Part shown: positions 1-64,000 of the stretch, piece after piece
Numbering within the stretch: position 1 is the first letter of the stretch
How the letters are laid out: each line of letters begins with the position of its first letter
The notes under the pieces: model-generated
Told to the model about the DNA's origin: nothing
The model's input: the letters and a program-made list of their open reading frames with translations, nothing else
The model's database searches: none
From: an uncultured Actinomycetes bacterium
GTDB taxonomy: Bacteria; Actinomycetota; Coriobacteriia; Anaerosomatales; CAMTYE01
Length of the DNA: 64,000 nucleotides
Direction: 5' to 3'
Assembly: GCA_947085935.1 (NCBI GenBank)
Contig: CAMTYE010000009.1
Span: 5,153 to 69,152 of the forward strand
Position numbers and translations under genes: made by a program

Positions 1-182
1 CTCGACGCGTCGCCGAGCTGATGAGGCGGGCGATCGTCGCGCGATTCGGGCCTGGTTTCGCCGAGGGAGTTCAGGCCGGCTTCCTGCATGAGATGTCCCC
101 GGAAGACGCAGCTCTGCTGAGCCGGGTTGGTGTCGCGGGTTACGACGGAGCCGGGGGAGGTGCGGGCGGTTCGCCCGGGTAG
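1..182 (+). CDS. 3' end of an unidentified CDS entering from upstream (partial)
   Basis: The reading frame starting at position 3 is open from the window edge to TAG at 180-182 (ends ...SRVGVAGYDGAGGGAGGSPG). It is absent from the ORF track because it has no start in the window. No recognisable domain. Confidence 0.3.
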   Translation, partial: RRVAELMRRAIVARFGPGFAEGVQAGFLHEMSPEDAALLSRVGVAGYDGAGGGAGGSPG

Positions 183-185
183 GAT

Positions 186-893
186 ATGAGCCAATGGGGC
201 CTGATCGCGGTGTTCATCATATACGGGGGATCGTTCCTCGTCATGGCTTGGGTGCTCTGGCAGCACATCCGGCGCACCGCCGGCGTGGGCGTGACCTCAC
301 GTCTCAACTTCCTTGCGCTGTTCGCGCTGACGCATGGCCTGTCGGATCTCATGGACGCGGCGTTGCGGTTCCCCGGCGTTGACCCGGACCCGTCAGGGCC
401 CGCAGCCGTCATCCGGCTCACGCTGCTGGTGGTCTCCTTCCTCTTCCTTCTCCTCTTCGGGCTGGTTGTCACTGTGGACGACGTGGGCCTGCAGAGGGTG
501 ATCATCGGGTTCGGGACGCTTGCCGTCGCGGGGATGGTGGCCGGTCTTGCGGCGCTGTTCCTGGCGGATTCGACTGCAGATTCGTTCGCCGCGACGGAGA
601 AGGCGACGCGGCTACTCGTTGGGCTGCCGGGGGCCGCGCTCTCCGCGGTGGCCCTGGTCAGAATCAGCCGGATCTGTTCCCGGCTCGGTCTTCACCACTG
701 CGCGACCGGTGCGAGGGTGGCCGCGTTCGGCATGGCGGCCTACGGAATCCTCGCGGGTGGTGTCGCCACCGGATACCCGCAGGCCGTGATGGTCCTCGGA
801 CTTCCCATCCAGCTGCATCGCATGGCAGCCGCCGTCGTGTTGACCGTAGGCTGCGTGTGGATGCTCCAGAAGCTGGAGTATGACCGGGAGTAG
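186..893 (+). CDS. Polytopic integral membrane protein, function unknown
   Basis: 235-aa ORF with about 6-7 hydrophobic segments (LIAVFIIYGGSFLVMAWVLW, LNFLALFALTHGL, IRLTLLVVSFLFLLLFGLVV and others). GC-rich third codon positions. GGTAGGA lies just upstream of the ATG. The overlapping ORFs in other frames are Arg/Pro-rich junk. Confidence 0.7.
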   Translation: MSQWGLIAVFIIYGGSFLVMAWVLWQHIRRTAGVGVTSRLNFLALFALTHGLSDLMDAALRFPGVDPDPSGPAAVIRLTLLVVSFLFLLLFGLVVTVDDVGLQRVIIGFGTLAVAGMVAGLAALFLADSTADSFAATEKATRLLVGLPGAALSAVALVRISRICSRLGLHHCATGARVAAFGMAAYGILAGGVATGYPQAVMVLGLPIQLHRMAAAVVLTVGCVWMLQKLEYDRE

Positions 894-940
894 ACTTCGG
901 GCCGTCGGCGAATCACCCGTCCTCCTGACTGCCCCGGAGG

Positions 941-1987
941 CTACGTGCGGCCCATTCGGCGGCGGCCGGCTGCGAGCGACAGCAGCACGAGCGACACGAC
1001 CGACAGGCCGGCAAGCTCGGCCATGGCCAGGCCCCGGATGGTGCCGATCTCCCGGGCCAGCGCAGAAACCTCATGACGAACGAGGACGACGCCAATGAAG
1101 CGTTGGTCGGCGTCGTGCAGGGGGAACGTGCCTACCGTGAACAGGCGCCCCTCGGAGTGCACCGGCGGGAGGGCGACCGGCCCGTCCTTCATCGATCGGG
1201 ACAATGCGGGCATATCGTCCAGATCCACAGCCGGGGATGTGGCGTATGTGAGAACGAGGTCAGGATGCCGGCTCTCGTCCGGCTGGTCTCCGGGCACGTC
1301 CGCTGTGCCGGGAGGTACGACGCCGGCGAGGAGCTCCCGGTCGAGGGCGAGCCCGTAGTCGTCGCCCAGCGAGATCTTCATGGAGTCGAGGAGGTGTTCG
1401 ACGCCCTGGCCGACCTCGATGTACCCGAGCAGGTCGCCCTCAGCACCGTAGAAGGGATGCACGACCCGCAACGCGAACTCGTCGACGCCGAACTCCTTGC
1501 CGGAGGCGAAGTACTTCGTTCTGACCGCCGCGCGGTGTGTCGAGCGCGTCACGGAATCGCCGAACTTCTCGGGGGCGTGAACGCGCAGGAAGACCGTTGA
1601 TTCGGGCTCGGGAAGACTGAAGTACATTCGTGTGACGCCGAATCTCTTGGTGAGACGTTCGAAGTCCGCACGAACCGCGTCGTGAAGCCCCTGCCTGTCC
1701 CGGCGCGCGAAGCTGTCCCGGAGGTCATCTCGCGCCATGAGGCTATCGAGGACGGCTTCGAGGCGCAGGGGCTCTCGGCGCTCCAGGTCCGCATATGATC
1801 TCATCGCGTCTGATACGACCTGCGTGCCGATGTGGTCGATCACGGTTGTCTCGGTTCGCCGGGCGAGCGTGATGAGAATCGCTCCGACCAAAACGCCAAC
1901 GACCAGCAGCGTGAGGTATCCCGTTATGCCCGGCCATCGCGGGCCGGCCGGGGTGTCTGCCTCGCTATGGGCCGTCCGCTCATCCAC
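941..1987 (-). CDS. Membrane-anchored extracytoplasmic sensor-like protein (double Cache-type domain) without output domain
   Basis: N-terminal TM (ITGYLTLLVVGVLVGAILITL) and C-terminal TM (LAMAELAGLSVVSLVLLSLAA). The protein stops 8 residues after the second TM. The central region has the pattern I associate with Cache_3-Cache_2 sensor domains (RMYFSLPE..TVFLRVHAPEKFGD...GKEFG...ALRVVHPFY...GDLLGYIEVGQGVEH). Confidence 0.7.
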   Translation of the reverse strand: MDERTAHSEADTPAGPRWPGITGYLTLLVVGVLVGAILITLARRTETTVIDHIGTQVVSDAMRSYADLERREPLRLEAVLDSLMARDDLRDSFARRDRQGLHDAVRADFERLTKRFGVTRMYFSLPEPESTVFLRVHAPEKFGDSVTRSTHRAAVRTKYFASGKEFGVDEFALRVVHPFYGAEGDLLGYIEVGQGVEHLLDSMKISLGDDYGLALDRELLAGVVPPGTADVPGDQPDESRHPDLVLTYATSPAVDLDDMPALSRSMKDGPVALPPVHSEGRLFTVGTFPLHDADQRFIGVVLVRHEVSALAREIGTIRGLAMAELAGLSVVSLVLLSLAAGRRRMGRT

Positions 1988-2030
1988 GGCACTCCCGCAT
2001 CTCAGTCCGGTGTGTCTGCAGTCGACGCGC

Positions 2031-2501
2031 CTACCGCGCTATCGCGACCGCCACGAGTCTCAGGTTGTCAACGTCGCCCATTGCGGCAGTGGTCTGAACA
2101 TCGAACGGTTCGATGTCACCAGGGCTCAGGGACTCCGCAACGACGAATCCGACGACGCGGCGAGCTCCCTCATCCGAGTCCTCCTTGCCGGTCTCGGCGC
2201 GAATCTCGAACTTGACCGCTTTGAATTCGTCGGCCCCCAGATTCGCGGCCTGGCCAAAGACCCTGGCGAGACCCGTGTCGGACGCGTAGACGTTCTGGAC
2301 CTCTCCCACGAGGACCTCTGCGTAGTCCATCTGCTCCTTACTGGAGAGGTCCTTGAAGGAGTAGCCTTTCGCCGCGTCGCCCGTGTCAGCCTTGCTCGTG
2401 GCCAGCTCTACCCGGGGATTGACACATCCGGTGCCGAGCATGGCGGTGGAGATCAGCCCAACGATGACGAGGGTTATAGGGAATCTGCCAACGAAGCGCA
2501 T
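2031..2501 (-). CDS. Lipoprotein, function unknown
   Basis: I chose the internal ATG at 2501, preceded by GGAGGA, rather than the ORF-track start at 2699. Signal peptide with lipobox (MRFVGRFPITLVIVGLISTAMLGTGC). Same strand as the Cache-like gene and immediately upstream of it. Confidence 0.7.
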   Translation of the reverse strand: MRFVGRFPITLVIVGLISTAMLGTGCVNPRVELATSKADTGDAAKGYSFKDLSSKEQMDYAEVLVGEVQNVYASDTGLARVFGQAANLGADEFKAVKFEIRAETGKEDSDEGARRVVGFVVAESLSPGDIEPFDVQTTAAMGDVDNLRLVAVAIAR

Positions 2502-2620
2502 GTGGTCCTCCGTGATTAGTCTGATTCGGTGGTTGAGGCGAAGTGCACCCTTGTCGGATAGTACAGTTTGGACTAAACTAAAGCAAGATGAAGCAATAGA
2601 CGTTAAGGCGAGGACTCGGT

Positions 2621-3232
2621 ATGATGCGACTTCGTCAAGCGGAAGGACCTGGCGTGACCCGATGTGCAGGTGTTGCTCGGCTTCTGGTGCTTCTGGCACT
2701 CATGGTATCGCTACTCGCCCTCTCCGGCTGCGGTCAGGCGTCGACGAGCGTCAACCTACTGGATGATCTGGACTCGGCGAGCTCGGAAGAGCTCGTTGAG
2801 ATATCCGTGTTCTTCCCGTCTTCAGACACGATTATCGAGGAGAAGCGGTCGGTGGAGCCCGACGAGGCCACGCCTCTCACGGCACTGAAGATCATGTTCG
2901 AGGAGGAGCCCGAAGACACGAGCCACACCAAGACGCTTCCCGAGGCCAAGGTGCTCTCTGCGTCGATCGATGACGGGACCGCCCGGATCGACTTCGACCG
3001 CGGCGTCCTGGTCTCAGGTTCGGATCCCGGGACCCAGCGCGTGGCCCTTGTTGCCATCATCTATGCGATGAAGCAGTTCCCCGGTGTCGAGCAGGTCGCC
3101 TTCTCGGTGGAGGGCAAGACGAGCGGCCAGATCGACGGCAAGGACATCGAGACCTTCTGGGGCGAGGTCAGCCTCAGTGATATGCCCTGGTCTGCAGCCG
3201 AGCCGGTGCAGACGACGGACGGAAAGGAATAG
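2621..3232 (+). CDS. GerMN-domain lipoprotein
   Basis: Lipobox (LLALSGCG). Mature part matches the GerMN pattern (ISVFFPSSD...TPLTALKIMFE...LPEAKVLSASIDDGTARIDF...ALVAIIYAMKQFPGVEQVAFSVEGK). Confidence 0.75.
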   Translation: MMRLRQAEGPGVTRCAGVARLLVLLALMVSLLALSGCGQASTSVNLLDDLDSASSEELVEISVFFPSSDTIIEEKRSVEPDEATPLTALKIMFEEEPEDTSHTKTLPEAKVLSASIDDGTARIDFDRGVLVSGSDPGTQRVALVAIIYAMKQFPGVEQVAFSVEGKTSGQIDGKDIETFWGEVSLSDMPWSAAEPVQTTDGKE

Positions 3233-3234
3233 CA

Positions 3235-3969
3235 TTGGGCACGTTGGGATACTCCAGCAAGCCGCGATTCGGACCCGGTCGAGGCAAGATGCTCTTCGGA
3301 CTGGTTCTGGCCGCGCTGATCGTCATCACGGCTCTGAACTCCGTGCGGATCGTCACCGGACTCCGCGCGGACGTTGCGGGTCGGGGAGCCCGCTCCACCG
3401 AGGAGCGGTACCTGCAGGATGCTCTCGCCGCTGTGAAGCAGGACCCGAACAGCCTGCAGGCGCGCTGGCAGCTCAGCATCGCGCTCTCCACGGTGGGCGA
3501 GTACTCCAGGGCTCAGGCCGAGGCCGAGCAGGCCGTCAAGCTCGACGAGGAATCAGTCGAGGCGTTCTATGCTCTGGGCGTGGCCTATCGGGGACTGCGC
3601 GACAACGTGCGGGCCGAGAAGGCGCTCGCGAAGTCGGCCGGCTTTCCCGGCTCGCATAGCGAGATCTACCGCGAGGTCTACTACGAGCTTGGCGAGGTTC
3701 GCTCGGAACTCGGCGACGCGCAAGGCGCGGTCACTGCGTTCCAGGGTGCTCTTGGCAACGGTCCCGAAGCCACGTACATCGTCGTGAGGCTCGCCCAGGC
3801 GTACCTCGATGTCGGGGAGACCGAGCGCGCGAAAGAGGAGTTCCTTGCGGTTCTCGGCTACGACCCCGAAAACGAGATCGCCGAGACGGCGTTGCTCGAG
3901 ATGGGTGTAGGGCGCGATGAGATCGACGCCGCGCGCGACCCGATAGCTCACCAAGACGATAACTCGTAG
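3235..3969 (+). CDS. Membrane-anchored TPR-repeat protein
   Basis: TTG start 6 nt after GGAAAGGA. N-terminal TM (MLFGLVLAALIVITAL). At least three TPR-like helical repeats (WQLSIALSTVGEYSRAQAEAEQAVKLDEESVEAFYALGVAYRGLRD...). Confidence 0.75.
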   Translation: MGTLGYSSKPRFGPGRGKMLFGLVLAALIVITALNSVRIVTGLRADVAGRGARSTEERYLQDALAAVKQDPNSLQARWQLSIALSTVGEYSRAQAEAEQAVKLDEESVEAFYALGVAYRGLRDNVRAEKALAKSAGFPGSHSEIYREVYYELGEVRSELGDAQGAVTAFQGALGNGPEATYIVVRLAQAYLDVGETERAKEEFLAVLGYDPENEIAETALLEMGVGRDEIDAARDPIAHQDDNS

Positions 3970-3973
3970 GAGG

Positions 3974-5431
3974 ATGATCGGTGTGACCCGTACCGCCAGC
4001 TCACTCCGCAGGCCGAGGATGGGAATCGTGCTGCTTCTCGGCGCGCTCGCCCTTCTCGCGGCGGGTTCCTGGTATGCCGCTTCACTTCTGAACGACCCCC
4101 TCGTTGCGTCCGGGGGCGGTGCCAAGACCGAGGGCTACTCGCACCTGAGCTCGCTGTACGGCAAGGGTCCGGACCGGCTCAACAGGCCTACTGAGGTCAC
4201 GGTCGACGCGAAGGGCAACATCTACGTCGCCGACTCGTTCAAGCACCGCATCGTCGTTTTCGATTCAAGCGGTGTCTTCGTGAGGACCATAGGAAGCCCG
4301 GCGAACGTCGACGGGGCACTCAAGTTCCCGTCGTCCGTGCGTGTTGATGATCGCGGACGGGTCTACGTCACGTCCTCCGAGCCCGGAAAGGTCGTCATCT
4401 TCGGGGCGGACGGAAGTGTCATCCGCTCGGTCGATGTGCCGGAGCCTCTAACCCTTGCGATAGCCGACGATCGGCTGTATGTGGCGACCGCGAGCGGGAT
4501 ACTCATCGGCGACCTGGATGGCAATCAGATCGGGCAGCTGTCAGAGCGCGGCAAAGAGCCGGGCATGATAGACCGGCCTACCGGCATCGCCGTGGATGAC
4601 GACGGTACGATCTACATCGCGGACTCGCTGAACTACCGGTTCCAGGCCATCGACGCCAAGGGCGAGGTCAAGTGGAGCACCGGCGCCGGCCCCGACCCCG
4701 CGAAAGCGGTTGTCGATCGCGACCGTACGTACGGTCTGCCCTCGAGCATCACGATCGGGTCGGATGACCTGCTGTATGCCATCGACGCGTTCAACGGGAT
4801 GATCGTCGTCCTGAACAAGGACGGAGAGCATCTTGCCGAGTATGGCCAGTGGGGGCGCCAGGACGGCCAGTTCTACTACCCCACGGGAATCGCCCAGGTG
4901 AGCCCCGAGCGATTCGTGATAGCTGACACCTTCAACGACCGGCTGCAGTTCGTGGGCGTGCCGAGTCTCAATCCCGGCGTAGGGACCCTCGCCAACAGGA
5001 GCTGGCCGTGGGCAGTGCCTGCACTGCTTCTGCTCGGGCTGCTTGTTCTCGCTCGCCGCCCGGCCGCGGTTGTCGCCGAGGCCGAGGGTCTGCGGGTCGC
5101 GCATGAACGCGAGCTGTTGGAGGACCTGATCCGCGAATCCAAGACGATATTCGTTCCGGCGGGTACGGCTGAGGCCATCGCGGATCTGCTGGACTCCCAC
5201 GACGGGCTTGCCGAATCGCTCCGTGAAGTCGATCTGGGTGATCTCGCGGACGGAGTCAGGCCCGGTCTCGAGCTGGCACTCCGGCTGAAGGGCCGGTTCG
5301 CGATTCGACGCGTCGCCCTCGCGTTTCCCGACGGGGAGCTGGCGGAGCTGGCACGTGACAGCGGTCTGGGCGTTCTCGATGACGGCACTCCCGTTGCGGC
5401 AGTGGGCGTGGCGGGAAGCGGTCTCTCCTAG
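3974..5431 (+). CDS. NHL-repeat beta-propeller protein with two TM segments and a cytoplasmic C-terminal domain
   Basis: AGGAGG RBS. N-terminal TM (GIVLLLGALALLAAGSWY). Repeated NHL signatures (GNIYVADSFKHRIVVFDSSG, GRVYVTSSEPGKVVIF, GTIYIADSLNYRFQAID, LLYAIDAFNGMIVVLN, RFVIADTFNDRLQFV). Second TM (WPWAVPALLLLGLLVLA) followed by about 125 aa of unassigned sequence. Confidence 0.85.
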   Translation: MIGVTRTASSLRRPRMGIVLLLGALALLAAGSWYAASLLNDPLVASGGGAKTEGYSHLSSLYGKGPDRLNRPTEVTVDAKGNIYVADSFKHRIVVFDSSGVFVRTIGSPANVDGALKFPSSVRVDDRGRVYVTSSEPGKVVIFGADGSVIRSVDVPEPLTLAIADDRLYVATASGILIGDLDGNQIGQLSERGKEPGMIDRPTGIAVDDDGTIYIADSLNYRFQAIDAKGEVKWSTGAGPDPAKAVVDRDRTYGLPSSITIGSDDLLYAIDAFNGMIVVLNKDGEHLAEYGQWGRQDGQFYYPTGIAQVSPERFVIADTFNDRLQFVGVPSLNPGVGTLANRSWPWAVPALLLLGLLVLARRPAAVVAEAEGLRVAHERELLEDLIRESKTIFVPAGTAEAIADLLDSHDGLAESLREVDLGDLADGVRPGLELALRLKGRFAIRRVALAFPDGELAELARDSGLGVLDDGTPVAAVGVAGSGLS

Positions 5432-5470
5432 CAGCACGATGTTGAAAACCGGTTGATCTACTGGAGTCAC

Positions 5471-5487
5471 TAGTCCCAACGGGACTA
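5471..5487 (+). terminator. Short hairpin between the NHL gene and the cytochrome gene (weak terminator or attenuator candidate)
   Basis: TAGTCCC-AAC-GGGACTA, a 7-bp stem with a 3-nt loop, 40 nt after the NHL stop codon. The loop is very small and there is no clear U-tract. Confidence 0.25.
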
Positions 5488-5583
5488 ATGCGATTTCGCC
5501 TCACATGGGCGGGAAATCAGTGCAGGAAGGGAGGTGGTGTGTGAATGCACACAACGACACAACACACAGGGAAGGGAAGTACA

Positions 5584-7320
5584 ATGAAGAGAGTGTTTGT
5601 TCTCGCTGCGATGGCCATGGTGCTGATCGCGGCAACTGCCGGCGCCGCTTTCGCCGCAGATCCGACGTCTACCGTCAATCCTACCGTTCCGTTCACGTTC
5701 ACTGAGGCCAATCCTGAGAATGCCAGCATCCCCACGACTGTTTCCGGGACCGGCATCGCCAACGGATTCGGCGCCTCGGCATGGACGTACAAGGACGCCG
5801 CCGACTCCGCCGCGAAGACCGAGGGCTCGTACAACGCCTTCGACGATCAGACCGGCGACGGCACGTACACGACCAATCCGCACGGCGGCTACAGCACGAC
5901 GTCGAACAAGTGCAAGACCTGCCATGCAGTCCACCGCGCCAACGGCGCCTTCGCCCTCATGCGCGTGGATAACCCCGACGATGCGTGCAACTACTGCCAC
6001 ATCGGTTCGCACCGTCACGCCACCAGCGAGGCCTACTTCGGTGGCAGCAACGGCATCTACTCGAGCAACGGTCACACGATCGGCTCCAGCAAGTCGATTC
6101 CTGACAGCTCGGTGTGGCAGTGGACCGAGACCGTAGCGCTCACGTCTGCCGACGGCAGCGCCAACGTCCCGATTCGCCGTTACATGAGCGCGAAGAACAA
6201 GATCATGCGCTACATCGTGCACGGCAACCGTTGGATCCGCGTTGGCCCGTACAACCTGCGTTGCGCAAGCTGCCACCAGGTCCACAACGCCACGCAGCAG
6301 ATCTGGAAGCCTGTCTCGTCCGGCTACCTGCCCGGCGGTGGTGTTGCCGGCACGAAGCTGACCAACGGCTACAAGCTGCTCCGCAACAGCCCCTCCGGCG
6401 GTATCCAGGTCCGCGGCACCGACATCAACGCCGACGGCACGCTCAACGCGAGCCCCGCAGCCCTGTCGCGTGCGTACAGCCGTCTGAACCACACGTACTA
6501 CGATCCGGGCGTTACGGGTGCTCTTGACGGACTCGCTTCGAACTCCGTTGACTACCGTATCAAGGCACTCGAGACCACGATCACGCTGGCGACGGGTGAT
6601 GATGCTGTCACCGGCCTCCCGGTCCAGGGTGCGAACATCACCGGCTACACGCCGTTCAAGTACTTCGCCCCGACCAACACCGCTAGCCAGGCCCCGGCCA
6701 CTGCACCCGTCAACGAGGCCTCGCTCTCGTGGTGGTGCGCTGACTGCCACAACCTGAACATCGCAGGCAAGTCGCTGGCCCCCGGCTTCGGTGGCGGTCG
6801 CTCCGGCGACACGATGCTCGGCGACCGCTCGCACGCGGTTCCGAACCAGTTCCGCATCAATGCTTCCGGTGAGATCGCTTCGGCGGGCGCGCACTGCACC
6901 CAGTGCCACAACAACGACATGCCGCTCGACGGTGCCGCGATGTTCACTGGCGCTGACTGCGGCGCATGTCACGTGACGACCCAGATGTATCACTACTACA
7001 AGAACGACCTCGCGGTCGGCGGTTCGACGTGGGCGGCTCGCAATGACGCTCGCGCCAAGAACGCTCCCGTCGCGGCTCGTTCCGACTTCCCGCACTCCGG
7101 TCCGGACTGGGGCAAGAAGCTCCTGAACGCCCGCGACCGTCGTCTCCAGACCAGCGCCAGCTCGAACAACACAGCGATCAACCCGACGCTGTACACCCTT
7201 GGTGGCGCCAACTACGACACCCAGGGTTCTGCGTTCGATGCCAGCACCGATGGTCAGGACAAGATCTGTGCCATCTGCCACGGTGGCGCGAAGTTCCGCG
7301 CGATCGGGTACGACAAGTAG
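5584..7320 (+). CDS. Secreted heptahaem c-type cytochrome
   Basis: I chose the ATG at 5584 (GGGAAGGGAAG upstream), giving the signal peptide MKRVFVLAAMAMVLIAATAGAAFAADP. Seven CxxCH motifs: CKTCH 5911-5925, CNYCH 5986-6000, CASCH 6262-6276, CADCH 6736-6750, CTQCH 6895-6909, CGACH 6958-6972, CAICH 7267-7281. Composition is rich in Gly, Ser, Thr and Asn. Confidence 0.9.
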   Translation: MKRVFVLAAMAMVLIAATAGAAFAADPTSTVNPTVPFTFTEANPENASIPTTVSGTGIANGFGASAWTYKDAADSAAKTEGSYNAFDDQTGDGTYTTNPHGGYSTTSNKCKTCHAVHRANGAFALMRVDNPDDACNYCHIGSHRHATSEAYFGGSNGIYSSNGHTIGSSKSIPDSSVWQWTETVALTSADGSANVPIRRYMSAKNKIMRYIVHGNRWIRVGPYNLRCASCHQVHNATQQIWKPVSSGYLPGGGVAGTKLTNGYKLLRNSPSGGIQVRGTDINADGTLNASPAALSRAYSRLNHTYYDPGVTGALDGLASNSVDYRIKALETTITLATGDDAVTGLPVQGANITGYTPFKYFAPTNTASQAPATAPVNEASLSWWCADCHNLNIAGKSLAPGFGGGRSGDTMLGDRSHAVPNQFRINASGEIASAGAHCTQCHNNDMPLDGAAMFTGADCGACHVTTQMYHYYKNDLAVGGSTWAARNDARAKNAPVAARSDFPHSGPDWGKKLLNARDRRLQTSASSNNTAINPTLYTLGGANYDTQGSAFDASTDGQDKICAICHGGAKFRAIGYDK

Positions 7321-7354
7321 CGTTTCGAAGAAGAGAGCCTTCTTCAGTACGAGG

Positions 7355-7380
7355 ACAGGGGACCCGCGAGGGTCCCCTGT
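7355..7380 (+). terminator. Intrinsic-terminator-like hairpin after the cytochrome gene
   Basis: ACAGGGGACCC-GCGA-GGGTCCCCTGT, a perfect 11-bp GC-rich stem with a GCGA loop, 35 nt after the stop codon. The downstream tract is only weakly T-rich. Confidence 0.55.
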
Positions 7381-7484
7381 CTGCGTTCTCGGCAATCGGG
7401 CGCCGTTGCTGCCCGCGAGCCAGACCCTTCGGCCCCGCACGACCCCCCTCCGGGCATGTCCGATGACCGTTCATCGCGCGGTCA

Positions 7485-7514
7485 TTGACGCACCACATAT
7501 GGGGTGCCTAGACT
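7485..7514 (+). promoter_or_regulatory. Candidate nrdJ promoter (-35 TTGACG, 18-bp spacer, -10 TAGACT)
   Basis: TTGACG at 7485-7490 and TAGACT at 7509-7514, about 105 nt upstream of the nrdJ ATG. Hexamers read directly from the sequence. No experimental TSS. Confidence 0.35.
7491..7506. promoter_or_regulatory. Operator-like palindrome 1 in the nrdJ promoter (CACCACATATGGGGTG)
   Basis: Near-perfect 16-bp palindrome lying within the promoter spacer. Shares the core ACATATGG with box 2. Centre-to-centre distance to box 2 is 31 bp. Confidence 0.45.
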
Positions 7515-7521
7515 CGTCTAT

Positions 7522-7537
7522 CGCTACATATGGTGGA
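7522..7537. promoter_or_regulatory. Operator-like box 2 in the nrdJ promoter (CGCTACATATGGTGGA)
   Basis: Second copy of ACATATGG, just downstream of the putative -10. The tandem arrangement resembles NrdR-box pairs, but the match to the published NrdR consensus as I recall it is poor. Confidence 0.4.
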
Positions 7538-7618
7538 GGGGCGGTCGCGGGCCTGAGGGCCCGCTTTGGCCGTATGAACGGAACAGAAGACTGGCTCGTG
7601 GCTAGAGAGGGGCGCACC

Positions 7619-9898
7619 ATGCCCGATGCGGCACGCAAGACCGGGTACTCCCGGGCGATAGATGAACTGCTGACACCGAACTCCCTCAAGGTCTTGCAGA
7701 GACGCTACCTGCTCAAGAACGAAGACGGCACGCCGTGTGAGTCGGCGAGTGACATGTTCGTGCGGGTCGCCGAGAACATCGCGAGCGCCGAGCTGGCGTT
7801 CGGCGGCGATGAGGCGTCGGTCTGTGAGGCTGCAGCGGACTTCTACGACCTCATGACATCGCTGGAGTTCCTCCCGAACTCGCCGACGCTCATGAACGCC
7901 GGCCGCGAGTTGCAGCAGCTCTCGGCATGCTTCGTCTTGCCGGTCGAGGACTCGATGGAGTCGATCTTTGGCGCGGTGCGGGATACGGCGCTCATTCACA
8001 AGTCAGGCGGAGGCACCGGCTTCTCGTTCTCGCGCCTGCGTCCCGGCGGCGATCAAGTGCGTTCGACACAAGGGGTATCGAGCGGACCGGTCTCATTCAT
8101 GCGCGTGTTCAACCAGGCGACCGAAGCGGTGAAGCAGGGCGGGACACGTCGTGGTGCGAACATGGGTGTCCTGCGCATCGATCACCCTGATATCCTCCAG
8201 TTCATCAAGTGCAAAGAGGACGGGGACTTCGCGAACTTCAACATAAGCGTCGCTCTCACCGAGAGGTTCATGGATGCCGTCAGGGCTGGCACCCACTACG
8301 AGCTGCTCAATCCGCGATCCAAGGAGATGGCGGGCACGCTTGACGCACGCGAGGTCTACGATCTGATCGTCGAGATGGCGTGGGCTACCGGCGACCCGGG
8401 CATCATCTTCATCGACCGCATGAACAGGGACAACCCGACTCCGGCACTGGGGGAGATCGAGTCCACCAACCCCTGCGGCGAGCAGCCCTTGCTGCCGTAC
8501 GAAGCGTGCAACCTGGGCAGTGTGAACCTCTCGAAGTTCGTCACGATGCGAGAGGGTGGGGCGGACGTCGATTGGGATCGTCTCGGGGACGTGGTCGGCA
8601 GAGCCGTACGTTTCCTCGACAACGTCATCGAGGTCAACGAGTACCCGCTCGCCCAGATTGGCGAGCTGGCCCGCGGCAACCGCAAGATCGGACTGGGCGT
8701 CATGGGTTGGGCCGACATGCTCATCAAGATGGACGTGGCCTACGATTCCAAAGAGGCCGTGGCCCTCGGCGAGAAGGTCATGGGATTCATCCAGGCCGAA
8801 GCCAAGTCCGCGTCCCGCAAGCTCGCTGCCGAACGCGGCGACTTCGCCAACTGGTCGGGTTCGGTCTACGACAGCCCTGACGGCGGGCCGATGCGCAATG
8901 CCACCGTGACGACCATCGCACCGACGGGCACGTTGTCGATCATTGCGAACTGCTCGAGCGGGGTCGAGCCGCTGTTCGCCGTGAGCTACGTGCGAACCGT
9001 CATGGACAACGACCGGCTCATCGAGGTGAACCCGGTCTTCGAGGAGATCGCCGTCAAGCGCGGCTTCTACTCCTCTGAGCTCATGGCGCTCATCGCCGAT
9101 CACGGCTCCGTGCACGGGATCGATGATGTCCCTGAAGACATACGACGCATCTTCGTGACGGCGCACGACATAGCACCGGAGTGGCACATCAAGATGCAGG
9201 CTGCGTTCCAGCGTCACACGGACAACGCCGTGTCCAAGACCGTGAACTTCGCCACCGAGGCGACCGTAGCCGACGTCCGACACGTCTACGATCTCGCCAA
9301 CGAACTCGGGGTCAAGGGTGTCACGATCTATCGCGACGGCTCCAAAGAGGGACAGGTGCTAACGACGGGCAAGAGCGGAGCGTCCACTGAGGTCGTTCAG
9401 ACCGGCAAGCATGGTGAGATCGAGCCTCGTCCCCGGCCGATGGTCACGCAGGGCCGCACCGAGAAGATACAGACCGGATGCGGCAACCTCTACGTCACCG
9501 TGAACTGGGACGAGCAGGGCATGTGCGAGGTCTTCACGCAGATGGGAAAGTCAGGCGGATGTGCCTCCTCGCAGTCAGAGGCGCTCTCCCGCATGATCTC
9601 GGTCTCTCTGCGCGCCGGCGTCGATCCGGAAGCGATTCTCAAGCACCTGCGGGGCATCCGCTGCCCCAGCCCCTCGTGGACTGAAGGCGGCAAGGTCCTT
9701 TCCTGCGCGGATGCAGTCGGCATTGTGATGGAGCATGCGCTCACGTATATGGAGACCGGGGAGGCTGGGAAGGGAGTCACCAAGATGGGCGAGAAGCTCG
9801 ATTACCTTTCGGGAGCGTGCCCGGAATGCGGCGGCTCGCTGGAGCACGAGAGCGGGTGTGCCGTCTGCCGCGCGTGCGGCTTCAGCAAGTGCTCGTAG
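7619..9898 (+). CDS. nrdJ: Adenosylcobalamin-dependent (class II) ribonucleotide reductase
   Basis: I chose the ATG at 7619 (GAGAGGGG RBS). The ORF-track start at 7199 overlaps the cytochrome gene. RNR signatures LPNSPTLMNAG, SACFVLPV, GGGTGFSFSRLRP and STNPCGEQPL. C-terminal Cys-rich Zn-ribbon CPECGGSLEHESGCAVCRACG. Confidence 0.9.
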   Translation: MPDAARKTGYSRAIDELLTPNSLKVLQRRYLLKNEDGTPCESASDMFVRVAENIASAELAFGGDEASVCEAAADFYDLMTSLEFLPNSPTLMNAGRELQQLSACFVLPVEDSMESIFGAVRDTALIHKSGGGTGFSFSRLRPGGDQVRSTQGVSSGPVSFMRVFNQATEAVKQGGTRRGANMGVLRIDHPDILQFIKCKEDGDFANFNISVALTERFMDAVRAGTHYELLNPRSKEMAGTLDAREVYDLIVEMAWATGDPGIIFIDRMNRDNPTPALGEIESTNPCGEQPLLPYEACNLGSVNLSKFVTMREGGADVDWDRLGDVVGRAVRFLDNVIEVNEYPLAQIGELARGNRKIGLGVMGWADMLIKMDVAYDSKEAVALGEKVMGFIQAEAKSASRKLAAERGDFANWSGSVYDSPDGGPMRNATVTTIAPTGTLSIIANCSSGVEPLFAVSYVRTVMDNDRLIEVNPVFEEIAVKRGFYSSELMALIADHGSVHGIDDVPEDIRRIFVTAHDIAPEWHIKMQAAFQRHTDNAVSKTVNFATEATVADVRHVYDLANELGVKGVTIYRDGSKEGQVLTTGKSGASTEVVQTGKHGEIEPRPRPMVTQGRTEKIQTGCGNLYVTVNWDEQGMCEVFTQMGKSGGCASSQSEALSRMISVSLRAGVDPEAILKHLRGIRCPSPSWTEGGKVLSCADAVGIVMEHALTYMETGEAGKGVTKMGEKLDYLSGACPECGGSLEHESGCAVCRACGFSKCS

Positions 9899-9978
9899 CG
9901 CGGGACTCCCGGCAGAATCGACCCGCGGTCGTCTCCCGCTGACACGGAGGCGGCGGCGCGAAAGGCGTGTGGCGACGA

Positions 9979-10542
9979 ATGGTCCTCTCGGATCACAGCA
10001 TCAAAGAGCAGCTGCTTGCGGGCAGGATCCGCATCGAGCCGTTGAATCCCGATGACATCCAGCCCTCCAGCGTGGATGTCCACCTCGGCACGAACTTCGA
10101 GGTCTTCAGGAACTCGAGGTACCCGTATATCGATCCCAGCCGGGAACAGGACGGCCTCATGGAGCTCGTCGAGGCGACCGCGAAGGAGCCGTTCGTCTTG
10201 CACCCCGGGGAGTTCGTGCTCGGTACGACAGTCGAGCGCATCGTTCTTCCGGACGACATCGTCGGACGACTCGAGGGCAAGAGTTCCCTCGGCAGACTCG
10301 GGTTGCTCATCCACTCGACTGCCGGCTATGTCGATCCCGGTTGGGACGGCCGGCTCACCCTCGAGCTGTCGAACGTGGCGAATCTGCCGATAGTGCTGAT
10401 GCCCGGAATGGCCATCGGGCAGGTGTCGTTCTCGGGCATGAGCACGCCGGTGGATCGTCCGTACGGGACGCCGGGGCTTGGCAGCAAGTACCAGGGTCAA
10501 ACAGACGTCACGCCGAGCAGGTCGCACCGGAACTTCGACTAG
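9979..10542 (+). CDS. dcd: dCTP deaminase
   Basis: MVLSDHSIKEQLLAGRIRIEP...SSVDVHLG...GKSSLGRLGLLIHSTAGYVDPGW.G.LTLEL. I chose the ATG at 9979 instead of the upstream GTG. Confidence 0.9.
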   Translation: MVLSDHSIKEQLLAGRIRIEPLNPDDIQPSSVDVHLGTNFEVFRNSRYPYIDPSREQDGLMELVEATAKEPFVLHPGEFVLGTTVERIVLPDDIVGRLEGKSSLGRLGLLIHSTAGYVDPGWDGRLTLELSNVANLPIVLMPGMAIGQVSFSGMSTPVDRPYGTPGLGSKYQGQTDVTPSRSHRNFD

Positions 10543-11630
10543 AGTCCCCTGGTGACCATGCTCACGACAGGCGCCGGGATGAAGCCTGCCAGGTACTTGC
10601 CGGCGTTCGACTCCATGAATGGCAGCCACATGAGCTTGCGACGGATGTTCGACCGGATATGGCCCGTAGCGCGGACATAGGCGGCGAGGCCGTCTCCGGC
10701 GGAGCTCTCGGCGATCGCCTGCCCGGCGAGCAGACCCGAGTTCATCGCGTACGATATGCCTTCGCCCGAGGTGGGGGACATGAACCCACCGGCTTCGCCC
10801 ACCAGCAACACCCGACCTGCACCCGGGACGACGTCGCTCCGGTTGCGAACGTACAGCGCCACGCTGGCTTCGCGTTTGATGGTCTCCCCGAGCTGGGGCA
10901 GTCGCTCTCGTAGGACCCGCAGGGTCTGGTCCTGCTTCTCATGCGGGCGCTTCGTCTTGGGGTAGTACACCGACCCCACGATCGCCACCTCGCCCTTCGG
11001 CACGACGTAGCTGTACGCGTAGCTGTCTCCGATGTCCCGCATGTAGATGCAGTCGAAGAACGGCTCCAGCTCACCCTCGAGCCGGACGAAGTCCTGCAGC
11101 GTCACATAGGTCGCGGCACTGCCGGCTCCGAGAGAGCGGCGAATGGTCGAGCGCGCGCCGTCCGCGCCCACGAGGGTCCGACATCGGACCTGCCCCGGGT
11201 CGCCCCCGTTGCGCAGCGTGACGGTCACTCCACCGGGGTCCTGCGAGAACCCCGTAGCTCCGTGGGACGGGAGAACTTCGACGTTTGACGGCAGAAGGGA
11301 GATCAGCCACGCGTCGAAGGCCCTGCGGTCGACGTTGAGGAAACGCAGCGCCGTCGCCTTCTTGAGATCGCGGTCCCAGTCCCAGTATCTGAAGTTCACA
11401 TGGGAGGGCTCGAGCGCCATCTCGTCCGGAATCGGGGCGATGGTCGCGAGGAACTCCCGGGCGTACTCGTTGAGCATCCCACCGCAGCTCTTGTCCCTTG
11501 GCAGCGCCGAGGAATCGACCAACAGGACCGGCCCGCGCTCCGCAGCCCTCAGTGCCGCCATGATGCCGGCAGGTCCGGCTCCGGCGACGATAGTCTCATA
11601 GTCCGCGCCGCGCCTATGGCCAGAGTTCAT
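10539..11630 (-). CDS. FAD-dependent oxidoreductase, CbrA / geranylgeranyl-reductase-like
   Basis: I chose the ATG at 11630 (GGGGAGG RBS). Dinucleotide fold motif IVAGAGPAGIMAAL. Also CGGML, LVGADGARSTIRR and LVGEAGGFMSPTSGEGISYAM, which resemble CbrA-type flavoproteins. Confidence 0.8.
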   Translation of the reverse strand: MNSGHRRGADYETIVAGAGPAGIMAALRAAERGPVLLVDSSALPRDKSCGGMLNEYAREFLATIAPIPDEMALEPSHVNFRYWDWDRDLKKATALRFLNVDRRAFDAWLISLLPSNVEVLPSHGATGFSQDPGGVTVTLRNGGDPGQVRCRTLVGADGARSTIRRSLGAGSAATYVTLQDFVRLEGELEPFFDCIYMRDIGDSYAYSYVVPKGEVAIVGSVYYPKTKRPHEKQDQTLRVLRERLPQLGETIKREASVALYVRNRSDVVPGAGRVLLVGEAGGFMSPTSGEGISYAMNSGLLAGQAIAESSAGDGLAAYVRATGHIRSNIRRKLMWLPFMESNAGKYLAGFIPAPVVSMVTRGL

Positions 11631-11769
11631 GCGCGTACCTCCCCAAGGATGACGTACCACGCCGGGGGGCACGATTCCTGCTAATGACATGCAGGACCGG
11701 GCCGCACTCTCCGCGCGGGCGCGGGAGTCATAGTATCATCCTCGGTACCCACGAATCACAGGAGGAAGC

Positions 11770-12015
11770 ATGGCGAAATGCTGGGAACAGCGCGGATGCG
11801 ATGAGGAGATGCAGGCGAGCTGCCCGCATCCGAACGAGTTCGCGGACAACTGTCCGACCAAGTGCGCGTTCGCAACCTGTGATCGGCCGAGTCACGAGCT
11901 GACGATCGACCCGGAACTCGTCTTCGACCCGTCGGTCGATAGGTCTCAGGCCATCAAGGACGAATGCGCGATCTGCGGCTTCTTCCTCAGGAACGGTCCG
12001 AGGGTCGGCGAGTAG
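11770..12015 (+). CDS. Small eight-cysteine protein (CW-motif, metal or redox-cluster candidate)
   Basis: Strong RBS (AGGAGGAAGC before the ATG). 81 aa with Cys at 4, 10, 18, 28, 32, 37, 66 and 69. N-terminal KCWEQRGC and C-terminal CAICGFF. Codon usage looks coding. Confidence 0.65.
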   Translation: MAKCWEQRGCDEEMQASCPHPNEFADNCPTKCAFATCDRPSHELTIDPELVFDPSVDRSQAIKDECAICGFFLRNGPRVGE

Positions 12016-12114
12016 CACGCGCGCGTCCCCGCCGGCAGAAAGGGAACAGACCTGATGTCCGGCGTGGTCACGTCGGCTCCGTCTTCCCACCGAGGAGGCT
12101 TCTGATGCGAGTAC

Positions 12115-12335
12115 CGGTTCCCGCACTCGATGAATGGGACGAGCTCTATGCGCTCGTTCGGGATCTGTTCGCCGCTGCGGCGATCACATGCTTCCTCTAC
12201 GCCATCAACCGCCTGGCTACAGGCGTGTTGCTCGGCGCGCGCGTCAAGGCGCTCGATGAGTTCGGCGATGCGTTCGCTCCGGAGGAGCGCGAGGTCTTGA
12301 TCCACCGGATCAAGCACGAATCGATGCATCGCTAG
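12115..12335 (+). CDS. Small hypothetical protein (73 aa)
   Basis: Internal ATG at 12115 preceded by GAGGAGG. Translation MRVPVPALDEWDELYALVRDLF... Moderately GC-rich third positions. No recognisable domain. Confidence 0.4.
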
Positions 12336-12345
12336 GGCGCGTGTC

Positions 12346-13167
12346 GTGCAGCCGCGACACGCCCCGTGCGATGAGGCCCCTGCTGTTGTCCCTGCGGCGG
12401 TCCGGCGAATGGTCGCTGCGGAGCTTGCCGCCTACGGGCGCGAGCTCGAGAAACAGGGCGCCGCACAGGTGGGCGGCTCGTTCACGCGCGACCCCGCCGC
12501 CGACGCGCTCCTGGCGAGCGATCCGAACGCGTTCCTGATCGGCGTTCTCTTCACGCAGGGGATTCCCGCCGAGAGGGCCTGGAGCGGTCCGTGGGCCCTC
12601 CGGCAGCGTCTCGGGCATCTCCGGCTCGAACGGTTGGCTAGCGAGCCCGAGGAGCTTCTCAGGGCCTTCCAGACCCCGCCGATGCTGCACCGGTTCAAGA
12701 ACACGATACCGCGTTGGATCTCCTCGGCAGCAGAACGGTTGATAGCGGAGTACGGTGGTGACGCTGCTGAGATCTGGCGCCCCGGATCGCACGTGCTCGA
12801 GGTGACGGAGCGCCTGTCTGCATTCGACGGGATCGGTCGCAAGAAGGCCGTCATGGCGGTGCAGATCCTCGTGCGCCACTTCGGCGTAGCGCTCGCCGGA
12901 ATCGAGTGCGGGCAGGTCGCCTACGATGTCCAGGTCCGGCGGGTGTTCCTGCGCAGTGGCCTGGTCGACGAGGACAGCCCGAGCGCGATCGAGCAGGCTG
13001 CGCGCACGGCATGTCCGGACGCACCCGGGACGCTCGATCTGGCGGCCTGGCTCATCGGCAGGCAGAGCTGTCGGCCGCGTGCGCCGCGCTGCGATTCGTG
13101 CCGGTTGGCCGCGAGCTGCGCGCGCAGGGTCCGGCTGAACCCCGAGGGGGTCGGTCGGCGAACGTGA
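12346..13167 (+). CDS. HhH-GPD-type base-excision DNA repair protein with an Fe-S cluster loop
   Basis: DPAADALLASDPNAFLIGVLFTQGIPAERAWSGPWALRQRLG...HRF...YGGDAAEIW...GIGRKKA. C-terminal C-x6-C-x2-C-x5-C (CRPRAPRCDSCRLAASC). The start codon is uncertain: GTG at 12346 or ATG at 12409. Confidence 0.8.
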   Translation: MQPRHAPCDEAPAVVPAAVRRMVAAELAAYGRELEKQGAAQVGGSFTRDPAADALLASDPNAFLIGVLFTQGIPAERAWSGPWALRQRLGHLRLERLASEPEELLRAFQTPPMLHRFKNTIPRWISSAAERLIAEYGGDAAEIWRPGSHVLEVTERLSAFDGIGRKKAVMAVQILVRHFGVALAGIECGQVAYDVQVRRVFLRSGLVDEDSPSAIEQAARTACPDAPGTLDLAAWLIGRQSCRPRAPRCDSCRLAASCARRVRLNPEGVGRRT

Positions 13168-13170
13168 GGG

Positions 13171-14472
13171 TTACTCCATGCCCCGCAACACGAGCCCCGA
13201 GAGCAGCTTGGGATAGAAGTACGTCGACTTCTGGGGCATGACGTCGCCGGCAAGCGAGACCTCGCGCATCTGGTCCATTCGAGTCGGCCGGAGGATGAAT
13301 GCGACGTCGTGCGTGCCGGTCATCCCGAGCGCGTCGTGCGCGTCCTTGACGAACCGAAGCCGCTCAAGCGTCTCCGGCTCGTCCGGATGGATACCCAGCA
13401 GCGGGTGCAGCACGAGCTCCTGGAGCACCGCGACGTCGAGGTGCTTCCACGCGCGCGAGCGCTGCAAGCGAATATGCGCGTCAAGGTCCACGCTGTCCCG
13501 GAGTACGGCGAGCCGGGGTCGCTCGTCTGCAGACGTGCGGATGAGGAACGCCGGCGTCGCATGGCCTTCGAGCGCGTCCGACGGGTGCTCCTCCGGCAGG
13601 TCGAAGACGTCGAAGTGGGCCTCGAGATCGAGGTAGAACTGCTCCGGATCGAACGAACCGGCGGCGTCTGCGACCCGGTGCGTGGGCAGGACCACGAGAT
13701 CCGGGTCGTCCATGTTGACGAGCGCCATCATCAGGAAGTCGTGGTCGGGGTCGACCCTTGCCGCTCCGATGGCCGCATCCGCCTCACGACGCGCGTCCCG
13801 GTACGCCAATGCGGTCGTGTAGCGGTGGTGGCCGTCTGCGATGAAGATCTGGTGCGGCGCGAGCGCCCGCTCGATCTCACCGATGAGGTCAGTGTCGGTG
13901 AGCGCCCACACCCGGCTCGCGACGCCGTCATCGTCGGTCGCGGTGATCTCGGGAGCGCCCGAGGTCGCCCTATCGAAGAGCGGACCCGTGATGTTGGCCG
14001 GGTCGGGGTACAGCCCGAACACCTGGGAGAGGTTCGCGCCGGTGGCTTCGAGCAGCGCGTAGCGGTCTCCGAGCGCCTTGGGAAGTGTGCGCTCATGGGG
14101 CAGGACGATTCCCTCGTCGAAGGCATGCAGCTGGACCTCGGTGATGAATGCGCGCCTGCGGATGGCTCTGCCTGCGAGAGTGTAGGTCTGTTCCAGGACG
14201 TAGATCGCGGGGACGTCGTCGCGAACGAGGACGCCTCGCGGTCCTGTCCAGAGGGCCCATCGGGCGGCGCCGGTATCGTAGCGGTTGCCGGGAACGGTCG
14301 GGTCGAGTGGCCCTTCGGGAAGCTCGAGCGCGACGACGTTGTGCGGCGAACGTGCGAGCAGTGCGTCTCGCTGAGCATCGGATATCACGTCGTACGGGGG
14401 GGCGGCGACGTCGGACACATCGGCGCTCGGCCGAGCGTAGGTCCAGGCGCGGAAGGGACGGACTCGGGCCAC
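13171..14472 (-). CDS. DUF1015 family protein
   Basis: GTG start after AAGGA. N-terminus VRPFRAWTY...VAAPPYDVISDAQRDALL and IFIADGHHRYTTALAY are typical of DUF1015. Confidence 0.85.
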   Translation of the reverse strand: MARVRPFRAWTYARPSADVSDVAAPPYDVISDAQRDALLARSPHNVVALELPEGPLDPTVPGNRYDTGAARWALWTGPRGVLVRDDVPAIYVLEQTYTLAGRAIRRRAFITEVQLHAFDEGIVLPHERTLPKALGDRYALLEATGANLSQVFGLYPDPANITGPLFDRATSGAPEITATDDDGVASRVWALTDTDLIGEIERALAPHQIFIADGHHRYTTALAYRDARREADAAIGAARVDPDHDFLMMALVNMDDPDLVVLPTHRVADAAGSFDPEQFYLDLEAHFDVFDLPEEHPSDALEGHATPAFLIRTSADERPRLAVLRDSVDLDAHIRLQRSRAWKHLDVAVLQELVLHPLLGIHPDEPETLERLRFVKDAHDALGMTGTHDVAFILRPTRMDQMREVSLAGDVMPQKSTYFYPKLLSGLVLRGME

Positions 14473-14623
14473 GGGAGGTCCTTTCGTGCGAACGTAGAAG
14501 ACGCCGGGAGCCGCGGAGCCGACGCTCGAGGGCCGCTGCGACTCGGGCTGTCAGTCTACCGCACCCCGCCGCCCCACGGAAGCGCGCCGGCGGTGCTGCG
14601 GGGACCCGCCCGAGACGGCGGAA

Positions 14624-14953
14624 TCACGAGCCGAGGAGAGCCCGGATTCCCACGAACACCGCGACACCCGAGAGCGTTGCGCCAAGGAAGCTGCGTGACG
14701 CGTGGTAGACGAGACCGGTCAGGATCGCCGCCCAGACGTAGGGGCTCGTCGGCGATCCCGCCCACTGGCCGCCAGGACGGAAGACCTCGAGCGCCACGAG
14801 CGAGCCCATGACCGAGACCGGTATGAAGGAGAGCCAGCGCATGACGGGAGCGGGCAGCTCCATGCGCGATACGATCGCGATCGGCGGGAATCGCGTGGCG
14901 TAGTTGGCGAGGGCCATCCCGACGATGACGGACCAGATGAGCGCGGAACTCAC
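14624..14953 (-). CDS. azlD: Branched-chain amino acid transport protein AzlD
   Basis: GTG at 14953 overlaps the azlC stop (GTGA). Small, very hydrophobic protein (SSALIWSVIVGMALANYATRFPPIAIV...). The long ORF-track N-terminal extension is rejected. Confidence 0.75.
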   Translation of the reverse strand: MSSALIWSVIVGMALANYATRFPPIAIVSRMELPAPVMRWLSFIPVSVMGSLVALEVFRPGGQWAGSPTSPYVWAAILTGLVYHASRSFLGATLSGVAVFVGIRALLGS

Positions 14954-15702
14954 CTCCGGCCCCCCTCGGATCGGAACAGCAGGGTTCCGAGGCTGGCCGC
15001 GCCTGTCGAAGCGATGATGATGAACCATGCGCCTGAGATCTGAATGCCGAGCGAGTTCATGGCCGGGAGTGCGAGGGCTATCGCGGCCGCGACAGCTCCG
15101 ACGGTGAGCTGGCGGCGGTCCTCGGCGAGGGCCACGAACAGGGCGGTGAACATCGCAGGCATCGCGAACTCGACTCCCCAGCGGGAAGGGTCGCCGACAA
15201 GCCCTGCCGCGCCGGCACCCAGTAGCGTACCCAGGACCCATCCTGCCCATGCGACCGCACCGACGCCCGCCATCGACCAGGCGGTCGAGAGCCCTTCACG
15301 CCGGTCGTTGATGTTGACCGCGAAGGTCTCATCGGTGAGCGAGAACGCGAGCGCTGCCTGCCCCGGGAGCCCCAGGCCCCTGAGGTGAGGAGACATCGTC
15401 GCTCCGAACAGGACGTAGCGCAGATTGACCACTGTCGTCGCGGCCAGGACGCCGAACAGTCCTTCACCGGCCCTGAGCTGCGAAAGGGCGATGAACTGAC
15501 CTGCGCCGGCCAAGGCGGTGGCCGAGCAGACGACCGCCTGCACGACCGAGAACCCGATGCTCGTGGCGATGACTCCGAAGGCCGCACCGACGGGAACGTA
15601 GCCGAGGAAGACCGGCAGACCGATGTGAAGGCCGCGCAGGAACTGCGCCCCCCGGGTGGGAGAGGGTCGGGGTGTGGTTGCGGCGGGAGGCACGTGCGGC
15701 AT
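14950..15702 (-). CDS. azlC: AzlC family branched-chain amino acid permease component
   Basis: FLRGLHIGLPVFLGYVPVGAAFGV...AGAGQF...VNLRYVLFGATMSPHL...FSLTDETFAV. The start is ATG at 15702 or GTG at 15750. Confidence 0.85.
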   Translation of the reverse strand: MPHVPPAATTPRPSPTRGAQFLRGLHIGLPVFLGYVPVGAAFGVIATSIGFSVVQAVVCSATALAGAGQFIALSQLRAGEGLFGVLAATTVVNLRYVLFGATMSPHLRGLGLPGQAALAFSLTDETFAVNINDRREGLSTAWSMAGVGAVAWAGWVLGTLLGAGAAGLVGDPSRWGVEFAMPAMFTALFVALAEDRRQLTVGAVAAAIALALPAMNSLGIQISGAWFIIIASTGAASLGTLLFRSEGGRR

Positions 15703-15859
15703 GGTATCACTCGCGGGCCGACCGCGCAGCCCACCGCCCGTCGGAGACACGGGCCGAAGGACGCGTGATGGCGTGAATCTTGCGGCGAGTGGGGGTGAGC
15801 CTCGTCGTATGAAAGCGTTACACTACAGACGAGGGGCCGGCGCCGAGGAGGCGAGGACC

Positions 15860-16258
15860 ATGCAGTTCATGATCACATGCCCGGTCGACGGTCCGATCGA
15901 GGTCTCCATCGAGGATATCGATACGGTGGTGCTTCGCGAACCGGAAGAGGCCGAGGTGGTCTTCTCTTGCCCGGAATGCGGCGAGGAGATCTCGATTCTG
16001 GTGCGCATCCCGAGCTTCCTCATGGCGGCCATCGAGGCGATGGCTGACGACACCGATTCCTATGTGGCGCCCCTTGCCAGTCTCGTGGCGATGGCGGCAG
16101 AGGCGGACCGATCGGGCGAGCCTGCGGTGTCCGTCGGCGTGCCGCCGGGCGAGGACGCCGCCACCGAGGCATACTGCGAGTACTTCAGGCGACAGCTGGC
16201 GGATGTCTCGTGCGTCGACGACGTGCTGCGTGAGATGGGCTGTACCGGCGAGAGCTGA
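15860..16258 (+). CDS. Hypothetical protein with an N-terminal zinc-ribbon-like motif
   Basis: ATG at 15860 after GAGGAGGCGAGGA. Translation MQFMITCPVDG...FSCPECGEEI. Acidic C-terminal half. No family recognised. Confidence 0.55.
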   Translation: MQFMITCPVDGPIEVSIEDIDTVVLREPEEAEVVFSCPECGEEISILVRIPSFLMAAIEAMADDTDSYVAPLASLVAMAAEADRSGEPAVSVGVPPGEDAATEAYCEYFRRQLADVSCVDDVLREMGCTGES

Positions 16259-16280
16259 TCGCCGGACGTGCGAGCATCGC

Positions 16281-16970
16281 TCAACGCAGTCTCCGCTGAC
16301 GCGATCGCCGGTACGCGTCCCCGGTTGCGATAGGCAGGGCGATCAGGGCCCCCGCCACGAATCCTCCGACGTGCGCCCACCACGCGACGCCGCCGCCGGC
16401 CGCCCCCGCGATCGAGCCGAATCCTGAGATCAGCTGCATGACGAACCAGAAACCGATCACGAAGACGGCCGGGATCGCAGCCAGCTCGATGTAGAAGAAG
16501 ATCGGGATCACGGTGACCACGCGTGCCCGGGGGTAGAGCACCATGTAGGCTCCCAGAACGCCTGCGATCGCTCCGCTCGCGCCTATCAGCGGAATCGTCG
16601 AAGCAGGCGCGAGCCAGCCCTGCACGATGCTGGCGATCGCGCCGCAGCCCAGGTAGAACGCGATGAACCTCACCGCACCGAGCCGGTCCTCGATGTTGTT
16701 GCCGAAGATCCACAGGTACAGCATGTTGCCACCCAGGTGGAGCCAGCCGCCGTGGAGGAACGCGGCCGTGACGAGCGTCATGAGCTGGAGGGGTTGAGTC
16801 GGGGCTTCGAAGAACCTGGCGGGAACGAACGCGTACGCGTCGAGCATCGCGTTGAGCGCCGTGGCCGACCGCGTCACCTCGAACGCGAAGATGGCGACGT
16901 TCGCCAGAATCAGCGTGATGGTGATCGCGGGGATGCGCTGTGTCGGATTGTCGTCATGGATGGGAATCAT
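16281..16970 (-). CDS. Rhomboid family intramembrane serine protease
   Basis: HGGWLHLGGNMLYLWIFG, the catalytic GASGAIAGVLGAY, and a downstream H in AHVGGFVAG. Six TM segments. I chose the ATG at 16970. Confidence 0.85.
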   Translation of the reverse strand: MIPIHDDNPTQRIPAITITLILANVAIFAFEVTRSATALNAMLDAYAFVPARFFEAPTQPLQLMTLVTAAFLHGGWLHLGGNMLYLWIFGNNIEDRLGAVRFIAFYLGCGAIASIVQGWLAPASTIPLIGASGAIAGVLGAYMVLYPRARVVTVIPIFFYIELAAIPAVFVIGFWFVMQLISGFGSIAGAAGGGVAWWAHVGGFVAGALIALPIATGDAYRRSRQRRLR

Positions 16971-17059
16971 GGGGAGGCCGTCTGTAGTACCATCGGGTCT
17001 GGAGCGAAAGTGTATCGCACGTAGCGGTCTCGCCACGTGCCCGGGTCTCTCGGAGGAGA

Positions 17060-17629
17060 ATGATGATACCCGCTTGGATGATCTGTATCGGTGGCGGACT
17101 GGTGTTTCTGGTTCTTGTCGTTGTCGCGGTCATCGCCCTGTACAACCGGCTTATCGTGCTGCGCAACCGGGTGGACAACTCATGGTCGCAGATCGACGTG
17201 CAGCTCAAGCGACGCTACGACCTCATCCCCAATCTCGTGGAGACGGTGAAGGGGTACGCTGCGCACGAGAAGGAGACGTTCGAGAAGGTCGTCAAGGCCC
17301 GTCAGATGGCCATGGACGCCTCGGGCATCAAAGACCAGGGCGAAGCGGAGAACATGCTCACGAGCACGCTTCGCTCTCTCTTCGCCGTCGCAGAGGCGTA
17401 CCCCGACCTCAAGGCGAACCAGAACTTCCTGATGTTGCAGGAAGAGCTGTCCGGCACCGAGTCCAAGATCGCCTACGCGCGCCAGTTCTACAACGACTCG
17501 GTCATGAGCTTCAATACCGCTATCCAGTCGTTCCCGGCGAACCTGCTGGCGGGGATGTTCGGATTCGTGCAGCGCGAGTACTTCGAGATCGAAGAGGTCG
17601 CGAAGGAGACCCCCCGCGTATCGTTCTAG
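17060..17629 (+). CDS. lemA: LemA family protein
   Basis: GGAGGAG RBS. N-terminal TM followed by [42 protein letters not shown]...F, the LemA signature. Confidence 0.9.
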
Positions 17630-17711
17630 GCGGACTGCAGATACGTTCTCACGGCGCACGCCGCGGTCGAACTCCCGGCCGCGGCGACGCTTCTTGCGGG
17701 CAGGAGAGTGA

Positions 17712-18605
17712 ATGTACGACCAGATCACGTCGAACAAGATCAAGAGCGTCGCGCTCGTGATGGTGTTCGTGCTGCTTGTGCTCGCGGTAGGCTGGGCCTC
17801 CGGCTACGCGTTCGATTGGGGCCCGGGCGGCCTCGTGCTGGCTCTGGCTATCGTGTCAGTCATGACATGGGGCTCGTACTGGTATTCCGACAGGATCGTC
17901 CTGTCAATCAGCCGTGCCCGCCCTGTCGACAGGAACACGGAGCCATACCTCGTCAATGCGGTCGAAGGTATCGCCATAGCGGCGGGGCTGCCGGTTCCGC
18001 GGGCCTACGTCATAGACGACCCGGCACCGAACGCGTTCGCCACCGGCCGTAATCCGGAACACGCTGCGATAGCGGTGACGACCGGACTCATGTCCAAGCT
18101 CGATCGCCTCGAACTCGAGGGGGTGATAGCCCACGAGATGTCGCATATCAAGAACTACGACACGCTCATCCAGACGCTTGCTGCCGTCATGGCGGGCTCG
18201 ATCATCCTGCTCTCGGACTGGATGGTGCGATCGTGGTTCTGGGGTGGCGGTCGGCGTCGCGGCAACAACGAGGGTGGCCAGCTCGGGGGAGTACTCGCCC
18301 TCGTGGCGATCGTGCTACTCCTGCTCTCGCCGATCTTCGCATCTCTGATCCAGATGGCGATCTCTCGCAAGCGTGAGTATCTTGCCGATGCGAATGCCGC
18401 GCTTCTCACACGGTATCCTGCAGGGCTTGCCGGCGCCTTGCGGAAGATCACGGCGGATACGAACCGCCTCACCGTCGCCAACAAGGCGACCGAGCCGCTG
18501 TACATCTACAATCCGCTCAAGGACTACCGCAAGGGCGGCTTCAACTCCCTGTTCAACACGCACCCGCCGGTCGCCGAGCGGATTCGCCGGCTCGAGGAGA
18601 TGTAG
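17712..18605 (+). CDS. htpX: M48 family zinc metalloprotease, HtpX-like
   Basis: HEMSHIKNYD zincin motif, four TM segments, and C-terminal THPPVAERIRRL. Confidence 0.9.
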   Translation: MYDQITSNKIKSVALVMVFVLLVLAVGWASGYAFDWGPGGLVLALAIVSVMTWGSYWYSDRIVLSISRARPVDRNTEPYLVNAVEGIAIAAGLPVPRAYVIDDPAPNAFATGRNPEHAAIAVTTGLMSKLDRLELEGVIAHEMSHIKNYDTLIQTLAAVMAGSIILLSDWMVRSWFWGGGRRRGNNEGGQLGGVLALVAIVLLLLSPIFASLIQMAISRKREYLADANAALLTRYPAGLAGALRKITADTNRLTVANKATEPLYIYNPLKDYRKGGFNSLFNTHPPVAERIRRLEEM

Positions 18606-19418
18606 GTGGCCTCCATCCTCTACCCGATGATCGATCCGGTCGCCTTCAGAGTGGGTCCGCTCGCAGTACACTGGTACGGCCTGTCCTACGTCGCCGGGTT
18701 CATCGTCGCGGGGTATGTCGCGCGGTGGCTGAACCGGCGCTGGAGCCTCGGGTTGACCGACGACAACCTGCTCTCGCTGGTTCTGTACTGTGTCTTCGGC
18801 GTTCTGATAGGAGGCCGTCTCGGATACGTGCTCGTGTACGGGGGAGCGCAGTACTGGACCGAGCCGCTGTCGATCCTGCAGACGTGGGAAGGCGGCATGT
18901 CGTGGCACGGCGGATTCGTCGGCATCGTGGCCGCAGGCGCCTTGTTCTGCCGCGTCCACCGCTTCTCCTTCGTCGAGCTCGCTGACGTGGCGGCGATAGG
19001 AGCCCCTGCAGGGTTCTTCTTCGGACGCATCGCGAACTTCATCAACGCGGAGCTCTGGGGACGGGTCAGCGACGCGCCCTGGGCCATGGTCTTCCCCGGA
19101 GCGGGCCCGCTGCCGAGACACCCTTCCCAGCTGTACGAGGCGCTGCTCGAGGGGCTGGTGATGGGTGTCGTGCTCCTCGCGCTCTCAGCGCGGCGGCGGC
19201 CGACCGGCTTCTATCTGGGCGCCTTCATGGCGATGTATGGCGGGTTTCGCCTGTTCGTGGAGCTCTTTCGCGAGCCCGATACGCAGCTCGGCTACTTGTT
19301 CTCCGGGGTCACGATGGGGCAGCTGCTCAGCGTGCCGTTGGTTGTTGTGGGTGTGTGGCTCGTCGCGCGCGCGCTGCGCCGCTCCGCTTCAGGGGCGCCC
19401 GGGGTCACGGGCAGATAG
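18606..19418 (+). CDS. lgt: Prolipoprotein diacylglyceryl transferase
   Basis: GTG directly after the htpX stop. Signatures VHWYGLSYVAGF, GGRLGYV, GGMSWHGG, GRIANFINAELWG and HPSQLYEA. Confidence 0.9.
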   Translation: MASILYPMIDPVAFRVGPLAVHWYGLSYVAGFIVAGYVARWLNRRWSLGLTDDNLLSLVLYCVFGVLIGGRLGYVLVYGGAQYWTEPLSILQTWEGGMSWHGGFVGIVAAGALFCRVHRFSFVELADVAAIGAPAGFFFGRIANFINAELWGRVSDAPWAMVFPGAGPLPRHPSQLYEALLEGLVMGVVLLALSARRRPTGFYLGAFMAMYGGFRLFVELFREPDTQLGYLFSGVTMGQLLSVPLVVVGVWLVARALRRSASGAPGVTGR

Positions 19419-19608
19419 TGCCCGCCGGCTTCCAGCAGGGCCCCTCGCACTCGATGCAGCGCACGACCTCTCCCGGCCTGAGCGCGGCGGGTGGTGTGCA
19501 CTGCGTACAGAAGCACCGGGGAAAGCCCCCGACGATATCTTTGAGGTCGGGATCCGCGTACGGACGCGCCTCGGGCTGCTCGAGTATGTGCAGCAGATAA
19601 CAGGGCAT
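19405..19608 (-). CDS. Small eight-cysteine protein (67 aa), function unknown
   Basis: MPCYLLHILEQPEARPYADPDLKDIVGGFPRCFCTQCTPP...RCIECEGPCWKPAGTICP. GC-rich third positions. Its 3' end overlaps the convergent lgt by 14 nt. The start is uncertain: ATG at 19608 or TTG at 19680. Confidence 0.4.
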   Translation of the reverse strand: MPCYLLHILEQPEARPYADPDLKDIVGGFPRCFCTQCTPPAALRPGEVVRCIECEGPCWKPAGTICP

Positions 19609-19759
19609 ACGGATTCGGACCGTCCCGCCTCTGAGTGGGCTGTGAGTGCAACGATAGCCGCTCACGCCTTTCATCGGCAATTCGGGTTCTCATCCTGACC
19701 GTTCGTTTGACCCGCCCTTCGAGCGGCCATATCCTGTGGCGTGGACACAAGGAGGATGA

Positions 19760-20839
19760 ATGGAGTCTCGGCGCACGAAGATCGCGCTTTGGATACTCAT
19801 AGCTGTGGTCGCCCTCTCAGCACTTGCAGCAGGGATGTACTACCTGTTCAAGGGGGAAGGGGAGGCCCCGGTCGTGCTCACCTCGCCGTGGCCCGACGCC
19901 GATAGCGAGCGCACGGTGACGCAGCCGGAGGCGCCGGTCACCTGGCCGCTGACCGGGCTCTCTGCGCCGGACGCGGTCACCCCCGCGAGCGTGCGGATCC
20001 TGTCCGTGAAGGTGGAGAACTCGCCCGCAGCGCGGCCCCAGTCGGGGCTGCAGGCCGCTGATGTCGTCTACGAGTCGATCACGGAGGGCGGTATCACCCG
20101 GTTCAACTGCCTGTTCCATTCCCAGGTTCCCGCCACCGTGGGGCCGGTACGCAGCGCCCGGCTCTCGGACATCGATATAGTGCCCCAGTACGACGCGCTC
20201 TTCGCGTTCTCCGGCGCCAGCGGAGCGGTCAACGCCGCCGTTCGAGCGGCCGGACTGCAGAACCTCTCACAAGACGCCGGAGTGAGCGCGGGGTACCGTC
20301 GATCCAAGGAGCGCAAGGCGCCGCACAACCTGTTTCTTGACCTCGGCACGATCAGGGCAGAGGCGGTGCGCAAGGGCTATCCAGTGACCCAGAGCGCCCG
20401 TTCGCTGGCCTTCGACAGGACGCCTGCGGTGCCCGGCTCATTCGTCAGCCGGATCACCATCCCGTTCTCGACGGCGAACACGGTGGTGTGGAGCTACGAC
20501 GCTGTGAGCGACCTCTATCTGCGAACCAACAACGGCGCGGTGCACTCCGACGCGCTGACGGGCACGCAGATCGGCTCGCGAAACGTCGTGGTCATATGGG
20601 CGCGTATGACAGCCGTGACGAAGCGTGACGTCAGCGGTTCGCGTACGTTCGACATAGAGCTCGTGGGATCGGGCCGAGCGAGCGTGTTCCGCAACGGCCA
20701 GCGCTACGACGGTACGTGGGAGGCACCCAAAGATGCACCGCCGGTCTTCAAGGCGGCTGACGGAACCATCATCCGGTTGGCGCCCGGGAACACGTGGATG
20801 CAGGTCGTTCCAGCGAACGTGAACATCATCATCGGCTAG
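19760..20839 (+). CDS. DUF3048 domain protein (YerB-like), membrane-anchored
   Basis: AGGAGG RBS. N-terminal TM. Signature WPLTGL...SVKVENSPAARPQSGLQAADVVYESITEGGITRFNCLF. Confidence 0.85.
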   Translation: MESRRTKIALWILIAVVALSALAAGMYYLFKGEGEAPVVLTSPWPDADSERTVTQPEAPVTWPLTGLSAPDAVTPASVRILSVKVENSPAARPQSGLQAADVVYESITEGGITRFNCLFHSQVPATVGPVRSARLSDIDIVPQYDALFAFSGASGAVNAAVRAAGLQNLSQDAGVSAGYRRSKERKAPHNLFLDLGTIRAEAVRKGYPVTQSARSLAFDRTPAVPGSFVSRITIPFSTANTVVWSYDAVSDLYLRTNNGAVHSDALTGTQIGSRNVVVIWARMTAVTKRDVSGSRTFDIELVGSGRASVFRNGQRYDGTWEAPKDAPPVFKAADGTIIRLAPGNTWMQVVPANVNIIIG

Positions 20840-20901
20840 CGCAGACCCGGGAATCGGGGGCGTCCGGGGCTGTTCTCTACGGTTTCGCACATGCGAAGTG
20901 G

Positions 20902-20931
20902 TTGTTGCGCATATACTGTCGCGGGTAGAAT
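20902..20931 (+). promoter_or_regulatory. Candidate pdxST promoter (-35 TTGTTG, 18-bp spacer, -10 TAGAAT)
   Basis: Hexamers read directly from the sequence, 65 nt upstream of the pdxS GTG. TAGAAT-type -10 elements recur upstream of several genes in this window. Confidence 0.35.
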
Positions 20932-20995
20932 CTCAAAGTTACACGCACTGTCCCGGGTGTGACGCACCCGTGTCGTCCCAACGAAAGGCGTTCAG

Positions 20996-21892
20996 GTGGC
21001 TGAGAAGTACAAGGAGATCGGTACGCTTCGAGTCAAGACCGGTTTGGCCGAGATGCTCAAGGGTGGCGTCATCATGGACGTCATCAACGCCGAGCAGGCC
21101 AAGATCGCCGAAGACGCTGGCGCGGTCGCCGTCATGGCGCTCGAGCGCGTGCCCGCGGACATCCGCGCGACAGGCGGCGTGGCCCGCATGGCGGACCCGA
21201 CCATCGTCGAGGAAGTCGTGGCCCAGGTCTCCATTCCCGTCATGGCGAAATGCCGCATCGGCCATTTCGTCGAGGCGCAGGTCCTGCAGTCCCTCGGCGT
21301 CGACTACATCGATGAGTCCGAGGTTCTGACTCCTGTGGACGAAGAGCACCACGTGAACAAGCACGCGTTCACCGTGCCGTTCGTGTGCGGATGCCGCAAT
21401 CTCGGGGAGGCTCTGCGTCGCATCGCCGAGGGCGCCGCGATGGTGCGCACCAAGGGAGAACCCGGTACGGGCAACGTGGTCGAGGCTGTCCGACACATGC
21501 GGGCGGTCACAGATGAGATCGCCTGGGTGGCCGGTCTGCGACCCGAGCAGCTGTTCACGGCGGCCAAGGACCTTCAGGCGCCGTTCGAGCTCGTGAAGTG
21601 GGTCGCGGAGAACCGGCGTCTGCCGGTCGTCAACTTCTCGGCAGGCGGTATCGCGACCCCTGCGGATGCGGCGCTCATGATGCAGCTGGGATGCGATGGC
21701 GTATTCGTCGGCAGCGGCATATTCAAGAGCGGCGACCCGTCCAAGCGGGCGAAGGCGATCGTCGAGGCCACGACCCACTTCGAGGATGCCGAGATCATCG
21801 CGAAGGTCTCGAGGAACCTCGGCGAGGCGATGGTCGGCATCAACATCTCCGAGATTCCGGACGCAGAGCGCATGCAGGAGCGGGGCTGGTAA
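20996..21892 (+). CDS. pdxS: Pyridoxal 5'-phosphate synthase, lyase subunit PdxS
   Basis: [42 protein letters not shown] is near-invariant PdxS sequence. Confidence 0.95.
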
Positions 21893-21893
21893 C

Positions 21894-22469
21894 GTGCGGA
21901 TCGGTGTCCTCGCACTGCAGGGAGCGTTTCGCGAACACATCATGATGCTCGAGGCGCTTGAGGTGGTGGCGGTGCCGGTGCGCCTCCCGCAGCAGCTCGG
22001 GGATCTCAACGGCCTTATCGTCCCCGGTGGGGAATCGACCGCGATCGGCAAGCTGATGGAGACGTACGAGTTCTACGATCCCATCCGCCAGAACCACGGG
22101 GCCGGGATGGCCGTATGGGGTACGTGCGCGGGGGCTATACTGGTCGCGGCCCGGGTGCTCGATGCCGTCCCGGGACAGCGCTCCCTCGAGTTGATCGACA
22201 TGAGTGTCCGGCGCAACGCCTTCGGTCGACAGGTCGACAGCTTCGAGGTGGATCTCGACTTCCGTCACATCGGGGATGCTTTCAGGGGCGTCTTCATCCG
22301 CGCCCCGTGGATCGAGGAAGTCGGACCCGACGTCGAGGTGCTTGCGGAGCACGAGGGCAAGGGAGTCGCAGCTCGGAGTGGCAGGGTGCTCGCGACGGCG
22401 TTCCATCCTGAGCTCACGGGAGACCCCCGCGTTCACCGCTTCTTCGTCGAGCACGTGGTCGGTTCGTAG
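21894..22469 (+). CDS. pdxT: Pyridoxal 5'-phosphate synthase, glutaminase subunit PdxT
   Basis: GTG at 21894, 2 nt after the pdxS stop. Signatures VRIGVLALQGAFREH, GLIVPGGESTAI, WGTCAG and FHPELT. Confidence 0.95.
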   Translation: MRIGVLALQGAFREHIMMLEALEVVAVPVRLPQQLGDLNGLIVPGGESTAIGKLMETYEFYDPIRQNHGAGMAVWGTCAGAILVAARVLDAVPGQRSLELIDMSVRRNAFGRQVDSFEVDLDFRHIGDAFRGVFIRAPWIEEVGPDVEVLAEHEGKGVAARSGRVLATAFHPELTGDPRVHRFFVEHVVGS

Positions 22470-22493
22470 CACCCGCCTGCGCGCGGGCGGGTG
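22470..22493 (+). terminator. GC-rich hairpin after pdxT
   Basis: CACCCGCC-loop-GGCGGGTG, an 8-bp stem immediately after the stop codon. No U-tract. Confidence 0.4.
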
Positions 22494-22590
22494 CCCCGGG
22501 GACCGCCGAGCGTGGTATCCTAACGCCCGGAATCCCCCGGTGGTCGGCCTCCGGCCTTCACCGTCATCTCGCGCGAAAGGGACTGATCCG

Positions 22591-23343
22591 ATGTCCGGAC
22601 ACTCGAAGTGGGCCACGACCAAGCACCGCAAGGCTGCTCAGGACAAGAAGCGATCTGCGCTCTTCAGCAAGCTGTCGCGCATCATCACGGTCGCCGCCAA
22701 GACCGGAGGCGATCCGAGCCCTGAGAACAACGCGTCCCTCGCGGCTGCCATCGCGAAGGCCAAGAGCTACTCGCTGCCCAAGGAGAAGATCGAAGCGGCC
22801 ATCGCCAAGGCGTTCGGTGCCGGCGAGGGCGCGAACTACGAGGAAGTCATCTACGAGGGCTACGGTTCCGCCGGCGTCGCGATATACGTGGAGGCGCTCA
22901 CGGACAACCGGAATCGTACGGCCGCCGACGTTCGCAGCGCGTTCACCCGGGCGGGCGGGAACCTCGGAGCCACGGGCTCTGTCGCGTTCCAGTTCGGTCG
23001 CCTCGGCCAGATCACGGTGGAGCAGACGACCGCCCTCGATGAGGAGGACCTGATGCTGCTCGTCGCCGATGCGGGTGGTGACGATCTGGTGCAAGGCGAC
23101 GGCGAGTGGATCGTGTCGACGGGCGCCGCGGACCTGATGTCGGTGAGCAAGGCGCTCGAGGAGGCCGGTGTGCCGGTGAAGGGCGCCGAGTTGGTCATGG
23201 AGCCCGTGAACGAGACCCCGGTCACCGTCGCGGATGCCAAGAAGGTGCTGCGGCTGGTCGACATCCTCGAAGAGAACGATGACGTTCAGAACGTCTACCA
23301 CACTATGGAACTCACCGACGAGATCGCAGCGGCACTCGAGTAG
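22591..23343 (+). CDS. yebC: YebC/PmpR family DNA-binding transcriptional regulator
   Basis: MSGHSKWATTKHRKAAQDKKRSALFSKLSR is the diagnostic N-terminus. Confidence 0.95.
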   Translation: MSGHSKWATTKHRKAAQDKKRSALFSKLSRIITVAAKTGGDPSPENNASLAAAIAKAKSYSLPKEKIEAAIAKAFGAGEGANYEEVIYEGYGSAGVAIYVEALTDNRNRTAADVRSAFTRAGGNLGATGSVAFQFGRLGQITVEQTTALDEEDLMLLVADAGGDDLVQGDGEWIVSTGAADLMSVSKALEEAGVPVKGAELVMEPVNETPVTVADAKKVLRLVDILEENDDVQNVYHTMELTDEIAAALE

Positions 23344-23423
23344 TTCGGCGCCACCCTGCCGGTCGAGGGCCGAGTGCCCGGGCGGCCGTCGTCGACTTTA
23401 CGCCGGAACGACCGTGCGATACC

Positions 23424-23439
23424 CTGAACATACGTTCGA
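23424..23439. promoter_or_regulatory. LexA (SOS/Cheo-type) box upstream of ruvC
   Basis: CTGAAC-ATAC-GTTCGA has the GAAC-N4-GTTC core. It matches 10 of 12 positions of the actinobacterial TCGAAC-N4-GTTCGA consensus. It lies 25 nt upstream of the ruvC GTG. Confidence 0.55.
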
Positions 23440-23463
23440 TTGGCTGCGGCGCGAGGGGGTACT

Positions 23464-23961
23464 GTGATTATCCTCGGCATTGATCCCGGGCTGGCGAACA
23501 CCGGCTGGGGCGTGATCGAGGTACACGGTTCCAGGAGTCGCTGCCGCGCCTACGGGTGCATCACCACATGTGCCGGCGACCCGCTGCCGGAACGCCTCGC
23601 TTCGATTCACGATGGTCTCAAGGCCGTGATCGAGCGCTACTCCCCGGTCGAGTGTGGCATCGAGAACGTCTACTTCGGCGCCAATGCCAAGTCGGCTTTT
23701 GCGACCGGTCAGGCGCGGGGCGTCGCGATCCACTCGCTGGCGGAAGCGGGCCTGACGCTGGGCGAGTACTCGCCCGTTCAGGTCAAGAACTGCGTGGTCG
23801 GCACGGGGGCGGCGGACAAGCGGCAGGTGGCATACATGGTGCGCGTGCTGCTCGGCCTCGACGCGGAGCCGAGGCCCGATCACGCCGCCGACGCGCTGGC
23901 CGTCGCGATCGCGCACGCCCACCTGCGGGGATCCGCCCATTTGGCGGGAGCTGCGTCGTGA
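23464..23961 (+). CDS. ruvC: Crossover junction endodeoxyribonuclease RuvC
   Basis: VIILGIDPGLANTGWGVIE... and the C-terminal DHAADALAVAIAHA. Confidence 0.9.
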   Translation: MIILGIDPGLANTGWGVIEVHGSRSRCRAYGCITTCAGDPLPERLASIHDGLKAVIERYSPVECGIENVYFGANAKSAFATGQARGVAIHSLAEAGLTLGEYSPVQVKNCVVGTGAADKRQVAYMVRVLLGLDAEPRPDHAADALAVAIAHAHLRGSAHLAGAAS

Positions 23962-24554
23962 TCGCGTTTCTCACAGGTCGCGTGGCGCAGAAGACCCCGA
24001 GCTTCGCGATCATCGAAGTCGCCGGTATCGGCTACCGGCTCGCCATGTCCACGGGCTGTCTTGCGGCGCTCCCCGCCGAGGGTGACCTGGTCACGGTGCA
24101 CACCTACATGCACGTACGCGAGGATGAGCTATCCCTCTTCGGCTTCGAGAGCGAGGCCGAGAAGCTGCTGTTCGAGCGATTGATCACCGTGAGCGGTGTC
24201 GGCCCCAAGGTGGCCCTTGCGGCGCTCTCGAGCTTCGCGCCTGATGTTCTTTGCGAGGCTATCGTGGCAGAGGACGTGGTCGTGGTCTCGAGCATCCCCG
24301 GGGTCGGCGCCAAGACCGCGCAGCGCATCATCCTCGACCTCAAGGACAAGCTGGTCTCCACGGGTGATATGGCGGGGGCGCTGACCGGGAGGCCTCATCG
24401 TCCGCGTGCGGCCGATGAGGCTCGTGAGGCACTCGTCGCCATGGGCTTCACGGCGGTCGAGGCGGCACGCGCAGTGAAGGACTACGATGGTCCTGTCGAC
24501 GACGCCGGGGCGGTTCTCCGGCATGGACTGAAGCGATTGGGAGGATCCGCATGA
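23958..24554 (+). CDS. ruvA: Holliday junction branch migration complex subunit RuvA
   Basis: GTG overlaps the ruvC stop (GTGA). Signatures VIAFLTGRV...VAGIGYRL and the HhH motifs LITVSGVGPKVALA and IPGVGAKTAQRI. Confidence 0.9.
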   Translation: MIAFLTGRVAQKTPSFAIIEVAGIGYRLAMSTGCLAALPAEGDLVTVHTYMHVREDELSLFGFESEAEKLLFERLITVSGVGPKVALAALSSFAPDVLCEAIVAEDVVVVSSIPGVGAKTAQRIILDLKDKLVSTGDMAGALTGRPHRPRAADEAREALVAMGFTAVEAARAVKDYDGPVDDAGAVLRHGLKRLGGSA

Positions 24555-25213
24555 CCGATGACCTGAAGACGACTGCGACCCGGCGATGGGCTGTGCTCGC
24601 ACCCGTTACCGTGATGGCGTCAGTGCCGCTCGTGCTCATCATGACGCTGCCGATTCCCAATGCGTGGCTGGTGTTCCTGTATGCGCTCGCATTCGGCGGT
24701 GGCGCGCTCGGCATCTGGGAGTTGGGCGGGCTGCCGTTCGTCAAGAGGGCGGCCGCCTCGCTCCTGGTTCCCGTGGCGGGCTACGCCGGTCTGGTTCTCT
24801 GGGTGAACCTGGCGCTCTACACGGGTGAGCTCGATCAGGCAGGGAGCACGCTGGTCATCGCATTCGCTGTGCTTCCGATGTTCGTCGTCTCTGCGCTGGC
24901 GGCCCGCCGTTCAGGTGCGAGCATCGTGGGCCTGTCGGTTCTGTGGATCGTCGCGGTGGCGGTTGTGGCGGGATCCCGACCTCTTGCCCTCGCACTCGGA
25001 GGCGACCACCTGATCGCCGACATCCTCGTGCTAGCCCCCGGACTCGCGTTGGGCATGTGGATTGCGCTCGGAGTGCTCTCGGGTACGAGTCGTGCGCTGG
25101 CAGGACGCCCGGGGCATGCAGGTGATGCGACCGAGGTGCCGGTCGCGGATGTGCCACAGGAGCCGGTTGACGGCAGTGAGACCGATCCTCCCGCCAAAGG
25201 CGAGTCCGGATGA
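24551..25213 (+). CDS. Polytopic membrane protein inserted between ruvA and ruvB
   Basis: The ATG overlaps the ruvA stop (ATGA at 24551-24554) and its own stop overlaps the ruvB ATG (ATGA at 25210-25213). Five to six hydrophobic segments with an acidic, Pro-rich tail. No family recognised. Confidence 0.65.
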
Positions 25214-26283
25214 CGACGGTCTGGGAGGACACCGGCGCTACGGACGAGTGGGACATCGAGCCCGAGCGACTTGTGAGCGCCGGCTTCACCGATGATGACC
25301 TCGAGGTGGATCGCACACTCAGGCCACGTCACCTCGACGAGTACCTCGGCCAGGTTCGCGTCAAAGAGAACCTCGCCGTGCTCATCGATGCGGTGAAGGC
25401 TCGCTCGGAGGCGCTCGACCATATCCTCCTGTCGGGTCCGCCGGGGCTGGGCAAGACCACGCTTGCGGGTGTGATCGCGAACGAACTTGGCGTCTCACTG
25501 AAGGTCACCAGCGGGCCGGCGATCGAGCGGGCCGGTGACCTGGCGGCCATCCTGACGAACCTCGAGCACCACGATGTCCTGTTCGTCGACGAGATACACC
25601 GTCTCAACCGGGCCGTCGAGGAGGTCCTGTATCCCGCGATGGAGGACTTTCACGTGGATATCGTGATCGGGAAGGGGCCGGCGGCCCGCTCGTTGCGGCT
25701 CGATCTGCCGAAGTTCACGCTCATCGGTGCCACGACACGCACGGGCCTGCTCACCGGTCCCTTGCGCGATCGGTTCGGTATGTCGTTCAGGCTCGACTAC
25801 TACACGCCCGACGAGCTCTCATCCATCGTCACCCGGTCCGCCGGGATTCTGGGAGTCGGGATAGACGTGCCGGGTGCTGCAGAGATCGCCCGCCGCTCCC
25901 GCGGGACACCGCGGCTGGCGAATCGCCTCATGAAGCGCGTTCGCGACTACGCGCAGGTCCGTCATGACGGTGAGATCACCGAGGATATCGCGGCAGAGGC
26001 GCTCGCCTTCTTCGAGGTCGACCACATGGGTCTGGACAAGATGGATGTGTGTATTCTCGAGACGCTCGCGGTCAAGTTCAGTGGTCGCCCGGTTGGACTC
26101 AACACGCTGGCCGCGTCAGTCGGCGAGGAACCGGATACGCTCGAGGACGTGTACGAACCGTATCTGCTGCAGCTGGGATTCCTCATGCGGACCCCCAAAG
26201 GCCGGCAGGCGACCCAGCGCGCCTACGAACACCTCGGGGTCGCGTTTCCCGAAAGCGGCGCATCAGGGTCAAGCCTCTTCTGA
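25210..26283 (+). CDS. ruvB: Holliday junction branch migration DNA helicase RuvB
   Basis: [12 protein letters not shown], Walker [22 protein letters not shown] and TLIGATTR. Confidence 0.95.
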
Positions 26284-26326
26284 GCGCGGGGGAGAGCGCC
26301 TTCAGGTGCCCGGTGTCCTGCTCGGC

Positions 26327-26587
26327 CTAGCGATTCTGGGCGAGGGGGCTCCGGTGTCTACGCTGCTCTCGCAGGATCTTCTGCATGCGTGCCCGGTCGG
26401 CGCTCAGCTTGTAGGCCAGCAGCCATTTCTGGGTGCGGTCCGGCAGTTCGCCGATCAGCCCGTATTCGTCGAGGACGCAGATCGCCCCGGTCGCCGTCGA
26501 TCTCGAGTCCGACGGCCGCCAGTAGACGCACCGCACCTGCTCGCACTCGGCCCACACGCCCATCGTATGTTTCAGATCGCAATGCAC
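26327..26587 (-). CDS. Small Cys4 protein with a basic C-terminal helix (86 aa), function unknown
   Basis: Third-codon positions are strongly GC-biased and the composition is not junk-like (MHCDLKHTMGVWAECEQVRCVYW...RTQKWLLAYKLSADRARMQKILREQRRHR). Cys at 3, 15, 20 and 37. It diverges from the ATGAACGG repeat cluster. Confidence 0.45.
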   Translation of the reverse strand: MHCDLKHTMGVWAECEQVRCVYWRPSDSRSTATGAICVLDEYGLIGELPDRTQKWLLAYKLSADRARMQKILREQRRHRSPLAQNR

Positions 26588-26625
26588 CGCGTGTCACCGC
26601 CTTTGCGCTCAGACCATCTGATGTC

Positions 26626-26691
26626 TTCATCGGCATTCATGAGGTATGAACGGTAGCAAGGCGCGATGAACGGTAGGATGAATCCGTTCAT
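26626..26691. promoter_or_regulatory. Cluster of ATGAA(CGG)/TTCAT motifs (candidate operator array)
   Basis: ATGAACGGTAG occurs at 26646-26656 and again at 26666-26676, a direct repeat 20 bp apart. The inverted copy CCGTTCAT is at 26684-26691, giving ATGAACGG-N10-CCGTTCAT. There is also TTCAT-N5-ATGAA at 26636-26650 and another TTCAT at 26626-26630. Confidence 0.4.
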
Positions 26692-26809
26692 CGTCTCTGT
26701 CTTGCGACGGTATCAGTCCTTGGTGCCCTGGACAGAATCCCGGTGGGAGGTATCGTGGTTCTGCGCGACACGAAACACCCGAGAGGCCTGCCGAGGGAAA
26801 GGACCGCGG

Positions 26810-27388
26810 ATGCGCGCACTGTACTCGATCGTGGCGTTGTCGTGTGCGGCGCTGCTGCTTGCGGGATGCTCGGGCGGCGACAACCGCGTCCCTTCTGTGT
26901 CGGGCACCGATCCCGGGAGTTCGCGCATGACGCTGTCCTCATCGGCCTTCGGTGACGGAGAGGTGATTCCGGGACGGTACGCTCGGGACGGGGAGAACGC
27001 CTCGATTCCGATCGTGTGGAACGGCGCCCCAGGCGGGACGCGCTCGTACGCGCTGCTCATGATCGACCTACACCCGTCCGCGCGGAAATGGGTCCACTGG
27101 ATGGTGGTCGACATCCCGGCCGACACCACCGCTCTGGCCGACGGCGCTTCCGGTGGTTCCTCGATGCCGGAGGTCGCGCGAGAACTCAAGAACTCGTTCG
27201 GACGGCCGGGCTATGGCGGACCACAACCTCCCCCCGGAAGTGGCGTGCACCCCTACGCCGTGACCGTGTATGCGCTCGACGTCGCACAGGTTGAGCGAGC
27301 CGCGGACTCATCGCTCGCGGCATTCCTCGACGCACTGAGCGGGCACGTTCTCGCGCAGGCGACGTACGAGGGGGTGTTCGGGGAGTGA
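26810..27388 (+). CDS. YbhB/YbcL (PEBP, Raf-kinase-inhibitor-like) family lipoprotein
   Basis: I chose the ATG at 26810 (GAGGGAAAGGA RBS). Lipobox LLLAGCSGG. PEBP signature HWMVVDIP...GYGGPQPPPGSGVHPYAVTVYALD. Confidence 0.85.
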   Translation: MRALYSIVALSCAALLLAGCSGGDNRVPSVSGTDPGSSRMTLSSSAFGDGEVIPGRYARDGENASIPIVWNGAPGGTRSYALLMIDLHPSARKWVHWMVVDIPADTTALADGASGGSSMPEVARELKNSFGRPGYGGPQPPPGSGVHPYAVTVYALDVAQVERAADSSLAAFLDALSGHVLAQATYEGVFGE

Positions 27389-27429
27389 AACGCCGGCCGG
27401 ACGCCCCCTCGATTCCGGGCTAGCGGGGT

Positions 27430-27780
27430 TCAGACGACCGTCTCGGCAGCCCACGTTCCGTGCAGATTGCAGCAGGCCACCGCGCGAAGTGTCGTTCCCG
27501 GATCGAGCCTGACGCGAATACACACGTGGGGATCGGTGGCCACGGGCGACAGGTCGAATCGTGCTATCGGGATCGAGTCGACCTGTAGTTCGATCCATTG
27601 GAAGTAGTGATCGGCCTGGTTGGGGTGTGGGACGTGCCGTCCGAGTTCGACGGTGGCCATCACGGTACCGCCATCCCCGGCCTCTATCCGGATGTCGGGA
27701 GTGTGCTTCCTCTCGAAGTCGCCGGCGGCATCAAGATCGGCGACGAGGTTGAGGGGCGAGAGTATCGGCGCGTCGGCCAT
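27430..27780 (-). CDS. Superoxide reductase (1Fe neelaredoxin / desulfoferrodoxin Fe-binding domain)
   Basis: AGGAGGAA RBS. Signatures KHTPDI, HPNQADHYFQWIEL and CCNLHGTW correspond to the His4-Cys iron site of SOR. Confidence 0.85.
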   Translation of the reverse strand: MADAPILSPLNLVADLDAAGDFERKHTPDIRIEAGDGGTVMATVELGRHVPHPNQADHYFQWIELQVDSIPIARFDLSPVATDPHVCIRVRLDPGTTLRAVACCNLHGTWAAETVV

Positions 27781-27931
27781 CGGTTCCTCCTGTGTGACGG
27801 ATGGGCCACAAGACCCTGGGTTCAGATGCAGAGTGGTTTATACCCCCGCCCGCTCACGACAATCGGTGCCGAAACCGCGACCCTGACGTAGAATCTGTGC
27901 AATCGAACTCGTGCCCACAAGGAGGATCCCG

Positions 27932-28516
27932 ATGCCCGCGCCCAGAGAGACCCTCGTCAATCGCAGCGACCTCGTGCTCGTTCTGGTCGATCTTCAGGAC
28001 CGGCTGATCGCGGCGATGCCGGATCCCGCATCCGTGGTGGCGGCAGCGATGCGGCTCGCACGCGGGGCGGCTCTCATCGACGCGCCGATCATCATCACGC
28101 GGCAGTACCCGAAGGGCCTTGGTCCGACAACGCCCGCTCTTGAGGAGCTGCTTCTCGAGCTGGCCGATGCCGGAACCCGGGTGATCGGTGTCGACAAGAC
28201 CGCGTTCTGCTGTGCCGCCGAGGACGCGTTCGTTGAGGCGCTCTCGGCGACGGGGCATCGGCAGGTGATAGTCGCTGGTATGGAAACGCACATCTGTGTG
28301 GCGCAGACCGCACTGGCGCTTCATGGAAGCGGGTACCAGGTCCAGGTGGCAGCGGACGCGGTCTGCTCGCGAGATCCGTACGCGCACGATCTCGCGCTCG
28401 ACAGGCTGCGCGCCTGTGGGGTCGTGGTCACCCACAGCGAGTCTGTCCTCTACGAGGCGGTCGGTCGAGCCGGGACTGACGAGTTCAAGTCCCTGCTCGG
28501 GATCATCAAGACCTAG
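27932..28516 (+). CDS. Isochorismatase-family cysteine hydrolase
   Basis: I chose the ATG at 27932 after AAGGAGG. Signatures LVLVLVDLQ, ITRQYPKGLG, VIVAGMETHICV and VVTHSESVLYE. Confidence 0.85.
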   Translation: MPAPRETLVNRSDLVLVLVDLQDRLIAAMPDPASVVAAAMRLARGAALIDAPIIITRQYPKGLGPTTPALEELLLELADAGTRVIGVDKTAFCCAAEDAFVEALSATGHRQVIVAGMETHICVAQTALALHGSGYQVQVAADAVCSRDPYAHDLALDRLRACGVVVTHSESVLYEAVGRAGTDEFKSLLGIIKT

Positions 28517-28629
28517 CAGTCGTCCTTCCCCGGCGATGTATGCGGTTCAGCCCGACACCGGTGCGGGTCGGCTAGAATGGTGTGGTCGTTTCGTCCTGCG
28601 TTCGACACCCGTGAAGTAAGGCGGTCCTG

Positions 28630-29367
28630 ATGCGTTCGAAGTTCGCGTACCTGCTCCTGCTGGTCGTTCTTGCGTGCTCCATACTGCCGGCCGCTATCGC
28701 CACGGCCGAGCCGGTAGCCCTGGATGCGACCACGATTCAGATCCAGCTGGGTATGGAGGCCGCTTCGGGCAGCAACTACCTGATCGTCGGTGGGACGCTG
28801 CCCACAGACACGCCGCTGCCGGCCACGGTGCGCTTGCCGTTGCCCGAGGGCGCCGAGGTCGTGTGGGCCGGAGAGATCGTCGGGTCCACGCCTGCCGGCG
28901 ACATCGAGCGCCCCTACACCATCGTCGACGGACAGGGGGGCCGGGCGATCGAGTTCACGCTCGACACGTACCGCTCATTCCAGTACGACGCGGCCTACGG
29001 GCCGGTCATACCCGCCGGGCAGTTCGACATCTCGCTTCTCATGTCCTGGCGCCAGACCGTTGCGAGCAGGGACGTTTCCATCGGTGTCAGGATCCCGGCC
29101 AACGCCACCGACATCGTCATCGAGCCGGCGCCGGTGGGCGAACCGCTCAGAGACGCGGCGACCGGTGACGAGCTGTACGTGCTTCCCGGCCTCACGCTCG
29201 GGCTCGGCGACAAGACCTCGGTCTCGATATCGTATGCCCGCGGCGGTGCGCTCGATTCGGGCTCTGCCGGTGGGTCGCCGATCGTTCTCATCCTGGTGGG
29301 CCTGCTGGTCCTCGCCGTCGTCGCACTCGTGTTCGTGTGGCGTGCTCAGGCGCGACGCCGTCCGTAG
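28630..29367 (+). CDS. Secreted protein with a C-terminal membrane anchor, function unknown
   Basis: Signal peptide MRSKFAYLLLLVVLACSILPAAIATAEP. C-terminal TM IVLILVGLLVLAVVALVFVW followed by RAQARRRP. No family recognised. Confidence 0.6.
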   Translation: MRSKFAYLLLLVVLACSILPAAIATAEPVALDATTIQIQLGMEAASGSNYLIVGGTLPTDTPLPATVRLPLPEGAEVVWAGEIVGSTPAGDIERPYTIVDGQGGRAIEFTLDTYRSFQYDAAYGPVIPAGQFDISLLMSWRQTVASRDVSIGVRIPANATDIVIEPAPVGEPLRDAATGDELYVLPGLTLGLGDKTSVSISYARGGALDSGSAGGSPIVLILVGLLVLAVVALVFVWRAQARRRP

Positions 29368-29395
29368 CAGCGGTTTCGCCACGATTCGTTGAATG

Positions 29396-29424
29396 TTGCC
29401 TGTGCAGTGACGCTGTGCCAGAAT
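29396..29424 (+). promoter_or_regulatory. Candidate cspA promoter (-35 TTGCCT, 17-bp spacer, -10 CAGAAT) preceding a long 5' UTR
   Basis: Hexamers read directly from the sequence. The implied leader of about 150 nt is typical of cold-shock genes. Confidence 0.4.
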
Positions 29425-29580
29425 CGTTACGGGTCGAAGTGGCCCACAGGTACGCGACGAGGTTTGTCACGATGCTCGGTCCGGGCGTTTCGCTCTATGC
29501 GAGGGGGCGCGGGGAGGCACTCAAGGCAAGCGCGGTCGCACGAGTGTGACCCCGTGTGCGGGGCGGAAGGATGAGCAAGC

Positions 29581-29784
29581 ATGGCCGAAGGCACTGTCAA
29601 GTGGTTCAATCCGGACAAAGGTTACGGCTTCATCTCTCGCGAGGACGGCGAGGACCTGTTTGTCCACTACAGCGAGATCCAGGGCGACGGGTTCAAGACC
29701 CTCGATGAGGGCCAGGCCGTTTCCTTCGAGATCACCACGGGCCAGAACGGCAAGCTCCAGGCGAGCAACGTTCACAAGGTCTAG
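29581..29784 (+). CDS. cspA: Cold-shock protein (CspA family)
   Basis: [34 protein letters not shown] carries the RNP1 and RNP2 motifs. Confidence 0.95.
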
Positions 29785-29813
29785 CCCCGATCTCACTGTT
29801 CGCGTGCATCGAA

Positions 29814-29833
29814 GGCGGCCCTCCGGGGCCGTC
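29814..29833 (+). terminator. Intrinsic terminator after cspA
   Basis: GGCGGCCC-TCCG-GGGCCGTC, an 8-bp stem with one G-T pair, followed by TTCT. Confidence 0.55.
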
Positions 29834-29932
29834 TTCTGCGTGTCGGACCGGTGGCCTCGTCGCGCCATTGCGGGTCGGCGCTAGAATGGTTGCGAGGTCT
29901 CGGCGCCGCCGGGCCGCAGGGAGGTGACTCGC

Positions 29933-30499
29933 GTGAGAATAGCGCTCCACACATGCTGTGGGCCGTGCCTGATCGAGCCCTACGACCACCTCGCCGCCGG
30001 ATGCACGGTGACGATCGTCTTCTCCAACCCGAACATCCATCCTGCCGAGGAGTACCGCCTGCGTCGGGATGCGGCTGCGGCGTACGCGGCTGAGATCGGT
30101 GCCGAGTTCGTAGAGCTCGACTATGCCCCTGCGGCGTGGGACGCCGCGGTCGCGGATGCCGGTACGCGGGAGCAGCGGTGCCGCGCATGCTATCGCCTCA
30201 GGCTCGCCGGCGTGGCGCGTTACGCGGCCGAGCACGGGCTCGACGCCATCGCGACCACGCTCACAGTGAGTCCGTACCAGGATTCCTCGGCAATCACGGA
30301 TGAGGGCCGGATCGCGGCGGGGCTCGCAGGAGTCACGTACGTCGAGACGGACTTCAGGCCGCGCTACCGGGAGGCAACGAGACGCTCGCGCGAGATGGGC
30401 ATGTACCGCCAGAACTACTGCGGGTGCACGCCGTCGAAGGCGGAGGTCGAGGCCGAGCGGGCGGCTCGCCGGGAGGCCCGCAGGTCGACGCAGGGCTAG
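29933..30499 (+). CDS. queH: Epoxyqueuosine reductase QueH
   Basis: I chose the GTG at 29933, 8 nt after GGAGG. Signatures ALHTCCGPC and a C-terminal YRQNYCGC. Confidence 0.85.
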   Translation: MRIALHTCCGPCLIEPYDHLAAGCTVTIVFSNPNIHPAEEYRLRRDAAAAYAAEIGAEFVELDYAPAAWDAAVADAGTREQRCRACYRLRLAGVARYAAEHGLDAIATTLTVSPYQDSSAITDEGRIAAGLAGVTYVETDFRPRYREATRRSREMGMYRQNYCGCTPSKAEVEAERAARREARRSTQG

Positions 30500-31248
30500 C
30501 CCCGGTTCACGGAAGCTTCCCCGTCCTCGATGCGGTCGCGCAGCTCGAGATTGCGCGCCTTGATTTCGGGCACCTTGCGCCAGTAGCGCAGCCCGCGCGT
30601 AGCCGAGAACGTGGGTCCGTACCCGCGTGTCGTCCGGCTCTCAAGAGCGTGCCTGAGGTCGGCGGCGGTTCGTCCCGGGAACAGAGTCCGGCTCGATCCG
30701 ATCACGTCGAGGATATGGGCGTCGCTGCCGCCGGTAGCGGCCAGGCGCGCCCGGTGATCGCTCCAGTAGCCTCGAGCATAGAAGTTCGCCAGGAACAGCA
30801 GGGGTGTCGAGTTGGCCACCTCGACGGCGTCATACGCGTTCTGGTCGTAGGTGCGCCGCTCGCCACGGCAGAGGCCATGCTTGTGCCACCAACGCGGGGC
30901 GAAGGGGTGGGCGATCACGGCGAGGCCACCCTGCTCGTGAATGCGCGCGATCGTCTCGGTGGCGCGCAGGTCCGGCTCGATGCGCTCGGGCGCCCACAAT
31001 CCGATGATGTGCCCGTCGAGGGACTCGACCTCCTGCCCGATAACGACTTCGACCGGGTACTCGGGTGCGAGCGCGGCAGCTTCAAGGGCTCCGTCGACCG
31101 TGTTGTGGTCGCAGATGGCGATGACCGACAGGTCGGTGTGCTCGCAGACCCACTCCAGGACCTCGCGTGGGGACGCGGTGCCGTCGGAAGCGGTGGTGTG
31201 GATGTGCAGGTCTGCTGCGGCGTGATTCGAAGGTCGCATGGCAGGCAC
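30496..31248 (-). CDS. PHP-domain metal-dependent phosphoesterase
   Basis: ADLHIHTTASDGTASPREVLEW, AICDHNTV, IAHPF and GGSDAHI. Confidence 0.85.
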   Translation of the reverse strand: MPAMRPSNHAAADLHIHTTASDGTASPREVLEWVCEHTDLSVIAICDHNTVDGALEAAALAPEYPVEVVIGQEVESLDGHIIGLWAPERIEPDLRATETIARIHEQGGLAVIAHPFAPRWWHKHGLCRGERRTYDQNAYDAVEVANSTPLLFLANFYARGYWSDHRARLAATGGSDAHILDVIGSSRTLFPGRTAADLRHALESRTTRGYGPTFSATRGLRYWRKVPEIKARNLELRDRIEDGEASVNRG

Positions 31249-31367
31249 ATACTACAGGAGTGGGCCGTGTGCGAACAGCGGACGCTGGCGGCCGGGGGCG
31301 CGCGATGCGATGCTGTATCCGGACGTTCGCAAGAGTACTGCCGTCGAGACGATGTATTGGAGCCCGG

Positions 31368-32405
31368 GTGCGCACTTCTGACTTCGATTACGAGTTGCCG
31401 AGCGGGCTTATCGCCCAAGAGCCGATGGAGCCGCGGGACGCCTGCCGCCTGCTGGTGCTCGATCGTTCGAGCGGCCAGATCGATCACCGTACGTTCTCGG
31501 ATCTCCCGGAGTATCTCAGGTCCGGGGATTGTCTGGTGCTCAACGAGACGAGGGTTCTGCCCGCGAGGTTGAAGGGCGCCAAGGACGAGACCGGCGGGGC
31601 TGTCGAGGTCCTGCTGCTGAGAGAGCGCTACGACGACACGTGGGAGTGTCTGGTCAAGCCGGGCAGGCGCCTCAAGCCCGGAGCGCGCGTCACGTTCGGC
31701 GACGGGGAGCTCACGGCCTTCGTCGTCGACGTGCTCGACCAGTCCGGAGCGCGTCTGGTCCAGTTCAAGGTCCATGATGGCAGTACGTTCATCGATGTGG
31801 TCCACCGGCTGGGCGAACTGCCGTTGCCTCCTTACATCACGCGCCCGATCGATCGTCCCGAGATGTATCAGACCGTCTTCAGTCGTGACGAGCGCAGCGC
31901 AGCGGCGCCCACCGCCGGCCTGCACTTCACGCCCGAGCTGCTCGATCGAATCGAGTCGTGCGGCGCCCGCATCGCGAAGGTCGGGCTCGATGTCGGGCTC
32001 GACACGTTTCGCGCTGTGACAGAGGACGACCCCGGACAGCACGTCATCCACTCAGAGCACTTCAGGGTGACGCCGTGGGCCGCCGAGACCGTGAACGAGA
32101 CGCGCCAGCGCGGTGACCGGGTCATCTGCATCGGGACCACCTCGGTGCGCGCTGTCGAGAGCGCGTTCGATGACGAGGCGAGCGAGGTGCGGCCCCACGA
32201 GCGGGAGACGGATCTGTTCATCCTGCCCGGCTACCGATTCCGGTCGGTTGACGCGCTGGTCACCAACTTCCATGTCCCGCGCTCGACGCTCATGATGATG
32301 GTGAGTGCCTTCGCGGGGCGCGACCTCGTGATGCGGGCGTACGAGACCGCGATCGAGGAGAGATACCGTTTCCTCAGCTTCGGCGACGCGATGCTGATTC
32401 TGTAG
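31368..32405 (+). CDS. queA: S-adenosylmethionine:tRNA ribosyltransferase-isomerase
   Basis: GTG at 31368. Signatures FDYELPSGLIAQEPMEPRDACRLLVL, PLPPYI, TAGLHFT, TNFHVPRSTLMMMVSAF and RFLSFGDAMLI. Confidence 0.95.
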   Translation: MRTSDFDYELPSGLIAQEPMEPRDACRLLVLDRSSGQIDHRTFSDLPEYLRSGDCLVLNETRVLPARLKGAKDETGGAVEVLLLRERYDDTWECLVKPGRRLKPGARVTFGDGELTAFVVDVLDQSGARLVQFKVHDGSTFIDVVHRLGELPLPPYITRPIDRPEMYQTVFSRDERSAAAPTAGLHFTPELLDRIESCGARIAKVGLDVGLDTFRAVTEDDPGQHVIHSEHFRVTPWAAETVNETRQRGDRVICIGTTSVRAVESAFDDEASEVRPHERETDLFILPGYRFRSVDALVTNFHVPRSTLMMMVSAFAGRDLVMRAYETAIEERYRFLSFGDAMLIL

Positions 32406-32420
32406 CTTCGATCGTCCCTG

Positions 32421-33446
32421 TCAGCGCAGAGGGGCCCACCACGTCCAGTTCGGGTTGCCTGCAGCGGGGTCGTCCTCGGGCGATCCGGGAGGAATCGCGA
32501 TTCCTGCCGATGCTCCACGACCCGGAAGATAGTAGCCGGAATCCTCCTCAACGAAGGTCGGCCCACCATCTTCATCCGTGGGCTGTGCGAAGCCCACAGG
32601 CAGGGACGGCCACTCTCCGAACCGGATGATGGGTCCGGACTGGAGACCGAAGACGTCTTGCTCGAGCTGCCGTCGAACGAGCATGGCGTTGTATCCGCGG
32701 TCCCCATCGGAGACGACGATCTCGAACTCGGAGTCGCCGGGAAACACCTCGAAGGTCGTGGACACGCCGGTGCCGAGGTCGGTCGTGACAGAGCCGATCG
32801 GTCCGGCCCCCGAATCCAGGGAGGTCGTTCCTGTCTCCACCTTGTACACGAAGCCGCTGAACACCACGTACCGAAGTTCGCTCGCGGCCTTGCTGAGCCG
32901 GGCGGCGCCGGCACTGTCCGTGAGGGCGTCATAGCCATAGGTCTCGGTCGCGGGGTCGCTTTGGGTCACAGCCGCACTCTCGCTCGCCGCCTGGTCGATC
33001 CCCGTCTTCGGGGGGAGCATGTAGCGCAGCCCGAACGATGTGCCGATGACCGCCAGCGTGAGAACGGCTGCCAACGAGCCGAGGGCCGCCACCCAACCCA
33101 TACGGGTGCGCGGGAGGTGCGCGCCCGGCGCGCGCGAGTCACGGGAAGTGCCGGCAGGGGCGCTATCGCGATGCACTGCCGCCCGGTCGGCCGCTGCGGC
33201 CCGTGCGTGCTCGAGCTTGATCTGCTCGGCCTCGGCGCGAATGCGGGCGATGGCGCGCTCTGTGGTCGCAGCGGGGGCGACGGGGCCGGACACGGCACGC
33301 AACGCCGCCAGCGATGAGACGAACCGGGCGCACGAAGCGCACGAGCGGCAGTGGTCCTTTGCGGCGAGAAGGTCGTCGGAGGCGACGGGCTCGCCGTCGT
33401 AGGTCGCCGAGATGATCTCCTGGGCGTGCAGGCAGTGCTCGTTCAC
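32421..33446 (-). CDS. Anti-sigma factor (zf-HC2 type) with TM and a large extracytoplasmic domain
   Basis: GTG overlaps the sigma-factor stop (GTGA). N-terminal H-x3-C-x2-C (HCRSCASC). Central TM (WVAALGSLAAVLTLAVIG). The outer domain of about 210 aa is unassigned. Confidence 0.8.
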   Translation of the reverse strand: MNEHCLHAQEIISATYDGEPVASDDLLAAKDHCRSCASCARFVSSLAALRAVSGPVAPAATTERAIARIRAEAEQIKLEHARAAAADRAAVHRDSAPAGTSRDSRAPGAHLPRTRMGWVAALGSLAAVLTLAVIGTSFGLRYMLPPKTGIDQAASESAAVTQSDPATETYGYDALTDSAGAARLSKAASELRYVVFSGFVYKVETGTTSLDSGAGPIGSVTTDLGTGVSTTFEVFPGDSEFEIVVSDGDRGYNAMLVRRQLEQDVFGLQSGPIIRFGEWPSLPVGFAQPTDEDGGPTFVEEDSGYYLPGRGASAGIAIPPGSPEDDPAAGNPNWTWWAPLR

Positions 33447-33997
33447 AGCCGCTCACCCCCCGAAAGGCCCATGGTGGCAAGAAGTGTCCTTCGCGCCCGG
33501 AAGACGCGCGACTTCACCGTTCCGACCGGGACTCCGAGTTCCTCGGACGCCTCGGCATAAGAGAGCCCGAACAGCGTGACGGATCCAAGCGCCTCGCGGT
33601 CCTCGGGCAGCAGGGACTGCATGGCTCGCTCGACGGTCACCGTGTCTACGACGACCTGCGCGTGGTCCGGAACGAAGCCGGACACGAGTTCGACCGGGTC
33701 GACAGGCACCGGGCGATGCTTGCCCGAACGCAGCATGTCGAGGCAGACGTTGCGGGTCACTCTGAACAGCCACGTCGAGAACGCCGCTTTGCCGTTGTAG
33801 CTCCCAAGCGAGCGGAGCATCTTGACGAACACCTCCTGGACCACGTCCTCGGCAGTCGCATGATCTCCGAAGAACCGCAGCGCATGTCCGTAGACGGCAT
33901 CGGAATGCGCACGTACCAGGCCTTCGAACGCCAGGGAGTCGCCCGCCTGGGCGGCTTCGACGAGCCGGGCATCAGTGTCGCGGTCGGTCGGGGCCAT
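33443..33997 (-). CDS. ECF-type RNA polymerase sigma factor
   Basis: GAGAGGA RBS. Region 2 (AEDVVQEVFVKMLR...FSTWLFRVTRN) and region 4 (LSYAEASEELGVPVGTVKSRVFRAR). Confidence 0.9.
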   Translation of the reverse strand: MAPTDRDTDARLVEAAQAGDSLAFEGLVRAHSDAVYGHALRFFGDHATAEDVVQEVFVKMLRSLGSYNGKAAFSTWLFRVTRNVCLDMLRSGKHRPVPVDPVELVSGFVPDHAQVVVDTVTVERAMQSLLPEDREALGSVTLFGLSYAEASEELGVPVGTVKSRVFRARRTLLATMGLSGGERL

Positions 33998-34076
33998 TCC
34001 CGTCCTCTCTTATGACGGCACCGGTAGCGTGGAGGTTCACAGTGATGAGCATAGCGCACACGGGCACTCCTGTTAG

Positions 34077-35207
<1,131 letters not shown>

Positions 35208-35337
35208 TCCGTCTGCGTGCCGTTGAGTTAGTGTGAAACCTTGTACGTATGGAATGTCCCTGATGGTAGTATGATGCGTTGTTGTCGCGTAGCTGATGAG
35301 ATGCTACGCGCTCATGACGATCCGGAGGTTCGATCCC

Positions 35338-35658
35338 ATGCAGGGAGCCGCAGGTCTGTTGCCCTACGTAGTCCTCGTGGTGGCGTTCTACTTCCTCCTC
35401 ATCAAGCCGCAGCAGGTGCGCGCGCGCAAGCAGCGCGAGATGGTCGAGGCACTGTCCTTCGGAGACCGCGTCATCACGGTCGGCGGTCTTCACGGCACGG
35501 TCGTGCGGGTCACGGACTCCACCGTGGTCCTGAGGGTCTTCGACAACAGCGAGCTCGAATTCGAGAAGGCGGCGGTCGCCAGGATCACCGCGGATATTCC
35601 CCCGCTCGACGAGCCGGCGGAGCTCGCTGCCGAGGATGAGGATGACCCCCAGGCCTGA
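35338..35658 (+). CDS. yajC: Preprotein translocase subunit YajC
   Basis: ATG at 35338 after GGAGGT. Signature VVLVVAFYFLLIKPQQVRARKQREMVEAL..GDRVITVGGLHGTV. Confidence 0.85.
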   Translation: MQGAAGLLPYVVLVVAFYFLLIKPQQVRARKQREMVEALSFGDRVITVGGLHGTVVRVTDSTVVLRVFDNSELEFEKAAVARITADIPPLDEPAELAAEDEDDPQA

Positions 35659-35768
35659 TGTCGGGTAATCCGGATCAGACGGCAGTCGGCGCCTCGCCGA
35701 GCCGTCTCCGGTCGAAGATGCGCGAAAGAACGATGAACGTGCACGGTCCGTCAAGAGAGTGAGAGGTA

Positions 35769-37124
35769 ATGGATCCTAAGCAGCGTAACGTGACGGCGCT
35801 GGTGCTGATCGCAGTACTTGTCGTCGGGTCTTGGGTGCTGTTCATGCCCCTGGACAAGAAGATCACCCAGGGTCTCGATATCCAGGGCGGCCTGTCGGTC
35901 ATTCTGACCGCGCAGGAGTCCTCCGCAACACCCGTGACGAACCCGGTAATGGACCGCGCGGAGCTTATCGTTCGCAACCGTGTCGATCGCCTTGGTGCCT
36001 CAGAGGCGTCGATTCAGCGTCAGGGAGCCGATTCGATTCTCGTGCAGCTGCCCGGGATCAAGAACGCGGCGGAGGCGCTGCAGATACTCGGCTCGACCGG
36101 ACAACTCGAGTTCGTTGATGTTGCGAGCATAGCGGACACATCCGCCGTCGCGGCGCTCGCGCTCGGGGAAGAAGATGTCAAGGTCGCGCCCGGCACGTAC
36201 ACCCCGGTCATGACCGGCGAGGTTGTCACGAACGCGCAGATCGGTGTCGATCCGACGACCAACGAGCTTGAGGTCAATGTGACCATGGACCAGAACGGCA
36301 CGAAGAAGTGGGCCGAGTACACCTCGACGCACGTGGGCCAGCAGGTCGCGATCGTGCTCGACGGGGTCGTGCAGTCAGCCCCTGTCGTGCAGACCGCCAT
36401 CACGGGCGGACAGACCCGGATCACGGGGAAGTTCACTCCCGAGGAGGCGAAGCGGCTCAAGACCGTGCTCGAGACCGGCGCACTGCCCGTGACGCTTGAG
36501 TTCTCTGAGTCTCGCGTGGTCGGTCCCACCCTGGGTCAGGACTCGCTGCGCCAGGGCGTGCTCGCATCGGGCGTGGGGCTGCTCCTCGTTGCGCTCTACC
36601 TCATCGTGTTCTACCGCGGGCTCGGCGTGGTCGCCGTCTTCGCGCTCGCGGTGTTCGCCTCGGTGTTCCTCGGGATACTGGCGCTCCTTTCCTTGTTCGG
36701 TTTCTTCGCCCTGTCCTTGCCCGGCATCGCGGGAATCGTGCTGACGATCGGCCTGGCGGCCGACAGCTCGATTCTGATTCTCGAGCGGTTCAAGGAAGAG
36801 GTGCGGATGGGCAAGACGGTTCGCGCGGCTGCGAAGTCCGGTTCGCTGCATGCGATCTGGACGAGCGTCGACGCGGACCTGGTCACGTTCGTCTCGGCTG
36901 CCGTTCTGTTCCTTGTCGCGATCGGCCCGGTTCGGGGCTTCGCGCTCACGCTCATGATCGGTATCGGTTGCGACATCATGATGATGATCCTGTTCAAGCG
37001 TCCGACGCTGATGATGCTTGCCGAGAACGTAGTCACCAAGGCACCGCGTCTGTGGGGCGTTCCGAATGTCGAGTCCGCCGCAGAACGTGCCGCTGGCGTG
37101 AAGGGGGGTGTGGCCGGTGTCTAA
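35769..37124 (+). CDS. secD: Protein translocase subunit SecD
   Basis: GLDIQGGLSV, ILVQLPG, and a C-terminal six-TM block with ITGAGIAGIVLTIGLAADSSILILER-type sequence (here LPGIAGIVLTIGLAADSSILILERFKEE). Confidence 0.95.
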   Translation: MDPKQRNVTALVLIAVLVVGSWVLFMPLDKKITQGLDIQGGLSVILTAQESSATPVTNPVMDRAELIVRNRVDRLGASEASIQRQGADSILVQLPGIKNAAEALQILGSTGQLEFVDVASIADTSAVAALALGEEDVKVAPGTYTPVMTGEVVTNAQIGVDPTTNELEVNVTMDQNGTKKWAEYTSTHVGQQVAIVLDGVVQSAPVVQTAITGGQTRITGKFTPEEAKRLKTVLETGALPVTLEFSESRVVGPTLGQDSLRQGVLASGVGLLLVALYLIVFYRGLGVVAVFALAVFASVFLGILALLSLFGFFALSLPGIAGIVLTIGLAADSSILILERFKEEVRMGKTVRAAAKSGSLHAIWTSVDADLVTFVSAAVLFLVAIGPVRGFALTLMIGIGCDIMMMILFKRPTLMMLAENVVTKAPRLWGVPNVESAAERAAGVKGGVAGV

Positions 37125-38028
37125 GCTTCACATCCCGTTCATGAAGTACCGGTTCGTGATGCTGGGCGTCTCCGCCCTCCTCGTTGTCGCCGCAGTGGCG
37201 GCGCTCTCACTTGTCGGCCTGAGGTTCGGCATCGAGTTCCAGGGCGGCACCGTGATCGACGTCGTCGATTCGGGCGACGTCACCATCGAGCAGATGCGCT
37301 CCGCCTTCGCGGAAGCCGGCGTGTCCAACGCGCAGATACAGACGACCGAGATCCAGGGCAGGTCGGGCTTCATCGTTCGCACCGAAGTCACCAGTCCCGA
37401 TGATGCGACCGAGCACGCGAACAAGGTCGCCGGTTCGACCGGGCTGTCCGCTGAGCTCTTCCAGGTGACCACGATCGGCCCCGGGTGGGGCAAGAACGTC
37501 ACCAACCGTGCGATGCTGGCTCTCATATTCTCGATCGCCGCGATCCTGCTCTACGTGTCACTGCGGTTCGACTACAAGATGTCGCTCACGGCCGTGGTCG
37601 CCCTACTGCACGACATCACGCTCACGCTCGGCATCTATGTACTGGTCGGGCGCGAGCTGACCCCGAACACGATCGCCGCTCTCCTGACGATCCTGGGGTA
37701 CTCGCTGTACGACACTATCGTCGTGTTCCATCGCATCAAGGAGAACTCGGCCAGCCTGAGCAAGCGCAGCTTCATGCAGATGGCCAACGACTCGATCAAC
37801 GAGGTCATCGTTCGCTCGATGAACACGAGTATCACATCGCTCATACCGGTCGTCGCCATGCTGTTCTTCGGTGGAGAGACGCTCAAGGACTTCGCCTTCG
37901 CGCTCACGGCCGGGCTCCTGGTCGGGGTGTACTCCTCGATCGGCGTCGCTTCCCCGCTGTACGCCATGTGGAAGGAGCGCGAGCCGCGCTTCCAGGCTCT
38001 CAAGAAGAGGTTCGCCGAGGCATCCTAG
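37117..38028 (+). CDS. secF: Protein translocase subunit SecF
   Basis: GIEFQGGT and LLHDITLTLGIYVL...LTILGYSLYDTIVVFHRIKEN. The start is ambiguous: GTG at 37108, GTG at 37117 or ATG at 37141. It overlaps the secD end. Confidence 0.9.
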   Translation: MSKLHIPFMKYRFVMLGVSALLVVAAVAALSLVGLRFGIEFQGGTVIDVVDSGDVTIEQMRSAFAEAGVSNAQIQTTEIQGRSGFIVRTEVTSPDDATEHANKVAGSTGLSAELFQVTTIGPGWGKNVTNRAMLALIFSIAAILLYVSLRFDYKMSLTAVVALLHDITLTLGIYVLVGRELTPNTIAALLTILGYSLYDTIVVFHRIKENSASLSKRSFMQMANDSINEVIVRSMNTSITSLIPVVAMLFFGGETLKDFAFALTAGLLVGVYSSIGVASPLYAMWKEREPRFQALKKRFAEAS

Positions 38029-38054
38029 TCCGGCGTTCCATGCGAACCGCTCAC

Positions 38055-38082
38055 GGGGGCCGGCACGTCTGTGTCGGCCCCC
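38055..38082 (+). terminator. Strong hairpin after secF
   Basis: GGGGGCCGGCAC-GTCT-GTGTCGGCCCCC, a 12-bp stem including one G-T pair. No U-tract. It directly abuts the TGcTAGGAT element upstream of recJ. Confidence 0.5.
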
Positions 38083-38099
38083 GCTGCTAGGATTGGTGT

Positions 38100-41000
38100 A
38101 TGACCGATATGGAATCCAGCGCCACGAAGACCCGGGTCCCGCGGTGGTCTCTCGCGCCCGTCGACGACGTTCAGGCCGCTGCTCTTGCCTCGGCCACAGG
38201 GCTTTCGCTTGTCGTCGCCCGGATCCTGTGCTCGAGGGGCGTATGTGACGAGCACGAGGCGACGCGCTTTCTGAGACCCGAGCTTGATCTCGAGTGGTCG
38301 AACCCCTCGCTGATACCGGGAATGGACGAGGCCGCCGCGCGGGTCGCTCAGGCGGTGCGTGACCACGAGCGGATACTCGTGTTCGGCGACTTCGATCTCG
38401 ACGGGATATCCTCAGCGGCGCTCGCTACCAGGGGTCTGAGGGCTCTGGGAGCCGATGTCTCGGCGATCGTGCCGAACCGGTTCGGCGAGGGATACGGCCT
38501 CAGCGACGCCGCGATTCGGCGCGCCCTCACGCTCCGACCACAGCTGCTGATCACCGTCGACTGCGGTGTCTCGAGTGCGGTCGAGGTCGAAGCGCTGCGA
38601 GCCGCCGGCGTCGATGTCGTCGTCACCGATCATCACGAGCCGGGCTCGCTCGTTCCGCGTGGGGTGCCGGTTGCGAACCCGAAGCTGGATGAAGGATGCG
38701 GATCGTGCGATCTCGCCGGCGCGGGCGTGGCGCTCAAGTTGATGCACGCTGTGGGCGACCGGGTCGGGCAGCCGGAGCTGTGGCGCGACCTCGTCGACCT
38801 GGCCATGCTCGGGACCGTCGCCGATATCGTTCCGTTGCGCGGCCAGAACCGTGCCCTTGTGGCAGCAGGCCTCGCGAGATCGCGTTCCAGCCCCCGTATC
38901 GGAATCGCGGCGCTTGCGTCGGTGGCCGGATCCGATATCGGCCAGATGAACTCGGACACCGTCGCGTTCGCGCTGGCACCCCGTCTCAATGCGGCGGGCC
39001 GTATGGCGGATCCCGCCGTCGCACTCGAGCTGCTGCTTACCGATGATCCGGGCCGTGCCGAGGAGTTGGCGCTCGGGCTGGATGAACAGAATCGCATTCG
39101 CCAGTCCGTCGAGCAGGACCTGAGCGAGGCGGCACTCGCTCTTGCGGAGCGAACCTACCGTCCGGGTGAACGCGCGCTCGTGCTCGCGGGCGAGGGCTGG
39201 CACGCAGGGGTCAAGGGCATCGTCGCCTCAAGGCTCACCGCGCTCTATGGCGTTCCGGCGGTGTTGTTCGCCATCGAAGACGGTGAAGCCGTCGGGTCGG
39301 GGCGGTCGGTCGGCGACGTCGATCTGCACGCGGCGGTAAGCGCGCTCTCGGACATGCTCACGCGTTACGGGGGACACGAAGCCGCTGTCGGAGTCACGCT
39401 TCCCGCTTCAGACGTGAACCTGTTCCGGACGCGCCTGCTCGATGAGCTCGATCGACTGCCCGCCGAGGCGTTCGTGTCTCGTCGCATGTGTGACGCGGAG
39501 ATCGAGCTGGAACATGTGAGCGTCGAGTTGGCGGCCGAACTCTCTGCGCTCGAGCCGTTCGGGCACGAGAACCCGCGGCCCCTGCTCTGCTCGCGCGCGG
39601 TCTTCATGAACGCCCGGCAGCGCGTCGGCAGAACCGCGAACCACCTGCGCTTCACCGCGTATGACGGCGTCGCGACCGTGCCGGCGATCGCGTTTCGTTG
39701 TCGGGACATCGAGCGCTTGGCCGAGTGCGATGCGGCGGTCGATCTCGCGTATGAGATCGTGGCCGACGAATGGCGCGGTCGTCGGAGGGTCCAGCTGCAG
39801 GTGCGCGAGTTCGACGAACGGGTCTCTTCGGCGCCGTATGCCCCGGCAGCCGAGCTGGTCGAGGATCTCTTCGCCCACGCCGATGAGATCCTGGCGCGCG
39901 AGGAGTACACCGGAATAGGCGAGGCGGAGTCGTTTCACACCAAACTCGCAGGTGTCACGTTCGAAGGCCGCCAGGAGGTGGTCGCCGCACTGACTCCGGG
40001 GCTTCCGCTGCGGCTCGACCGACAGCCGGAGAACCCTCATGACGCGAACGCGATCGCGCTCTTCGACCCGTATGGCCACCAGGTCGGCTTCTTCAACCGG
40101 CGTCTCGCCGCCGTGCTCGCCCCGGTTCTTGATTCCGGCGTGGAATACGACGTCGAGGTCGCCGATGTCACCGGTGGTGACGCGGGCAGGTCGCTCGGGT
40201 TGAACGTGCGGGTCGCGCGGCGGTCGGATACCGACGAGGAGTTGGTCGAGGAGTCACGCGCGCAGCGAAGGAGCGAACTGGCGGAGCTCCCCGCAGGGGA
40301 GCTTGGTGTGCAGCTCGCCACGTCGTTCATCGGCGATCGGCAGCTTCATGACGCACAGGTCCGCGCGTTGGAGGCGTTGGCCGCGGGGCGTCGCACGATG
40401 TGTGTCATGGCGACCGGGCGCGGCAAGTCGCTCATCTTTCACCTGCACGCGGCCCGGACAGCCATCCGGAGCAGGAAGGCCTCGGTGTTCGTGTTTCCGC
40501 TCCGGGCACTCGTGGCCGACCAGGCGTTCCATCTTGAGGAGGTGTACGCGGGAATCGGTCTGAACGCGTGCACCTTGACGGGCGAATCCGCGCCGACCCG
40601 GCGGGATGATGTGTTCGGGGCCCTGTCCGATGGCTCCCTGGATGTCGTGCTGACGACTCCCGAGTTCTTCGAGCATCATGCCGGCCGTTTTGCAGCCACC
40701 GGCCGCGTCGGCTTCGTCGTGGTGGACGAGGCGCATCATGTTGGAACCGCCCGCTCCGGTCACAGGCCGGCATACAGCCGGCTCGGGTCCGCGATCGACA
40801 TGCTGGGCTCACCCGACGTGCTGGCGGTCTCGGCGACCGTCGATCGGGACGTCGGCGAGGTGATACGCGGCACGCTCGGGATCACCGAGGTCATCGAGGA
40901 TCCGACAGTTCGAGAGAACCTCATCATCGAGGATCGCCGGGGGGTCTCGGGCAAGGACGACATCCTCTGCGCGCTCGCAGCGCGAGATGAGAAGGTGGTC

Positions 41001-41750
41001 GTCTATGTGAACTCGCGAGAGCAGTCGGTTCAGCTTGCGCGGATGCTCCGCAAACGGGTGCCCGCAGTTGCGCTCAGGACGGCCTTCTACAACGGCGGTC
41101 TCGGCAAGGCGGCTCGTCACGCGGTCGAGCGTGCGTTCCGAGTGGGGGATATCACCGTCATCATCGCGACCAGCGCGTTTGGCGAGGGAGTCAACATACC
41201 CGACATCCGCCACGTCGTCCTCTACCACCTTCCCTTCAACGACATCGAGTTCAACCAGATGAGCGGGCGCGCCGGACGCGATGGCGCGCCGTCCAGGATC
41301 CACCTTCTGTTCGGTCCGCGAGACGGGCGTGTCAACGAGATGGTGCTCGCCGCCGCTGCCCCTTCCCGCGACGACATGGCGGCCGTCTACGCGGTCCTCG
41401 CCAAAGAGCAGGCTGCGACCGACGGAGCCTTTGAGCTCACCAATGCCGAGATCGCCGATCGCGCGAGAACGGCTCGCAAGGGGTGTAGCGTCAATGAGCG
41501 CGGCGTGTCCACCGCTATCTCGGTCTTCCGGGAGCTCGACCTCGTGCACGGAGAAGGCTATGGTGCCTTCCGCAGGTTGACGGTCGCTGCCAGACCACAG
41601 GTCAAGGTCGAGCTGTCGGACTCGGTTCGATATGCCGAGGGCATCCTCGAGAAAGCGGAATTCGACGAGTTCCGCGAATGGGTCCTGTCTGCGACATCAG
41701 ACGAGTTGCTGGCGCGCTTCAATCGACCTATCCTTCCATCAACGCCCTGA
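38100..41750 (+). CDS. recJ: Single-ORF fusion of RecJ ssDNA exonuclease, a HIRAN domain and a RecQ-like SF2 helicase
   Basis: The N-terminal part of about 600 aa has DHH/DHHA1 motifs (ILVFGDFDLDGISS, ITVDCG, VVVTDHHEP, GGHEAAVG). HIRAN is at about 39933-40215 (KLAGVTFEGRQ...RLDRQPENPHDANAIALFDPYGHQVGFF). The helicase is at about 40340-41300 (MATGRGKSLIF, VVVDEAHHV, VSATV, QMSGRAGRDG). The frame is continuous with no stop. Confidence 0.9.
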   Translation: MTDMESSATKTRVPRWSLAPVDDVQAAALASATGLSLVVARILCSRGVCDEHEATRFLRPELDLEWSNPSLIPGMDEAAARVAQAVRDHERILVFGDFDLDGISSAALATRGLRALGADVSAIVPNRFGEGYGLSDAAIRRALTLRPQLLITVDCGVSSAVEVEALRAAGVDVVVTDHHEPGSLVPRGVPVANPKLDEGCGSCDLAGAGVALKLMHAVGDRVGQPELWRDLVDLAMLGTVADIVPLRGQNRALVAAGLARSRSSPRIGIAALASVAGSDIGQMNSDTVAFALAPRLNAAGRMADPAVALELLLTDDPGRAEELALGLDEQNRIRQSVEQDLSEAALALAERTYRPGERALVLAGEGWHAGVKGIVASRLTALYGVPAVLFAIEDGEAVGSGRSVGDVDLHAAVSALSDMLTRYGGHEAAVGVTLPASDVNLFRTRLLDELDRLPAEAFVSRRMCDAEIELEHVSVELAAELSALEPFGHENPRPLLCSRAVFMNARQRVGRTANHLRFTAYDGVATVPAIAFRCRDIERLAECDAAVDLAYEIVADEWRGRRRVQLQVREFDERVSSAPYAPAAELVEDLFAHADEILAREEYTGIGEAESFHTKLAGVTFEGRQEVVAALTPGLPLRLDRQPENPHDANAIALFDPYGHQVGFFNRRLAAVLAPVLDSGVEYDVEVADVTGGDAGRSLGLNVRVARRSDTDEELVEESRAQRRSELAELPAGELGVQLATSFIGDRQLHDAQVRALEALAAGRRTMCVMATGRGKSLIFHLHAARTAIRSRKASVFVFPLRALVADQAFHLEEVYAGIGLNACTLTGESAPTRRDDVFGALSDGSLDVVLTTPEFFEHHAGRFAATGRVGFVVVDEAHHVGTARSGHRPAYSRLGSAIDMLGSPDVLAVSATVDRDVGEVIRGTLGITEVIEDPTVRENLIIEDRRGVSGKDDILCALAARDEKVVVYVNSREQSVQLARMLRKRVPAVALRTAFYNGGLGKAARHAVERAFRVGDITVIIATSAFGEGVNIPDIRHVVLYHLPFNDIEFNQMSGRAGRDGAPSRIHLLFGPRDGRVNEMVLAAAAPSRDDMAAVYAVLAKEQAATDGAFELTNAEIADRARTARKGCSVNERGVSTAISVFRELDLVHGEGYGAFRRLTVAARPQVKVELSDSVRYAEGILEKAEFDEFREWVLSATSDELLARFNRPILPSTP

Positions 41751-41765
41751 GCAGGGAAGAGATAC

Positions 41766-43982
41766 GTGGTCGCCTCCATCAAGAACATCGAAGCTCGTAT
41801 CCTGGAGTACAACCCCGGTGCGGACCTGACAGGTCTCGAGGAAGCCTACGAGTTCGCTCGGGGCGCCCACGAGGGTCAGGATCGCAAGTCAGGAGAGCCG
41901 TTCCTCGCCCATCCCGTCGAGGTCTGTCTCATTCTCGCCCAGCTTCATATGGACACTGCCACTCTGCAGGCTGCGCTTCTGCACGACGTCGTCGAGGACA
42001 GCGCCGTGCCACTCGCCCAGATCCGCGAGCGGTTCGGTGACGAGGTCGCAGACCTCGTCGACGGCGTCACCAAACTCGGCAAGATCAAGTTCGCGAGTCT
42101 CGAGGAGACGCAGAGCCAGAACCTGCGCAAGATGCTCATGGCGATGGCGAAGGACATCCGCGTCATTCTCATCAAGCTCGCGGACCGCCTGCACAACATG
42201 CGCACCCTCGCTGCGCTGCCGCCGGAGCGAAGGCGCGACAAGGCCGTCGAGACGATGGAGATCTACGCTCCGCTCGCGCACCGCCTCGGTATGTCCAGCA
42301 TCAAGTGGGAACTCGAGGACCTCGCGTTCTACTACCTTGAACCCAAGAAGTTCCACCAGGTGCAGAAGATGGTGGCGGAAAGCAGAGAAGCCCGGGAGCG
42401 TTACCTGCGGCAGGTGATCGATCAGCTGCAGTCCGAGCTGGGTGCTCTTGGGATCACGGCGGATATCGGAGGCAGACCGAAGCACCTCTACAGCATCTAC
42501 CAGAAGATGTCGCGCAAGGGGAAGGACTTCAACGAGATCTACGACCTGATCGCGCTGCGCGTGATCGTCGATTCGGTGAAGGACGTCTACGGCGCCCTCG
42601 GCACCGTGCACTCGATCTGGAAGCCGATGCCCGGCCGCTTCAAAGACTACGTGGCGATGCCCAAGTTCAACATGTACCAGTCGCTCCACACCACTGTCAT
42701 CGGCCCGGCCGGCCGACCGCTCGAGATACAGATCCGCACCGAGGAGATGCACCGAACAGCCGAGTACGGTATCGCCGCCCACTGGCGCTACAAGGAGGGG
42801 GCGCGCGGTGACGAGTCGTTCGACGAGCGCCTCGCCTGGCTGCGCCAGATGCTCGAGTGGCAGACGGAGCTCAAGGATCCCCGTGAGTTCATGGAGGCCC
42901 TCAAGATCGACCTGTTTGAAGACGAGGTGTTCGTCTTCACGCCCAAGGGCGATGTCATGTCGCTCCGGCGCGGGTCGACACCCATCGATTTCGCATACGC
43001 CATCCACACAGAGGTGGGCCATCGTTGTGTTGGAGCCAAGGTGAACGGCGCGATCGTGTCCCTGGGCTACGAGCTGCAGATGGGCGACCGCATCGACATC
43101 CTCACGAACAAGAGCTCCAAGCCCAGCCGCGACTGGCTCAACATCGTCAAGACGAGCAGCGCCCGCTCCAAGATCCGGAACTACTTCTCGAAGGCGAACC
43201 GCGAGGACGACCTGCATCACGGCCGTGAGGAACTCGGCAAGGTCATGCGCAAACACGGGCTCGGGCTCTCCTCGAACGCGTCACAGAAGGCGCTCGACGC
43301 TGTGGCGTCCGAGATGAACTTCCAGACCGCCGAGGACCTGCTCGCACATATCGGTGCCGGCAAAGCCAGCGCCAAGCAGATCGCCGGCAAGCTGCTCAAG
43401 CACATGTCGGTCGAGGAACCGAAGCCTGCCGAGGAGCCGACGCTTCACGAGCTGCTGCCAACGCAGTCGATGCGAGCGCCTCGTTCCCGCCGTAAGCGTG
43501 CCGGCGGGGGAGTGTGCGTCAAGGGCATAGACGATGTGCTCGTGCGTCTCGCCCGGTGCTGCACGCCCGTGCCGGGGGACGACATCGTGGGATTCGTGAC
43601 GCGCGGTCGCGGGGTCTCGGTCCACCGCTCGGACTGCCCGAACGCCGGGGAGCTTCTCAGCCAGCCTGAACGGCTGATCGACGTGGAGTGGGATCGCGGA
43701 CAGGACTCGACCTACCAGGTCGAGATCGTGATCGAGGCAGTCGACCGCATGCGACTCCTGCAGGAGGTCACTTCCACCCTTGCCGAGGCCGGAGTGAACG
43801 TGTTGTCCGCGTCGGTCGCCACCTCCAAGGAGGGTATCTCGACCATGAGATTCCTCTTCGAACTCGGCAACATGGATCAGCTCAACTCGCTCCTGCGCGA
43901 GGTCAGGACCATCGACGGTGTCTTCGACGCGGAGCGCATGCTGCCCGGCGAGGCGGCCGCGCGCAAGAAGGGTCGCTCGTGA
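41766..43982 (+). CDS. relA: Bifunctional (p)ppGpp synthetase/hydrolase
   Basis: HD domain (HPVEV...LLHDVVEDS), synthetase domain (DLIALRVIV...YQSLHTTV), then TGS and C-terminal ACT regions. Confidence 0.95.
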   Translation: MVASIKNIEARILEYNPGADLTGLEEAYEFARGAHEGQDRKSGEPFLAHPVEVCLILAQLHMDTATLQAALLHDVVEDSAVPLAQIRERFGDEVADLVDGVTKLGKIKFASLEETQSQNLRKMLMAMAKDIRVILIKLADRLHNMRTLAALPPERRRDKAVETMEIYAPLAHRLGMSSIKWELEDLAFYYLEPKKFHQVQKMVAESREARERYLRQVIDQLQSELGALGITADIGGRPKHLYSIYQKMSRKGKDFNEIYDLIALRVIVDSVKDVYGALGTVHSIWKPMPGRFKDYVAMPKFNMYQSLHTTVIGPAGRPLEIQIRTEEMHRTAEYGIAAHWRYKEGARGDESFDERLAWLRQMLEWQTELKDPREFMEALKIDLFEDEVFVFTPKGDVMSLRRGSTPIDFAYAIHTEVGHRCVGAKVNGAIVSLGYELQMGDRIDILTNKSSKPSRDWLNIVKTSSARSKIRNYFSKANREDDLHHGREELGKVMRKHGLGLSSNASQKALDAVASEMNFQTAEDLLAHIGAGKASAKQIAGKLLKHMSVEEPKPAEEPTLHELLPTQSMRAPRSRRKRAGGGVCVKGIDDVLVRLARCCTPVPGDDIVGFVTRGRGVSVHRSDCPNAGELLSQPERLIDVEWDRGQDSTYQVEIVIEAVDRMRLLQEVTSTLAEAGVNVLSASVATSKEGISTMRFLFELGNMDQLNSLLREVRTIDGVFDAERMLPGEAAARKKGRS

Positions 43983-44599
43983 TCATCGAACACATGGTTC
44001 TCGGACCTCTCGAGACGAACTGCTTCCTCGTTTCCGACGGAGCCGGCGGTCCGGTCATGGTCATCGATCCGGCCGACGAGGCGCCGGCTATCGTCGCTGC
44101 GCTCGCCGGTCGCGAGGTCGCGGCCGTCATTCTGACGCACTGCCATTTCGATCACCTGGCTGCCGCCGGCGAACTCATCCGGGAGACGGGTGCGCCGCTG
44201 CTCGTGCACGAGGATGATGCGGAATGGGTCACGACGCCGGAGGGTACAGGCGGATCGTTGTTCGGATTCGATGCGGTCGCGCCGTGTCCCGATCGCCTGC
44301 TTGCCGACGGCGACACCGTCGGTGCAGGCGGTGTCGAGCTTGTGGTGCTGTCCACGCCGGGACACACGCCGGGATCCATCTCGCTGCTGGGTGGGGGTCA
44401 TCTGTTCGCCGGGGATACGGTCTTCGCCGGGAGTGTCGGGCGCACGGACTTCCCGCGCGGTGACGCCCGGGAGTTGTCCCGCTCGATCGCGGCGCGTATC
44501 GCGCCGTTGCCCGATGACGTGATCGTGCATCCCGGCCATGGACCGGATACGGCGATCGGACGCGAGCGGCGGATCAACCCGTTCTTTCCCCGCACCTGA
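43979..44599 (+). CDS. MBL-fold metallo-hydrolase
   Basis: GTG overlaps the relA stop (GTGA). Signatures LTHCHFDH, TPGHTPGS and HPGHG. Confidence 0.85.
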   Translation: MIIEHMVLGPLETNCFLVSDGAGGPVMVIDPADEAPAIVAALAGREVAAVILTHCHFDHLAAAGELIRETGAPLLVHEDDAEWVTTPEGTGGSLFGFDAVAPCPDRLLADGDTVGAGGVELVVLSTPGHTPGSISLLGGGHLFAGDTVFAGSVGRTDFPRGDARELSRSIAARIAPLPDDVIVHPGHGPDTAIGRERRINPFFPRT

Positions 44600-44684
44600 G
44601 CGCCGCCTGCGGCGTGGCACCTGCGCTCTGCATCCGATACACTCGGTAGCCGCGACCATCAGCTGAGAGAGGCCCCGTACGCGC

Positions 44685-45956
44685 ATGAACGCACGAGCCC
44701 CCAAAGGTACCGCCGACATGCTGCCCGATGTGGCCCGCGCCTGGGAGTACCTCACCCGGGTCGCCCAGGAGCTGTTCGCGCGCTACGGCTACGAGCCCAT
44801 CTATACCCCGCTGTTCGAGCACACGGACGTGTTCGCTCGCGGTATCGGCGAGGCCACCGATATCGTCTCAAAGGAGATGTACACCTTCGAGGATCGCGGG
44901 GGCCGCAGTATCACGCTGCGCCCCGAGGGGACGGCGAGTGTCGTCCGCGCCGCCCTCGAACACTCGCTCGCGACTCAGGGTGCGGTGACGAAGCTCTACT
45001 ACTCCGGTCCGATGTTCCGATACGAGCGTCCTCAGAAGGGGCGGATGCGCCAGTTCTGGCAGATCGGCCTTGAGTGCCTCGGCGCAGCCGAGCCATCCGT
45101 CGATGCCGAGGTCATCGTGGTGCTCTGGCGCTTCTTTGAGGCGGCGGGCATCCCCGCGGACAACATGCGCCTGCTGCTCAACTCGATGGGCGACGAGAAC
45201 TGCCGCCCGGCGTACCGCGATACGGTCGCAGGGTTCATCAGGGATCATTCCTCGGAGCTGTGCGAGGAATGCAACCGGCGCGCCGAGACCAACCCCTTGC
45301 GCGCGTTCGACTGCAAGAACCCCGGCTGTTCAGAGATCATGGCCCACGCGCCACTTCTTCGTGACGAGCTATGCGATGAATGCGCATCTCACTACGCTCA
45401 GGTCAAGGCCGCGCTCGCGGAACTCGGGATCCCGTTCATCGAGGAGCCCAGACTGGTGCGCGGGCTCGACTATTACACCCGCACGGTGTTCGAGGTGCAA
45501 GCGGATGCCGGCCTTGGTTCGCAGAACGCCATCGGCGGGGGCGGGAGGTACGATCGCCTGATGCAGGAGTACGATGGCCCTCCGACGCCGGGTCTCGGCT
45601 TCGCGCTCGGCTTCGAGCGTACCCTGCTCGCGATGCAAGCGGCCGACGTCCGGGTGCCGGCGCCGGCCCGTGCAGAGGTCTACGTCGCGCGTGTGGTGCC
45701 CGAGGTCGCCGGCCAGGCCTTCGCGCTCACCCAGGCCCTCCGTGACGCCGGCATCGCTACGGAGATGGACCACCAGGGTCGTTCGCTCAAGTCACAGTTC
45801 AAGCAGGCGGATCGGCTCGGTGCCCGCGTCGTGGCACTCCTCGGACCGGACGAACTGGCGGTCGGCGAGGCCACTCTACGAAACATGGGCACGAAAGAAG
45901 AGAAGCGCGTCGCGCTCGGGTCCGTCGTGGACGCCGTGCGCGAGGCAATCGGCTAG
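44685..45956 (+). CDS. hisS: Histidine--tRNA ligase
   Basis: PKGTADMLP, MYTFEDRGGRSITLRPEGTASVVRA, FRYERPQKGRMRQFWQ and GGGGRYD. Confidence 0.95.
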   Translation: MNARAPKGTADMLPDVARAWEYLTRVAQELFARYGYEPIYTPLFEHTDVFARGIGEATDIVSKEMYTFEDRGGRSITLRPEGTASVVRAALEHSLATQGAVTKLYYSGPMFRYERPQKGRMRQFWQIGLECLGAAEPSVDAEVIVVLWRFFEAAGIPADNMRLLLNSMGDENCRPAYRDTVAGFIRDHSSELCEECNRRAETNPLRAFDCKNPGCSEIMAHAPLLRDELCDECASHYAQVKAALAELGIPFIEEPRLVRGLDYYTRTVFEVQADAGLGSQNAIGGGGRYDRLMQEYDGPPTPGLGFALGFERTLLAMQAADVRVPAPARAEVYVARVVPEVAGQAFALTQALRDAGIATEMDHQGRSLKSQFKQADRLGARVVALLGPDELAVGEATLRNMGTKEEKRVALGSVVDAVREAIG

Positions 45957-45971
45957 GGAAGGCGCTATCAC

Positions 45972-47741
45972 ATGCTGGATGCACGCTATTCGATCCGTAC
46001 CCACACCGCTGGTTCGCTGGGCGCGTCGCAGATAGGCGAGACCGTTGTCGTCGCCGGCTGGGTCGGGAAGCGTCGCGATCACGGCGGACTCATCTTCGTC
46101 GATCTCCGTGACCGCTCCGGCATCGTTCAGTGCACGTTCGACCCGGATGCATCGGGCGAGGCGTTCATGACGGCCGAGAGAGTACGCCCCGAGTGGGTGG
46201 TGAAGATCACCGGCATCGTACGCAAGCGTCCCGACGGGACCGAGAACCCGAACATGAGCACGGGCGATATCGAGATCGCTGTGACCGGGGCCGAGGTGCT
46301 GAATTCGAGTGAGACGCCCCCGTTCGAAGTCGAGGCCGGCATCGAGACGGATGAAGTCACGCGAATGCGCTACCGCTACATCGACATCCGCCGTCCGGAG
46401 GTGCTGTTCGCGTTGCATCTTCGCGACCGCGTGGCTCAGCGATTTCGAAAGGCGCTCGAGACTCGCGGCTTCATGGAGGTGGAAACGCCGATCCTCGGCA
46501 AGTCCACGCCCGAAGGCGCACGCGACTTCATAGTTCCGAGTCGCATGACTCCCGGCGCGTTCTACGCGCTGCCGCAATCACCGCAGCTCTTCAAGCAGCT
46601 GTTCATGGTGGGGGGTATCGAACGCTACTACCAGATCGCACGCTGCTTCCGTGACGAGGACCTGCGCGCCGACCGACAGCCCGAGTTCACGCAGGTCGAC
46701 ATCGAGATGTCGTTCGCGACCCAGGACGACATCATGTTGATGATGGAAGACGTGATGCATGAGGTGATGAAGGAGGCCGATGTAGATCTGCAGGTGCCGC
46801 TGCGCCGCATGACCTACGCCGAAGCCATGGACCGTTTCGGCTCGGACCGGCCGGACACGCGCCTCGGGATGGAGCTGGCCGACGCGAGCACCGTGTTCTC
46901 GGCAAGTGAGTTCAAGGTCTTCGCCGCTGCGCTTGGATCCGGCGGTGTGGTCAAGGGCATCAAGGTACCCGGGGCCGGCGACTGGAGCCGCAGCAGGATC
47001 GACGCTCTCAATCAGGTCGCGGTCGACGCGGGCGCCAGGGGACTTGCGTGGGTCGCCTTCCCGCTGGAGGGCGATGTCCGTTCACCGATCACCAAGTTCT
47101 TCACCGAGGTCGAGATGACCGCGTTGCGCGAGGTGTTCGGGGTTGAACCGGGGGACCTGCTTCTGATGATCGCGGACGTGCGCGACGTGGCCAACGAGGT
47201 CTTGGGCACGCTGCGCTTGCGCGTCGCCGACGAACTGGGTGTCGAGCGCAGGGGATTCGATGCACTGTGGGTCACGGAGTTCCCGATGTTCAAGTACGAC
47301 GCCGACTCCGAGCGATATGCCGCCAATCATCATCCCTTCACGATGCCGTTCGTCGAGGACATCGAGAAGATCGATCACGCTCCGCTGGAGGTCGGTTCGT
47401 ACAGCTACGACCTGATCATCAACGGGTACGAGATCGGCGGCGGGACGCTTCGTATCCACAACCGCGAACTGCAGCTGCGCGTGCTCGAGAAGCTGGGTCA
47501 TACGGCAGAGGAAGCCCACACGCAGTTCGGATTCCTGCTTGAGGCGCTCGCTCTCGGCGCGCCTCCTCACGGCGGTATCGCACTCGGCCTCGATCGCCTG
47601 ATCATGATCCTCGCCGGCGCATCCTCGATTCGCGAGGTCATCGCGTTTCCGAAGACCTCGTCGGGCGCGGACCCGCTCACCGGGGCTCCGGACACCGTCT
47701 CAGCTCGGCAACTCAAGGAAGTCCATCTCAAGTCCGATTAA
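45972..47741 (+). CDS. aspS: Aspartate--tRNA ligase
   Basis: LIFVDLRDRSGIVQ, QSPQLFKQLFMVGGIERYYQIARCFRDEDLRADRQPEFTQVD and GGIALGLDRLIM. Confidence 0.95.
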   Translation: MLDARYSIRTHTAGSLGASQIGETVVVAGWVGKRRDHGGLIFVDLRDRSGIVQCTFDPDASGEAFMTAERVRPEWVVKITGIVRKRPDGTENPNMSTGDIEIAVTGAEVLNSSETPPFEVEAGIETDEVTRMRYRYIDIRRPEVLFALHLRDRVAQRFRKALETRGFMEVETPILGKSTPEGARDFIVPSRMTPGAFYALPQSPQLFKQLFMVGGIERYYQIARCFRDEDLRADRQPEFTQVDIEMSFATQDDIMLMMEDVMHEVMKEADVDLQVPLRRMTYAEAMDRFGSDRPDTRLGMELADASTVFSASEFKVFAAALGSGGVVKGIKVPGAGDWSRSRIDALNQVAVDAGARGLAWVAFPLEGDVRSPITKFFTEVEMTALREVFGVEPGDLLLMIADVRDVANEVLGTLRLRVADELGVERRGFDALWVTEFPMFKYDADSERYAANHHPFTMPFVEDIEKIDHAPLEVGSYSYDLIINGYEIGGGTLRIHNRELQLRVLEKLGHTAEEAHTQFGFLLEALALGAPPHGGIALGLDRLIMILAGASSIREVIAFPKTSSGADPLTGAPDTVSARQLKEVHLKSD

Positions 47742-48023
47742 GAGTAGTGGACGGCACTCAGGGAACCGTGGCCGCCATTGTGGGTCATTCGAGCGCGCGT
47801 TACACTAGTCAGTGGGCTTCGCCTTGCGCGTGGTTCCGGCACTTTGAGCGGGTGAACCAACACTTCTGATTCGGGAGCCTCACCATTCCGCAGTGGACAG
47901 GTATCCTCCTTGTTGAGGAAGCTGGAAGCCGTCGGTGCGGGCACCCACCTGCTGAGAAGCAGGTCCACCGCGTCGGACCACGTCAAGGCGGGCTCGCCGT
48001 ACAGTGCGGCATGGAGGAGCAGC

Positions 48024-48641
48024 ATGATGCGCAGAATAGTCGCAGCAGGTATCGCAGCATTGATCGCAGCATCACTTCTGGGTTGTGGGGGCGGAGGGGC
48101 GGACACCGCCGGCAGCGGTGACGTCGCCGTTCAGACGCAGTCCGATCCGGCAGCACCCCCACCGAGCTCGGCGGCACCGGTCTCGGATGTCGTCACCAAC
48201 ACCCTGTCTCCGCGTGTCGCCCAGCCCTTCGTGCCGTTCCCGAAGGACGAGGACGTGTTGCCACAAGAGGTCATGAATCGCCTGGAGACCAAGCAGCCCA
48301 TGATGTTGTTCTTCTACGATGCCTCGCAGAAGACCACAGATGACCAGCGCGAGGCTATCGATGCGGTGTTGGCCGATTACCGGGGACTGATCGATCTGGT
48401 CTCCTACGACGTGGGCAAGTACGTCAGCAGCGATGAGGCCGGGGTCGTGACACTGGATCCCGGCATGGAGAGTGACGCCGGCGCGAAGCAGGTGGCGAAC
48501 CTCGTTGGCGAGGCGTACCTCAACATCACCTTCACGCCCTCTATCGTTCTCGTCGACGAGCAGGGCTACATCACGCGCCGCTTCCGTGGCTACGTTGACG
48601 AGGTGGCCATCGAGCGCGAGGTACTGCGGGCGACGCAGTAG
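48024..48641 (+). CDS. Lipoprotein, function unknown (possibly a thioredoxin-like fold without CxxC)
   Basis: ATG at 48024 after GGAGGAGCAGC. Lipobox AASLLGCGGG. The ORF-track extension back to 47910 is rejected. Confidence 0.6.
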   Translation: MMRRIVAAGIAALIAASLLGCGGGGADTAGSGDVAVQTQSDPAAPPPSSAAPVSDVVTNTLSPRVAQPFVPFPKDEDVLPQEVMNRLETKQPMMLFFYDASQKTTDDQREAIDAVLADYRGLIDLVSYDVGKYVSSDEAGVVTLDPGMESDAGAKQVANLVGEAYLNITFTPSIVLVDEQGYITRRFRGYVDEVAIEREVLRATQ

Positions 48642-48645
48642 CGAC

Positions 48646-49965
48646 GTGGGAACGCTGTTCGACGAGTCGGCCGAGGAGAACCTGCGTCGAGGTGCTCCGT
48701 TGGCCGCCCGGATGCGTCCGCGCGACCTTGACGAGTTCGTTGGCCAGGAGTCCGTGGTCGGCGAGGGCACCGTTCTCCGCCTTGCGATCGTCAGCGACCG
48801 CTTGTCCAGCCTGATCCTCTACGGCCCTCCGGGTACCGGCAAGACCAGCCTCGCGCGCATCATCGCGAACACGACAGACGCCGCATTCGCGGAGATCTCC
48901 GCCGTCACGAGCGGAGTCGCCGACATCCGCAAACAGATCGAGGCCGCTCGCGATCGACTGGCCTTCGGTTCCCAGCGGACGATTCTGTTCGTGGACGAGA
49001 TCCACCGGTTCTCGAAGTCGCAGCAAGACGCGCTGTTGCACGCCGTGGAGGACCGCCTCGTGGTCTTGATCGGCGCGACGACGGAGAACCCCTTCTTCGA
49101 GGTGAACGCCCCGCTCATCTCGCGCTCTCGCGTAGTCGAGCTCGAGCCTCTGTCTGACGAGCACATCTCACGGATACTCGACTCGGCGCTGAGTGACGAG
49201 CGGGGGCTCCACAACCGCTTCAAGCTCGCCCGCGACGCTCACGAGCACATAGTCCGTACCGCCGGCGGCGATGCTCGAACCGCACTCACGACCCTCGAGC
49301 TCGCCGCCGCAACGATCGAGCCGGACCCCGATGGATTCGCCCGTATCGACCTCGAGGTCGTGCAAGCCGCCACTCTGACCCGCTCCCTGGCTTACGACAA
49401 GAGCGGCGACGTTCATTACGACGTTGTCAGCGCATTCATCAAGTCGATGCGTGGGAGCGATCCTGATGCGGCGGTGTACTGGCTGGCCCGCATGATTCAC
49501 GGGGGAGAGGACCCGAAGTTCATCGCGCGCCGCATGCTGATCTTCGCGTCTGAGGATGTCGGCAACGCCGATCCGCAGGCGCTGCTCATCGCCCATGCGG
49601 CGTTCAAGTCCGCGGAGTCCATCGGCTGGCCGGAGTGCCGGATCAACCTTGCGCAGGCCGCTGTGTACATGGCGCTCGCGCCCAAGTCGAACGCGGCATA
49701 CGTGGCGATCGATGCCGCGCTTGCCGAGGTCAGAAACGGTCCGGCGCGATCGGTCCCGTCGCATCTGCGCGACCGACACAGACCGGGTGCCGAGGAGTAC
49801 GGAGCATACGTGTATCCACACGGCCACCCGGGTGGCGTCGTCGATCAGCTGTGCCTGCCCGACGGTCTCGAGCGCGGAGCGTTCTTCCGCGCCGGAGAGC
49901 GCGGCTGGGAGGCCGAGATGGTGCGTCGGCTCGATACACGTCGTGGCCACCGGGACGGGGAGTAG
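48646..49965 (+). CDS. rarA: Replication-associated recombination protein A (AAA+ ATPase)
   Basis: GTG at 48646. Signatures RMRPRDLDEFVGQ, Walker [31 protein letters not shown], and a C-terminal MgsA-type YWLARMI.GGEDP.FIARR. Confidence 0.9.
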   Translation: MGTLFDESAEENLRRGAPLAARMRPRDLDEFVGQESVVGEGTVLRLAIVSDRLSSLILYGPPGTGKTSLARIIANTTDAAFAEISAVTSGVADIRKQIEAARDRLAFGSQRTILFVDEIHRFSKSQQDALLHAVEDRLVVLIGATTENPFFEVNAPLISRSRVVELEPLSDEHISRILDSALSDERGLHNRFKLARDAHEHIVRTAGGDARTALTTLELAAATIEPDPDGFARIDLEVVQAATLTRSLAYDKSGDVHYDVVSAFIKSMRGSDPDAAVYWLARMIHGGEDPKFIARRMLIFASEDVGNADPQALLIAHAAFKSAESIGWPECRINLAQAAVYMALAPKSNAAYVAIDAALAEVRNGPARSVPSHLRDRHRPGAEEYGAYVYPHGHPGGVVDQLCLPDGLERGAFFRAGERGWEAEMVRRLDTRRGHRDGE

Positions 49966-50045
49966 TTCCGGGCCCGCCTGCCCACTGTGGTGGTTCGGCC
50001 TCTGCTACACTTGGGGCACCCACGTGACACGAGTCGAGGCGGTCC

Positions 50046-50408
50046 ATGGAAGCCGAAGAAGTCCTGAGAATCGTCTTGATAGTTGCGGCCATACTCACAT
50101 GTGGCGCGCTGATGTTCGTACTCTTCGAGGCCTTCCGCGGGCTGCGGGAAGTACGTGAGACGACCTCTGAGCTACGAGGGCGATTGGTCCCACTTCTCGA
50201 CAAGGTCGATGTGACCGTCGACGCCATCAACGCCGAGATGATGCGTATCGACGGAGTAGTCAGCAGGTTCGAAGAAGTCTCGGAACGGGTGAGCTCGACG
50301 ACGAGCGCCGTACACGACGTCGTGAACGCTCCGATGGAGACCATCTCTGCAGTCGGTAATGGTCTGCGCGGAGTCCTGACCGGATGGCGACGCACCCGCA
50401 AGCGCTGA
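50046..50408 (+). CDS. DUF948-type membrane-anchored coiled-coil protein
   Basis: N-terminal TM (IVLIVAAILTCGALMFVLF) followed by a helical region resembling DUF948. Confidence 0.7.
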   Translation: MEAEEVLRIVLIVAAILTCGALMFVLFEAFRGLREVRETTSELRGRLVPLLDKVDVTVDAINAEMMRIDGVVSRFEEVSERVSSTTSAVHDVVNAPMETISAVGNGLRGVLTGWRRTRKR

Positions 50409-50442
50409 TCGGGCCGTTACGCATGTGGCTCTCGGAGGGGTT

Positions 50443-50847
50443 ATGGCACACGACACCAGCACACTCACTGTTCCATCACGCCCGGAGTTCGCGCACGCGG
50501 TCAGGATGACCGCTGCTGTGCTCGTGGGCCGAACCGGACTCGGCTACGACGAGGTCGATGACGTTCGCATAGCGGCGGAGGAGGCCTTCGTCTACGCATG
50601 CGATCATGCAGAGGATGACAGCCAGATCACCCTGCGTTTCGTGATGACGGACGATGCGTTTGAGATCGTCGTGCCCCTCGCGGGGTGCTCGACCGTGCCC
50701 GACGAGGACGCCGAGCGCCGAGCGGCGTACGCGACCTTCATCCTGCAGTCCGTGTGCGATCGGTTCGAGATGGCCTCGGACGACGACGGGGCATACCTAC
50801 GAGTGGTGAAGAACCTGCCTGCGGGGTCGGAAGATGTCGACGGCTAG
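50443..50847 (+). CDS. Putative anti-sigma factor (RsbW/SpoIIAB-like fold, apparently degenerate ATP site)
   Basis: ATG at 50443 after GGAGGGG. Its 3' end overlaps the sigma gene start. The size and helix-strand pattern resemble RsbW-type proteins, but I cannot find a canonical N-box Asn or DxGxG boxes. Confidence 0.5.
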   Translation: MAHDTSTLTVPSRPEFAHAVRMTAAVLVGRTGLGYDEVDDVRIAAEEAFVYACDHAEDDSQITLRFVMTDDAFEIVVPLAGCSTVPDEDAERRAAYATFILQSVCDRFEMASDDDGAYLRVVKNLPAGSEDVDG

Positions 50848-51622
50848 GCGAGCCGACAAGCAGTCCCGCAAACTGAGCTGGGACAAGAAGCGCACCAGAG
50901 AGCTCTTCGCGCAGTACAGGCTCGACGGCGATGATGCCGCGCGGGACGAACTCGTCACGATGTACCTCAATCTGGTGCGATATCTTGCGAGCCGGTTTCG
51001 CAACCGCGGTGAGGCGATCGACGACCTCATTCAGGTCGGCACGATCGGTCTGATCAAAGCCATCGACAGATTCGACACCGATCGGCAGGTCGAGTTCACG
51101 ACGTACGCGACACCCACGATCGTCGGTGAGCTCAAGCGCTACTTCCGCGATAAGGGGTGGGCGATCAAGGTCCCTCGCCGCTTGCAGGAGCTGTCGTTCA
51201 AAGTCAACCAGGCGATCGACGCGCTCACGCAGCGCCTGCAGCGGTCGCCGTCGGTTCCCGAGATCGCAGAGTACCTCGGAGTCACGCCGGAGGAGGTGCT
51301 CGAGGCGATGGAGACGAGCGAGGCCTACAACTTCGTCTCGCTTGAGGGTGACCGGGGCGGTGACGGCTCCGACAGCTTCTCGATCCTCGAGTACATCGGC
51401 AAGGACGACCAGCTCATGGCCGTCGTCGAGGACCGCGCTACGCTGTCGGCGGCGCTCAAGAAGCTCAGCCCCCAGGAGCAACGCGTACTCTACCTGCGGT
51501 TCTTCGAAGGGCTCACTCAGACCGAGATCGCGCGTCAGCTCGAGATCTCGCAGATGCAGGTCTCACGTCTGCTGCGACGCACGCTCAGGATCCTGCGGGA
51601 GAATATCGTCAGGGAGGTGTGA
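50834..51622 (+). CDS. SigB/SigF/SigG-family (group 3) RNA polymerase sigma factor
   Basis: DDLIQVGTIGLIKAIDRFD, YATPTIVGELKRYFRDKGWAIKVPRRLQE and LTQTEIARQLEISQMQVSRLLRR. Confidence 0.9.
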   Translation: MSTARRADKQSRKLSWDKKRTRELFAQYRLDGDDAARDELVTMYLNLVRYLASRFRNRGEAIDDLIQVGTIGLIKAIDRFDTDRQVEFTTYATPTIVGELKRYFRDKGWAIKVPRRLQELSFKVNQAIDALTQRLQRSPSVPEIAEYLGVTPEEVLEAMETSEAYNFVSLEGDRGGDGSDSFSILEYIGKDDQLMAVVEDRATLSAALKKLSPQEQRVLYLRFFEGLTQTEIARQLEISQMQVSRLLRRTLRILRENIVREV

Positions 51623-52836
51623 CCGTGGGGCCTGAGCGCAGGGAGCGGATCGCTCAAGCGGCCATAGCGGCCTGGGCGATCATCGGATGGGCGATCGTGT
51701 CGGCTGCGGTGTTCTTGCTGCTCGGCCGCGTCGCCAGTGCGTTGACCCCGTTCGTTCTCGGGGGCATCATCGTGCTCGTGTTCCGCTCTCCGGTGCGCAC
51801 CCTCGAGCAGCGGGGCATGGCCCGCTCTGCGGCCGTAGCCGTGTGCTACGTGGCCACTCTCGCAGTGCTCGCGGCGGTGGGCGCGTTCTTCGTTCCACCG
51901 CTCATCTCACAGATCGAGCAGTTCGCGCGCAATACGCCGGCCTACGCTCAGGCGGTCGAGACATGGTGGGCCGGCATGCAAGGGCGGGTCGAGACGGTGA
52001 TCCTACCCGCCTGGTTCGCCGATGCCCTGGGCCAGGTCGGCACGACCATCGGCGACGAGTTGGCGAAATGGGCGTCTGCCCTGGCCTCCGGCGTGATTAC
52101 CGCAGGCGGTGCGGCGGCCGGCCTACTCTTCAATCTGGTGCTCGCACTCGTGGTGGGGTTCTGGGCGCTCAAGGACCTGCCGAAGGTGCGAGCGGAGATA
52201 ATGGATCTCGTCTCGGCGCGCAAGCGCGAGGAGGCCGAGGTCGTCCTCGAGACGGTCATGCGGGTTCTGGGCGGGTACGTTCGTGGTCAGGCGATGGTCT
52301 CATTCACAACAGGTGTTCTCGCCGTGGTGGGCCTGACGATCGCCGGCGTGCCGTACTCCCTGGTTCTCGGCTTGATCACGGGCGTGTTCAACATCGTCCC
52401 CTACATCGGGCCCGCGCTCGCGGGCATCATGGCCGCTGCGGCCGGGTTGTTCATCTCGCCCCTCACCGCTCTGTTCGCGCTTCTCGCGGTGTTCGCGGCA
52501 CAGCAGCTCACTGACCTGTTCGTGACCCCGCGCGTCATGTCCGAACAGGTCGACCTGCATCCGCTCCTCGTGATATTCTCCGTGCTCGTCGGGAGCACGC
52601 TGTTTGGGTTCTGGGGGCTGCTGCTGGGTATTCCGGTGGCAGCCATCATCAAGGGGCTCTTCGTCTACTACTTCGAGAAGCACACCCTGCGGACGCTGGG
52701 CACTGAGAACGGTGCGCTGTTCCGTCGAAAGAGATGTCCGGAGCCCGGGCCGGACGGTGCCGTGACCGGTGACGATTGCGAACCCGACGCCGCGGCTGAG
52801 TCAGGTCATGAGACGACCCTGGAGGACCACGAGTGA
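51619..52836 (+). CDS. AI-2E family transporter (PerM-like)
   Basis: GTG overlaps the sigma stop. Eight TM segments. GVFNIVPYIGPALAG is typical of this family. Confidence 0.85.
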   Translation: MTVGPERRERIAQAAIAAWAIIGWAIVSAAVFLLLGRVASALTPFVLGGIIVLVFRSPVRTLEQRGMARSAAVAVCYVATLAVLAAVGAFFVPPLISQIEQFARNTPAYAQAVETWWAGMQGRVETVILPAWFADALGQVGTTIGDELAKWASALASGVITAGGAAAGLLFNLVLALVVGFWALKDLPKVRAEIMDLVSARKREEAEVVLETVMRVLGGYVRGQAMVSFTTGVLAVVGLTIAGVPYSLVLGLITGVFNIVPYIGPALAGIMAAAAGLFISPLTALFALLAVFAAQQLTDLFVTPRVMSEQVDLHPLLVIFSVLVGSTLFGFWGLLLGIPVAAIIKGLFVYYFEKHTLRTLGTENGALFRRKRCPEPGPDGAVTGDDCEPDAAAESGHETTLEDHE

Positions 52837-55454
52837 AGTCCGCTGATATCCGCGAGAGCTATCTGTCGTTCTTCGAAGAGAAGGGTGCCAGGCGCGTTTC
52901 GAGCTCGTCACTCATCCCGGACGATCCGTCATTGCTCTTCACCAGCGCGGGCATGGTCCAGTTCAAGCCGGTGTTCCTCGGCTACAAGGATCTTGGATTC
53001 ACCCGTGCCACGACCTGCCAGAAGTGTCTGCGCACCACCGATATCGACATCATCGGTACGACCGGCCGCCATCACAGCTTCTTCGAGATGCTCGGCAACT
53101 TCAGCTTCGGCGACTACTTCAAGAGCGAAGCGTGCGCGTGGGCCTTCGAGTACTCGACCCGCGTGCTCGGACTGGACGTCGAGCGATTGTGGATCTCCAT
53201 CTACGAGGACGACGACGAGGCCGAAGCCATCTGGCGTGACGAGGTCGGCATCCGCCCCGAGCGCATCGTGCGTATGGGCGCCAAGGACAACTTCTGGTCT
53301 GCCGGACCGACAGGGCCGTGCGGGCCGTGCTCCGAGCTCTACTACGATCAAGGTTCCGAGGTCGGGTGTGGCACCGGGGACTGCAGGCCGGGGTGTGACT
53401 GCGACAGGTTCCTCGAGTACTGGAACCTCGTCTTCATGCAGTACGACCGCCAGGAGGACGGCACGCTCGTCCCGTTGCCCAAGCAGAACATCGATACGGG
53501 CATGGGGCTCGAGCGTGTCGCCACGATCATGCAGGGCGTCCACTCCAACTACGAGACCGATGACCTGAGAGCCATCGTTTCGGTCGCCGAGGAGCTCACC
53601 GGAGTCGCGTACGGCTCCGGCGGCAAGACGGACACGTCACTGCGCATCCTCACCGATCACGCCAGGGCCGTGACGTTCATGATCGCGGACGGCGTGCTCC
53701 CCTCGAACGAGGGTCGCGGGTACGTACTGCGGCGTCTGCTGCGCCGCGCGGTGCGCCACGCGCGTCTCCTGGGCAGGACCGAGCCGGTCATGACCGCGCT
53801 GATCGATGTCGTGGTGACGCGATTCGGCGAGCCGTATCCGGAGATCGCGGAGCACCGCGACCTGATCAAGCGCATCTCAGATGCCGAGGAACTCCGATTC
53901 GATGCGACGCTACGCCAGGGGCTGGCGTTCCTGGACGCAGAGATGACCGCGTTGCGGGCGGCCGGCCACAGTGAGCTCGACGGGGTGAAGGCGTTCACGC
54001 TCCATGACACGTTCGGCTTCCCCGTGGAGTTGACGTCGGAGATCCTTGCCGAGAACGGCCTGGCGCTGGAAACCGCGGTCTTTGACGCTGAGATGCAGGC
54101 GCAGCGCGATCGGGCGCGCGCAGCCGTCAAGGATGAGTCGTGGTCGGGCTTCGACAGTACCTACGCGTCGATACTCGGTACACACGGCGCGACGGAGTTC
54201 GTCGGATACGCCTACGATGAGGTCGACGCCACAGTCGTTGGCATCGTCTCTGAAGGAGCGGGCGTCACCTCTGTCAGCGCGGGGGACCGCGTCGAGGTCG
54301 TACTCGACAAGAGCTCGTTCTACGGCGAGCAGGGCGGGCAGGTGGGCGACACCGGGACCGTGGCCACCGCCTCCGGGACAGTGGTCCGCATCGAGGACAC
54401 CAAGATACCGATCCCGGGAATCGTCGCGCATTCAGGCGTCGTGGAGCGCGGCGTGCTCGAGGTGGGCCAGAGCGTGACGGCAGCCATCGACGTGATGCGA
54501 CGCGAACGCGTTCGCCGCAACCACACGGCCACGCACCTCGTCCACTGGGCGCTCCGTCTGGTGCTGGGCGACCACGTCCACCAGAGCGGCTCGCACGTCG
54601 CTCCGGACCGCATGAGGTTCGACTTCGCCCACTTCGAAGCTCCTTCAGCGGATCAGCTCACCAAGGTAGAGCGCATGGTGAATGCGAAGATCATGGAGAA
54701 CCATCCCGTTCGCGCGTACGAGACCTCTCTGGCGACTGCCAAGGAGTCCGGTGTGACCGCGTTGTTCGGCGAGAAGTACGGCGATTTCGTGCGTGTCCTT
54801 GAGGTCGGCAACTTCAGCAAGGAGCTGTGCGGCGGTACCCATGTCTCGAACACGAGCGAGATCGGCATGCTCAAGATAGTCTCCGAGGGATCCGTCGGAG
54901 CGAACCTCAGGCGTATCGAAGCGGTAACCAGTTTCGACGCGATGGAGCACGTGTATGCCGAGGAGGACATGCTTGCGCGGACCGCCGTGGTACTCAAGGC
55001 CCGGCCCGCCGAAGTGACCGCGAGGGTCGAGACGCTCCTGAAGCGAGCAAAGGACGCCGAGGCCGCGCTGTCCGATGCCAAGCGCCGCGGGTCATCCGGC
55101 GAGATCGATGCGCTGGTGGCCGGAGCGTTCGACGTCGGCTACCCTCTGGTCATCGCGCAGGTGGAGGCGTCGTCCGCCGGCGAGATGCGCGATATCTCCG
55201 ATCAGCTGCGCTCGAAGGTCGATTCCGGCGCGGTCGTACTCGTCGCCGACGCGGGCGGTCCGGTGTTGCTCCTGGCCGCCGGTTCAGACACCGCGGTCAC
55301 CGCAGGGTTCGATGCGGGCGCCGTCATCAAAGCCATGGCTCCCGCCGTCAAGGGCGGGGGAGGCGGCAAGCCGGCAATGGCTCAGGCCGGCGGCAAGGAT
55401 GCCGCGGGCATCGTCGAGGCCCTGCGCATCGCGCGTGAGACCCTCGGAGTCTAA
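52833..55454 (+). CDS. alaS: Alanine--tRNA ligase
   Basis: FTSAGMVQFKP, RHHSFFEMLGNFSFGDYFK, the editing-domain motif HTATHLVH...CGGTHV, and a C-terminal DHHA1-like GGGGGKP.MAQAGG. Confidence 0.95.
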   Translation: MKSADIRESYLSFFEEKGARRVSSSSLIPDDPSLLFTSAGMVQFKPVFLGYKDLGFTRATTCQKCLRTTDIDIIGTTGRHHSFFEMLGNFSFGDYFKSEACAWAFEYSTRVLGLDVERLWISIYEDDDEAEAIWRDEVGIRPERIVRMGAKDNFWSAGPTGPCGPCSELYYDQGSEVGCGTGDCRPGCDCDRFLEYWNLVFMQYDRQEDGTLVPLPKQNIDTGMGLERVATIMQGVHSNYETDDLRAIVSVAEELTGVAYGSGGKTDTSLRILTDHARAVTFMIADGVLPSNEGRGYVLRRLLRRAVRHARLLGRTEPVMTALIDVVVTRFGEPYPEIAEHRDLIKRISDAEELRFDATLRQGLAFLDAEMTALRAAGHSELDGVKAFTLHDTFGFPVELTSEILAENGLALETAVFDAEMQAQRDRARAAVKDESWSGFDSTYASILGTHGATEFVGYAYDEVDATVVGIVSEGAGVTSVSAGDRVEVVLDKSSFYGEQGGQVGDTGTVATASGTVVRIEDTKIPIPGIVAHSGVVERGVLEVGQSVTAAIDVMRRERVRRNHTATHLVHWALRLVLGDHVHQSGSHVAPDRMRFDFAHFEAPSADQLTKVERMVNAKIMENHPVRAYETSLATAKESGVTALFGEKYGDFVRVLEVGNFSKELCGGTHVSNTSEIGMLKIVSEGSVGANLRRIEAVTSFDAMEHVYAEEDMLARTAVVLKARPAEVTARVETLLKRAKDAEAALSDAKRRGSSGEIDALVAGAFDVGYPLVIAQVEASSAGEMRDISDQLRSKVDSGAVVLVADAGGPVLLLAAGSDTAVTAGFDAGAVIKAMAPAVKGGGGGKPAMAQAGGKDAAGIVEALRIARETLGV

Positions 55455-55476
55455 GAGGGGGTGGTCGGTCCTGCGC

Positions 55477-55902
55477 GTGCTAGGCCTGGACATCGGTGAA
55501 CGGCGTGTGGGCGTTGCGGTCTCGGACCCTTCGGGCGCGGTCGCCACGCCGCTCAAGGTGCTGACCGGCTCTCTGTCGGCGGACATCTCGCCCTTGAGAC
55601 GAATCGTCGAGGACTACGAGCCGGAGCTCCTCGTGATCGGTCTCCCTGTGTCGCTCGACGGGACCGAAGGGCCCCAGGCCCAGCGCGTTCGTGCCGAAGC
55701 GGATCGCATCGTCGCGCTGCTGGGCCTGCCGGTCGAGTTTCAGGATGAGCGCTTCTCCAGCCGGGAGGCCGAACGCGTCATGGCGGAGTCCGGCATGAAC
55801 GAGCGCCAGAGACGCGGGTCTGTCGACATGGTCGCGGCCTCGTTCTTGCTCCAGACGTATCTGGATTCCACACGCTCGTCTCGAGAGAAGGACCGCACGT
55901 GA
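55477..55902 (+). CDS. ruvX: Holliday junction resolvase-like RuvX (YqgF)
   Basis: GTG at 55477. Signatures VLGLDIGERRVGVAVSD, LVIGLPVSLDGTEG and DERFSS.EAER. Confidence 0.85.
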   Translation: MLGLDIGERRVGVAVSDPSGAVATPLKVLTGSLSADISPLRRIVEDYEPELLVIGLPVSLDGTEGPQAQRVRAEADRIVALLGLPVEFQDERFSSREAERVMAESGMNERQRRGSVDMVAASFLLQTYLDSTRSSREKDRT

Positions 55903-56984
55903 ATGAGATTGCTTCTCCCGCACCGCGCCGACACGGACGTAGGCGTCGCAGGGGCGCGCGGGTTCTCGGCATACTACTACTGTTGTTCGTGCTCGTCGTG
56001 GGCGCTCTCGGCGTCGCGGCGTGGACGATGTTCTACACGCCCGCGACCGATGTCCCGTCCGGATCGGGTGTACGAGTTGAGATCGTCTCAGGGATGACGA
56101 CAGCTGTGATCGGCGAAGAACTGGCATCTCGGGGAGTTGTCGATAACGCGAACATGTTCCGGCTCAAGACGCGGCTCGCGGGCGAAGACAGCGCACTGGA
56201 AGCCGGGTCCTACGACCTGATCACGGGCATGGAGTACGAGGATGTCATCGCCACGCTACGGCGCGGTCCGCAGATCACCTACGTCAAACTGACGATTCCC
56301 GAGGGCTGGACCATCGACAGGATCGCTGAACGGATCGAGGCCGAACTCGGCATTCCCGCAGGAGAATTCGCGAGTCTCGCGAAGGGCGGTGCCTCGCAGT
56401 TCGAGTCTGAACACCCCTACCTCGCGGGCGCGTACGACGGCTCACTGGAGGGGTACCTCTTCCCGAAGACCTACGAGATCGTCGAGGGGGCATCGGCGGC
56501 CGATGTGATCGAGGTGATGCTCGCGCAGTTCGAGACCGAGATAGCCGGTGTGGATCTCGCGTATGCCGCTTCGCGCAACCTCACTCCCGCGGACGTCGTG
56601 ATCATCGCCTCGATCGTCGAGCGTGAAGCCAAGCTCGCCAGTGAACGCCCGCTCGTCGCGTCAGTCGTGTACAACCGCCTCAAGAAGGGCATGCGGCTGG
56701 AGATGTGCGCGACCGTCGAGTACGTCCTTCCCGGTGGCCGTCTGCGCCTGACGAACGCTGATCTGCAGATTGACAGCCCCTACAACACGTACCGCAACAC
56801 CGGTCTGACGCCGGGACCGATCTCGAACCCGGGACTCGCCTCCCTGCAGGCTGCGGCGGCTCCGGCCGATACACAATACCTGTTCTACGTGCTCACCGGC
56901 GAGGACGGCTCGCACACGTTCACGAACACATATGCCGAGTTCCAGCAGGCGAAGAAGAGGTCCAAAGAGGTGTTGGGACAGTAG
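55899..56984 (+). CDS. mltG: Endolytic murein transglycosylase MltG (YceG-like)
   Basis: GTG overlaps the ruvX stop. N-terminal TM. Signatures TIPEGWTIDRIAERI, ASIVEREA and DSPYNTYRNTGLTPGPISNPG. Confidence 0.9.
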   Translation: MNEIASPAPRRHGRRRRRGARVLGILLLLFVLVVGALGVAAWTMFYTPATDVPSGSGVRVEIVSGMTTAVIGEELASRGVVDNANMFRLKTRLAGEDSALEAGSYDLITGMEYEDVIATLRRGPQITYVKLTIPEGWTIDRIAERIEAELGIPAGEFASLAKGGASQFESEHPYLAGAYDGSLEGYLFPKTYEIVEGASAADVIEVMLAQFETEIAGVDLAYAASRNLTPADVVIIASIVEREAKLASERPLVASVVYNRLKKGMRLEMCATVEYVLPGGRLRLTNADLQIDSPYNTYRNTGLTPGPISNPGLASLQAAAAPADTQYLFYVLTGEDGSHTFTNTYAEFQQAKKRSKEVLGQ

Positions 56985-57022
56985 GCCCGATGCCATGAGG
57001 CGCGGGACTGACAGACACGGAG

Positions 57023-57517
57023 ATGATGTTGCTTTCACCTGATCACTACTACACGGACGTCCACGCCATAGATCTCGACTCACTTGCCGCGCGCGGCATC
57101 GACACGCTGCTCATGGACCTCGACAACACGCTACTTCCTCGTGATTCGAACGTTGTCCCGGAGGACCTGAAGGAGTGGACCCGCGAGATCAAGCGACGTG
57201 GCTTCAAGGCCTGTCTGGTTTCCAATAACTGGCACGAGCGCGTCAGGGCGGTCGCCGAGGAGCTCGATATCGACCTGGTCGCGAAGGCGATCAAGCCGCT
57301 GCCGTTCGCGTTCCTGAGAGCCCTTGGCAAGCTCGGCTCGAGCCGAACGAACGCGGCAGTGATCGGCGACCAGATCTTCACTGACATACTGGGCGGCAAT
57401 CTGCTGAGCATGACCAGCATATTGGTCGCGCCACTGTCGGGCACCGACCTGCCCCACACACTCTTCCTGCGACGCATCGAGCGCATGGTGCTGGCGGGCC
57501 GGAGTCCCCTGCCGTAG
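57023..57517 (+). CDS. yqeG: YqeG-family HAD-IIIA phosphatase
   Basis: GIDTLLMDLDNTLLPRD, LVSNN and AVIGDQIFTDILGGN. Confidence 0.85.
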   Translation: MMLLSPDHYYTDVHAIDLDSLAARGIDTLLMDLDNTLLPRDSNVVPEDLKEWTREIKRRGFKACLVSNNWHERVRAVAEELDIDLVAKAIKPLPFAFLRALGKLGSSRTNAAVIGDQIFTDILGGNLLSMTSILVAPLSGTDLPHTLFLRRIERMVLAGRSPLP

Positions 57518-57537
57518 ACTTACCCCAGGTTCCCGCC

Positions 57538-58452
57538 GTGATCGGAGTGCGAGTGGGCTTGCGAATCAACGGACGCACGCGACTTGCCGGTATCATCGGC
57601 AATCCAATCACACATACCCTGTCTCCCGCGATGCACAACGCCGCCTATGAGGCGCTCGGATTGGACTGGGTCTACGTTCCGTTGCCACTTGAGGACGAGA
57701 CGGATCTCATGCGCTTCATGGGTGCCGCCCGCGTGCTTCCGTTCGTGGGCTTCAACGTGACCATGCCGTTCAAGCAGGCCATGCTCACGATGTGCGATGA
57801 AGTGGCCATGCTGGCCACCATGGCCGGGGCTGTGAACACCGTGCACTGCGTCGACGGCAGGTTCATCGGCTACAACACGGATGCGCGTGGCCTCGTCGAG
57901 GCGCTTCAGGCCGAGGTGGGGTTCAGCTCGGAGGGACGCGACATCGTCATCATCGGCGCCGGTGGCGCTGCCGGTGCCGCTGCGGTCGGCTTCATGCTCG
58001 GCCGCGCGAACCGAATCACGATCGCCAATCGTAGTCTCGAGCGGGCCGAGGAGCTCTACGGGCGCCTTGCCCCGCATGTACGCACGACCGAAGTCGCAGT
58101 CGTGTCGCTCTCAGACGCAGAGGAGGCGATCTCCTCGGCGGCCGCTGTTATCAACGCGACACCGGTCGGCATGACGCCATCGGAGCCGTCGCCCGTACCC
58201 ACCGCATGGCTCAGGCCCGGTCAGGTCGTATGCGACATGCTCTACGGCCCGCACCGGACTCAGCTGCTCGTCGATGCTGAATCCGCGGGGGCGACCGCCG
58301 TCAGCGGCCTTGGAATGCTCGTTGCCCAGGGTGCGCTTGCGGTCGACATCTGGAGCGAGTCCGCGCAGACCCGCGCGCCCCGCGATGTGATGCACGCTGC
58401 GGCGGTGGATGCTCTGCGAGGCGTCCAGGCAGGGGAGGCTGCGCCGGCGTGA
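57538..58452 (+). CDS. aroE: Shikimate dehydrogenase
   Basis: GIIGNPITHTLSPAMHNAA, NVTMPFK, NTD.RG and IIGAGGAAGA. Confidence 0.9.
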   Translation: MIGVRVGLRINGRTRLAGIIGNPITHTLSPAMHNAAYEALGLDWVYVPLPLEDETDLMRFMGAARVLPFVGFNVTMPFKQAMLTMCDEVAMLATMAGAVNTVHCVDGRFIGYNTDARGLVEALQAEVGFSSEGRDIVIIGAGGAAGAAAVGFMLGRANRITIANRSLERAEELYGRLAPHVRTTEVAVVSLSDAEEAISSAAAVINATPVGMTPSEPSPVPTAWLRPGQVVCDMLYGPHRTQLLVDAESAGATAVSGLGMLVAQGALAVDIWSESAQTRAPRDVMHAAAVDALRGVQAGEAAPA

Positions 58453-60119
58453 GCGTCGCGACCGCAAAGCGGCTCGGCCGTGTGCTCGTCCAGTCCGGCC
58501 TGGTCACCGAAGCACAGCTCTCCGAGGCGCTCGCACTCGAGGGCGTAGCTTCGCTGCCGGCGGCCCTGGCGCGCCTCGGATACGCCGACGACGTGAAGGT
58601 AGCGCAGGTCGTGGCCGATGCCATGGGCCTCGTCTATGTCGACCTCGGGGCCTACGACATCGACGCGCACGCCGCGACGATGCTGTCGTCGGAACTCGCC
58701 AGGCGCTACACCGTTCTTCCGGTCAAGATCCAAGACGGCGAACTGGTCGTCGCGATGTCCGACCCGGCCAACATCTTCGCGATCGACGACCTTCGAATCG
58801 TCACAGGATTCGAGATCAGACCCGTTGTCGCCGCCGAGAGCGATCTGCTTGCGTCCATCGATCGCTACGGAGCATCGCAGCAGAACGTTGATGACATGGT
58901 CGGCGACCTTGAGGGCTCCGTCGCGGTCGGCGAGGACTCCGAGGAGGACCTCGAGGACACCTCCGCGCCCGTGGCCAAGCTCATGAACATGATCATCACC
59001 GAGGCCATCAGACAAGGTGCCGGCGACATCTATATCGAACCGCACGAGACCGAGATGAGGGTACGGTACCGCATCGACGGTGTGTGCCAGGAGGTCTTCC
59101 GCAGCCCCAAGAAGATGCACCGTCAGTTGATCAGCCGCCTGAAGATCTCGGCGGGCATGGATATCGCCGAGCGACGCGTGCCGCAAGACGGGCGGTTCGG
59201 CGTCGTTCTTGAAGGCAAGTCGGTCGATTTCCGCGTCGCGGTCTTGCCGGTCGTCACCGGAGAAATGGCGGTCTTGCGGTTGCTGCGCAAGGACTCGATC
59301 ATGATGTCGCTGCGCGACCTCGGGTTCTTGGATCAGCCTCTCGAGCGATTGATGGGTGCGCTCAAATTGCCGTACGGTGCGATTCTCGTCACCGGTCCGA
59401 CCGGGTCGGGAAAATCGACTACCCTCTACGCCGCCATAAATGAGACCAACGACCCGCGGATCAACCTCATCACCGTGGAGGATCCGGTCGAATACAGGCT
59501 TGCGGGCCTGTCGCAGGTCCAGGTGCACGAGAAGGCGGGACTCACCTTCGCGGCAGCGCTCCGCTCCATTCTGCGCCAGGATCCTGACACGGTGATGATC
59601 GGTGAGATTCGCGACAAGGAGACCGGGACGATCGCGATCGAAGCGGCGCTCACGGGTCACCTCGTGCTGTCCACGCTACACACGAACGACGCTCCGTCCG
59701 CGGTCACGCGGCTGACAGAGATGGGAATCGAGCCGTTCCTGTCCGCATCCGCGATCACCTGCGTACTCGCTCAGCGTCTCGCACGACGGCTCTGCCCTGA
59801 CTGCAAAGAGGAGTACGTGCCCGAAGAGAGCGCGCTCGAGCGCGTCGGCTTTCCCTACCAGCCGGGCACGCCGATAAGGGTATTCAGGTCGCGCGGCTGC
59901 AAGCGCTGCAATGGGATCGGATACAAGGGTCGGATGGGCGTGCATGAGGTACTCACCTTCTCGGAGACCCTCGAACGCCTGACGGTCGAGAACGCATCCG
60001 GCGACGAACTGAAGCGTCAGGCGATAGCGGAGGGCATGAAGACCCTGCGCGACGACGGGTTCGCGAAGGTCGCCATGGGCTTGACCTCCATCGAGGAGAT
60101 CCTCCGCGTCGTCGTGTGA
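58449..60119 (+). CDS. pilB: GspE/PilB-family type IV pilus or type II secretion assembly ATPase
   Basis: GTG overlaps the aroE stop. The N-terminal T2SSE_N-type region includes RLGRVLVQSGLVTEAQLSEALALE. Walker A GPTGSGKSTTLYA. Also IMIGEIRD, and the tetracysteine motif CPDCK...CKRCNGIGYKGR. Confidence 0.9.
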   Translation: MSVATAKRLGRVLVQSGLVTEAQLSEALALEGVASLPAALARLGYADDVKVAQVVADAMGLVYVDLGAYDIDAHAATMLSSELARRYTVLPVKIQDGELVVAMSDPANIFAIDDLRIVTGFEIRPVVAAESDLLASIDRYGASQQNVDDMVGDLEGSVAVGEDSEEDLEDTSAPVAKLMNMIITEAIRQGAGDIYIEPHETEMRVRYRIDGVCQEVFRSPKKMHRQLISRLKISAGMDIAERRVPQDGRFGVVLEGKSVDFRVAVLPVVTGEMAVLRLLRKDSIMMSLRDLGFLDQPLERLMGALKLPYGAILVTGPTGSGKSTTLYAAINETNDPRINLITVEDPVEYRLAGLSQVQVHEKAGLTFAAALRSILRQDPDTVMIGEIRDKETGTIAIEAALTGHLVLSTLHTNDAPSAVTRLTEMGIEPFLSASAITCVLAQRLARRLCPDCKEEYVPEESALERVGFPYQPGTPIRVFRSRGCKRCNGIGYKGRMGVHEVLTFSETLERLTVENASGDELKRQAIAEGMKTLRDDGFAKVAMGLTSIEEILRVVV

Positions 60120-60272
60120 CCCTCACGTTCCGACCGGGCGAAAAGCCGCAGGTCGCGGTTGTTTCGCTGGTGCCTTCGTGAGAGACTAAGGGTGCTCGCC
60201 GCATAGCGGTGGCTTCTTCTCGCACGTTCGGGAAGCATACGCGCCGGCTGCCTCCCGGGAGGTGTCAACTAC

Positions 60273-60881
60273 ATGGCTGACAACGGGATCGGCGATTACT
60301 TCATCAGTGATGCCGAAGACGAATTCCTCGATGACGACGAGCCTATCGCGGTCCCTGTGGTGGTTCCTGTCGTCACGACTGCCGCGCCTGCGGTGGCGCA
60401 GCCACCGATCCCGACGATCCCGGCGCAGCTGCCCCGGCAGGAAGAGACCATTCCTCCGGTGCCACAGGTGGAATGGGACACGGCTCCGCCTCCCGCAGCT
60501 ACCGTCAGGCCGCCGACGCGGGAAGAACAGCTCGCCGGGACGCTTGATTACCTCATGGAGAACTCGACGGACGTTCAGGCCGCTGCGCTGGTGAGCATGG
60601 ATGGCTTCACGATGGCGTCGGCACTGCCCGACGGCATGCAAGAAGACCGGGTCGGTGCCATGTCGGCTGCGATTCTCGGCTTGGGTGAGCGGGCGGCCAC
60701 GGAACTCGGTCGAGGGCAGCTGACTCAGGTCTTCATTGAAGGCGACGACGGCTACGTCGTGCTCATCGCAGCCGGCGATCGAGCCGTGCTGACCGCGCTT
60801 GCCCATGCCGACTCTAAGCTCGGTCTGGTTCTGTACGACATGAAGGCCTGTGCCGAAACGATCGCCGACATCCTCAGGTAG
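60273..60881 (+). CDS. Roadblock/LC7 (MglB/CvnB-like) protein with an acidic, Pro-rich N-terminal extension
   Basis: GGGAGG RBS. The C-terminal 115 aa match the Roadblock pattern (VQAAALVSMDGFTMASAL...AAILGLGERAATELGRGQLTQVFIEGDDGYVVLIAAGDRAVL). Confidence 0.8.
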   Translation: MADNGIGDYFISDAEDEFLDDDEPIAVPVVVPVVTTAAPAVAQPPIPTIPAQLPRQEETIPPVPQVEWDTAPPPAATVRPPTREEQLAGTLDYLMENSTDVQAAALVSMDGFTMASALPDGMQEDRVGAMSAAILGLGERAATELGRGQLTQVFIEGDDGYVVLIAAGDRAVLTALAHADSKLGLVLYDMKACAETIADILR

Positions 60882-60927
60882 ACACCGGATGCGGCGGCTC
60901 CAAAGAAGAAGGGTGCGAAGGTAGCCG

Positions 60928-62925
60928 ATGGCGCTTCGTGGCAACCTCAAGGACTTCAGTCTTCCGGACGTCTTCCAGCTGGTCACGTTCAGCAAGAAGA
61001 CAGGCGTGTTGCGGATCAGGCGGCTCGATGGCTCGGACGGAAGCGTCTGGTTCCGTGACGGGGAGGTCTTCTTCGCGCAATCGAATTGGCGCGGAGAGCC
61101 CCTTGGGGAACGCCTTGTCCATGCCGGCAAGGTCACTCCGAGCGCACTGTCGCGCGCTCTGGAGATCCGCTCCGTCGAGGGCGACTCCGGGCGTCGTCTC
61201 GGTGAGATCCTCGTTGACGAAGGCTACATCACGGCGAAGGTGCTTGAGGCGTTCGTCCAGGAGCAGATCCAGGACACCATCTTCGACCTGATGCGGTGGG
61301 ATGAAGGCGGTTTCGATTTCGAGCTGCTCCCGGAAGTTGTGAGCGAGGATATCGGCCTCTCGATATCGATCGAGAACGTCATCATGGAGGGTTCGCGGCG
61401 CCTTGAGGAGTGGGCACGCATCAAGAAGAAGATCCCCTCCATGGAGATCGTGTTCAAGATGGCCACGGCGCCGGGGGAGGGGACATTCGAGATCTCTCTC
61501 AAGCCCATCGAGTGGAACCTGTTGCTGCTCGTTGACGGCACCCGGAGCGTCGCCGAGCTCGCGCTGGAGACCGCTAGGACCGACTTTGAAGTCAGCCGCA
61601 TCATGTATGGCCTGTTCTCCGCGGGACTCCTGGAGGTCGCGCCTGACGATGAGGTAGCCAGACTTCGTTCCGAGCGCGCCGAACGTGAGGCCGTTCTCGC
61701 TGCGATTCGCGCCCGCGAGTCGGCGGAGCGCGCTGAGGCGGCCCCCGAAGTCGAGGAGCCCGGGAGCGAGCTCTCGGCCAACGCCTCAGCCGATGGCGAT
61801 GTGAACGCTGTATCCGATTCCGAACCCGAGATCGATCTTGAACCGGACTATTCCCTCGCTCCGCCATCTCCGCGGGAGCTGCGCGCCGAGCCCGAGATGC
61901 CGTCGTTCCTGGCGGACGAGACGGTGCCGGCGACCGCCGAGGACATGGACGTCTTCGAGCGCATGATGGGTGCTGTTCTCGAGCATCCCGTGGCCGCTGA
62001 ACCAGAGGCGCCGGTCGTCGAACCCGAGACCCAGGTCGTCGAACTCGAGCCGGCCGCCGAGGAGCCCGAGACGCTCGAGCGCCAACCGCTGTTCACCGAA
62101 TCCGATCAGGAGCCGACGACTGTGGAGGCCGACTCGGTCAGTAGTCTCGAGCGCGACCTGCTCGCGCTTGGTCTCGGTGAGCTTCCGAGCGAGGACCTGT
62201 TGTTGCCGGCGGAATCGACGGATGAAATAGCGCATCACGTCCCCCTCTTCGCGGACTCGGCGCCTGAGCTCGAGTTTGGAGTGACCGCGGAGACCGAGCC
62301 TGAGCAGCTGCCCGAACTCGAGGTCGAGTCCACCTCCGACGACGTCGCCGAGTCCGGGCCGGAGTTCGCGCCCGGCCAGGCTGTAGACCTCGATGCGCCC
62401 CTGGCGGGCGTGAGTGAGACCGACGACGACATGCCATTCGAGGAGTTCGGCGTCGGGACGATTCTCGGTGACCAGTCGGGAGCCGGGGTCATCCGGTTCG
62501 AATCCCCGGACATCGAGTTCACGCGTCCCGACGACGACGAGCCCGATGCGTCTTCCGGGCAGATCGAGCCCGGTCAGGTGGTTCCCGACTTCTCAGCTCT
62601 GCTGGAGTCCCTTGACTCGGGCTCGCTGGAGATCGTTCAGACGCACGACCTCGAGGACGACCTCGACGACGCGCCGACCACTCCCGGTGGCGTGATATCG
62701 ACCGATGCGTTCCTCGCCGATATCAACGGAGAGGATCTGGGGGGCGGGCTGTCCGGTGGGCTGGGGGCTGAGCTCTCTGCGCTGACAGGAGCGAAGGGTG
62801 CTCGCCGCCCCACGGCGAGCGTGAACAGGATCCCGGAACCGGGACAGGGCATCGAATTGCGGCTCGACCGTACCGTGGACAAGGACCTGGTACTGAAGAT
62901 CATCGAGGGAATACGGAACCTCTGA
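60928..62925 (+). CDS. DUF4388 (PATAN-like) domain protein with tandem GspE-N/MshEN-like motifs and a long acidic disordered region
   Basis: N-terminus LRGNLKDFSLPDVFQLVTFSKKTGVLRI...GEVFFA is typical of DUF4388. The motifs PLGERLVHAGKVTPSALSRALEIR and RLGEILVDEGYITAKVLEAFVQEQ are at 61099-61266. About 400 aa are rich in Asp, Glu and Pro. Confidence 0.8.
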   Translation: MALRGNLKDFSLPDVFQLVTFSKKTGVLRIRRLDGSDGSVWFRDGEVFFAQSNWRGEPLGERLVHAGKVTPSALSRALEIRSVEGDSGRRLGEILVDEGYITAKVLEAFVQEQIQDTIFDLMRWDEGGFDFELLPEVVSEDIGLSISIENVIMEGSRRLEEWARIKKKIPSMEIVFKMATAPGEGTFEISLKPIEWNLLLLVDGTRSVAELALETARTDFEVSRIMYGLFSAGLLEVAPDDEVARLRSERAEREAVLAAIRARESAERAEAAPEVEEPGSELSANASADGDVNAVSDSEPEIDLEPDYSLAPPSPRELRAEPEMPSFLADETVPATAEDMDVFERMMGAVLEHPVAAEPEAPVVEPETQVVELEPAAEEPETLERQPLFTESDQEPTTVEADSVSSLERDLLALGLGELPSEDLLLPAESTDEIAHHVPLFADSAPELEFGVTAETEPEQLPELEVESTSDDVAESGPEFAPGQAVDLDAPLAGVSETDDDMPFEEFGVGTILGDQSGAGVIRFESPDIEFTRPDDDEPDASSGQIEPGQVVPDFSALLESLDSGSLEIVQTHDLEDDLDDAPTTPGGVISTDAFLADINGEDLGGGLSGGLGAELSALTGAKGARRPTASVNRIPEPGQGIELRLDRTVDKDLVLKIIEGIRNL

Positions 62926-62944
62926 CGAAGGGTGTAGTCGCTAC

Positions 62945-63472
62945 ATGCAGTCTGTGAAGGTCGTTGTGACAGGCCCTTTCAATGCGGGCAAGACAACGTT
63001 CATCAAGGCAGTGAGCGAGATTACCGTCCTCTCGACGGAGCGTCAGGTCAGTGACGTTTCGGGGGAGGGTGGCGGCGAGACAACGGTCGCCATGGATTTC
63101 GGCCGCATCACTGTTTCAGATGACGTCGTCCTGTACGTCTTCGGCACTCCCGGTCAGGAGCGATTCTCGTTCATGTGGGAGACGTTGTCCGAAGGCATGC
63201 TCGGCTTCGTTCTCCTTGTGGACGCGATGGACCGGGACTCGTTCTCGGACGCCGCAGCCATGATCAAGTTCTTCACGCAGATGTCGGACGTGCCGTTCGT
63301 TGTCGCCGCAAACAAGGTGGACGCCGATGACGTCGATACGATCAGGGACGTTCGTACCATGCTCGGACTCGATGACAGTGTGCCGCTCCTGCCGGTTGAC
63401 GCTCGGGATAGGGACTCGGTGAAGGCGGTCCTCCTCGGCCTCCTTTACGAGATCCTGGATAGCATGGCATAG
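62945..63472 (+). CDS. Small Ras-like GTPase, CvnD/MglA-like
   Basis: P-loop GPFNAGKTTF, switch II FGTPGQERF, and the NKxD box AANKVD. Overall similar to the conservon CvnD type of ATP/GTP-binding protein. Confidence 0.85.
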   Translation: MQSVKVVVTGPFNAGKTTFIKAVSEITVLSTERQVSDVSGEGGGETTVAMDFGRITVSDDVVLYVFGTPGQERFSFMWETLSEGMLGFVLLVDAMDRDSFSDAAAMIKFFTQMSDVPFVVAANKVDADDVDTIRDVRTMLGLDDSVPLLPVDARDRDSVKAVLLGLLYEILDSMA

Positions 63473-63475
63473 CGA

Positions 63476-64000
63476 ATGGACACTCGGCTGATGATCCTGG
63501 CCGGCTCGTTCGTACTCGTGGTGCTGTCCCTCATCGTGCTCCTCGTGGTCATGACGCGCGCCAGGCGCGAGTTCCCGTTCGGTGAGCCGCACCAGGCCGC
63601 GCAGGCCGAGTGGCCGATGCTCGGGCCGGCACCCCGCGAAGTCGTTGCGGCGCACGGTGCCGACCGGACTTTTGCGGAACCTACGTCCGGCATGGCGGTG
63701 ATTCTGAATCAGCCGCTACGCACCGGCTCGTGGAGACCTGACCAGGGGTCTGCATCGTTGATCGATGCGACGACGGACTACTGGGACGGTCTGATCGACG
63801 ATCCGGCACTTCTGGTCCGCTCCAGCCTCCCGGCGCGCGAGCATGTCTCGTCCGGGCCGCCTGCGGACGTGCGGGCGCCCGAATCACAGGTGGATACCGA
63901 TGGCGCTCAACCGCTGTCGGTGACGCTGGCGCCTGCGGTTCCGGTGCGAGATGCGGCCGTTGTCGAATCGAGCGACGGACCTCCTGCCGAGGACTGGCTC
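63476..64000 (+). CDS. Membrane-anchored protein, 3'-truncated by the window edge
   Basis: ATG at 63476, 4 nt after the GTPase stop. My manual translation gives MDTRLMILAGSFVLVVLSLIVLLVVMTRARR... and stays open to position 64000. It is absent from the ORF track because no stop falls in the window. The tail is Pro/Ala-rich. Confidence 0.5.
   Translation, partial: MDTRLMILAGSFVLVVLSLIVLLVVMTRARREFPFGEPHQAAQAEWPMLGPAPREVVAAHGADRTFAEPTSGMAVILNQPLRTGSWRPDQGSASLIDATTDYWDGLIDDPALLVRSSLPAREHVSSGPPADVRAPESQVDTDGAQPLSVTLAPAVPVRDAAVVESSDGPPAEDWL

Follow-up and report, generated by a model that had tools for sequence, protein, structure and literature searches.

The heptahaem cytochrome gene of the window (the whole 64-kb stretch of DNA analysed here) and the three genes that precede it are the distal half of a conserved eight- or nine-gene cluster, which, in our judgement, probably encodes an extracellular electron-transfer conduit of a monoderm cell, equipped with a dedicated scaffold. 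That the source organism is a monoderm is our assumption, made from its lineage. An ORF check of the window places the four genes on the plus strand at the positions listed below, and ORFs, Pfam matches and sequence features agree with the initial annotation, which had listed a lipoprotein with a GerMN domain, an anchored TPR protein, an NHL propeller and, last, a secreted cytochrome that carries seven CxxCH sites. The features of the region are:

186–893, plus strand: polytopic membrane protein (235 aa; several hydrophobic segments)
941–1987, minus strand: dCache_3 sensor-like protein (Pfam dCache_3, 3.5e-11)
2031–2501, minus strand: small lipoprotein (156 aa; lipobox L-G-T-G-C), divergent from the GerMN gene
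2502–2620, no strand: spacer between the divergent GerMN and small lipoprotein genes (119 bp)
2621–3232, plus strand: GerMN-domain lipoprotein (203 aa; lipobox L-S-G-C; Pfam Germane)
3235–3969, plus strand: TPR protein with one N-terminal TM helix (244 aa; TPR families)
3974–5059, plus strand: NHL beta-propeller with flanking membrane helices (Pfam NHL; TM segments)
5060–5431, plus strand: C-terminal tail of the NHL protein, predicted PIN-like alpha/beta domain (AlphaFold2, Foldseek)
5584–7320, plus strand: secreted heptahaem c-type cytochrome, cyt7 (578 aa from M14)
7349–7386, plus strand: GC-rich hairpin, 29 nt past the cyt7 stop codon

The first three genes are as tightly packed as had been claimed, with gaps of 2 nt after the GerMN gene and 4 nt after the TPR gene, and the NHL gene is followed after 113 nt by the cytochrome gene, or after 152 nt when cyt7 is taken to start at M14 (5584). 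The N-termini of homologues favour this start over the ATG at 5545 (ORF 5545–7320, 591 aa). Likewise, the TTG start of the TPR gene at 3235 is supported by a conserved N-terminus, MGxLxxxxxPxxGPG, common to the orthologue in locus L003. The 119-bp region ahead of the GerMN gene is visibly AT-richer than the flanking sequence and, judged from its sequence, is probably a promoter region shared with the small lipoprotein gene; the single sigma-70-like match found there, at 2597–2625, is weak evidence, since the count is no higher than expected by chance. At the other end, the hairpin at 7349–7386 contains a perfect 13-bp stem within a longer helix, and the 80-nt stretch that carries it folds at −42.3 kcal/mol as against −27.0 for shuffled sequences (z = −5.1). 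It lacks a U-run, and was therefore missed by a simple terminator scan, but likely marks the transcription end of the unit.

The domain and topology calls made earlier hold for all four proteins, by Pfam and by their hydrophobic segments, except that the NHL protein also has a further TM helix and, beyond it, a tail in the cytoplasm. The GerMN protein matches Pfam Germane at 2.5e-12 (47.8 bits against a cutoff of 23), and its orthologues in loci L001, L003, L005 and L006 are 33–54% identical. The TPR protein (TPR_8 at 7e-13 as the best match, plus TPR_16 and TPR_19; orthologues at 44–55% identity) has its TM helix at aa 15–43, preceded by a basic N-terminus, and the TPR domain is predicted to lie outside the cell. 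The NHL protein, of 485 aa (whole ORF 3974–5431, plus strand), matches NHL at 2.6e-22 as well as the six-bladed propeller families SGL and DUF5128. It is built of TM1 (aa 14–39), the propeller, a Pro-rich linker and TM2 (aa 347–369, ending in RR), an architecture kept in 25 homologues of 34–59% identity. The tail beyond TM2 has no match in a Pfam search, and was modelled by AlphaFold2 with a pLDDT of 91 and a pTM of 0.84; the top Foldseek matches of this model against the PDB are all PIN domains (2hww, 2dok, 1y82 and VapC), with a probability of 0.99, an E value of 0.02 and a TM score of 0.55 for 2hww. On the strength of the model, this cytoplasmic tail is a PIN-like domain, and probably a non-catalytic one, as none of its acidic residues is invariant in the homologue alignment.

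Cyt7 matches Cytochrome_C7 (1.8e-10), Cytochrom_c3_2 and Paired_CXXCH_1. It carries a cleavable signal peptide ending AFA|ADP, and no membrane, lipid or wall anchor was seen in its sequence, including the C-terminus. The seven CxxCH motifs (CKTCH, CNYCH, CASCH, CADCH, CTQCH, CGACH and CAICH), counted as first reported, are all invariant across 42 homologues; by a rough estimate, typical Cys and His frequencies predict about 0.003 chance motifs for a protein as long as this, and no other ORF of the window has two or more. The same 42 proteins also conserve seven His residues outside the motifs (H100, H117, H145, H164, H234, H417 and H504). Thus, bis-His ligation is possible for every haem, and such ligation, as read from the alignment, would mark an electron carrier rather than a catalytic site. 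The family is small: a search of 1.84 billion representatives gave 81 clusters at E ≤ 1e-30. Neither sequence nor fold searches of the PDB returned a relative, and an NrfA-, HAO-, Otr-, MccA- or OcwA-like identity was ruled out on this ground; the protein falls outside the nitrite and hydroxylamine reductase groups. The structure model, made without haems, reaches a pLDDT of 72.8 (below 50 for residues 80–147) and contains little regular secondary structure; being of moderate confidence and haem-free, it makes the lack of fold matches weak evidence.

Could cyt7 instead reduce a substrate that is soluble or serves iron uptake (assimilatory ferric iron or a chelate, a sulfur or a nitrogen compound), outside any respiratory conduit directed at solids? 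A cyt7 paralogue in an Aquicultorales MAG directly adjoins Fur, FTR1, FeoA and FeoB (L007), and SmhC of Carboxydothermus ferrireducens, of equal size and haem count, is induced not only by ferrihydrite but also by soluble ferric citrate (PMC7829351). However, the copy in the window has no iron-uptake neighbours, neither CxxCK nor another signature of a catalytic haem was seen in cyt7, and its seven conserved distal His residues match seven six-coordinate haems. Cyt7 moreover has no similarity to NrfA, HAO, Otr, MccA or MccSep, and tight linkage to 25 more haems in two membrane-tethered cytochromes would be excessive for an assimilatory enzyme. We consider a reductase of this kind quite improbable.

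These two cytochromes lie just outside the window. The public contig L058 overlaps positions 1–3788 and is identical over all 3,788 bp, with 0 mismatches; within 4.9 kb upstream of the window it encodes a TM protein of about 220 aa, a cytochrome with 12 CxxCH motifs (328 aa) and one with 13 (359 aa). The source genome therefore has the full cluster. The 13-haem cytochrome has an N-terminal helix, with the first haem motif about 10 residues beyond it. Quinol oxidation by this protein is a guess, as it has no NapC/NirT Pfam match in the source genome and its L006 orthologue has a local match of 50 residues only. A fifth conserved member of the cluster, missed in the initial annotation, is the small lipoprotein. 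It has no Pfam family, but is 40–42% identical (E 3e-31 and 3e-30) to the products of the genes that lie immediately upstream of the GerMN gene in L001 and L003 and, more weakly (24%, E 3e-7), resembles those of the counterpart genes in L005 and L006; a gene of 156 aa was called independently on L058. Thus, the four genes are not the complete partner set that had been proposed; the conserved unit also has the small lipoprotein, the membrane protein of about 220 aa and the 12- and 13-haem cytochromes. The polytopic membrane protein at 186–893, which has no Pfam match and whose gene directly follows one for a PadR plus DUF4388 regulator on L058, is a peripheral and partly conserved neighbour: it is 54% identical to the product of L003 5629–6363, at a matching relative position, and 41–43% identical to homologues in L025 and L033. 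The dCache_3 protein (TM segments at aa 18–45 and 317–341 flanking the domain; no output domain) has no homologue called at the equivalent position in L001 or L003, and its gene is, at this position, specific to the source genome. No cytochrome c maturation system was found within the 64-kb window, nor a CcsA/ResC-type WWD motif in the 59 sequences scanned (the window and L001–L058).

The co-occurrence of the genes in relatives, at first proposed as a check, is seen from the cyt7 side and from the NHL side. Among 33 species-level representative genomes that carry cyt7, 18 have the full set (GerMN, TPR, NHL, cyt7, 12-haem and 13-haem) in one locus of about 20 kb, the GerMN gene adjoins the TPR and NHL genes in 18, and the 12- and 13-haem pair is present in 27; most misses lie at contig edges. 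The set, found also in L001, L003, L005 and L006, is kept in relatives from 66% to about 31% cytochrome identity and in at least three gene orders, so that the linkage survives rearrangement. Conversely, NHL homologues above about 35% identity, in loci chosen through the NHL protein, almost always have a TPR gene and multihaem ORFs alongside. Generic NHL proteins at or below about 33% identity, tested in reverse, have no such neighbours, and the NHL–cytochrome link is thus limited to this NHL subfamily. The carriers are uncultured anaerobic Actinomycetota (Coriobacteriia, Aquicultor and relatives), with no named isolate among the homologues found. Cyt7-type proteins are not strictly dependent on the accessory genes, since extra solo paralogues without them occur in many genomes (L007, L015, L016, L021, L028 and others). 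A role of the GerMN, TPR and NHL genes elsewhere in the envelope, for instance in wall remodelling or division, with the cytochrome genes as neighbours by chance, would accord with the generic nature of these interaction domains, found in many envelope processes, and with the gap of 113–152 nt and the hairpins ahead of cyt7, which permit separate transcription. Yet the linkage, which 18–21 of the 33 genomes show in three gene orders and which the reverse search also finds, and its loss outside this NHL subfamily, leave such a coincidence hardly credible.

Comparable relays of multihaem cytochromes, which lead from the membrane across the wall of a monoderm to a terminal cytochrome that is secreted or sits at the surface, are known from Thermincola potens and T. 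ferriacetica (ImdcA, PdcA, CwcA and OcwA) and from C. ferrireducens (OmhA and SmhA–C). SmhC is a secreted heptahaem protein of 62.3 kDa with Paired_CXXCH_1, induced on Fe(III) (PMC7829351), and equals cyt7 in size, haem count and Pfam match, as compared by description only. In contrast, no likeness of cyt7 to OcwA or any other solved cytochrome was detectable by sequence or profile, the 12- and 13-haem pair is far more haem-dense than those chains, and the word NHL is absent from the Thermincola and Carboxydothermus papers searched for it. NHL- and TPR-repeat proteins do occur in multihaem clusters (1-Fe-T, 2-Fe-T and 3-Fe-T) of another monoderm, Dethiobacter alkaliphilus, which are up-regulated on ferrihydrite and in which these proteins were suggested to help secretion, orientation or complex assembly (PMC10376724). 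That organism, however, belongs to a different phylum, and its published description includes neither a GerMN lipoprotein nor an NHL protein that combines two TM helices with a cytoplasmic tail.

In the OmcS (osc) and OmcE clusters of Geobacter and the Desulfuromonadia, beta-propellers likewise belong to the fixed set, alongside a secreted cytochrome and two more multihaems, although these systems are diderm, with an outer-membrane beta-barrel, and their propellers are lipoproteins. Minimal OmcE clusters comprise two multihaems, beta-propeller lipoproteins, a filament subunit and the barrel (bioRxiv 10.1101/2025.10.22.684050). The cluster described here, with two multihaems, a propeller, lipoproteins and an unanchored secreted cytochrome, lacks only the barrel, for which a monoderm would have no need, and it might therefore be a single-membrane counterpart in which cyt7 is a nanowire filament subunit and the NHL, TPR, GerMN and lipoprotein products form an assembly or anchoring machine. 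OscD, which is propeller-like, is reported by a citing paper to affect OmcS filament morphology, and the cyt7 model, with its scarce secondary structure and no known fold relative, would suit a filament subunit. Filament subunits of those systems, however, have 4–8 haems in known folds, and cyt7 shows no detectable sequence or fold likeness to OmcS, OmcE, OmcZ or archaeal filament cytochromes, the sole match being a 17-residue motif (7tfs_A, E 0.018); nor is an inter-subunit His ligand required, because conserved His residues of the same chain can ligate all seven haems. A filament is thus unlikely.

The same hardware could also carry electrons inward, from Fe(II) minerals, metallic iron, a cathode or a syntrophic partner to the quinone pool. 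Bis-His haem wires are reversible and no sequence feature sets their direction. Moreover, the best-documented NHL-propeller and cytochrome clusters, DFE_448–451 and DFE_461–465 of Desulfovibrio ferrophilus IS5, in which the propellers are co-expressed with extracellular multihaems and proposed to stabilise the cytochrome complex, are tied to electron uptake from electrodes under starvation (PMC5815863), although this organism is diderm and GerMN or TPR partners are not mentioned. On the other hand, oxidant-side respiratory genes were not seen beside the cluster in any locus examined, and the closest cultured lineage, the multihaem-rich Anaerosomatales (OPB41, Coriobacteriia), takes Fe(III) as acceptor (PMC9686372), which makes inward flow a rather unlikely direction. 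Isolates of that lineage encode 17–18 multihaems, so that multihaems are not unusual in anaerobic Coriobacteriia, contrary to what had been assumed; one is an obligate Fe(III) reducer, and both share a three-gene cluster of two putative quinol-oxidising multihaems and a third cytochrome (PMC9686372, a paper in which a search for the word NHL found nothing).

NHL and TPR proteins beside multihaem cytochromes, including those of Gram-positive clusters such as Dethiobacter (PMC10376724), and multihaems in anaerobic Coriobacteriia are thus already published; of the exact set with GerMN, no description was found in the literature searched. The analysis shows which genes are present, the topologies of their products, the conservation of haem motifs and ligands, and co-occurrence as tested from both sides; which way the electrons flow, what accepts them, whether the 13-haem protein oxidises quinol and how any of the proteins touch one another are inferred for an outward conduit. 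Electrons from the membrane quinol pool would enter the 13-haem cytochrome, held in the membrane by its N-terminal helix, and pass to the paralogous 12-haem cytochrome, the pair forming a long haem wire that may reach into the cell wall; they would end on secreted cyt7, which would pass them on outside the cell, for example to Fe(III) minerals, humic material or a partner cell. Since cyt7 has no anchor of its own, we propose that four proteins (the membrane-anchored NHL propeller, the TPR protein and the GerMN and small lipoproteins) together make up an extracytoplasmic platform. On it, cyt7 would be captured, positioned or assembled on the outer side of the membrane, beside the two large cytochromes, and the PIN-like tail would be the platform's cytoplasmic contact point. 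Cluster content, the bis-His cyt7, linkage and published context make the extracellular electron-transfer role first suggested the best-fitting reading.

The four plus-strand genes at the left end of the window encode a GerMN lipoprotein, a TPR protein, an NHL propeller protein and cyt7, a secreted heptahaem c-type cytochrome; the open reading frames have the coordinates, and the first three the 2-4 nt gaps, that the initial annotation gave, and Pfam searches bear out the domain assignments. These genes, and that of a small lipoprotein divergently oriented from the GerMN gene, are:

2031-2501, minus strand: small lipoprotein of 156 aa; lipobox LGTGC; divergent from the GerMN gene
2621-3232, plus strand: GerMN lipoprotein; Pfam Germane; lipobox LSGC
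3235-3969, plus strand: TPR protein; Pfam TPR families; one N-terminal hydrophobic helix
3974-5431, plus strand: NHL propeller protein; Pfam NHL and six-bladed propeller families
5545-7320 (start at 5584 favoured), plus strand: cyt7; Pfam, seven CxxCH motifs and a signal peptide

The GerMN protein scores 47.8 bits with PF10646 (cutoff 23; 2.5e-12; positions 2-115 of the 117 in the profile), the TPR protein is recognised by several TPR Pfam families (best 7e-13), and the NHL protein scores 78 bits with PF01436 (cutoff 20; 2.6e-22) and also matches SGL and DUF5128, being six-bladed by profile. The Pfam matches of cyt7 are to cytochrome c7, c3 and Paired_CXXCH_1, and the N-termini of its homologues favour the start at 5584, which gives a protein of 578 aa. 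The lipoprotein nature of the first product and the signal peptide of the last, both noted earlier, are visible in the sequence: the former as the LSGC lipobox, the latter, read by eye, as a hydrophobic segment (aa 12-39 in the 591-aa form) with AFA↓ADP behind it. With the cyt7 frame opened at 5545, the intergenic gaps along the unit are 2, 4 and 113 nt. The NHL-cyt7 gap is the largest, at 113-152 nt in the window (5432-5583) and about 525 nt in the related loci L005 and L006 (9480-10000), the other junctions being of 2-4 nt; in the window it holds small hairpins of ordinary folding energy (z = -1.35), and it may contain a promoter of cyt7 itself or a processing site. A strong hairpin lies directly 3' of the cyt7 stop codon and is likely to mark the end of the transcription unit. 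No Rfam family was matched in window positions 1-12000, and consensus scanning for promoters and terminators brought up no more than chance matches.

The four genes had been taken for a complete partner set, but more genes belong to it. In four relatives (L001, L003, L005 and L006), homologues of the small lipoprotein gene lie directly upstream of GerMN, and three more genes lie nearby, one for a membrane-anchored protein (199-246 aa) and two for large cytochromes, of which one has 12 haems and the other 12 or 13. The membrane-anchored protein and the two large cytochromes are absent inside the window, where no ORF other than cyt7 has two or more CxxCH motifs. A public contig, L058 (run ERR3478705), overlaps window positions 1-3788 without mismatch and reaches 4,881 bp further upstream; it encodes, in order, a 221-aa membrane protein, a 328-aa protein with 12 CxxCH motifs, a 359-aa protein with 13, a PadR+DUF4388 regulator and the membrane protein of window 186-893. 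Since L058 carries the missing genes, the cluster is complete in the source genome and is truncated by the edge of the window. The small lipoprotein gene is independently present in the public gene call on this contig. The three cytochromes of the cluster have 32 haem sites between them; two carry a hydrophobic anchor at the N-terminus, and the third is secreted and unanchored. The five accessory proteins, judging from sequence, are all exposed on the outer side of the membrane.

The genes of the two large cytochromes can escape gene callers. For L058 1417-3475, a stretch that closely precedes window position 1, the public annotation gives two Arg-rich minus-strand ORFs (319 and 359 aa) devoid of haem motifs; these are spurious, the plus strand of the same stretch encoding the 12- and 13-haem proteins. 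Through such mis-calls in high-GC metagenome-assembled genomes, multihaem cytochromes would be missing from protein databases and undercounted in surveys of cytochromes. The PadR+DUF4388 regulator (L058 3570-5063) separates the 13-haem gene from the start of the window. DUF4388 (PatA_N) recurs in a 665-aa protein at 60928-62925, near a PilB/T2SSE-type ATPase with an MshEN domain (58449-60119) and grouped with it and with a small Ras/MglA-like GTPase (62897-63472) in 58449-63472. A minus-strand gene at 941-1987, coding for a dCache_3 sensor domain between two membrane helices with no cytoplasmic output domain, is inserted between the membrane protein of the cluster and the small lipoprotein, and has no counterpart there in L001 and L003. 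Another public contig, L057, overlaps the window and extends downstream only; an 81-aa Cys-rich ORF at 11770-12015 (10 Cys, including CxxC-like pairs; no Pfam family) is also called on it. Further along the window, a single 1,216-aa ORF (38100-41750) joins RecJ modules (DHH, DHHA1, RecJ_OB) to HIRAN and a DEAD/Helicase_C helicase, in what looks like an unusual fusion.

Co-occurrence of the arrangement in relatives had been suggested as a test, and the arrangement recurs. A scan with the cyt7 alignment, using one genome per species, detected 49 loci in 33 assemblies, nearly all of them metagenome-assembled genomes of Coriobacteriia or other Actinomycetota, including Candidatus Aquicultor and Thermoleophilia. 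By tblastn, 18 of the 33 assemblies have GerMN, TPR, NHL, cyt7 and both large cytochromes in one locus of about 20 kb; TPR and NHL are found together in 21, the pair of large cytochromes in 27, and most remaining cases end at contig edges. The genes occur in at least three orders (GerMN-TPR-NHL-cyt7; TPR-NHL-GerMN-cyt7; and cyt7, the trio, then TPR-NHL-GerMN), so that the linkage has outlived rearrangement. The reverse test, in which metagenome loci were selected through the NHL protein, agrees: where the contig is long enough, nearly every homologue of more than about 35% identity adjoins a TPR gene and multihaem ORFs. Some 40 loci with generic NHL propellers (at most about 33% identity) have no TPR, GerMN or cyt7-family genes, and only one of them (L106) has a multihaem ORF nearby. 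That the accessory genes serve a function unrelated to the cytochromes is contradicted by this two-way co-occurrence, and we regard it as extremely improbable. In metagenome loci, members of the NHL subfamily are also found beside giant multihaem ORFs, of about 2,380 aa with 17 CxxCH motifs (L081 1863-9000) and of about 1,490 aa with 15 (L091 14616-19077).

The seven CxxCH motifs reported for cyt7 are confirmed and are invariant in all 42 aligned homologues. In the same alignment, seven His residues outside the motifs are invariant or at least 90% conserved (H100, H117, H145, H164, H234, H417 and H504), and would suffice for bis-His ligation of all seven haems. Because these extra His residues are as many as the haems, the pattern is that of an electron carrier rather than of a catalytic enzyme. 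No special catalytic haem was found either, all motifs being CxxCH, with no CxxCK, and the distal His residues not being short. Nor does cyt7 resemble, in sequence or in fold, the catalytic multihaem reductases NrfA, HAO/Otr, MccA and MccSep, the fold search having used a haem-free model and being weak evidence; MccSep, considered as a relative, was rejected as an unrelated pentahaem selenoprotein. A place for cyt7 in the nitrite or hydroxylamine reductase family, which would have spoken against the initial annotation, is thus not indicated by sequence, profile or, with this reservation, fold searches. OcwA of Thermincola, for which a structure is deposited in the PDB, is absent from the sequence, profile and fold matches of cyt7. 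Neither a C-terminal helix nor any other anchor is recognisable in the sequence. As to haem attachment, the 64-kb window encodes no cytochrome c maturation system, and a scan for the CcsA/ResC WWD motif in 59 sequences (the window and L001-L058) returned nothing, with a regular expression that was possibly too strict.

The family to which cyt7 belongs is small, with 81 clusters at E ≤ 1e-30 in a set of 1.84 billion representatives, and some of its members occur as fusions that exceed 1,200 aa (P0222 and P0363). Solo paralogues lacking the accessory genes are present in many genomes. One of these (34% identity; L007 8085-11788, in the Candidatus Aquicultorales assembly GCA_054604115.1) has no GerMN, TPR or NHL partners and directly adjoins genes for Fur, the FTR1 iron permease, FeoA and FeoB, a hint that some members of the family serve iron acquisition. 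This context would also suit a cyt7 that acts on a soluble substrate or in iron assimilation; the ligand pattern of cyt7 and its linkage to 25 further haems argue against such a role, which we consider quite improbable.

The NHL protein had been described as membrane-anchored. Its N-terminal helix (TM1) is confirmed, but a second membrane helix (aa 347-369) and the tail of about 115 aa that comes after it had been overlooked; the layout of TM1, propeller, Pro-rich linker, TM2 and tail is kept in 25 of 25 aligned homologues. Folded alone, the tail is predicted with pLDDT 91 and pTM 0.84, and its best Foldseek matches in the PDB are all PIN domains, with probabilities of 0.9-0.99 but E values of 0.02-0.07 and TM scores of about 0.5-0.55. 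There is no Pfam PIN match, and among the 25 homologues L412 is the sole strongly conserved tail position, no Asp or Glu being invariant or nearly so. In view of the modest scores and of the lack of a conserved acidic residue, we read the tail as a PIN-like cytoplasmic domain that is probably non-catalytic. The TPR protein was considered as a CcmI/CycH-like apocytochrome chaperone and the assignment rejected, PF23914 scoring 20 bits against a cutoff of 42, no better than generic TPR families. PDB searches with the GerMN, 12-haem and 13-haem proteins returned motif-level matches only. The first CxxCH motif of the 13-haem protein lies some 10 residues behind its N-terminal helix, and a homologue search with this protein gave 10 matches. 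Membership of the NapC/NirT family is doubtful and was not adopted: the copy of the source genome has no PF03264 match, and the L006 orthologue (29.0 bits, cutoff 24.1) aligns with profile positions 122-171 of 174 only.

We favour, with some confidence, the view that the cluster is an extracellular electron-transfer conduit with a dedicated membrane-anchored platform, the functions proposed here for its parts being those that we infer from sequence. Electrons from the quinol pool would exit through the 13-haem protein, the weakest step in the scheme because the NapC/NirT similarity is local and missing in the source genome's copy, and would then pass to the 12-haem paralogue, to cyt7 and to an external acceptor. 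A single-membrane cell would not retain a soluble cytochrome, which makes the anchored accessory proteins natural candidates for holding cyt7; the NHL propeller, the TPR protein and the two lipoproteins may thus capture, orient or assemble it, and the PIN-like tail could provide a cytoplasmic contact. The earlier proposal of an electron-transfer module was therefore right in kind, but its boundaries were wrong and its rarity overstated. Running the same hardware inward, for electron uptake, has a precedent in the NHL-propeller cytochrome clusters of D. ferrophilus (PMC5815863); we think it unlikely here.

Thermincola and Carboxydothermus (for the latter, PMC7829351) are established cases of multihaem relays that cross a Gram-positive wall, and the Fe(III)-induced SmhC of C. 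ferrireducens (PMC7829351) resembles cyt7, by description only, in size (62.3 kDa), in its seven haems and in Paired_CXXCH_1. In the monoderm Dethiobacter, NHL and TPR proteins are encoded within Fe-respiration cytochrome clusters, and a role in assembly has been suggested (PMC10376724). The set had been thought undescribed: NHL and TPR proteins in monoderm cytochrome clusters are thus published, but our literature search retrieved neither the exact eight- or nine-gene set, nor a two-TM NHL protein with a PIN-like tail, nor a paper linking GerMN with multihaem cytochromes; a preprint on a 'conserved MHC machinery' in peat concerns other phyla. Multihaem cytochromes had also been supposed to be unusual in the lineage, which they are not, cultured Anaerosomatales (Coriobacteriia) holding 17-18 of them (PMC9686372).

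Minimal OmcE clusters consist of two multihaem cytochromes, propeller lipoproteins, the filament subunit and an outer-membrane barrel (bioRxiv 10.1101/2025.10.22.684050), and the osc operon of OmcS includes OscD, reported in a citing paper to affect filament morphology. The barrel aside, the NHL propeller, 12-haem and 13-haem genes are a close parallel to the OmcE content. Conceivably, then, cyt7 has a fold not seen before and is the polymerising subunit of a conductive filament on the outside of single-membrane Actinomycetota, with the NHL, TPR, GerMN and small lipoprotein products as a membrane-embedded base for assembly and anchoring and the two large cytochromes feeding the filament. Against this, cyt7 has no sequence or fold similarity to the known filament subunits (OmcS, OmcE, OmcZ and the archaeal ECNs), and we hold a filament to be rather improbable; if true, no machinery of the nanowire type would have been defined earlier in Gram-positive bacteria.

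How multihaem cytochromes are held and wired in single-membrane, thick-walled bacteria is still poorly understood. To our knowledge, the cases studied are few and all from thermophilic Firmicutes. For anaerobic Actinomycetota of the subsurface and of sediments, the cluster, an electron-transfer conduit in our preferred reading, offers a compact and recurrent parts list of three cytochromes, with their 32 haems, and five accessory envelope proteins. From it, specific and testable hypotheses can be drawn on why NHL propellers accompany extracellular cytochromes, a pairing long noted but unexplained.

Follow-up and report, generated by a model that had tools for sequence, protein, structure and literature searches.

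A heptahaem cytochrome of the OmcS superfamily as a candidate extracellular electron conduit in an uncultured monoderm actinobacterium

A large c-type cytochrome carrying few haems is encoded in a 64-kb stretch of DNA (hereafter the window, analysed over its whole length) from an uncultured monoderm actinobacterium related to Coriobacteriia. The locus raises the question of whether such a protein could export respiratory electrons across the cell wall, and in what form it would do so. The first-pass annotation had proposed a surface conduit or filament rather than a compact c3/c7-type protein, a reading that is supported here by remote homology to OmcS and by an NHL gene immediately upstream, and the cytochrome is a credible candidate for that task. 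Searches of the literature found no description of this heptahaem cytochrome family.

Haem sites and architecture of the cytochrome

Translation of positions 5584 to 7320 (+ strand) yielded an uninterrupted ORF of 578 aa, in which the seven CxxCH sites of the first annotation were found at the expected positions: CKTCH (C110), CNYCH (C135), CASCH (C227), CADCH (C385), CTQCH (C438), CGACH (C459) and CAICH (C562). As all 14 cysteines of the protein lie inside these motifs, and all seven sites are kept in 42 of 43 aligned homologues (the remaining one being without site 6), the motifs are not a chance pattern. No second ORF with more than one CxxCH was detected in a survey of the 64-kb window. 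The GC3 of the gene (0.82) is like that of its neighbours, and the idea of a horizontal transfer was rejected.

Comparison with the homologues revealed compact relatives, hexahaem proteins of 260-310 aa, and the window protein corresponds to their core, enlarged by long inserts and an additional haem. The haem-free inserts that had been described are thus real additions, as six of these haem sites recur in the compact relatives, where the inserts are lacking. The protein opens with a Sec-type signal peptide (aa 1-24; 5584-5655, +; helix at residues 2-21 in the AF2 model), cleaved between MKRVFVLAAMAMVLIAATAGAAFA and AD (the AFA-AD junction), as assigned by eye. Its removal leaves about 554 aa, in agreement with an earlier estimate of about 550 mature residues, and inspection of the sequence for anchors found no lipobox, LPXTG or C-terminal anchor. 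The following extension (aa 25-98; 5656-5877, +), modelled with low pLDDT, is missing from the compact relatives and has a conserved motif, GASxWxYxD...KxEGSY, in the alignments. Next come His100 (PHGGY), haem site 1 (C110-H114) and His117 (CxxCHxxH) (5881-5934, +), invariant in the alignments, and then haem site 2 (C135-H139) with a near-invariant His145 and with His164 (NGHTIG) (5986-6075, +). The 20 residues between H114 and C135 bear out the paired N-terminal arrangement that had been noticed. Insert 1 (aa 176-222; 6109-6249, +), a gap in the compact relatives, is predicted to form a four-stranded beta-hairpin unit (DSSP strands at 179-220, pLDDT 86-90), and it is followed by haem site 3 (C227-H231) with His234, again CxxCHxxH (6262-6285, +).

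Insert 2 (aa 240-380; 6301-6723, +) is haem-free, largely missing from the compact relatives and mostly coil, and constitutes the highest-confidence region of the AF2 model (pLDDT 88-96). The spacer between sites 3 and 4 to which it belongs measures 153 residues (H231 to C385), close to the 150 or so first reported; its supposed richness in Gly, Thr, Asn and Ser did not hold, as these residues make up 36.6% of the spacer vs 35.2% of the remaining mature protein. Beyond it lie haem site 4 (SWWC385ADCH389) with His417 (6736-6834, +), haem site 5 (C438-H442; 6895-6909, +), which is the additional haem of the heptahaem subfamily and is missing both in the hexahaem relatives and in OmcS, and haem site 6 (C459-H463) with His504 (FPHSG) (6958-7095, +), invariant in the alignment. 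Sites 4 to 6 span positions 6736-6972, as the described cluster of three requires. Haem site 7 (C562-H566; 7267-7281, +) ends 12 residues from the C-terminus, consistent with the terminal placement noted before, and the haem string of C-terminally fused members of the family continues from it.

Counting candidate distal ligands in the alignment of homologues gave seven conserved non-motif His (H100, H117, H145, H164, H234, H417 and H504) for the seven haems. Scanning for unusual haem motifs detected no CxxCK, CxxxCH or CxxxxCH. At 79 aa per haem the protein is comparable to OmcS (68), and monomeric MtrC-type proteins have a similar density, so low haem density, which had been offered as an argument for a surface or polymerising cytochrome, is not diagnostic. 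The classes of c3/c7 shuttles (about 70-130 aa, 3-4 haems, about 25-30 aa per haem) and of MtrC/OmcA decahaem proteins (staggered cross, two beta-barrel domains) were considered and rejected: the cytochrome has 554 mature residues and seven haems, with Pfam Cytochrome_C7 and c3_2 matching only a two-haem stretch at residues 430-472, and it showed no Pfam MtrC/MtrF match and a motif-level PDB match to MtrC of 22 bits.

Remote homology to OmcS

When the PDB was searched with a profile of the compact relatives (A3), the top match was OmcS (6ef8_A; E 4.7e-10, 42.5 bits), in four stretches of which the first three are collinear, and the next-best multihaem protein reached 28 bits. Profile-profile comparison by hhalign aligned A3 with the OmcS family over haems 1-3 (98.6% probability, E 7.6e-16) and the window subfamily (A1) with the same family at 97.7% probability (E 2e-12), residues 108-142 of the window protein pairing directly with OmcS 7-54. 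In control searches that kept the CxxCH motifs in place and shuffled all other residues (n = 2000), none of the shuffles reached the scores of real OmcS (42.5 and 50.1 bits, vs means of 10-12 with sd of about 6). Similarly, the A2 model scored all 120 OmcS-family proteins at 25.5-57.4 bits, against 21 bits or less for 98 unrelated multihaem ORFs of the same genomes. The window subfamily's own HMMER profile scored OmcS weakly (11.3 bits, with 92 of the 2000 shuffles as good), and the homology therefore rests on the compact intermediates and on hhalign. In the reverse direction, a narrow OmcS profile scored the family at 23 bits or less and missed the window protein, and a phmmer search of PDB sequences with that protein as query returned nothing. 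A Foldseek search of the PDB with the AF2 model yielded no match with E < 1, a result that is uninformative for OmcS-type folds, for which misses are known to occur (PMC9473688). As judged from these profile comparisons, the window protein is a member of the OmcS superfamily, a remote homologue recognised through its compact relatives.

OmcS (GSU2504 of Geobacter sulfurreducens; PDB 6EF8/6NEF), a hexahaem nanowire cytochrome, is thus the best match of solved structure for the family. Haems 1-4 and H117, H164 and H234 align with it residue for residue, including the CxxCHxxH of haems 1 and 3 (OmcS C140-H144 and H147 at the latter), the GH(T/N)I distal His (His164 pairing with OmcS KGH110NIV) and S(E/W)WCA(N/D)CH at haem 4 (OmcS SEWC239ANCH243). 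For H100, H417, H504 and the two final haems the correspondence is one of order alone; the six conserved non-motif His of OmcS (2, 16, 110, 147, 257 and 335) appear to follow the same order, and the last haem lies near the C-terminus in both proteins (OmcS C400-H404). Little regular secondary structure is a further shared trait. On the other hand, the window protein has one haem more (C438), is extended by 75 aa at the N-terminus and carries inserts amounting to about 280 aa, and its C-terminal half is unaligned and diverged, including the region that accepts the trans His in OmcS.

His117 is of particular interest, as it is present in all of the 43 + 18 sequences compared and pairs with OmcS His16, which reportedly (Wang et al. 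2019) ligates a haem of the neighbouring subunit. One of the 12 axial His in OmcS comes from the neighbouring molecule (PMC6584659, PMC9473688), and the haem that receives it is OmcS haem 5 (PMC6584659). The segment around His117, the most conserved of the protein, is the lowest-confidence part of the AF2 monomer model, as would be expected if its partner sits in another chain, although this is weak evidence; the AF2 model of a compact relative had a pLDDT of 43.6.

Other extracellular bis-His haem wires, namely OmcE, the archaeal tetrahaem filaments and OmcZ, are more distant comparisons. OmcE showed similarity at the level of haem motifs only (27 bits), and its gene clusters carry beta-propeller lipoproteins (bioRxiv 10.1101/2025.10.22.684050). 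OmcZ was absent from the PDB profile matches; it is an octahaem protein with an OzpA-type processing protease, unlike the cassette of the window, where a check of the locus found no OzpA-like protease gene and no large beta-barrel gene.

The GerMN-TPR-NHL-cytochrome cassette

Upstream of the cytochrome, and on the same strand, lie genes for a GerMN-domain lipoprotein (2621-3232, +; lipobox LSGC, Pfam Germane 2.5e-12), a membrane-anchored TPR protein (3235-3969, +; Pfam TPR) and an NHL-repeat beta-propeller protein (3974-5431, +; Pfam NHL 2.6e-22), the last anchored at its N-terminus, with one further TM helix and a tail of about 120 aa in the cytoplasm. This four-gene order is conserved in Coriobacteriia, Aquicultor and other Actinomycetota MAGs, and the NHL gene is syntenic with the cytochrome gene in 25 of 48 genome loci. 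The cytochrome gene had been considered a unit separate from the NHL gene, with its own upstream hairpin and leader; the two are instead conserved neighbours, and the 152-nt region between them folds no better than shuffled sequences (z = -0.30) and contains no terminator-like or promoter-like site.

The arrangement recalls that of omcS, where a 315-aa NHL protein encoded directly upstream shares 23% identity over 290 aa with that of the window, and where tandem paralogues also occur, as they do in loci related to ours. The NHL gene of the omcS locus, GSU2505, has been treated as possibly required for OmcS assembly or expression (PMC9070056). In Gram-positive and other electroactive bacteria (Dethiobacter alkaliphilus, Desulfovibrio ferrophilus, Ca. 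Tenderia), multihaem genes likewise cluster with those of TPR and NHL beta-propeller proteins, to which a role in organising the cytochrome complex is ascribed; such neighbours also accompany non-filament complexes (PMC10376724, PMC5815863, bioRxiv 10.1101/2022.05.06.490989). The cytochromes of those clusters belong to other sequence families, and the GerMN lipoprotein and the fixed order of four genes are particular to the actinobacterial cassette. Because the host is a monoderm actinobacterium, the partners encoded here are anchored by TM helices or as lipoproteins (GerMN, TPR) and are not outer-membrane components as in the host of OmcS.

In relatives, a pair of 12- and 13-haem membrane cytochrome genes adjoins the cassette, whereas no gene for a quinol-oxidising cytochrome was found inside the 64-kb window. 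The remainder of the window is of housekeeping character (ruvABC, queuosine genes, secDF, relA and tRNA synthetases), and a search of the whole window for Rfam and tRNA features found none.

A proposed wire and its alternatives

We consider it moderately probable that this Sec-exported, unanchored heptahaem protein, with bis-His coordination of all its haems, acts as an extracytoplasmic wire in extracellular electron transfer. Polymerisation is the form that we favour, and we infer it together with the localisation of the protein, the roles of its partners and the direction of electron flow. Quinol would be oxidised by membrane-anchored cytochromes of the NapC/NirT type with 12 and 13 haems, whose genes are probably located just past the left edge of the window, and these would deliver electrons to the heptahaem cytochrome for transfer across the cell wall, with minerals, humics or partner cells as the recipients. 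The GerMN lipoprotein, the TPR protein and the NHL propeller, membrane-anchored and facing outwards, would probably position or assemble the cytochrome. Its subunits may stack head to tail as in OmcS, with His117 ligating a haem of the adjacent subunit and the C-terminal haem 7 abutting haem 1 of the next.

The same protein could also remain a monomer or small oligomer in the wall or at the surface, held by the NHL, TPR and GerMN proteins and serving, like OcwA or MtrC, as a terminal reductase or relay without any filament, an arrangement that we regard as unlikely. All distal His would then act in cis, for which the seven conserved residues suffice, yet one of them, His117, aligns with the reportedly trans-acting His of OmcS. 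The large and well-modelled inserts (pLDDT of about 90) may be docking or substrate-contact surfaces and the C-terminal half has diverged from OmcS; against this reading, the cytochrome has no anchor of its own. Evidence from fused members of the family points both ways: the giant ones carry Ig-like repeats and long haem strings and look like monomeric surface proteins, whereas fusions to further haem strings at the N- or the C-terminus show that a haem chain can run on from either end of the module. As for the locus, NHL propellers have been proposed to stabilise outer-surface cytochrome complexes that are not filaments (PMC5815863), while the tandem paralogues and the NHL gene upstream mirror omcS-omcT.

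A signal peptide without an anchor would suit a soluble shuttle, confined between membrane and wall or released, that diffuses between membrane cytochromes and external acceptors, and the Gram-positive iron reducer Carboxydothermus ferrireducens is known to secrete SmhA-C, including the Fe(III)-induced heptahaem SmhC (PMC7829351). We hold such a role to be very improbable here, since the homology to OmcS argues against a free shuttle and the conservation of three membrane-anchored, outward-facing partners suggests assembly at a fixed site. Hardly any credence is left for a multihaem enzyme with a soluble substrate, of the kind represented by NrfA, HAO or the octahaem reductases. The large size and low haem density of the protein would fit one, as would weak profile matches to NrfA structures (E 3e-3 to 9e-6), but the matches to NrfA and other enzyme structures are at the level of haem motifs, span one or two of them in the case of NrfA and score at most 28 bits. 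Pfam and NCBIfam searches of the cytochrome matched no enzyme family, and the cassette is devoid of catalytic partner genes. The seven conserved non-motif His, a sixth-ligand candidate for every haem, and the missing CxxCK make an enzyme unlikely, and the NrfA/HAO-like identity that had been set against the conduit reading at annotation was rejected on these motif and ligand grounds.

For the stacked wire that we favour, the closest Gram-positive precedent is CwcA of Thermincola (TherJR_1122 / Tfer_0075), a cell-wall hexahaem protein, unanchored and related to OmcS, that was proposed to stack across peptidoglycan (PMC7911101). The compact relatives of 260-310 aa fit its description, the comparison being by description only; CwcA differs from the window protein in its Firmicutes origin and six haems, and its polymer is a homology model. 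By extension, uncultured subsurface Actinomycetota may possess OmcS-derived nanowires in bare hexahaem, decorated heptahaem and giant fused versions, built by a dedicated membrane-anchored GerMN-TPR-NHL machine, a possibility that we advance tentatively while leaning somewhat against it. If true, this would be the first such nanowire family in monoderm Actinobacteria, and the shared NHL partner would be an ancient, conserved assembly factor of OmcS-type filaments in diderms and monoderms alike. To our knowledge, structures of cytochrome nanowires have been solved only for Geobacter and its relatives and for two archaea, and the passage of electrons through a thick Gram-positive wall rests on the single homology model of CwcA. 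The cytochrome family provides a concrete candidate that is open to test, from a phylum that abounds in deep aquifers, mud volcanoes and sediments, with His117 as a specific residue to mutate. Minimal, decorated and fused members form a natural series in which the tolerance of the OmcS haem core can be read, and the conserved accessory cassette may reveal how cytochromes of this type are assembled; the shared NHL propeller would be especially useful in this regard.

Genes of this family could also mark extracellular electron transfer in the genomes of uncultured Actinomycetota. Cluster names of the sister subfamilies comprise only Actinomycetes and Coriobacteriia MAGs, with no link to SmhC or CwcA of Firmicutes, and the homologues of the cytochrome, gathered by an exhaustive search after a word-indexed profile search had failed to widen the family, come almost exclusively from uncultured anaerobic Actinomycetota.

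The heptahaem cytochrome and its family

The gene at 5584-7320 (+) encodes, in an unbroken translation, a 578-residue product (the window protein) with a typical Sec signal peptide (cleavage, judged by eye, after AFA at residue 24), and sequence inspection found no lipobox, sortase signal or C-terminal anchor. Translation of this interval bore out the coordinates and spacings that the first-pass annotation had assigned to seven CxxCH sites, which start at C110, C135, C227, C385, C438, C459 and C562 (sites 1-7) and contain all 14 cysteines of the protein; no other ORF in the 64-kb window has more than one CxxCH. Between sites 3 and 4 runs a 153-residue spacer, described there as rich in Gly, Thr, Asn and Ser, that proved scarcely different in these residues from the remaining protein (36.6% vs 35.2%). 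All seven sites were kept in 42 of 43 aligned homologues, with site 6 missing in one, and in this alignment the non-motif residues His100, His117, His164, His234, His417 and His504 were invariant and His145 nearly so. The count of conserved distal ligands proposed in that annotation thus gives seven His as sixth-ligand candidates for seven haems. Neither CxxCK, the enzyme-type motif it had named as a sign against a surface conduit, nor any other unusual haem motif occurs in the protein. Together, the seven candidates and the lack of CxxCK argue for low-spin bis-His haems serving electron transfer rather than catalysis.

Matches in Pfam and NCBIfam were limited to generic haem-motif domains (Paired_CXXCH, 107-139; c7/c3, 430-472), and as a single sequence the protein matched no PDB chain. 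An AF2 model built on the 43-sequence alignment was of moderate confidence (pLDDT 77.5, pTM 0.77), with scarce regular secondary structure. Its best-modelled parts were the long, poorly conserved inserts (pLDDT about 90); residues 101-140 (nt 5884-6003), which carry haems 1-2 and show the highest conservation (74-86% column identity), had the lowest confidence (pLDDT 48-63, below 50 at residues 116-127). A 651-aa antisense ORF (5485-7440, -) that spans the entire gene is a high-GC artefact; a simple gene picker based on GC3 was misled by one of its sub-ORFs.

An exhaustive profile search of 1.84 billion representatives returned 709 relatives, 84 of them at E ≤ 1e-30, in three size classes. Homologues came from groundwater, deep mines, mud volcanoes and sediments, almost all in MAGs labelled Actinomycetota, Coriobacteriia or Ca. 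Aquicultor, with a minority labelled otherwise, including Anaerolineae/Chloroflexi and 'Eubacteriales'. Compact members (260-310 aa, six CxxCH), likewise from Actinobacteria MAGs, retain in alignment with the window protein sites 1, 2, 3, 4, 6 and 7 and His100, 117, 164, 234, 417 and 504. Site 5 (C438), the N-terminal extension of 75 residues, a beta-hairpin insert (176-222), a large insert (about 240-380) and smaller inserts are missing from them. Since these relatives do without them, the long haem-free stretches pointed out in the first reading are genuine insertions into a compact haem core. The window protein belongs to the expanded heptahaem class (455-650 aa), and fusions of 800-1270 aa carry extra CxxCH strings before or after the module, up to 35 in total, as well as Ig-like or PPC-like repeats. 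Judging from these sequences, further haems can continue the core at either end.

Among individual members, P0064, P0082 and P0050 are N-terminal fusions and P0069, P0077, P0080, P0083 and P0084 C-terminal ones; giant members combine 13-35 haem motifs with repeat domains of PPC-like or Ig-like type. The N-terminal fusions have a CxxCH 15-35 residues ahead of the PHGGY motif that holds His100, exactly where His117 of a stand-alone subunit would need an outside haem.

Relationship to OmcS

For a profile of the compact class, the top solved structure was OmcS (GSU2504; 6ef8_A), the hexahaem nanowire cytochrome of Geobacter sulfurreducens (E 4.7e-10, 42.5 bits), aligned in four stretches of which the first three are collinear; the runner-up multihaem proteins NrfA, MtrA and OmcE scored 27-28 bits. 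In profile-profile comparison (hhalign) with an OmcS family alignment of 30 sequences, the compact class matched at 98.6% probability (E 7.6e-16) over 92 columns covering haems 1-3, and the window subfamily at 97.7% (E 2e-12) over haems 1-2; in the window sequence itself, residues 108-142 align with OmcS 7-54. The OmcS sequence used in later comparisons was identical to 6ef8_A (407/407). When all its residues other than the fixed CxxCH motifs were shuffled 2000 times, scores were 10.4 ± 6.2 bits with the compact profile (real 42.5) and 11.9 ± 6.4 bits with a profile including the window protein (real 50.1), and no shuffle reached the real value in either case. A profile of the window subfamily only gave 11.3 bits, equalled by 92 of 2000 shuffles, so it is the compact intermediates and hhalign that carry the link to OmcS. 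With the combined profile, the 120 OmcS-family proteins retrieved all scored 25.5-57.4 bits, and none of 98 unrelated ORFs with 5 to 13 haems in the same actinobacterial loci exceeded 21 bits; the reverse search with a narrow OmcS profile was weak (at most 23 bits).

In mature numbering, OmcS C9xxCH13, H16, C47..H51, H110 (KGHNIV), C140..H144 with H147, and SEWC239ANCH243 correspond to C110xxCH114, H117, C135..H139, H164 (NGHTIG), C227..H231 with H234, and SWWC385ADCH389 of the window protein. Of the twelve axial His of OmcS, 11 come from its own subunit and one, on haem 5, from a neighbour (PMC6584659). In the OmcS family, the non-motif His that are conserved (2, 16, 110, 147, 257 and 335) interleave with the haem motifs as do H100, H117, H164, H234, H417 and H504 here, although H100, H417, H504 and the last two haems correspond by order alone, because the C-terminal halves do not align. 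The neighbour-supplied ligand is reportedly His16, as attributed to Wang et al. 2019; if that is right, invariant His117 would correspond to the residue by which OmcS subunits are stitched to one another.

Possible head-to-tail stacking or monomeric relay

The window protein is very probably an OmcS-superfamily, all-bis-His, exported heptahaem cytochrome that makes up the extracytoplasmic portion of a module for extracellular electron transfer in a monoderm actinobacterium, and not an enzyme or a c3/c7-type shuttle. We tentatively favour a mechanism in which its subunits would stack head to tail in OmcS fashion, because His117 is conserved, haem 7 is C-terminal, the protein has no anchor and the fusion proteins extend the haem chain at either end. 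Against stacking, the C-terminal half is diverged in comparison with OmcS, the inserts are bulky and clearly monomeric giant fusions exist. The chief alternative is that the protein works as a monomer, either as a relay or as a terminal reductase, located in the wall or on the surface and docked to NHL, TPR and GerMN proteins. The NHL partners are not specific enough to tell for stacking: GSU2505, the NHL protein adjoining omcS, may be required for OmcS assembly or expression (PMC9070056), but non-filament electron-transfer cytochromes also neighbour NHL and TPR proteins (PMC5815863, PMC10376724, bioRxiv 10.1101/2022.05.06.490989), so such a partner is supportive only in a general way.

The gene cluster and the remainder of the window

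Upstream of the cytochrome gene lie genes for a lipoprotein with a GerMN domain (2621-3232, +), a TPR protein anchored at its N-terminus (3235-3969, +) and, directly adjacent, an NHL propeller of six-bladed type (3974-5431, +) that also has a second TM helix and a cytoplasmic tail. The first-pass annotation had set the cytochrome gene apart from the NHL gene, with a hairpin and leader of its own. Neither point holds: the 152 nt upstream fold no more stably than shuffled sequence (z = -0.30) and contain no terminator-like or promoter-like site, and family members occur together with the NHL-containing cassette in 25 of 48 genome loci, and also in metagenome contigs. The order of the cassette varies in some loci (TPR-NHL-GerMN-cytochrome), compact hexahaem genes are likewise preceded by TPR and NHL genes, and tandem cytochrome paralogues occur in relatives' loci. 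OmcS-like cytochromes, NHL/TPR-associated cytochrome clusters and CwcA, the proposed Gram-positive counterpart of OmcS-like cytochromes (PMC7911101), are already known; our literature searches found no description of this actinobacterial family, of its graded hexahaem, heptahaem and fused series, or of the GerMN-TPR-NHL cassette.

At a Geobacter omcS locus in which a paralogue follows omcS, a 315-aa protein is encoded immediately upstream of omcS; it shares 23% identity with the window NHL protein over 290 residues (E 7e-5 in a small search). Also nearby are a glycosyltransferase that contains TPR, a sensor kinase of dCache type and another propeller. The glycosyltransferase is a PMT_2 domain fused to TPR (locus L056, 287-1921), and large Wzy_C (O-antigen-ligase/O-oligosaccharyltransferase-like) plus TPR membrane proteins recur near family members (L051, 15620-17581; L052, 1-666 and 3149-5185; L054, 1-1343). 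The Ser/Thr/Asn-rich cytochromes of the family may be glycosylated.

In relatives, a pair of membrane-anchored 12- and 13-haem NapC/NirT-like cytochromes adjoins the cassette (loci L005, L006, L011, L012, L025 and L037). In L002, which shares the window's gene order, this pair (2014-4030) precedes the ORF 186-893 homologue by about 1.6 kb, so a counterpart here would fall just past the left edge, and the half of the cluster that serves electron input is probably missing from the window. ORF 186-893 (+) encodes a polytopic membrane protein without family match, whose homologues adjoin the cassette in L002, L018 and L026, and 941-1987 (-) a dCache_3 sensor-domain protein with two TM helices and no kinase domain (homologue in L015); the two may form a dedicated sensor for the module. 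In the NHL protein (residues about 345-485), the second TM helix follows the propeller and leads into a tail of about 120 residues, which gave no family match and is kept only in closer relatives (L002, L004, L037 and L006).

Downstream, the mechanically called NrdJ ORF (7199-9898, +) has a TTG start that overlaps the final 122 nt of the cytochrome gene; its family matches do not start until residue 157, and positions 7485-7514 hold a promoter-like site. The true start probably lies some 300-450 nt further on, so that an intergenic gap would follow the cytochrome gene. The remainder of the window holds housekeeping genes. At 38100-41750 (+), RecJ (DHH, DHHA1, OB), HIRAN and a DEAD/Helicase_C helicase are fused in 1216 residues, an unusual combination for one polypeptide. 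At the right edge, 51 kb away from the cytochrome gene, a type IV filament locus begins with a PilB-like T2SSE ATPase that has an MshEN domain (58449-60119, +), followed by a 665-aa DUF4388 protein (60928-62925, +).

Follow-up and report, generated by a model that had tools for sequence, protein, structure and literature searches.

The final part of the DNA analysed here, a stretch of 64,000 nucleotides that we refer to as the window, raises the question of what a small Ras-like GTPase and a Roadblock protein might control when their genes follow that of a pilus-type ATPase. Five genes on the same strand, encoding the ATPase PilB1, a Roadblock protein, a DUF4388/PATAN protein, the GTPase and a membrane-anchored protein, were verified at the coordinates listed below. 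The family calls of the first-pass annotation proved right, each domain assignment being upheld by Pfam profile matches.

57538..58452, plus strand: aroE, shikimate dehydrogenase (Shikimate_dh_N, 2.7e-25)
58449..60119, plus strand: PilB1, PilB/GspE-type hexameric ATPase paralogue of 556 aa (T2SSE 8e-135, MshEN 1e-22)
60196..60212, plus strand: weak hairpin resembling a terminator, in the 153-nt gap from pilB1 to roadblock (7 pairs, poor T tract)
60273..60881, plus strand: Roadblock/LC7 protein, by sequence MglB-like, of 202 aa (Robl_LC7 4.6e-18, residues 89-177)
60928..62925, plus strand: DUF4388/PATAN protein, putative adaptor, of 665 aa (PF14332 6.4e-32, residues 4-163)
61099..61266, plus strand: two tandem predicted MshE-type c-di-GMP motifs in the PATAN alpha-clip (NF053729, 5htl alignment, motif pattern)
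62878..62922, plus strand: motif at the very C-terminus of the PATAN protein, DKDLVLKIIEGIRNL (C-termini compared)
62945..63472, plus strand: small Ras-like GTPase of 175 aa (ATP_bind_1 9e-20, Ras 8e-10)
63476..64000, plus strand, running off the window: 5' part of the gene for the membrane-anchored protein, starting 3 nt past the GTPase stop

From aroE onwards, successive genes are tightly spaced, by -4, 153, 46, 19 and 3 nt, which favours a joint operon, and the last of these values had already been given correctly in the annotation. The aroE gene closes a conserved alaS-ruvX-mltG-HAD-aroE block, to which the annotation had described the module as appended; a 4-nt overlap joins the aroE stop to the start of pilB1.

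It had also been remarked that no pilC, pilT or pilM follows pilB. This is correct for the window, in which PilB1 is the only pilus protein encoded, but not as a statement about the biology, because the window stops there. On a near-identical contig that runs past the window end (L001; GTPase 100% and PilB1 99% identical) the module is followed by genes for PilB2, PilT, PilC, an N_methyl pilin, the prepilin peptidase PilD (Peptidase_A24) and pilin-like or minor pilins, and PilM_2 was found in a relative (L087). The apparent downstream absence of pilT, pilC and pilM was an edge artefact. The operon order is aroE-pilB1-roadblock-PATAN-GTPase-TM protein-pilB2-(pilT)-pilC-pilA-pilD-minor pilins-pilM, with extension ATPase, platform, prepilin peptidase and pilins (L001) as well as PilM (L087) all encoded in one locus. 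Since L001 continues with pilus genes, the module is located between two PilB paralogues, and the type IV pilus operon that encloses it is complete and belongs to an Anaerosomatales-like Coriobacteriia organism.

The five-gene arrangement is not a product of chance: all close relatives whose sequence is long enough for a test show it again. Counting only loci with enough flanking sequence for the respective test, those with GTPases at least 65% identical encoded PATAN upstream in 22/22 cases, Roadblock and PilB1 in 12/12 each, and downstream PilB in 15/15 and PilC in 12/12; PilT was not in the cluster at 7 of 12 Coriobacteriia-type loci. The gene-neighbourhood check that had been suggested for co-occurrence near pilB therefore held in every testable close relative. 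Among GTPases of 50-62% identity, PATAN was found upstream at 60/60 loci and PilB downstream at 15 of 42 testable loci, with none downstream at the other 27. Taken with the 15/15 close relatives, this supports the proposed link to a type IV filament motor. The Actinomycetota-type loci of the 50-62% group, in mltG-aroE context, show the order Robl-PATAN-GTPase-PilB-PilT-PilC with a single PilB; gene order is kept across Coriobacteriia, with this simpler version in other Actinomycetota. Orthologous PATAN-GTPase pairs in Anaerolineae are flanked by GGDEF, GAF and REC proteins and had no PilB, PilT or PilC within 10 kb, which indicates that the core pair is not intrinsically tied to pilus loci.

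PilB1 has an intact Walker A (GPTGSGKST, from the alignment) as well as an Asp box, Walker B, His box and two CxxC pairs (from regex searches). Its best match was the PilB model TIGR02538 with 613.5 bits, just below the cut-off of 675.65, which was narrowly missed by PilB2 (649.7) as well as by an Actinomycetota PilB (671.6). The ComGA (246 of 300 bits), TadA-family (59 of 373) and GspE (586 of 630) models each scored under their cut-offs too. The N-terminal domain is MshEN with a weakened c-di-GMP motif (NF053729 27.5 bits, cut-off 38). PilB1 shares 54% identity with PilB2 and stands as a clade apart, at about the same distance (49-57% identity) from PilB2 as from the single PilB of other Actinomycetota. 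It is restricted to Coriobacteriia-type loci and is a lineage-specific addition. In other Actinomycetota the module directly precedes the sole pilB.

The intact P-loop, switch II and NKxD box ascribed to the GTPase were all observed. G1 is GPFNAGKT (residues 10-17, conforming to GxxxxGK[ST]), G3 is FGTPGQ (residues 66-71) and G4 is NKVD. By the motif definitions of Wuichet & Sogaard-Andersen (2015, PMC4316618), a Thr replaces the universal Asp in G3 of the MglA family (TxxGQ), groups 2-5 having GTPGQ, and the GTPase agrees with both. G67 was invariant and T68, P69 and G70 nearly so in 30 relatives, and G67-Q71 were all invariant in an 11-sequence alignment. G2 (ETTVAMDF) has TT with a Thr at the position of the group 1 Arg, and hence no arginine finger. 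MglA was not in the top 60 of a sequence search against PDB; a fold search with the predicted model (pLDDT 90.6) returned Ras, Arf and MglA at E ~1e-10, with MglA structures among the top matches. Judged by its motifs, the GTPase belongs to the MglA family and has the signature of groups 2-5. Group 1 (MglA sensu stricto, SofG), in which an intrinsic arginine finger adjoins the G2 threonine (PMC4316618), was rejected because the finger is absent and G2 is TT instead of RT. Group 2 (conservon CvnD/MfpB), which is characterized by G4 NxFD and a CvnA-CvnB-CvnC-CvnD neighbourhood (PMC4316618), was rejected because G4 is NKVD and neither a histidine kinase nor a DUF742 gene was called at the locus, up to 10 kb on each side of the GTPase. 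Group 5 was reported from Actinobacteria (PMC4316618), and the agreement with it is limited to the groups 2-5 motifs and the PATAN neighbourhood.

The Roadblock protein has a conserved acidic motif at its N-terminus and a Pro-rich linker in addition to the Robl domain (residues 89-177) with an Asp-Gly pair (SMDGF); VSMDGF is kept in all aligned orthologues. PDB matches included 7f8m (1.6e-24), CvnB5 (3leq, 3e-8) and Rv3364c. Robl_LC7 fold and Asp-Gly pair, the two features of the MglB/Roadblock partners of groups 2-5 GTPases, are both present. These similarities identify the protein as MglB/CvnB-like, and the proposed pairing of GTPase and Roadblock stands.

The MglA/MglB systems of Myxococcus xanthus and Thermus thermophilus (group 1) likewise combine a Ras-like TxxGQ GTPase with the gene of a Roadblock-fold partner, and resemble the module in their functional tie to type IV pili. 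They differ in the arginine finger (RT versus TT here), in G3 (TVPGQ versus GTPGQ) and in the partners RomR/RomX, SgmX and FrzS, none of which was seen here, whereas our module is encoded inside a pilus operon of a monoderm organism. MglA/MglB genes adjoining PATAN genes have been described before, and these group 5 PATAN neighbourhoods contain the same trio of GTPase, MglB-Roadblock and PATAN (Makarova et al. 2006; Wuichet & Sogaard-Andersen 2015, PMC4316618). However, the earlier reports concerned an occasional PATAN neighbourhood without functional context, whereas the trio here lies between two pilB genes of a complete pilus operon and is accompanied by a TM anchor protein, and its PATAN carries a c-di-GMP motif.

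The PATAN protein comprises a PATAN core with alpha-clip insertion and a winged helix (residues 1-245), followed by 420 C-terminal residues consisting of an acidic disordered linker of ~350 residues (246-600, 26% Asp+Glu) and a short conserved helix. The PF14332 match spans residues 4-163 against a 122-position profile. In the predicted model (pLDDT 87) helices 59-65, 71-84, 91-97 and 103-122 are inserted in the beta core as two helix hairpins (59-122), which corresponds to the N-terminal core with four-helix alpha-clip insertion of a PATAN domain. Two tandem motifs of MshEN type were located in this insertion, motif 1 at residues 58-81 (PLGERLVHAGKVTPSALSRALEIR) and motif 2 at residues 90-113 (RLGEILVDEGYITAKVLEAFVQEQ). 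NF053729 scored 45.9 bits (cut-off 38) and residues 57-139 align to the MshEN structure 5htl (E 6.6e-4). The published relaxed 24-residue pattern, two in tandem ([RKPN]hGxxhhxx[GAS]hhxxxxhxxxhxx[QNKRYWST]), fits motif 2 exactly and motif 1 with one deviation; motif 1 has a Pro at its start and a Lys at one hydrophobic position. Across 57 homologues the motif residues are invariant or almost so, and the protein is probably a c-di-GMP-sensing adaptor. MshEN domains of MshE/PilB ATPases also carry two tandem 24-residue hairpin motifs (RLGxxLVxxG...; Wang et al. 2016, PMC5013675), but there the pair forms the ATPase N-terminus, whereas the predicted pair here lies inside the PATAN domain, as the four-helix part only. 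The motif was absent from PATAN proteins of Actinomycetes-type pilus-linked loci, so c-di-GMP input would be lineage-specific. Every GTPase-linked PATAN protein, whether from Coriobacteriia, other Actinomycetota, Anaerolineae or Caldisericum, keeps the motif DKDLVLKIIEGIRNL, a candidate docking helix. Ten fused relatives that were examined contained no Rosetta-stone fusions of PATAN or Roadblock to the GTPase.

An alpha-clip-bearing PATAN domain is also common to the cyanobacterial PatA-type regulators (PATAN-REC proteins PixG, PixE, LsiR and TaxP), in which the PATAN domain alone is the output and attaches to the platform protein and to the extension ATPase of the pilus. In published experiments the Synechocystis PATAN domain by itself bound the N-terminal half of PilB1 as well as PilC's N-terminal domain, and Han et al. 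proposed a PATAN role in pilus-motor control. PatA-type regulators carry a C-terminal REC domain, whereas the PATAN protein here gave no Response_reg profile match; instead of phosphorylation its input would be the GTPase/Roadblock pair and c-di-GMP, and winged helix, linker and C-terminal helix are additional. A second, independent PATAN-PilB link was found in the same clade, where one operon encodes a 248-aa PATAN paralogue together with a chemosensory system and a PilB-like protein.

The membrane-anchored protein is 337 aa long in L001 and did not match any Pfam or NCBIfam family. One N-terminal TM helix is followed by basic residues and a variable Pro/Glu-rich linker, the bulk of the protein being predicted as cytoplasmic, and the C-terminal ~35 aa (APVEMWFGDARVGVK.GS.TY) are conserved in four relatives.

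Homology and gene context suggest that GTPase, Roadblock and PATAN most likely regulate the pilus motor, and we see a somewhat better than even chance that the module is a regulator of the monoderm type IV pilus machine encoded within the pilus operon itself. By analogy with MglA/MglB, the GTPase would cycle between GTP and GDP, and the Roadblock dimer would serve it as GAP and/or GEF. The PATAN protein might act as effector or adaptor. Its core would, as in cyanobacteria, make contact with the N-terminal part of a PilB ATPase and/or with PilC, its alpha-clip would read c-di-GMP, and its conserved C-terminal helix would dock on either the GTPase or the Roadblock dimer. The TM protein could hold the complex to the membrane close to the pilus platform. 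As output, the module would control the time or place at which a PilB motor engages the platform, or the choice between PilB1 and PilB2, and with it pilus extension.

The module might alternatively be a general switch of polarity, division or development that occupies a conserved hotspot (alaS-ruvX-mltG-aroE) and does not target the pilus motor directly. PatA of Anabaena functions in heterocyst patterning and contacts division proteins, in Anaerolineae the orthologues, with GTPases of 52-60% identity, stand beside PATAN amid GGDEF, GAF and REC proteins with no PilB, PilT or PilC inside 10 kb, and the 27 of 42 loci without PilB downstream point the same way. Such a switch nevertheless appears unlikely, as the Coriobacteriia module is inserted between two pilB genes and not beside the cluster, pilus linkage is complete in close relatives (15/15 and 12/12 testable loci) and recurs in another layout in other Actinomycetota, the PATAN paralogue again adjoins a PilB-like gene, and the Synechocystis domain binds PilB1 and PilC. 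Still more doubtful is the reading that PilB1 and the module form a type IV filament-related system of their own, serving for instance competence or secretion, and simply abut PilB2-PilT-PilC. The distinct PilB1 clade, its limitation to Coriobacteriia-type loci and the PilT missing at 7/12 of these would agree with it, but no second set of PilC, pilin or peptidase is located beside PilB1, other Actinomycetota have the module without PilB1 upstream of their sole pilB, and PilB1 fits the PilB model best and scores below the ComGA, TadA-family and GspE cut-offs.

The first-pass annotation had called the module conservon-like. This is only loosely apt. Conservons (CvnA-D, MfpB-D of Streptomyces and Mycobacterium) also contain an Actinomycetota Roadblock/GTPase pair of groups 2-5 without arginine finger, the Roadblock protein matches CvnB5 and Rv3364c, and the GTPase matches ATP_bind_1 like CvnD proteins. 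That the module actually is such a CvnA-D signalling unit we regard as highly improbable. Conservons have a CvnA kinase, CvnC/DUF742 and G4 NxFD; here G4 is NKVD, PATAN and the pilus context take their place, and, as already annotated, neither CvnA nor CvnC was found in the cluster or among genes called within 10 kb on each side of the GTPase, which refutes conservon identity at the level of gene content. With the PATAN-linked GTPases of Anaerolineae and Actinomycetota the GTPase shares 52-60% identity, versus 44-49% with conservon GTPases, and 44 of 46 loci of the latter lack PATAN upstream.

With regard to a pilus regulator, the term undescribed controller was overstated, as MglA/MglB-PATAN neighbourhoods and the binding of PATAN to PilB are published, and a PATAN role at the pilus motor has been proposed; for the pilus-embedded GTPase/Roadblock/PATAN layout we found no published description. 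The arrangement is new, the association of its parts was already suspected.

The 153-nt spacer with its weak hairpin parts pilB1 from the remaining module, an observation that counts against our best explanation, as do the Anaerolineae pairs without pilus genes inside 10 kb, the missing c-di-GMP motif at Actinomycetes-type pilus-linked loci and the lack of fusions among the ten relatives. Since six terminator-like hairpins were found versus 2.9 expected, the evidence for the one at 60196..60212 is weak; it could represent a partial transcriptional boundary.

A module of Roadblock, PATAN and small GTPase genes, continued by a gene for a transmembrane (TM) protein, was found to lie within a full type IV pilus operon, flanked on either side by a pilB paralogue. 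Open reading frame and family matches bore out the five same-strand genes, with only 3 nt between the last two, that a first-pass annotation had read from the sequence:

58449-60119, co-directional (+): PilB-type ATPase (PilB1), 556 aa; T2SSE 8e-135, MshEN (c-di-GMP receptor domain of MshE/PilB) 1e-22
60273-60881, co-directional (+): Roadblock/LC7 protein, 202 aa; Robl_LC7 4.6e-18, residues 89-177
60928-62925, co-directional (+): DUF4388/PATAN protein, 665 aa; PF14332 6.4e-32, residues 4-163
62945-63472, co-directional (+): small GTPase, 175 aa; ATP_bind_1 9e-20, Ras 8e-10
63476 to window end (gene cut), co-directional (+): TM-anchored protein, single N-terminal TM helix

The intergenic gaps from aroE onward through the five genes are -4, 153, 46, 19 and 3 nt, and the reported attachment to the alaS-ruvX-mltG-aroE block holds, in the order alaS-ruvX-mltG-HAD-aroE followed by the pilus operon. 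The annotation had further stated that no pilT, pilC or pilM follows pilB. This proved to be an edge effect, since pilus genes continue in a relative and on L001, a contig that runs past the window end. L001 encodes an identical GTPase as well as PilB1 and MltG with 99% and 97% identity, respectively, and thus represents the same or a very close strain. The downstream inspection that had been proposed revealed on L001 the full TM protein (337 aa), the second PilB (PilB2, 557 aa, 54% identical to PilB1), PilT, PilC, an N-methyl pilin and prepilin peptidase, then a 494-aa protein with a pilin-like leader and another pilin-like protein; PilM is encoded about 10 kb downstream in the complete 2.5-Mb genome of one relative. 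The 494-aa protein (L001 17186-18670, downstream of pilD, leader G/MSVLE) is probably a large minor pilin or adhesin. The closest named homologues come from MAGs labelled Coriobacteriia or Anaerosomatales. A riboswitch search of 20.5 kb of L001 (the module and about 10 kb of pilus genes) was without any Rfam match up to E 0.1. The 153-nt pilB1-Roadblock spacer contains a weak terminator-like hairpin with a poor T tract (window 60196-60212), of a kind only about twice as common as in shuffled sequence.

Conservation of the linkage was assessed on fetched loci mapped with tblastn, the close Coriobacteriia relatives having come from a metagenome scan.

Genes neighbouring the GTPase gene, by GTPase identity to the window. 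Denominators are loci with enough flanking sequence for each test; loci are contigs rather than independent species, so the counts overstate independent events.
At least 65% (41 loci), upstream: PATAN 22/22, Roadblock 12/12, PilB1 12/12; downstream: PilB 15/15, PilC 12/12, PilT 5/12
50-62% (76 loci), upstream: PATAN 60/60, Roadblock 13/37, PilB1 0/32; downstream: PilB 15/42, PilC 8/30, PilT 9/30
Below 50% (46 loci, mostly conservons), upstream: PATAN 2/46, Roadblock 24/44, PilB1 0/40; downstream: PilB 0/45, PilC 0/41, PilT 0/41

Synteny of Roadblock, DUF4388 and GTPase genes beside pilB, which the first-pass annotation had suggested mapping, was thus kept in all testable close relatives. The 50-62% group comprises three layouts. 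The Actinomycetota-type layout is mltG-aroE-Roadblock-PATAN-GTPase-PilB-PilT-PilC-pilin with a single PilB. A variant on L008 (5183-9985) and L150 (5067-10000) encodes a PATAN protein of 1130 aa along with three Roadblock paralogues in tandem, and its module is placed upstream, not downstream, of aroE. Anaerolineae loci encode PATAN-GTPase, in some cases with Roadblock next; they have no pilus gene within 10 kb, and GAF-GGDEF and REC-GGDEF proteins are frequent neighbours. By these counts and layouts, the core that stays constant is the PATAN-GTPase pair; its siting in the pilus operon is a trait of several Actinomycetota lineages, and Coriobacteriia have elaborated on it with PilB1, the TM anchor and long linkers. 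In about 9-11 of the 28 Anaerolineae loci (e.g. L023 6652-17500) the pair lies beside a GAF-GAF-GGDEF cyclase and an alpha/beta hydrolase, with a REC-GGDEF protein and a very large multi-GAF protein as further neighbours. The GGDEF neighbours suggest a c-di-GMP connection, though the PATAN insertion there lacks the Arg of the RLG motif. Two further differences were seen among Coriobacteriia-type loci. A pilT gene between pilB2 and pilC is present in L001, the lineage of the window, and absent from seven of 12 testable close relatives (loci compared: L087, L091, L094, L095, L096, L100, L101, L106, L110 and L121). In three loci (L004 2123-4541, L087 1588-3957, L088 1788-4179) mltG and the HAD phosphatase gene are separated by three inserted genes, which encode an ABC ATPase, an ABC-2 permease and an unknown protein; the insertion is missing in the window (56984-57023) and L001.

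The GTPase motifs are G1 GPFNAGKT, G2 ETTVAMDF, G3 FGTPGQ and G4 NKVD. Groups 2-5 of the MglA family are defined by GTPGQ and by a Thr that replaces the arginine finger of G2, and group 2, the conservon CvnD proteins, has NxFD as G4 (Wuichet & Sogaard-Andersen, PMC4316618). Judged by its G2, G3 and G4 motifs, the GTPase therefore belongs to the MglA family but is neither MglA proper nor CvnD. Its AlphaFold model (pLDDT 90.6) has a standard small-GTPase fold, and a fold search placed MglA structures at ranks 3, 5, 12, 16 and 17, interspersed with near-equal matches to Ras, Rab and Arf. Ten longer relatives scanned for Rosetta-stone fusions were TIR-HEAT-GTPase, nSTAND1-GTPase, GAF-GTPase or HEAT-GTPase proteins, none joined to PATAN or Roadblock. 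Those with TIR-HEAT, nSTAND1 (weak TIR match) or GAF fusions (P0159, P0163, P0193, P0208, P0259, P0147, P0228) look like defence/signalling proteins rather than motility regulators. Conservation of the Roadblock domain is good in every group, and the Asp-Gly pair described for Roadblock partners of groups 2-5 GTPases (PMC4316618) is retained; among solved structures, unpublished Roadblock entries, CvnB5 and Rv3364c match it best. Coriobacteriia proteins additionally have an acidic N-terminal motif, which is conserved, and a Pro-rich linker. The TM protein, which had no family match, begins with one TM helix followed by basic residues, so that its bulk is probably cytoplasmic. Its Pro/Glu-rich linker is variable, and its C-terminal segment, about 35 residues long, is conserved. 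Three to four tandem Pro-rich units (PVPEPVVPVPVPQPA) were observed in it (L001 10532-11545; window gene from 63476), and among relatives the linker is 160-415 aa long. Other Actinomycetota have small ORFs behind the GTPase gene; these were considered as homologues of the C-terminal segment and dropped, as an HMM built from four Coriobacteriia sequences gave no significant match.

In the model of PATAN residues 1-242 (pLDDT 87) the beta core is broken by helices 59-65, 71-84, 91-97 and 103-122 and followed by a winged helix. The four inserted helices, the alpha-clip, bear two MshE-type c-di-GMP motifs: the protein scores 45.9 bits against the NCBIfam motif model NF053729 (cut-off 38), residues 57-139 align to the sequence of the MshEN crystal structure 5htl, and by the published relaxed pattern motif 2 is exact and motif 1 has one deviation. 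Key motif residues are invariant or nearly so in 57 homologues. The motif is present in Coriobacteriia PATANs and that of L008, and absent from Actinomycetes-type pilus-linked PATANs and from Anaerolineae PATANs. A linker of about 350 residues, 26% of them acidic, leads to the C-terminal end ...LVLKIIEGIRNL, a motif kept in every GTPase-linked PATAN examined across four phylum-level groups and a candidate docking helix. A second PATAN in Anaerosomatales-type genomes (L089 10001-20423, L090 10001-20464) is a 248-250-aa paralogue, 50-55% identical, which carries the c-di-GMP motif in L089 (44.7 bits) and heads the operon PATAN-CheR(TPR)-CheY-PilB-like-CheW-CheW-MCP-CheA-CheB. Since this chemosensory operon has both, PATAN and a PilB homologue are paired a second time in the same clade, an independent hint of a link between PATAN and the pilus motor.

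PilB1 retains all catalytic motifs and both CxxC pairs and forms its own clade, about equidistant from PilB2 and the single Actinomycetota PilB. Its c-di-GMP motif scored 27.5, 21.8, 37.4 and 47.4 bits in four lineages, three of them below the cut-off; PilB2 scored 55 bits and three single Actinomycetota PilBs 60-72 bits. The PilB-like protein of the chemosensory operon (PilB3; 612 aa in L089, 645 aa in L090) has no c-di-GMP motif and is catalytically dead in L089, where Walker A GPTGSGKST reads APVASGASST, GEIRD reads DGIRS and the His box is lost. Both low-motif PilB1 and motif-less PilB3 are encoded beside a motif-bearing PATAN. A strict complementarity, with the motif in PATAN where the neighbouring PilB lacks it, is only partly true: PilB1 of L088 lies above the cut-off (47.4 bits), and L008 has the motif in both PATAN (42.3 bits) and PilB (61.3 bits).

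From the gene content, gene order, motifs and conservation observed, we favour, with modest confidence, regulation of the pilus motor by the module; the specific role of each protein is less certain. The GTPase/Roadblock pair might act as a nucleotide switch, as MglB-type Roadblock dimers regulate MglA GTPases (summarised in PMC4316618). The PATAN protein would be its effector and contact PilB and/or PilC: in Synechocystis the PATAN domain alone binds the PilB1 N-terminal half and the PilC N-terminal domain and suffices for output (Han et al.). MshEN motifs bind c-di-GMP (PMC5013675), which may modulate the PATAN protein in Coriobacteriia, and the TM protein could tether the assembly to the membrane. 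The output would be when, where or which PilB motor works. A bolder version, which we hold to be rather doubtful, is that Coriobacteriia have one pilus platform with two PilB motors, between which a membrane-tethered, MglA-like GTPase/Roadblock switch chooses via a c-di-GMP-binding PATAN protein, and that PATAN alpha-clips generally are trans-acting MshEN modules lending second-messenger control to PilB paralogues whose own site has decayed.

The module could instead be a general switch for polarity or development that simply lies beside pilus genes, as the Anaerolineae loci with PATAN-GTPase and no pilus genes would suggest. However, it counts against mere adjacency, which we regard as unlikely, that the module is inserted between two pilB genes, that its synteny is invariant and that PATAN is paired with a PilB homologue a second time. 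It is less probable still that PilB1 and the module form a separate PilB1-based system, since no second platform or pilin set was found and other Actinomycetota retain the module without PilB1. The module had also been called non-canonical and conservon-like. The absence of CvnA and CvnC (DUF742) stands, but together with the G4 motif NKVD and the nearest relatives it speaks against a conservon, and that the module is one appears very improbable.

The module had been proposed to be an undescribed controller of a type IV filament ATPase, and as to its novelty this is in part correct. In the literature covered, which included few subscription journals, we found no description of the trio inside an actinobacterial pilus operon, of two flanking PilB paralogues or a TM anchor, of the universally conserved PATAN C-terminal motif, or of intact MshE-type motifs in these PATAN insertions. 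However, MglA-like and MglB-like genes neighbouring PATAN genes were already published (Makarova 2006; PMC4316618), and Han et al. explicitly raised the question of a conserved function for PATAN in regulating pili and pointed out that the alpha-clip resembles the N-termini of PilB proteins. The system is a useful and testable one that joins three known threads, its central idea already suspected by specialists. Pilus regulation by MglA-type GTPases has been studied in Myxococcus, that by PATAN regulators in cyanobacteria and c-di-GMP sensing in MshE/PilB, each apart from the others; here the pilus cluster of a monoderm phylum encodes the three side by side, in operon order. If motor regulation holds, the tie of MglA-like GTPases and PATAN to the pilus motor would be ancient and widespread beyond myxobacteria and cyanobacteria, and uncharacterised MglA-family GTPases without arginine finger would be assigned a function. 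With four small soluble or tethered proteins and PilB the system is compact and therefore suits biochemical and structural reconstitution.

Among the filtered long non-overlapping ORFs (at least 90 aa) of the window, regular expressions matched no GGDEF and two EAL..R strings. Also on the ORF list of window 1-52800 are, for example, a multi-TM protein of 405 aa (51619-52836) and large ORFs (38100-41750, 41766-43982).
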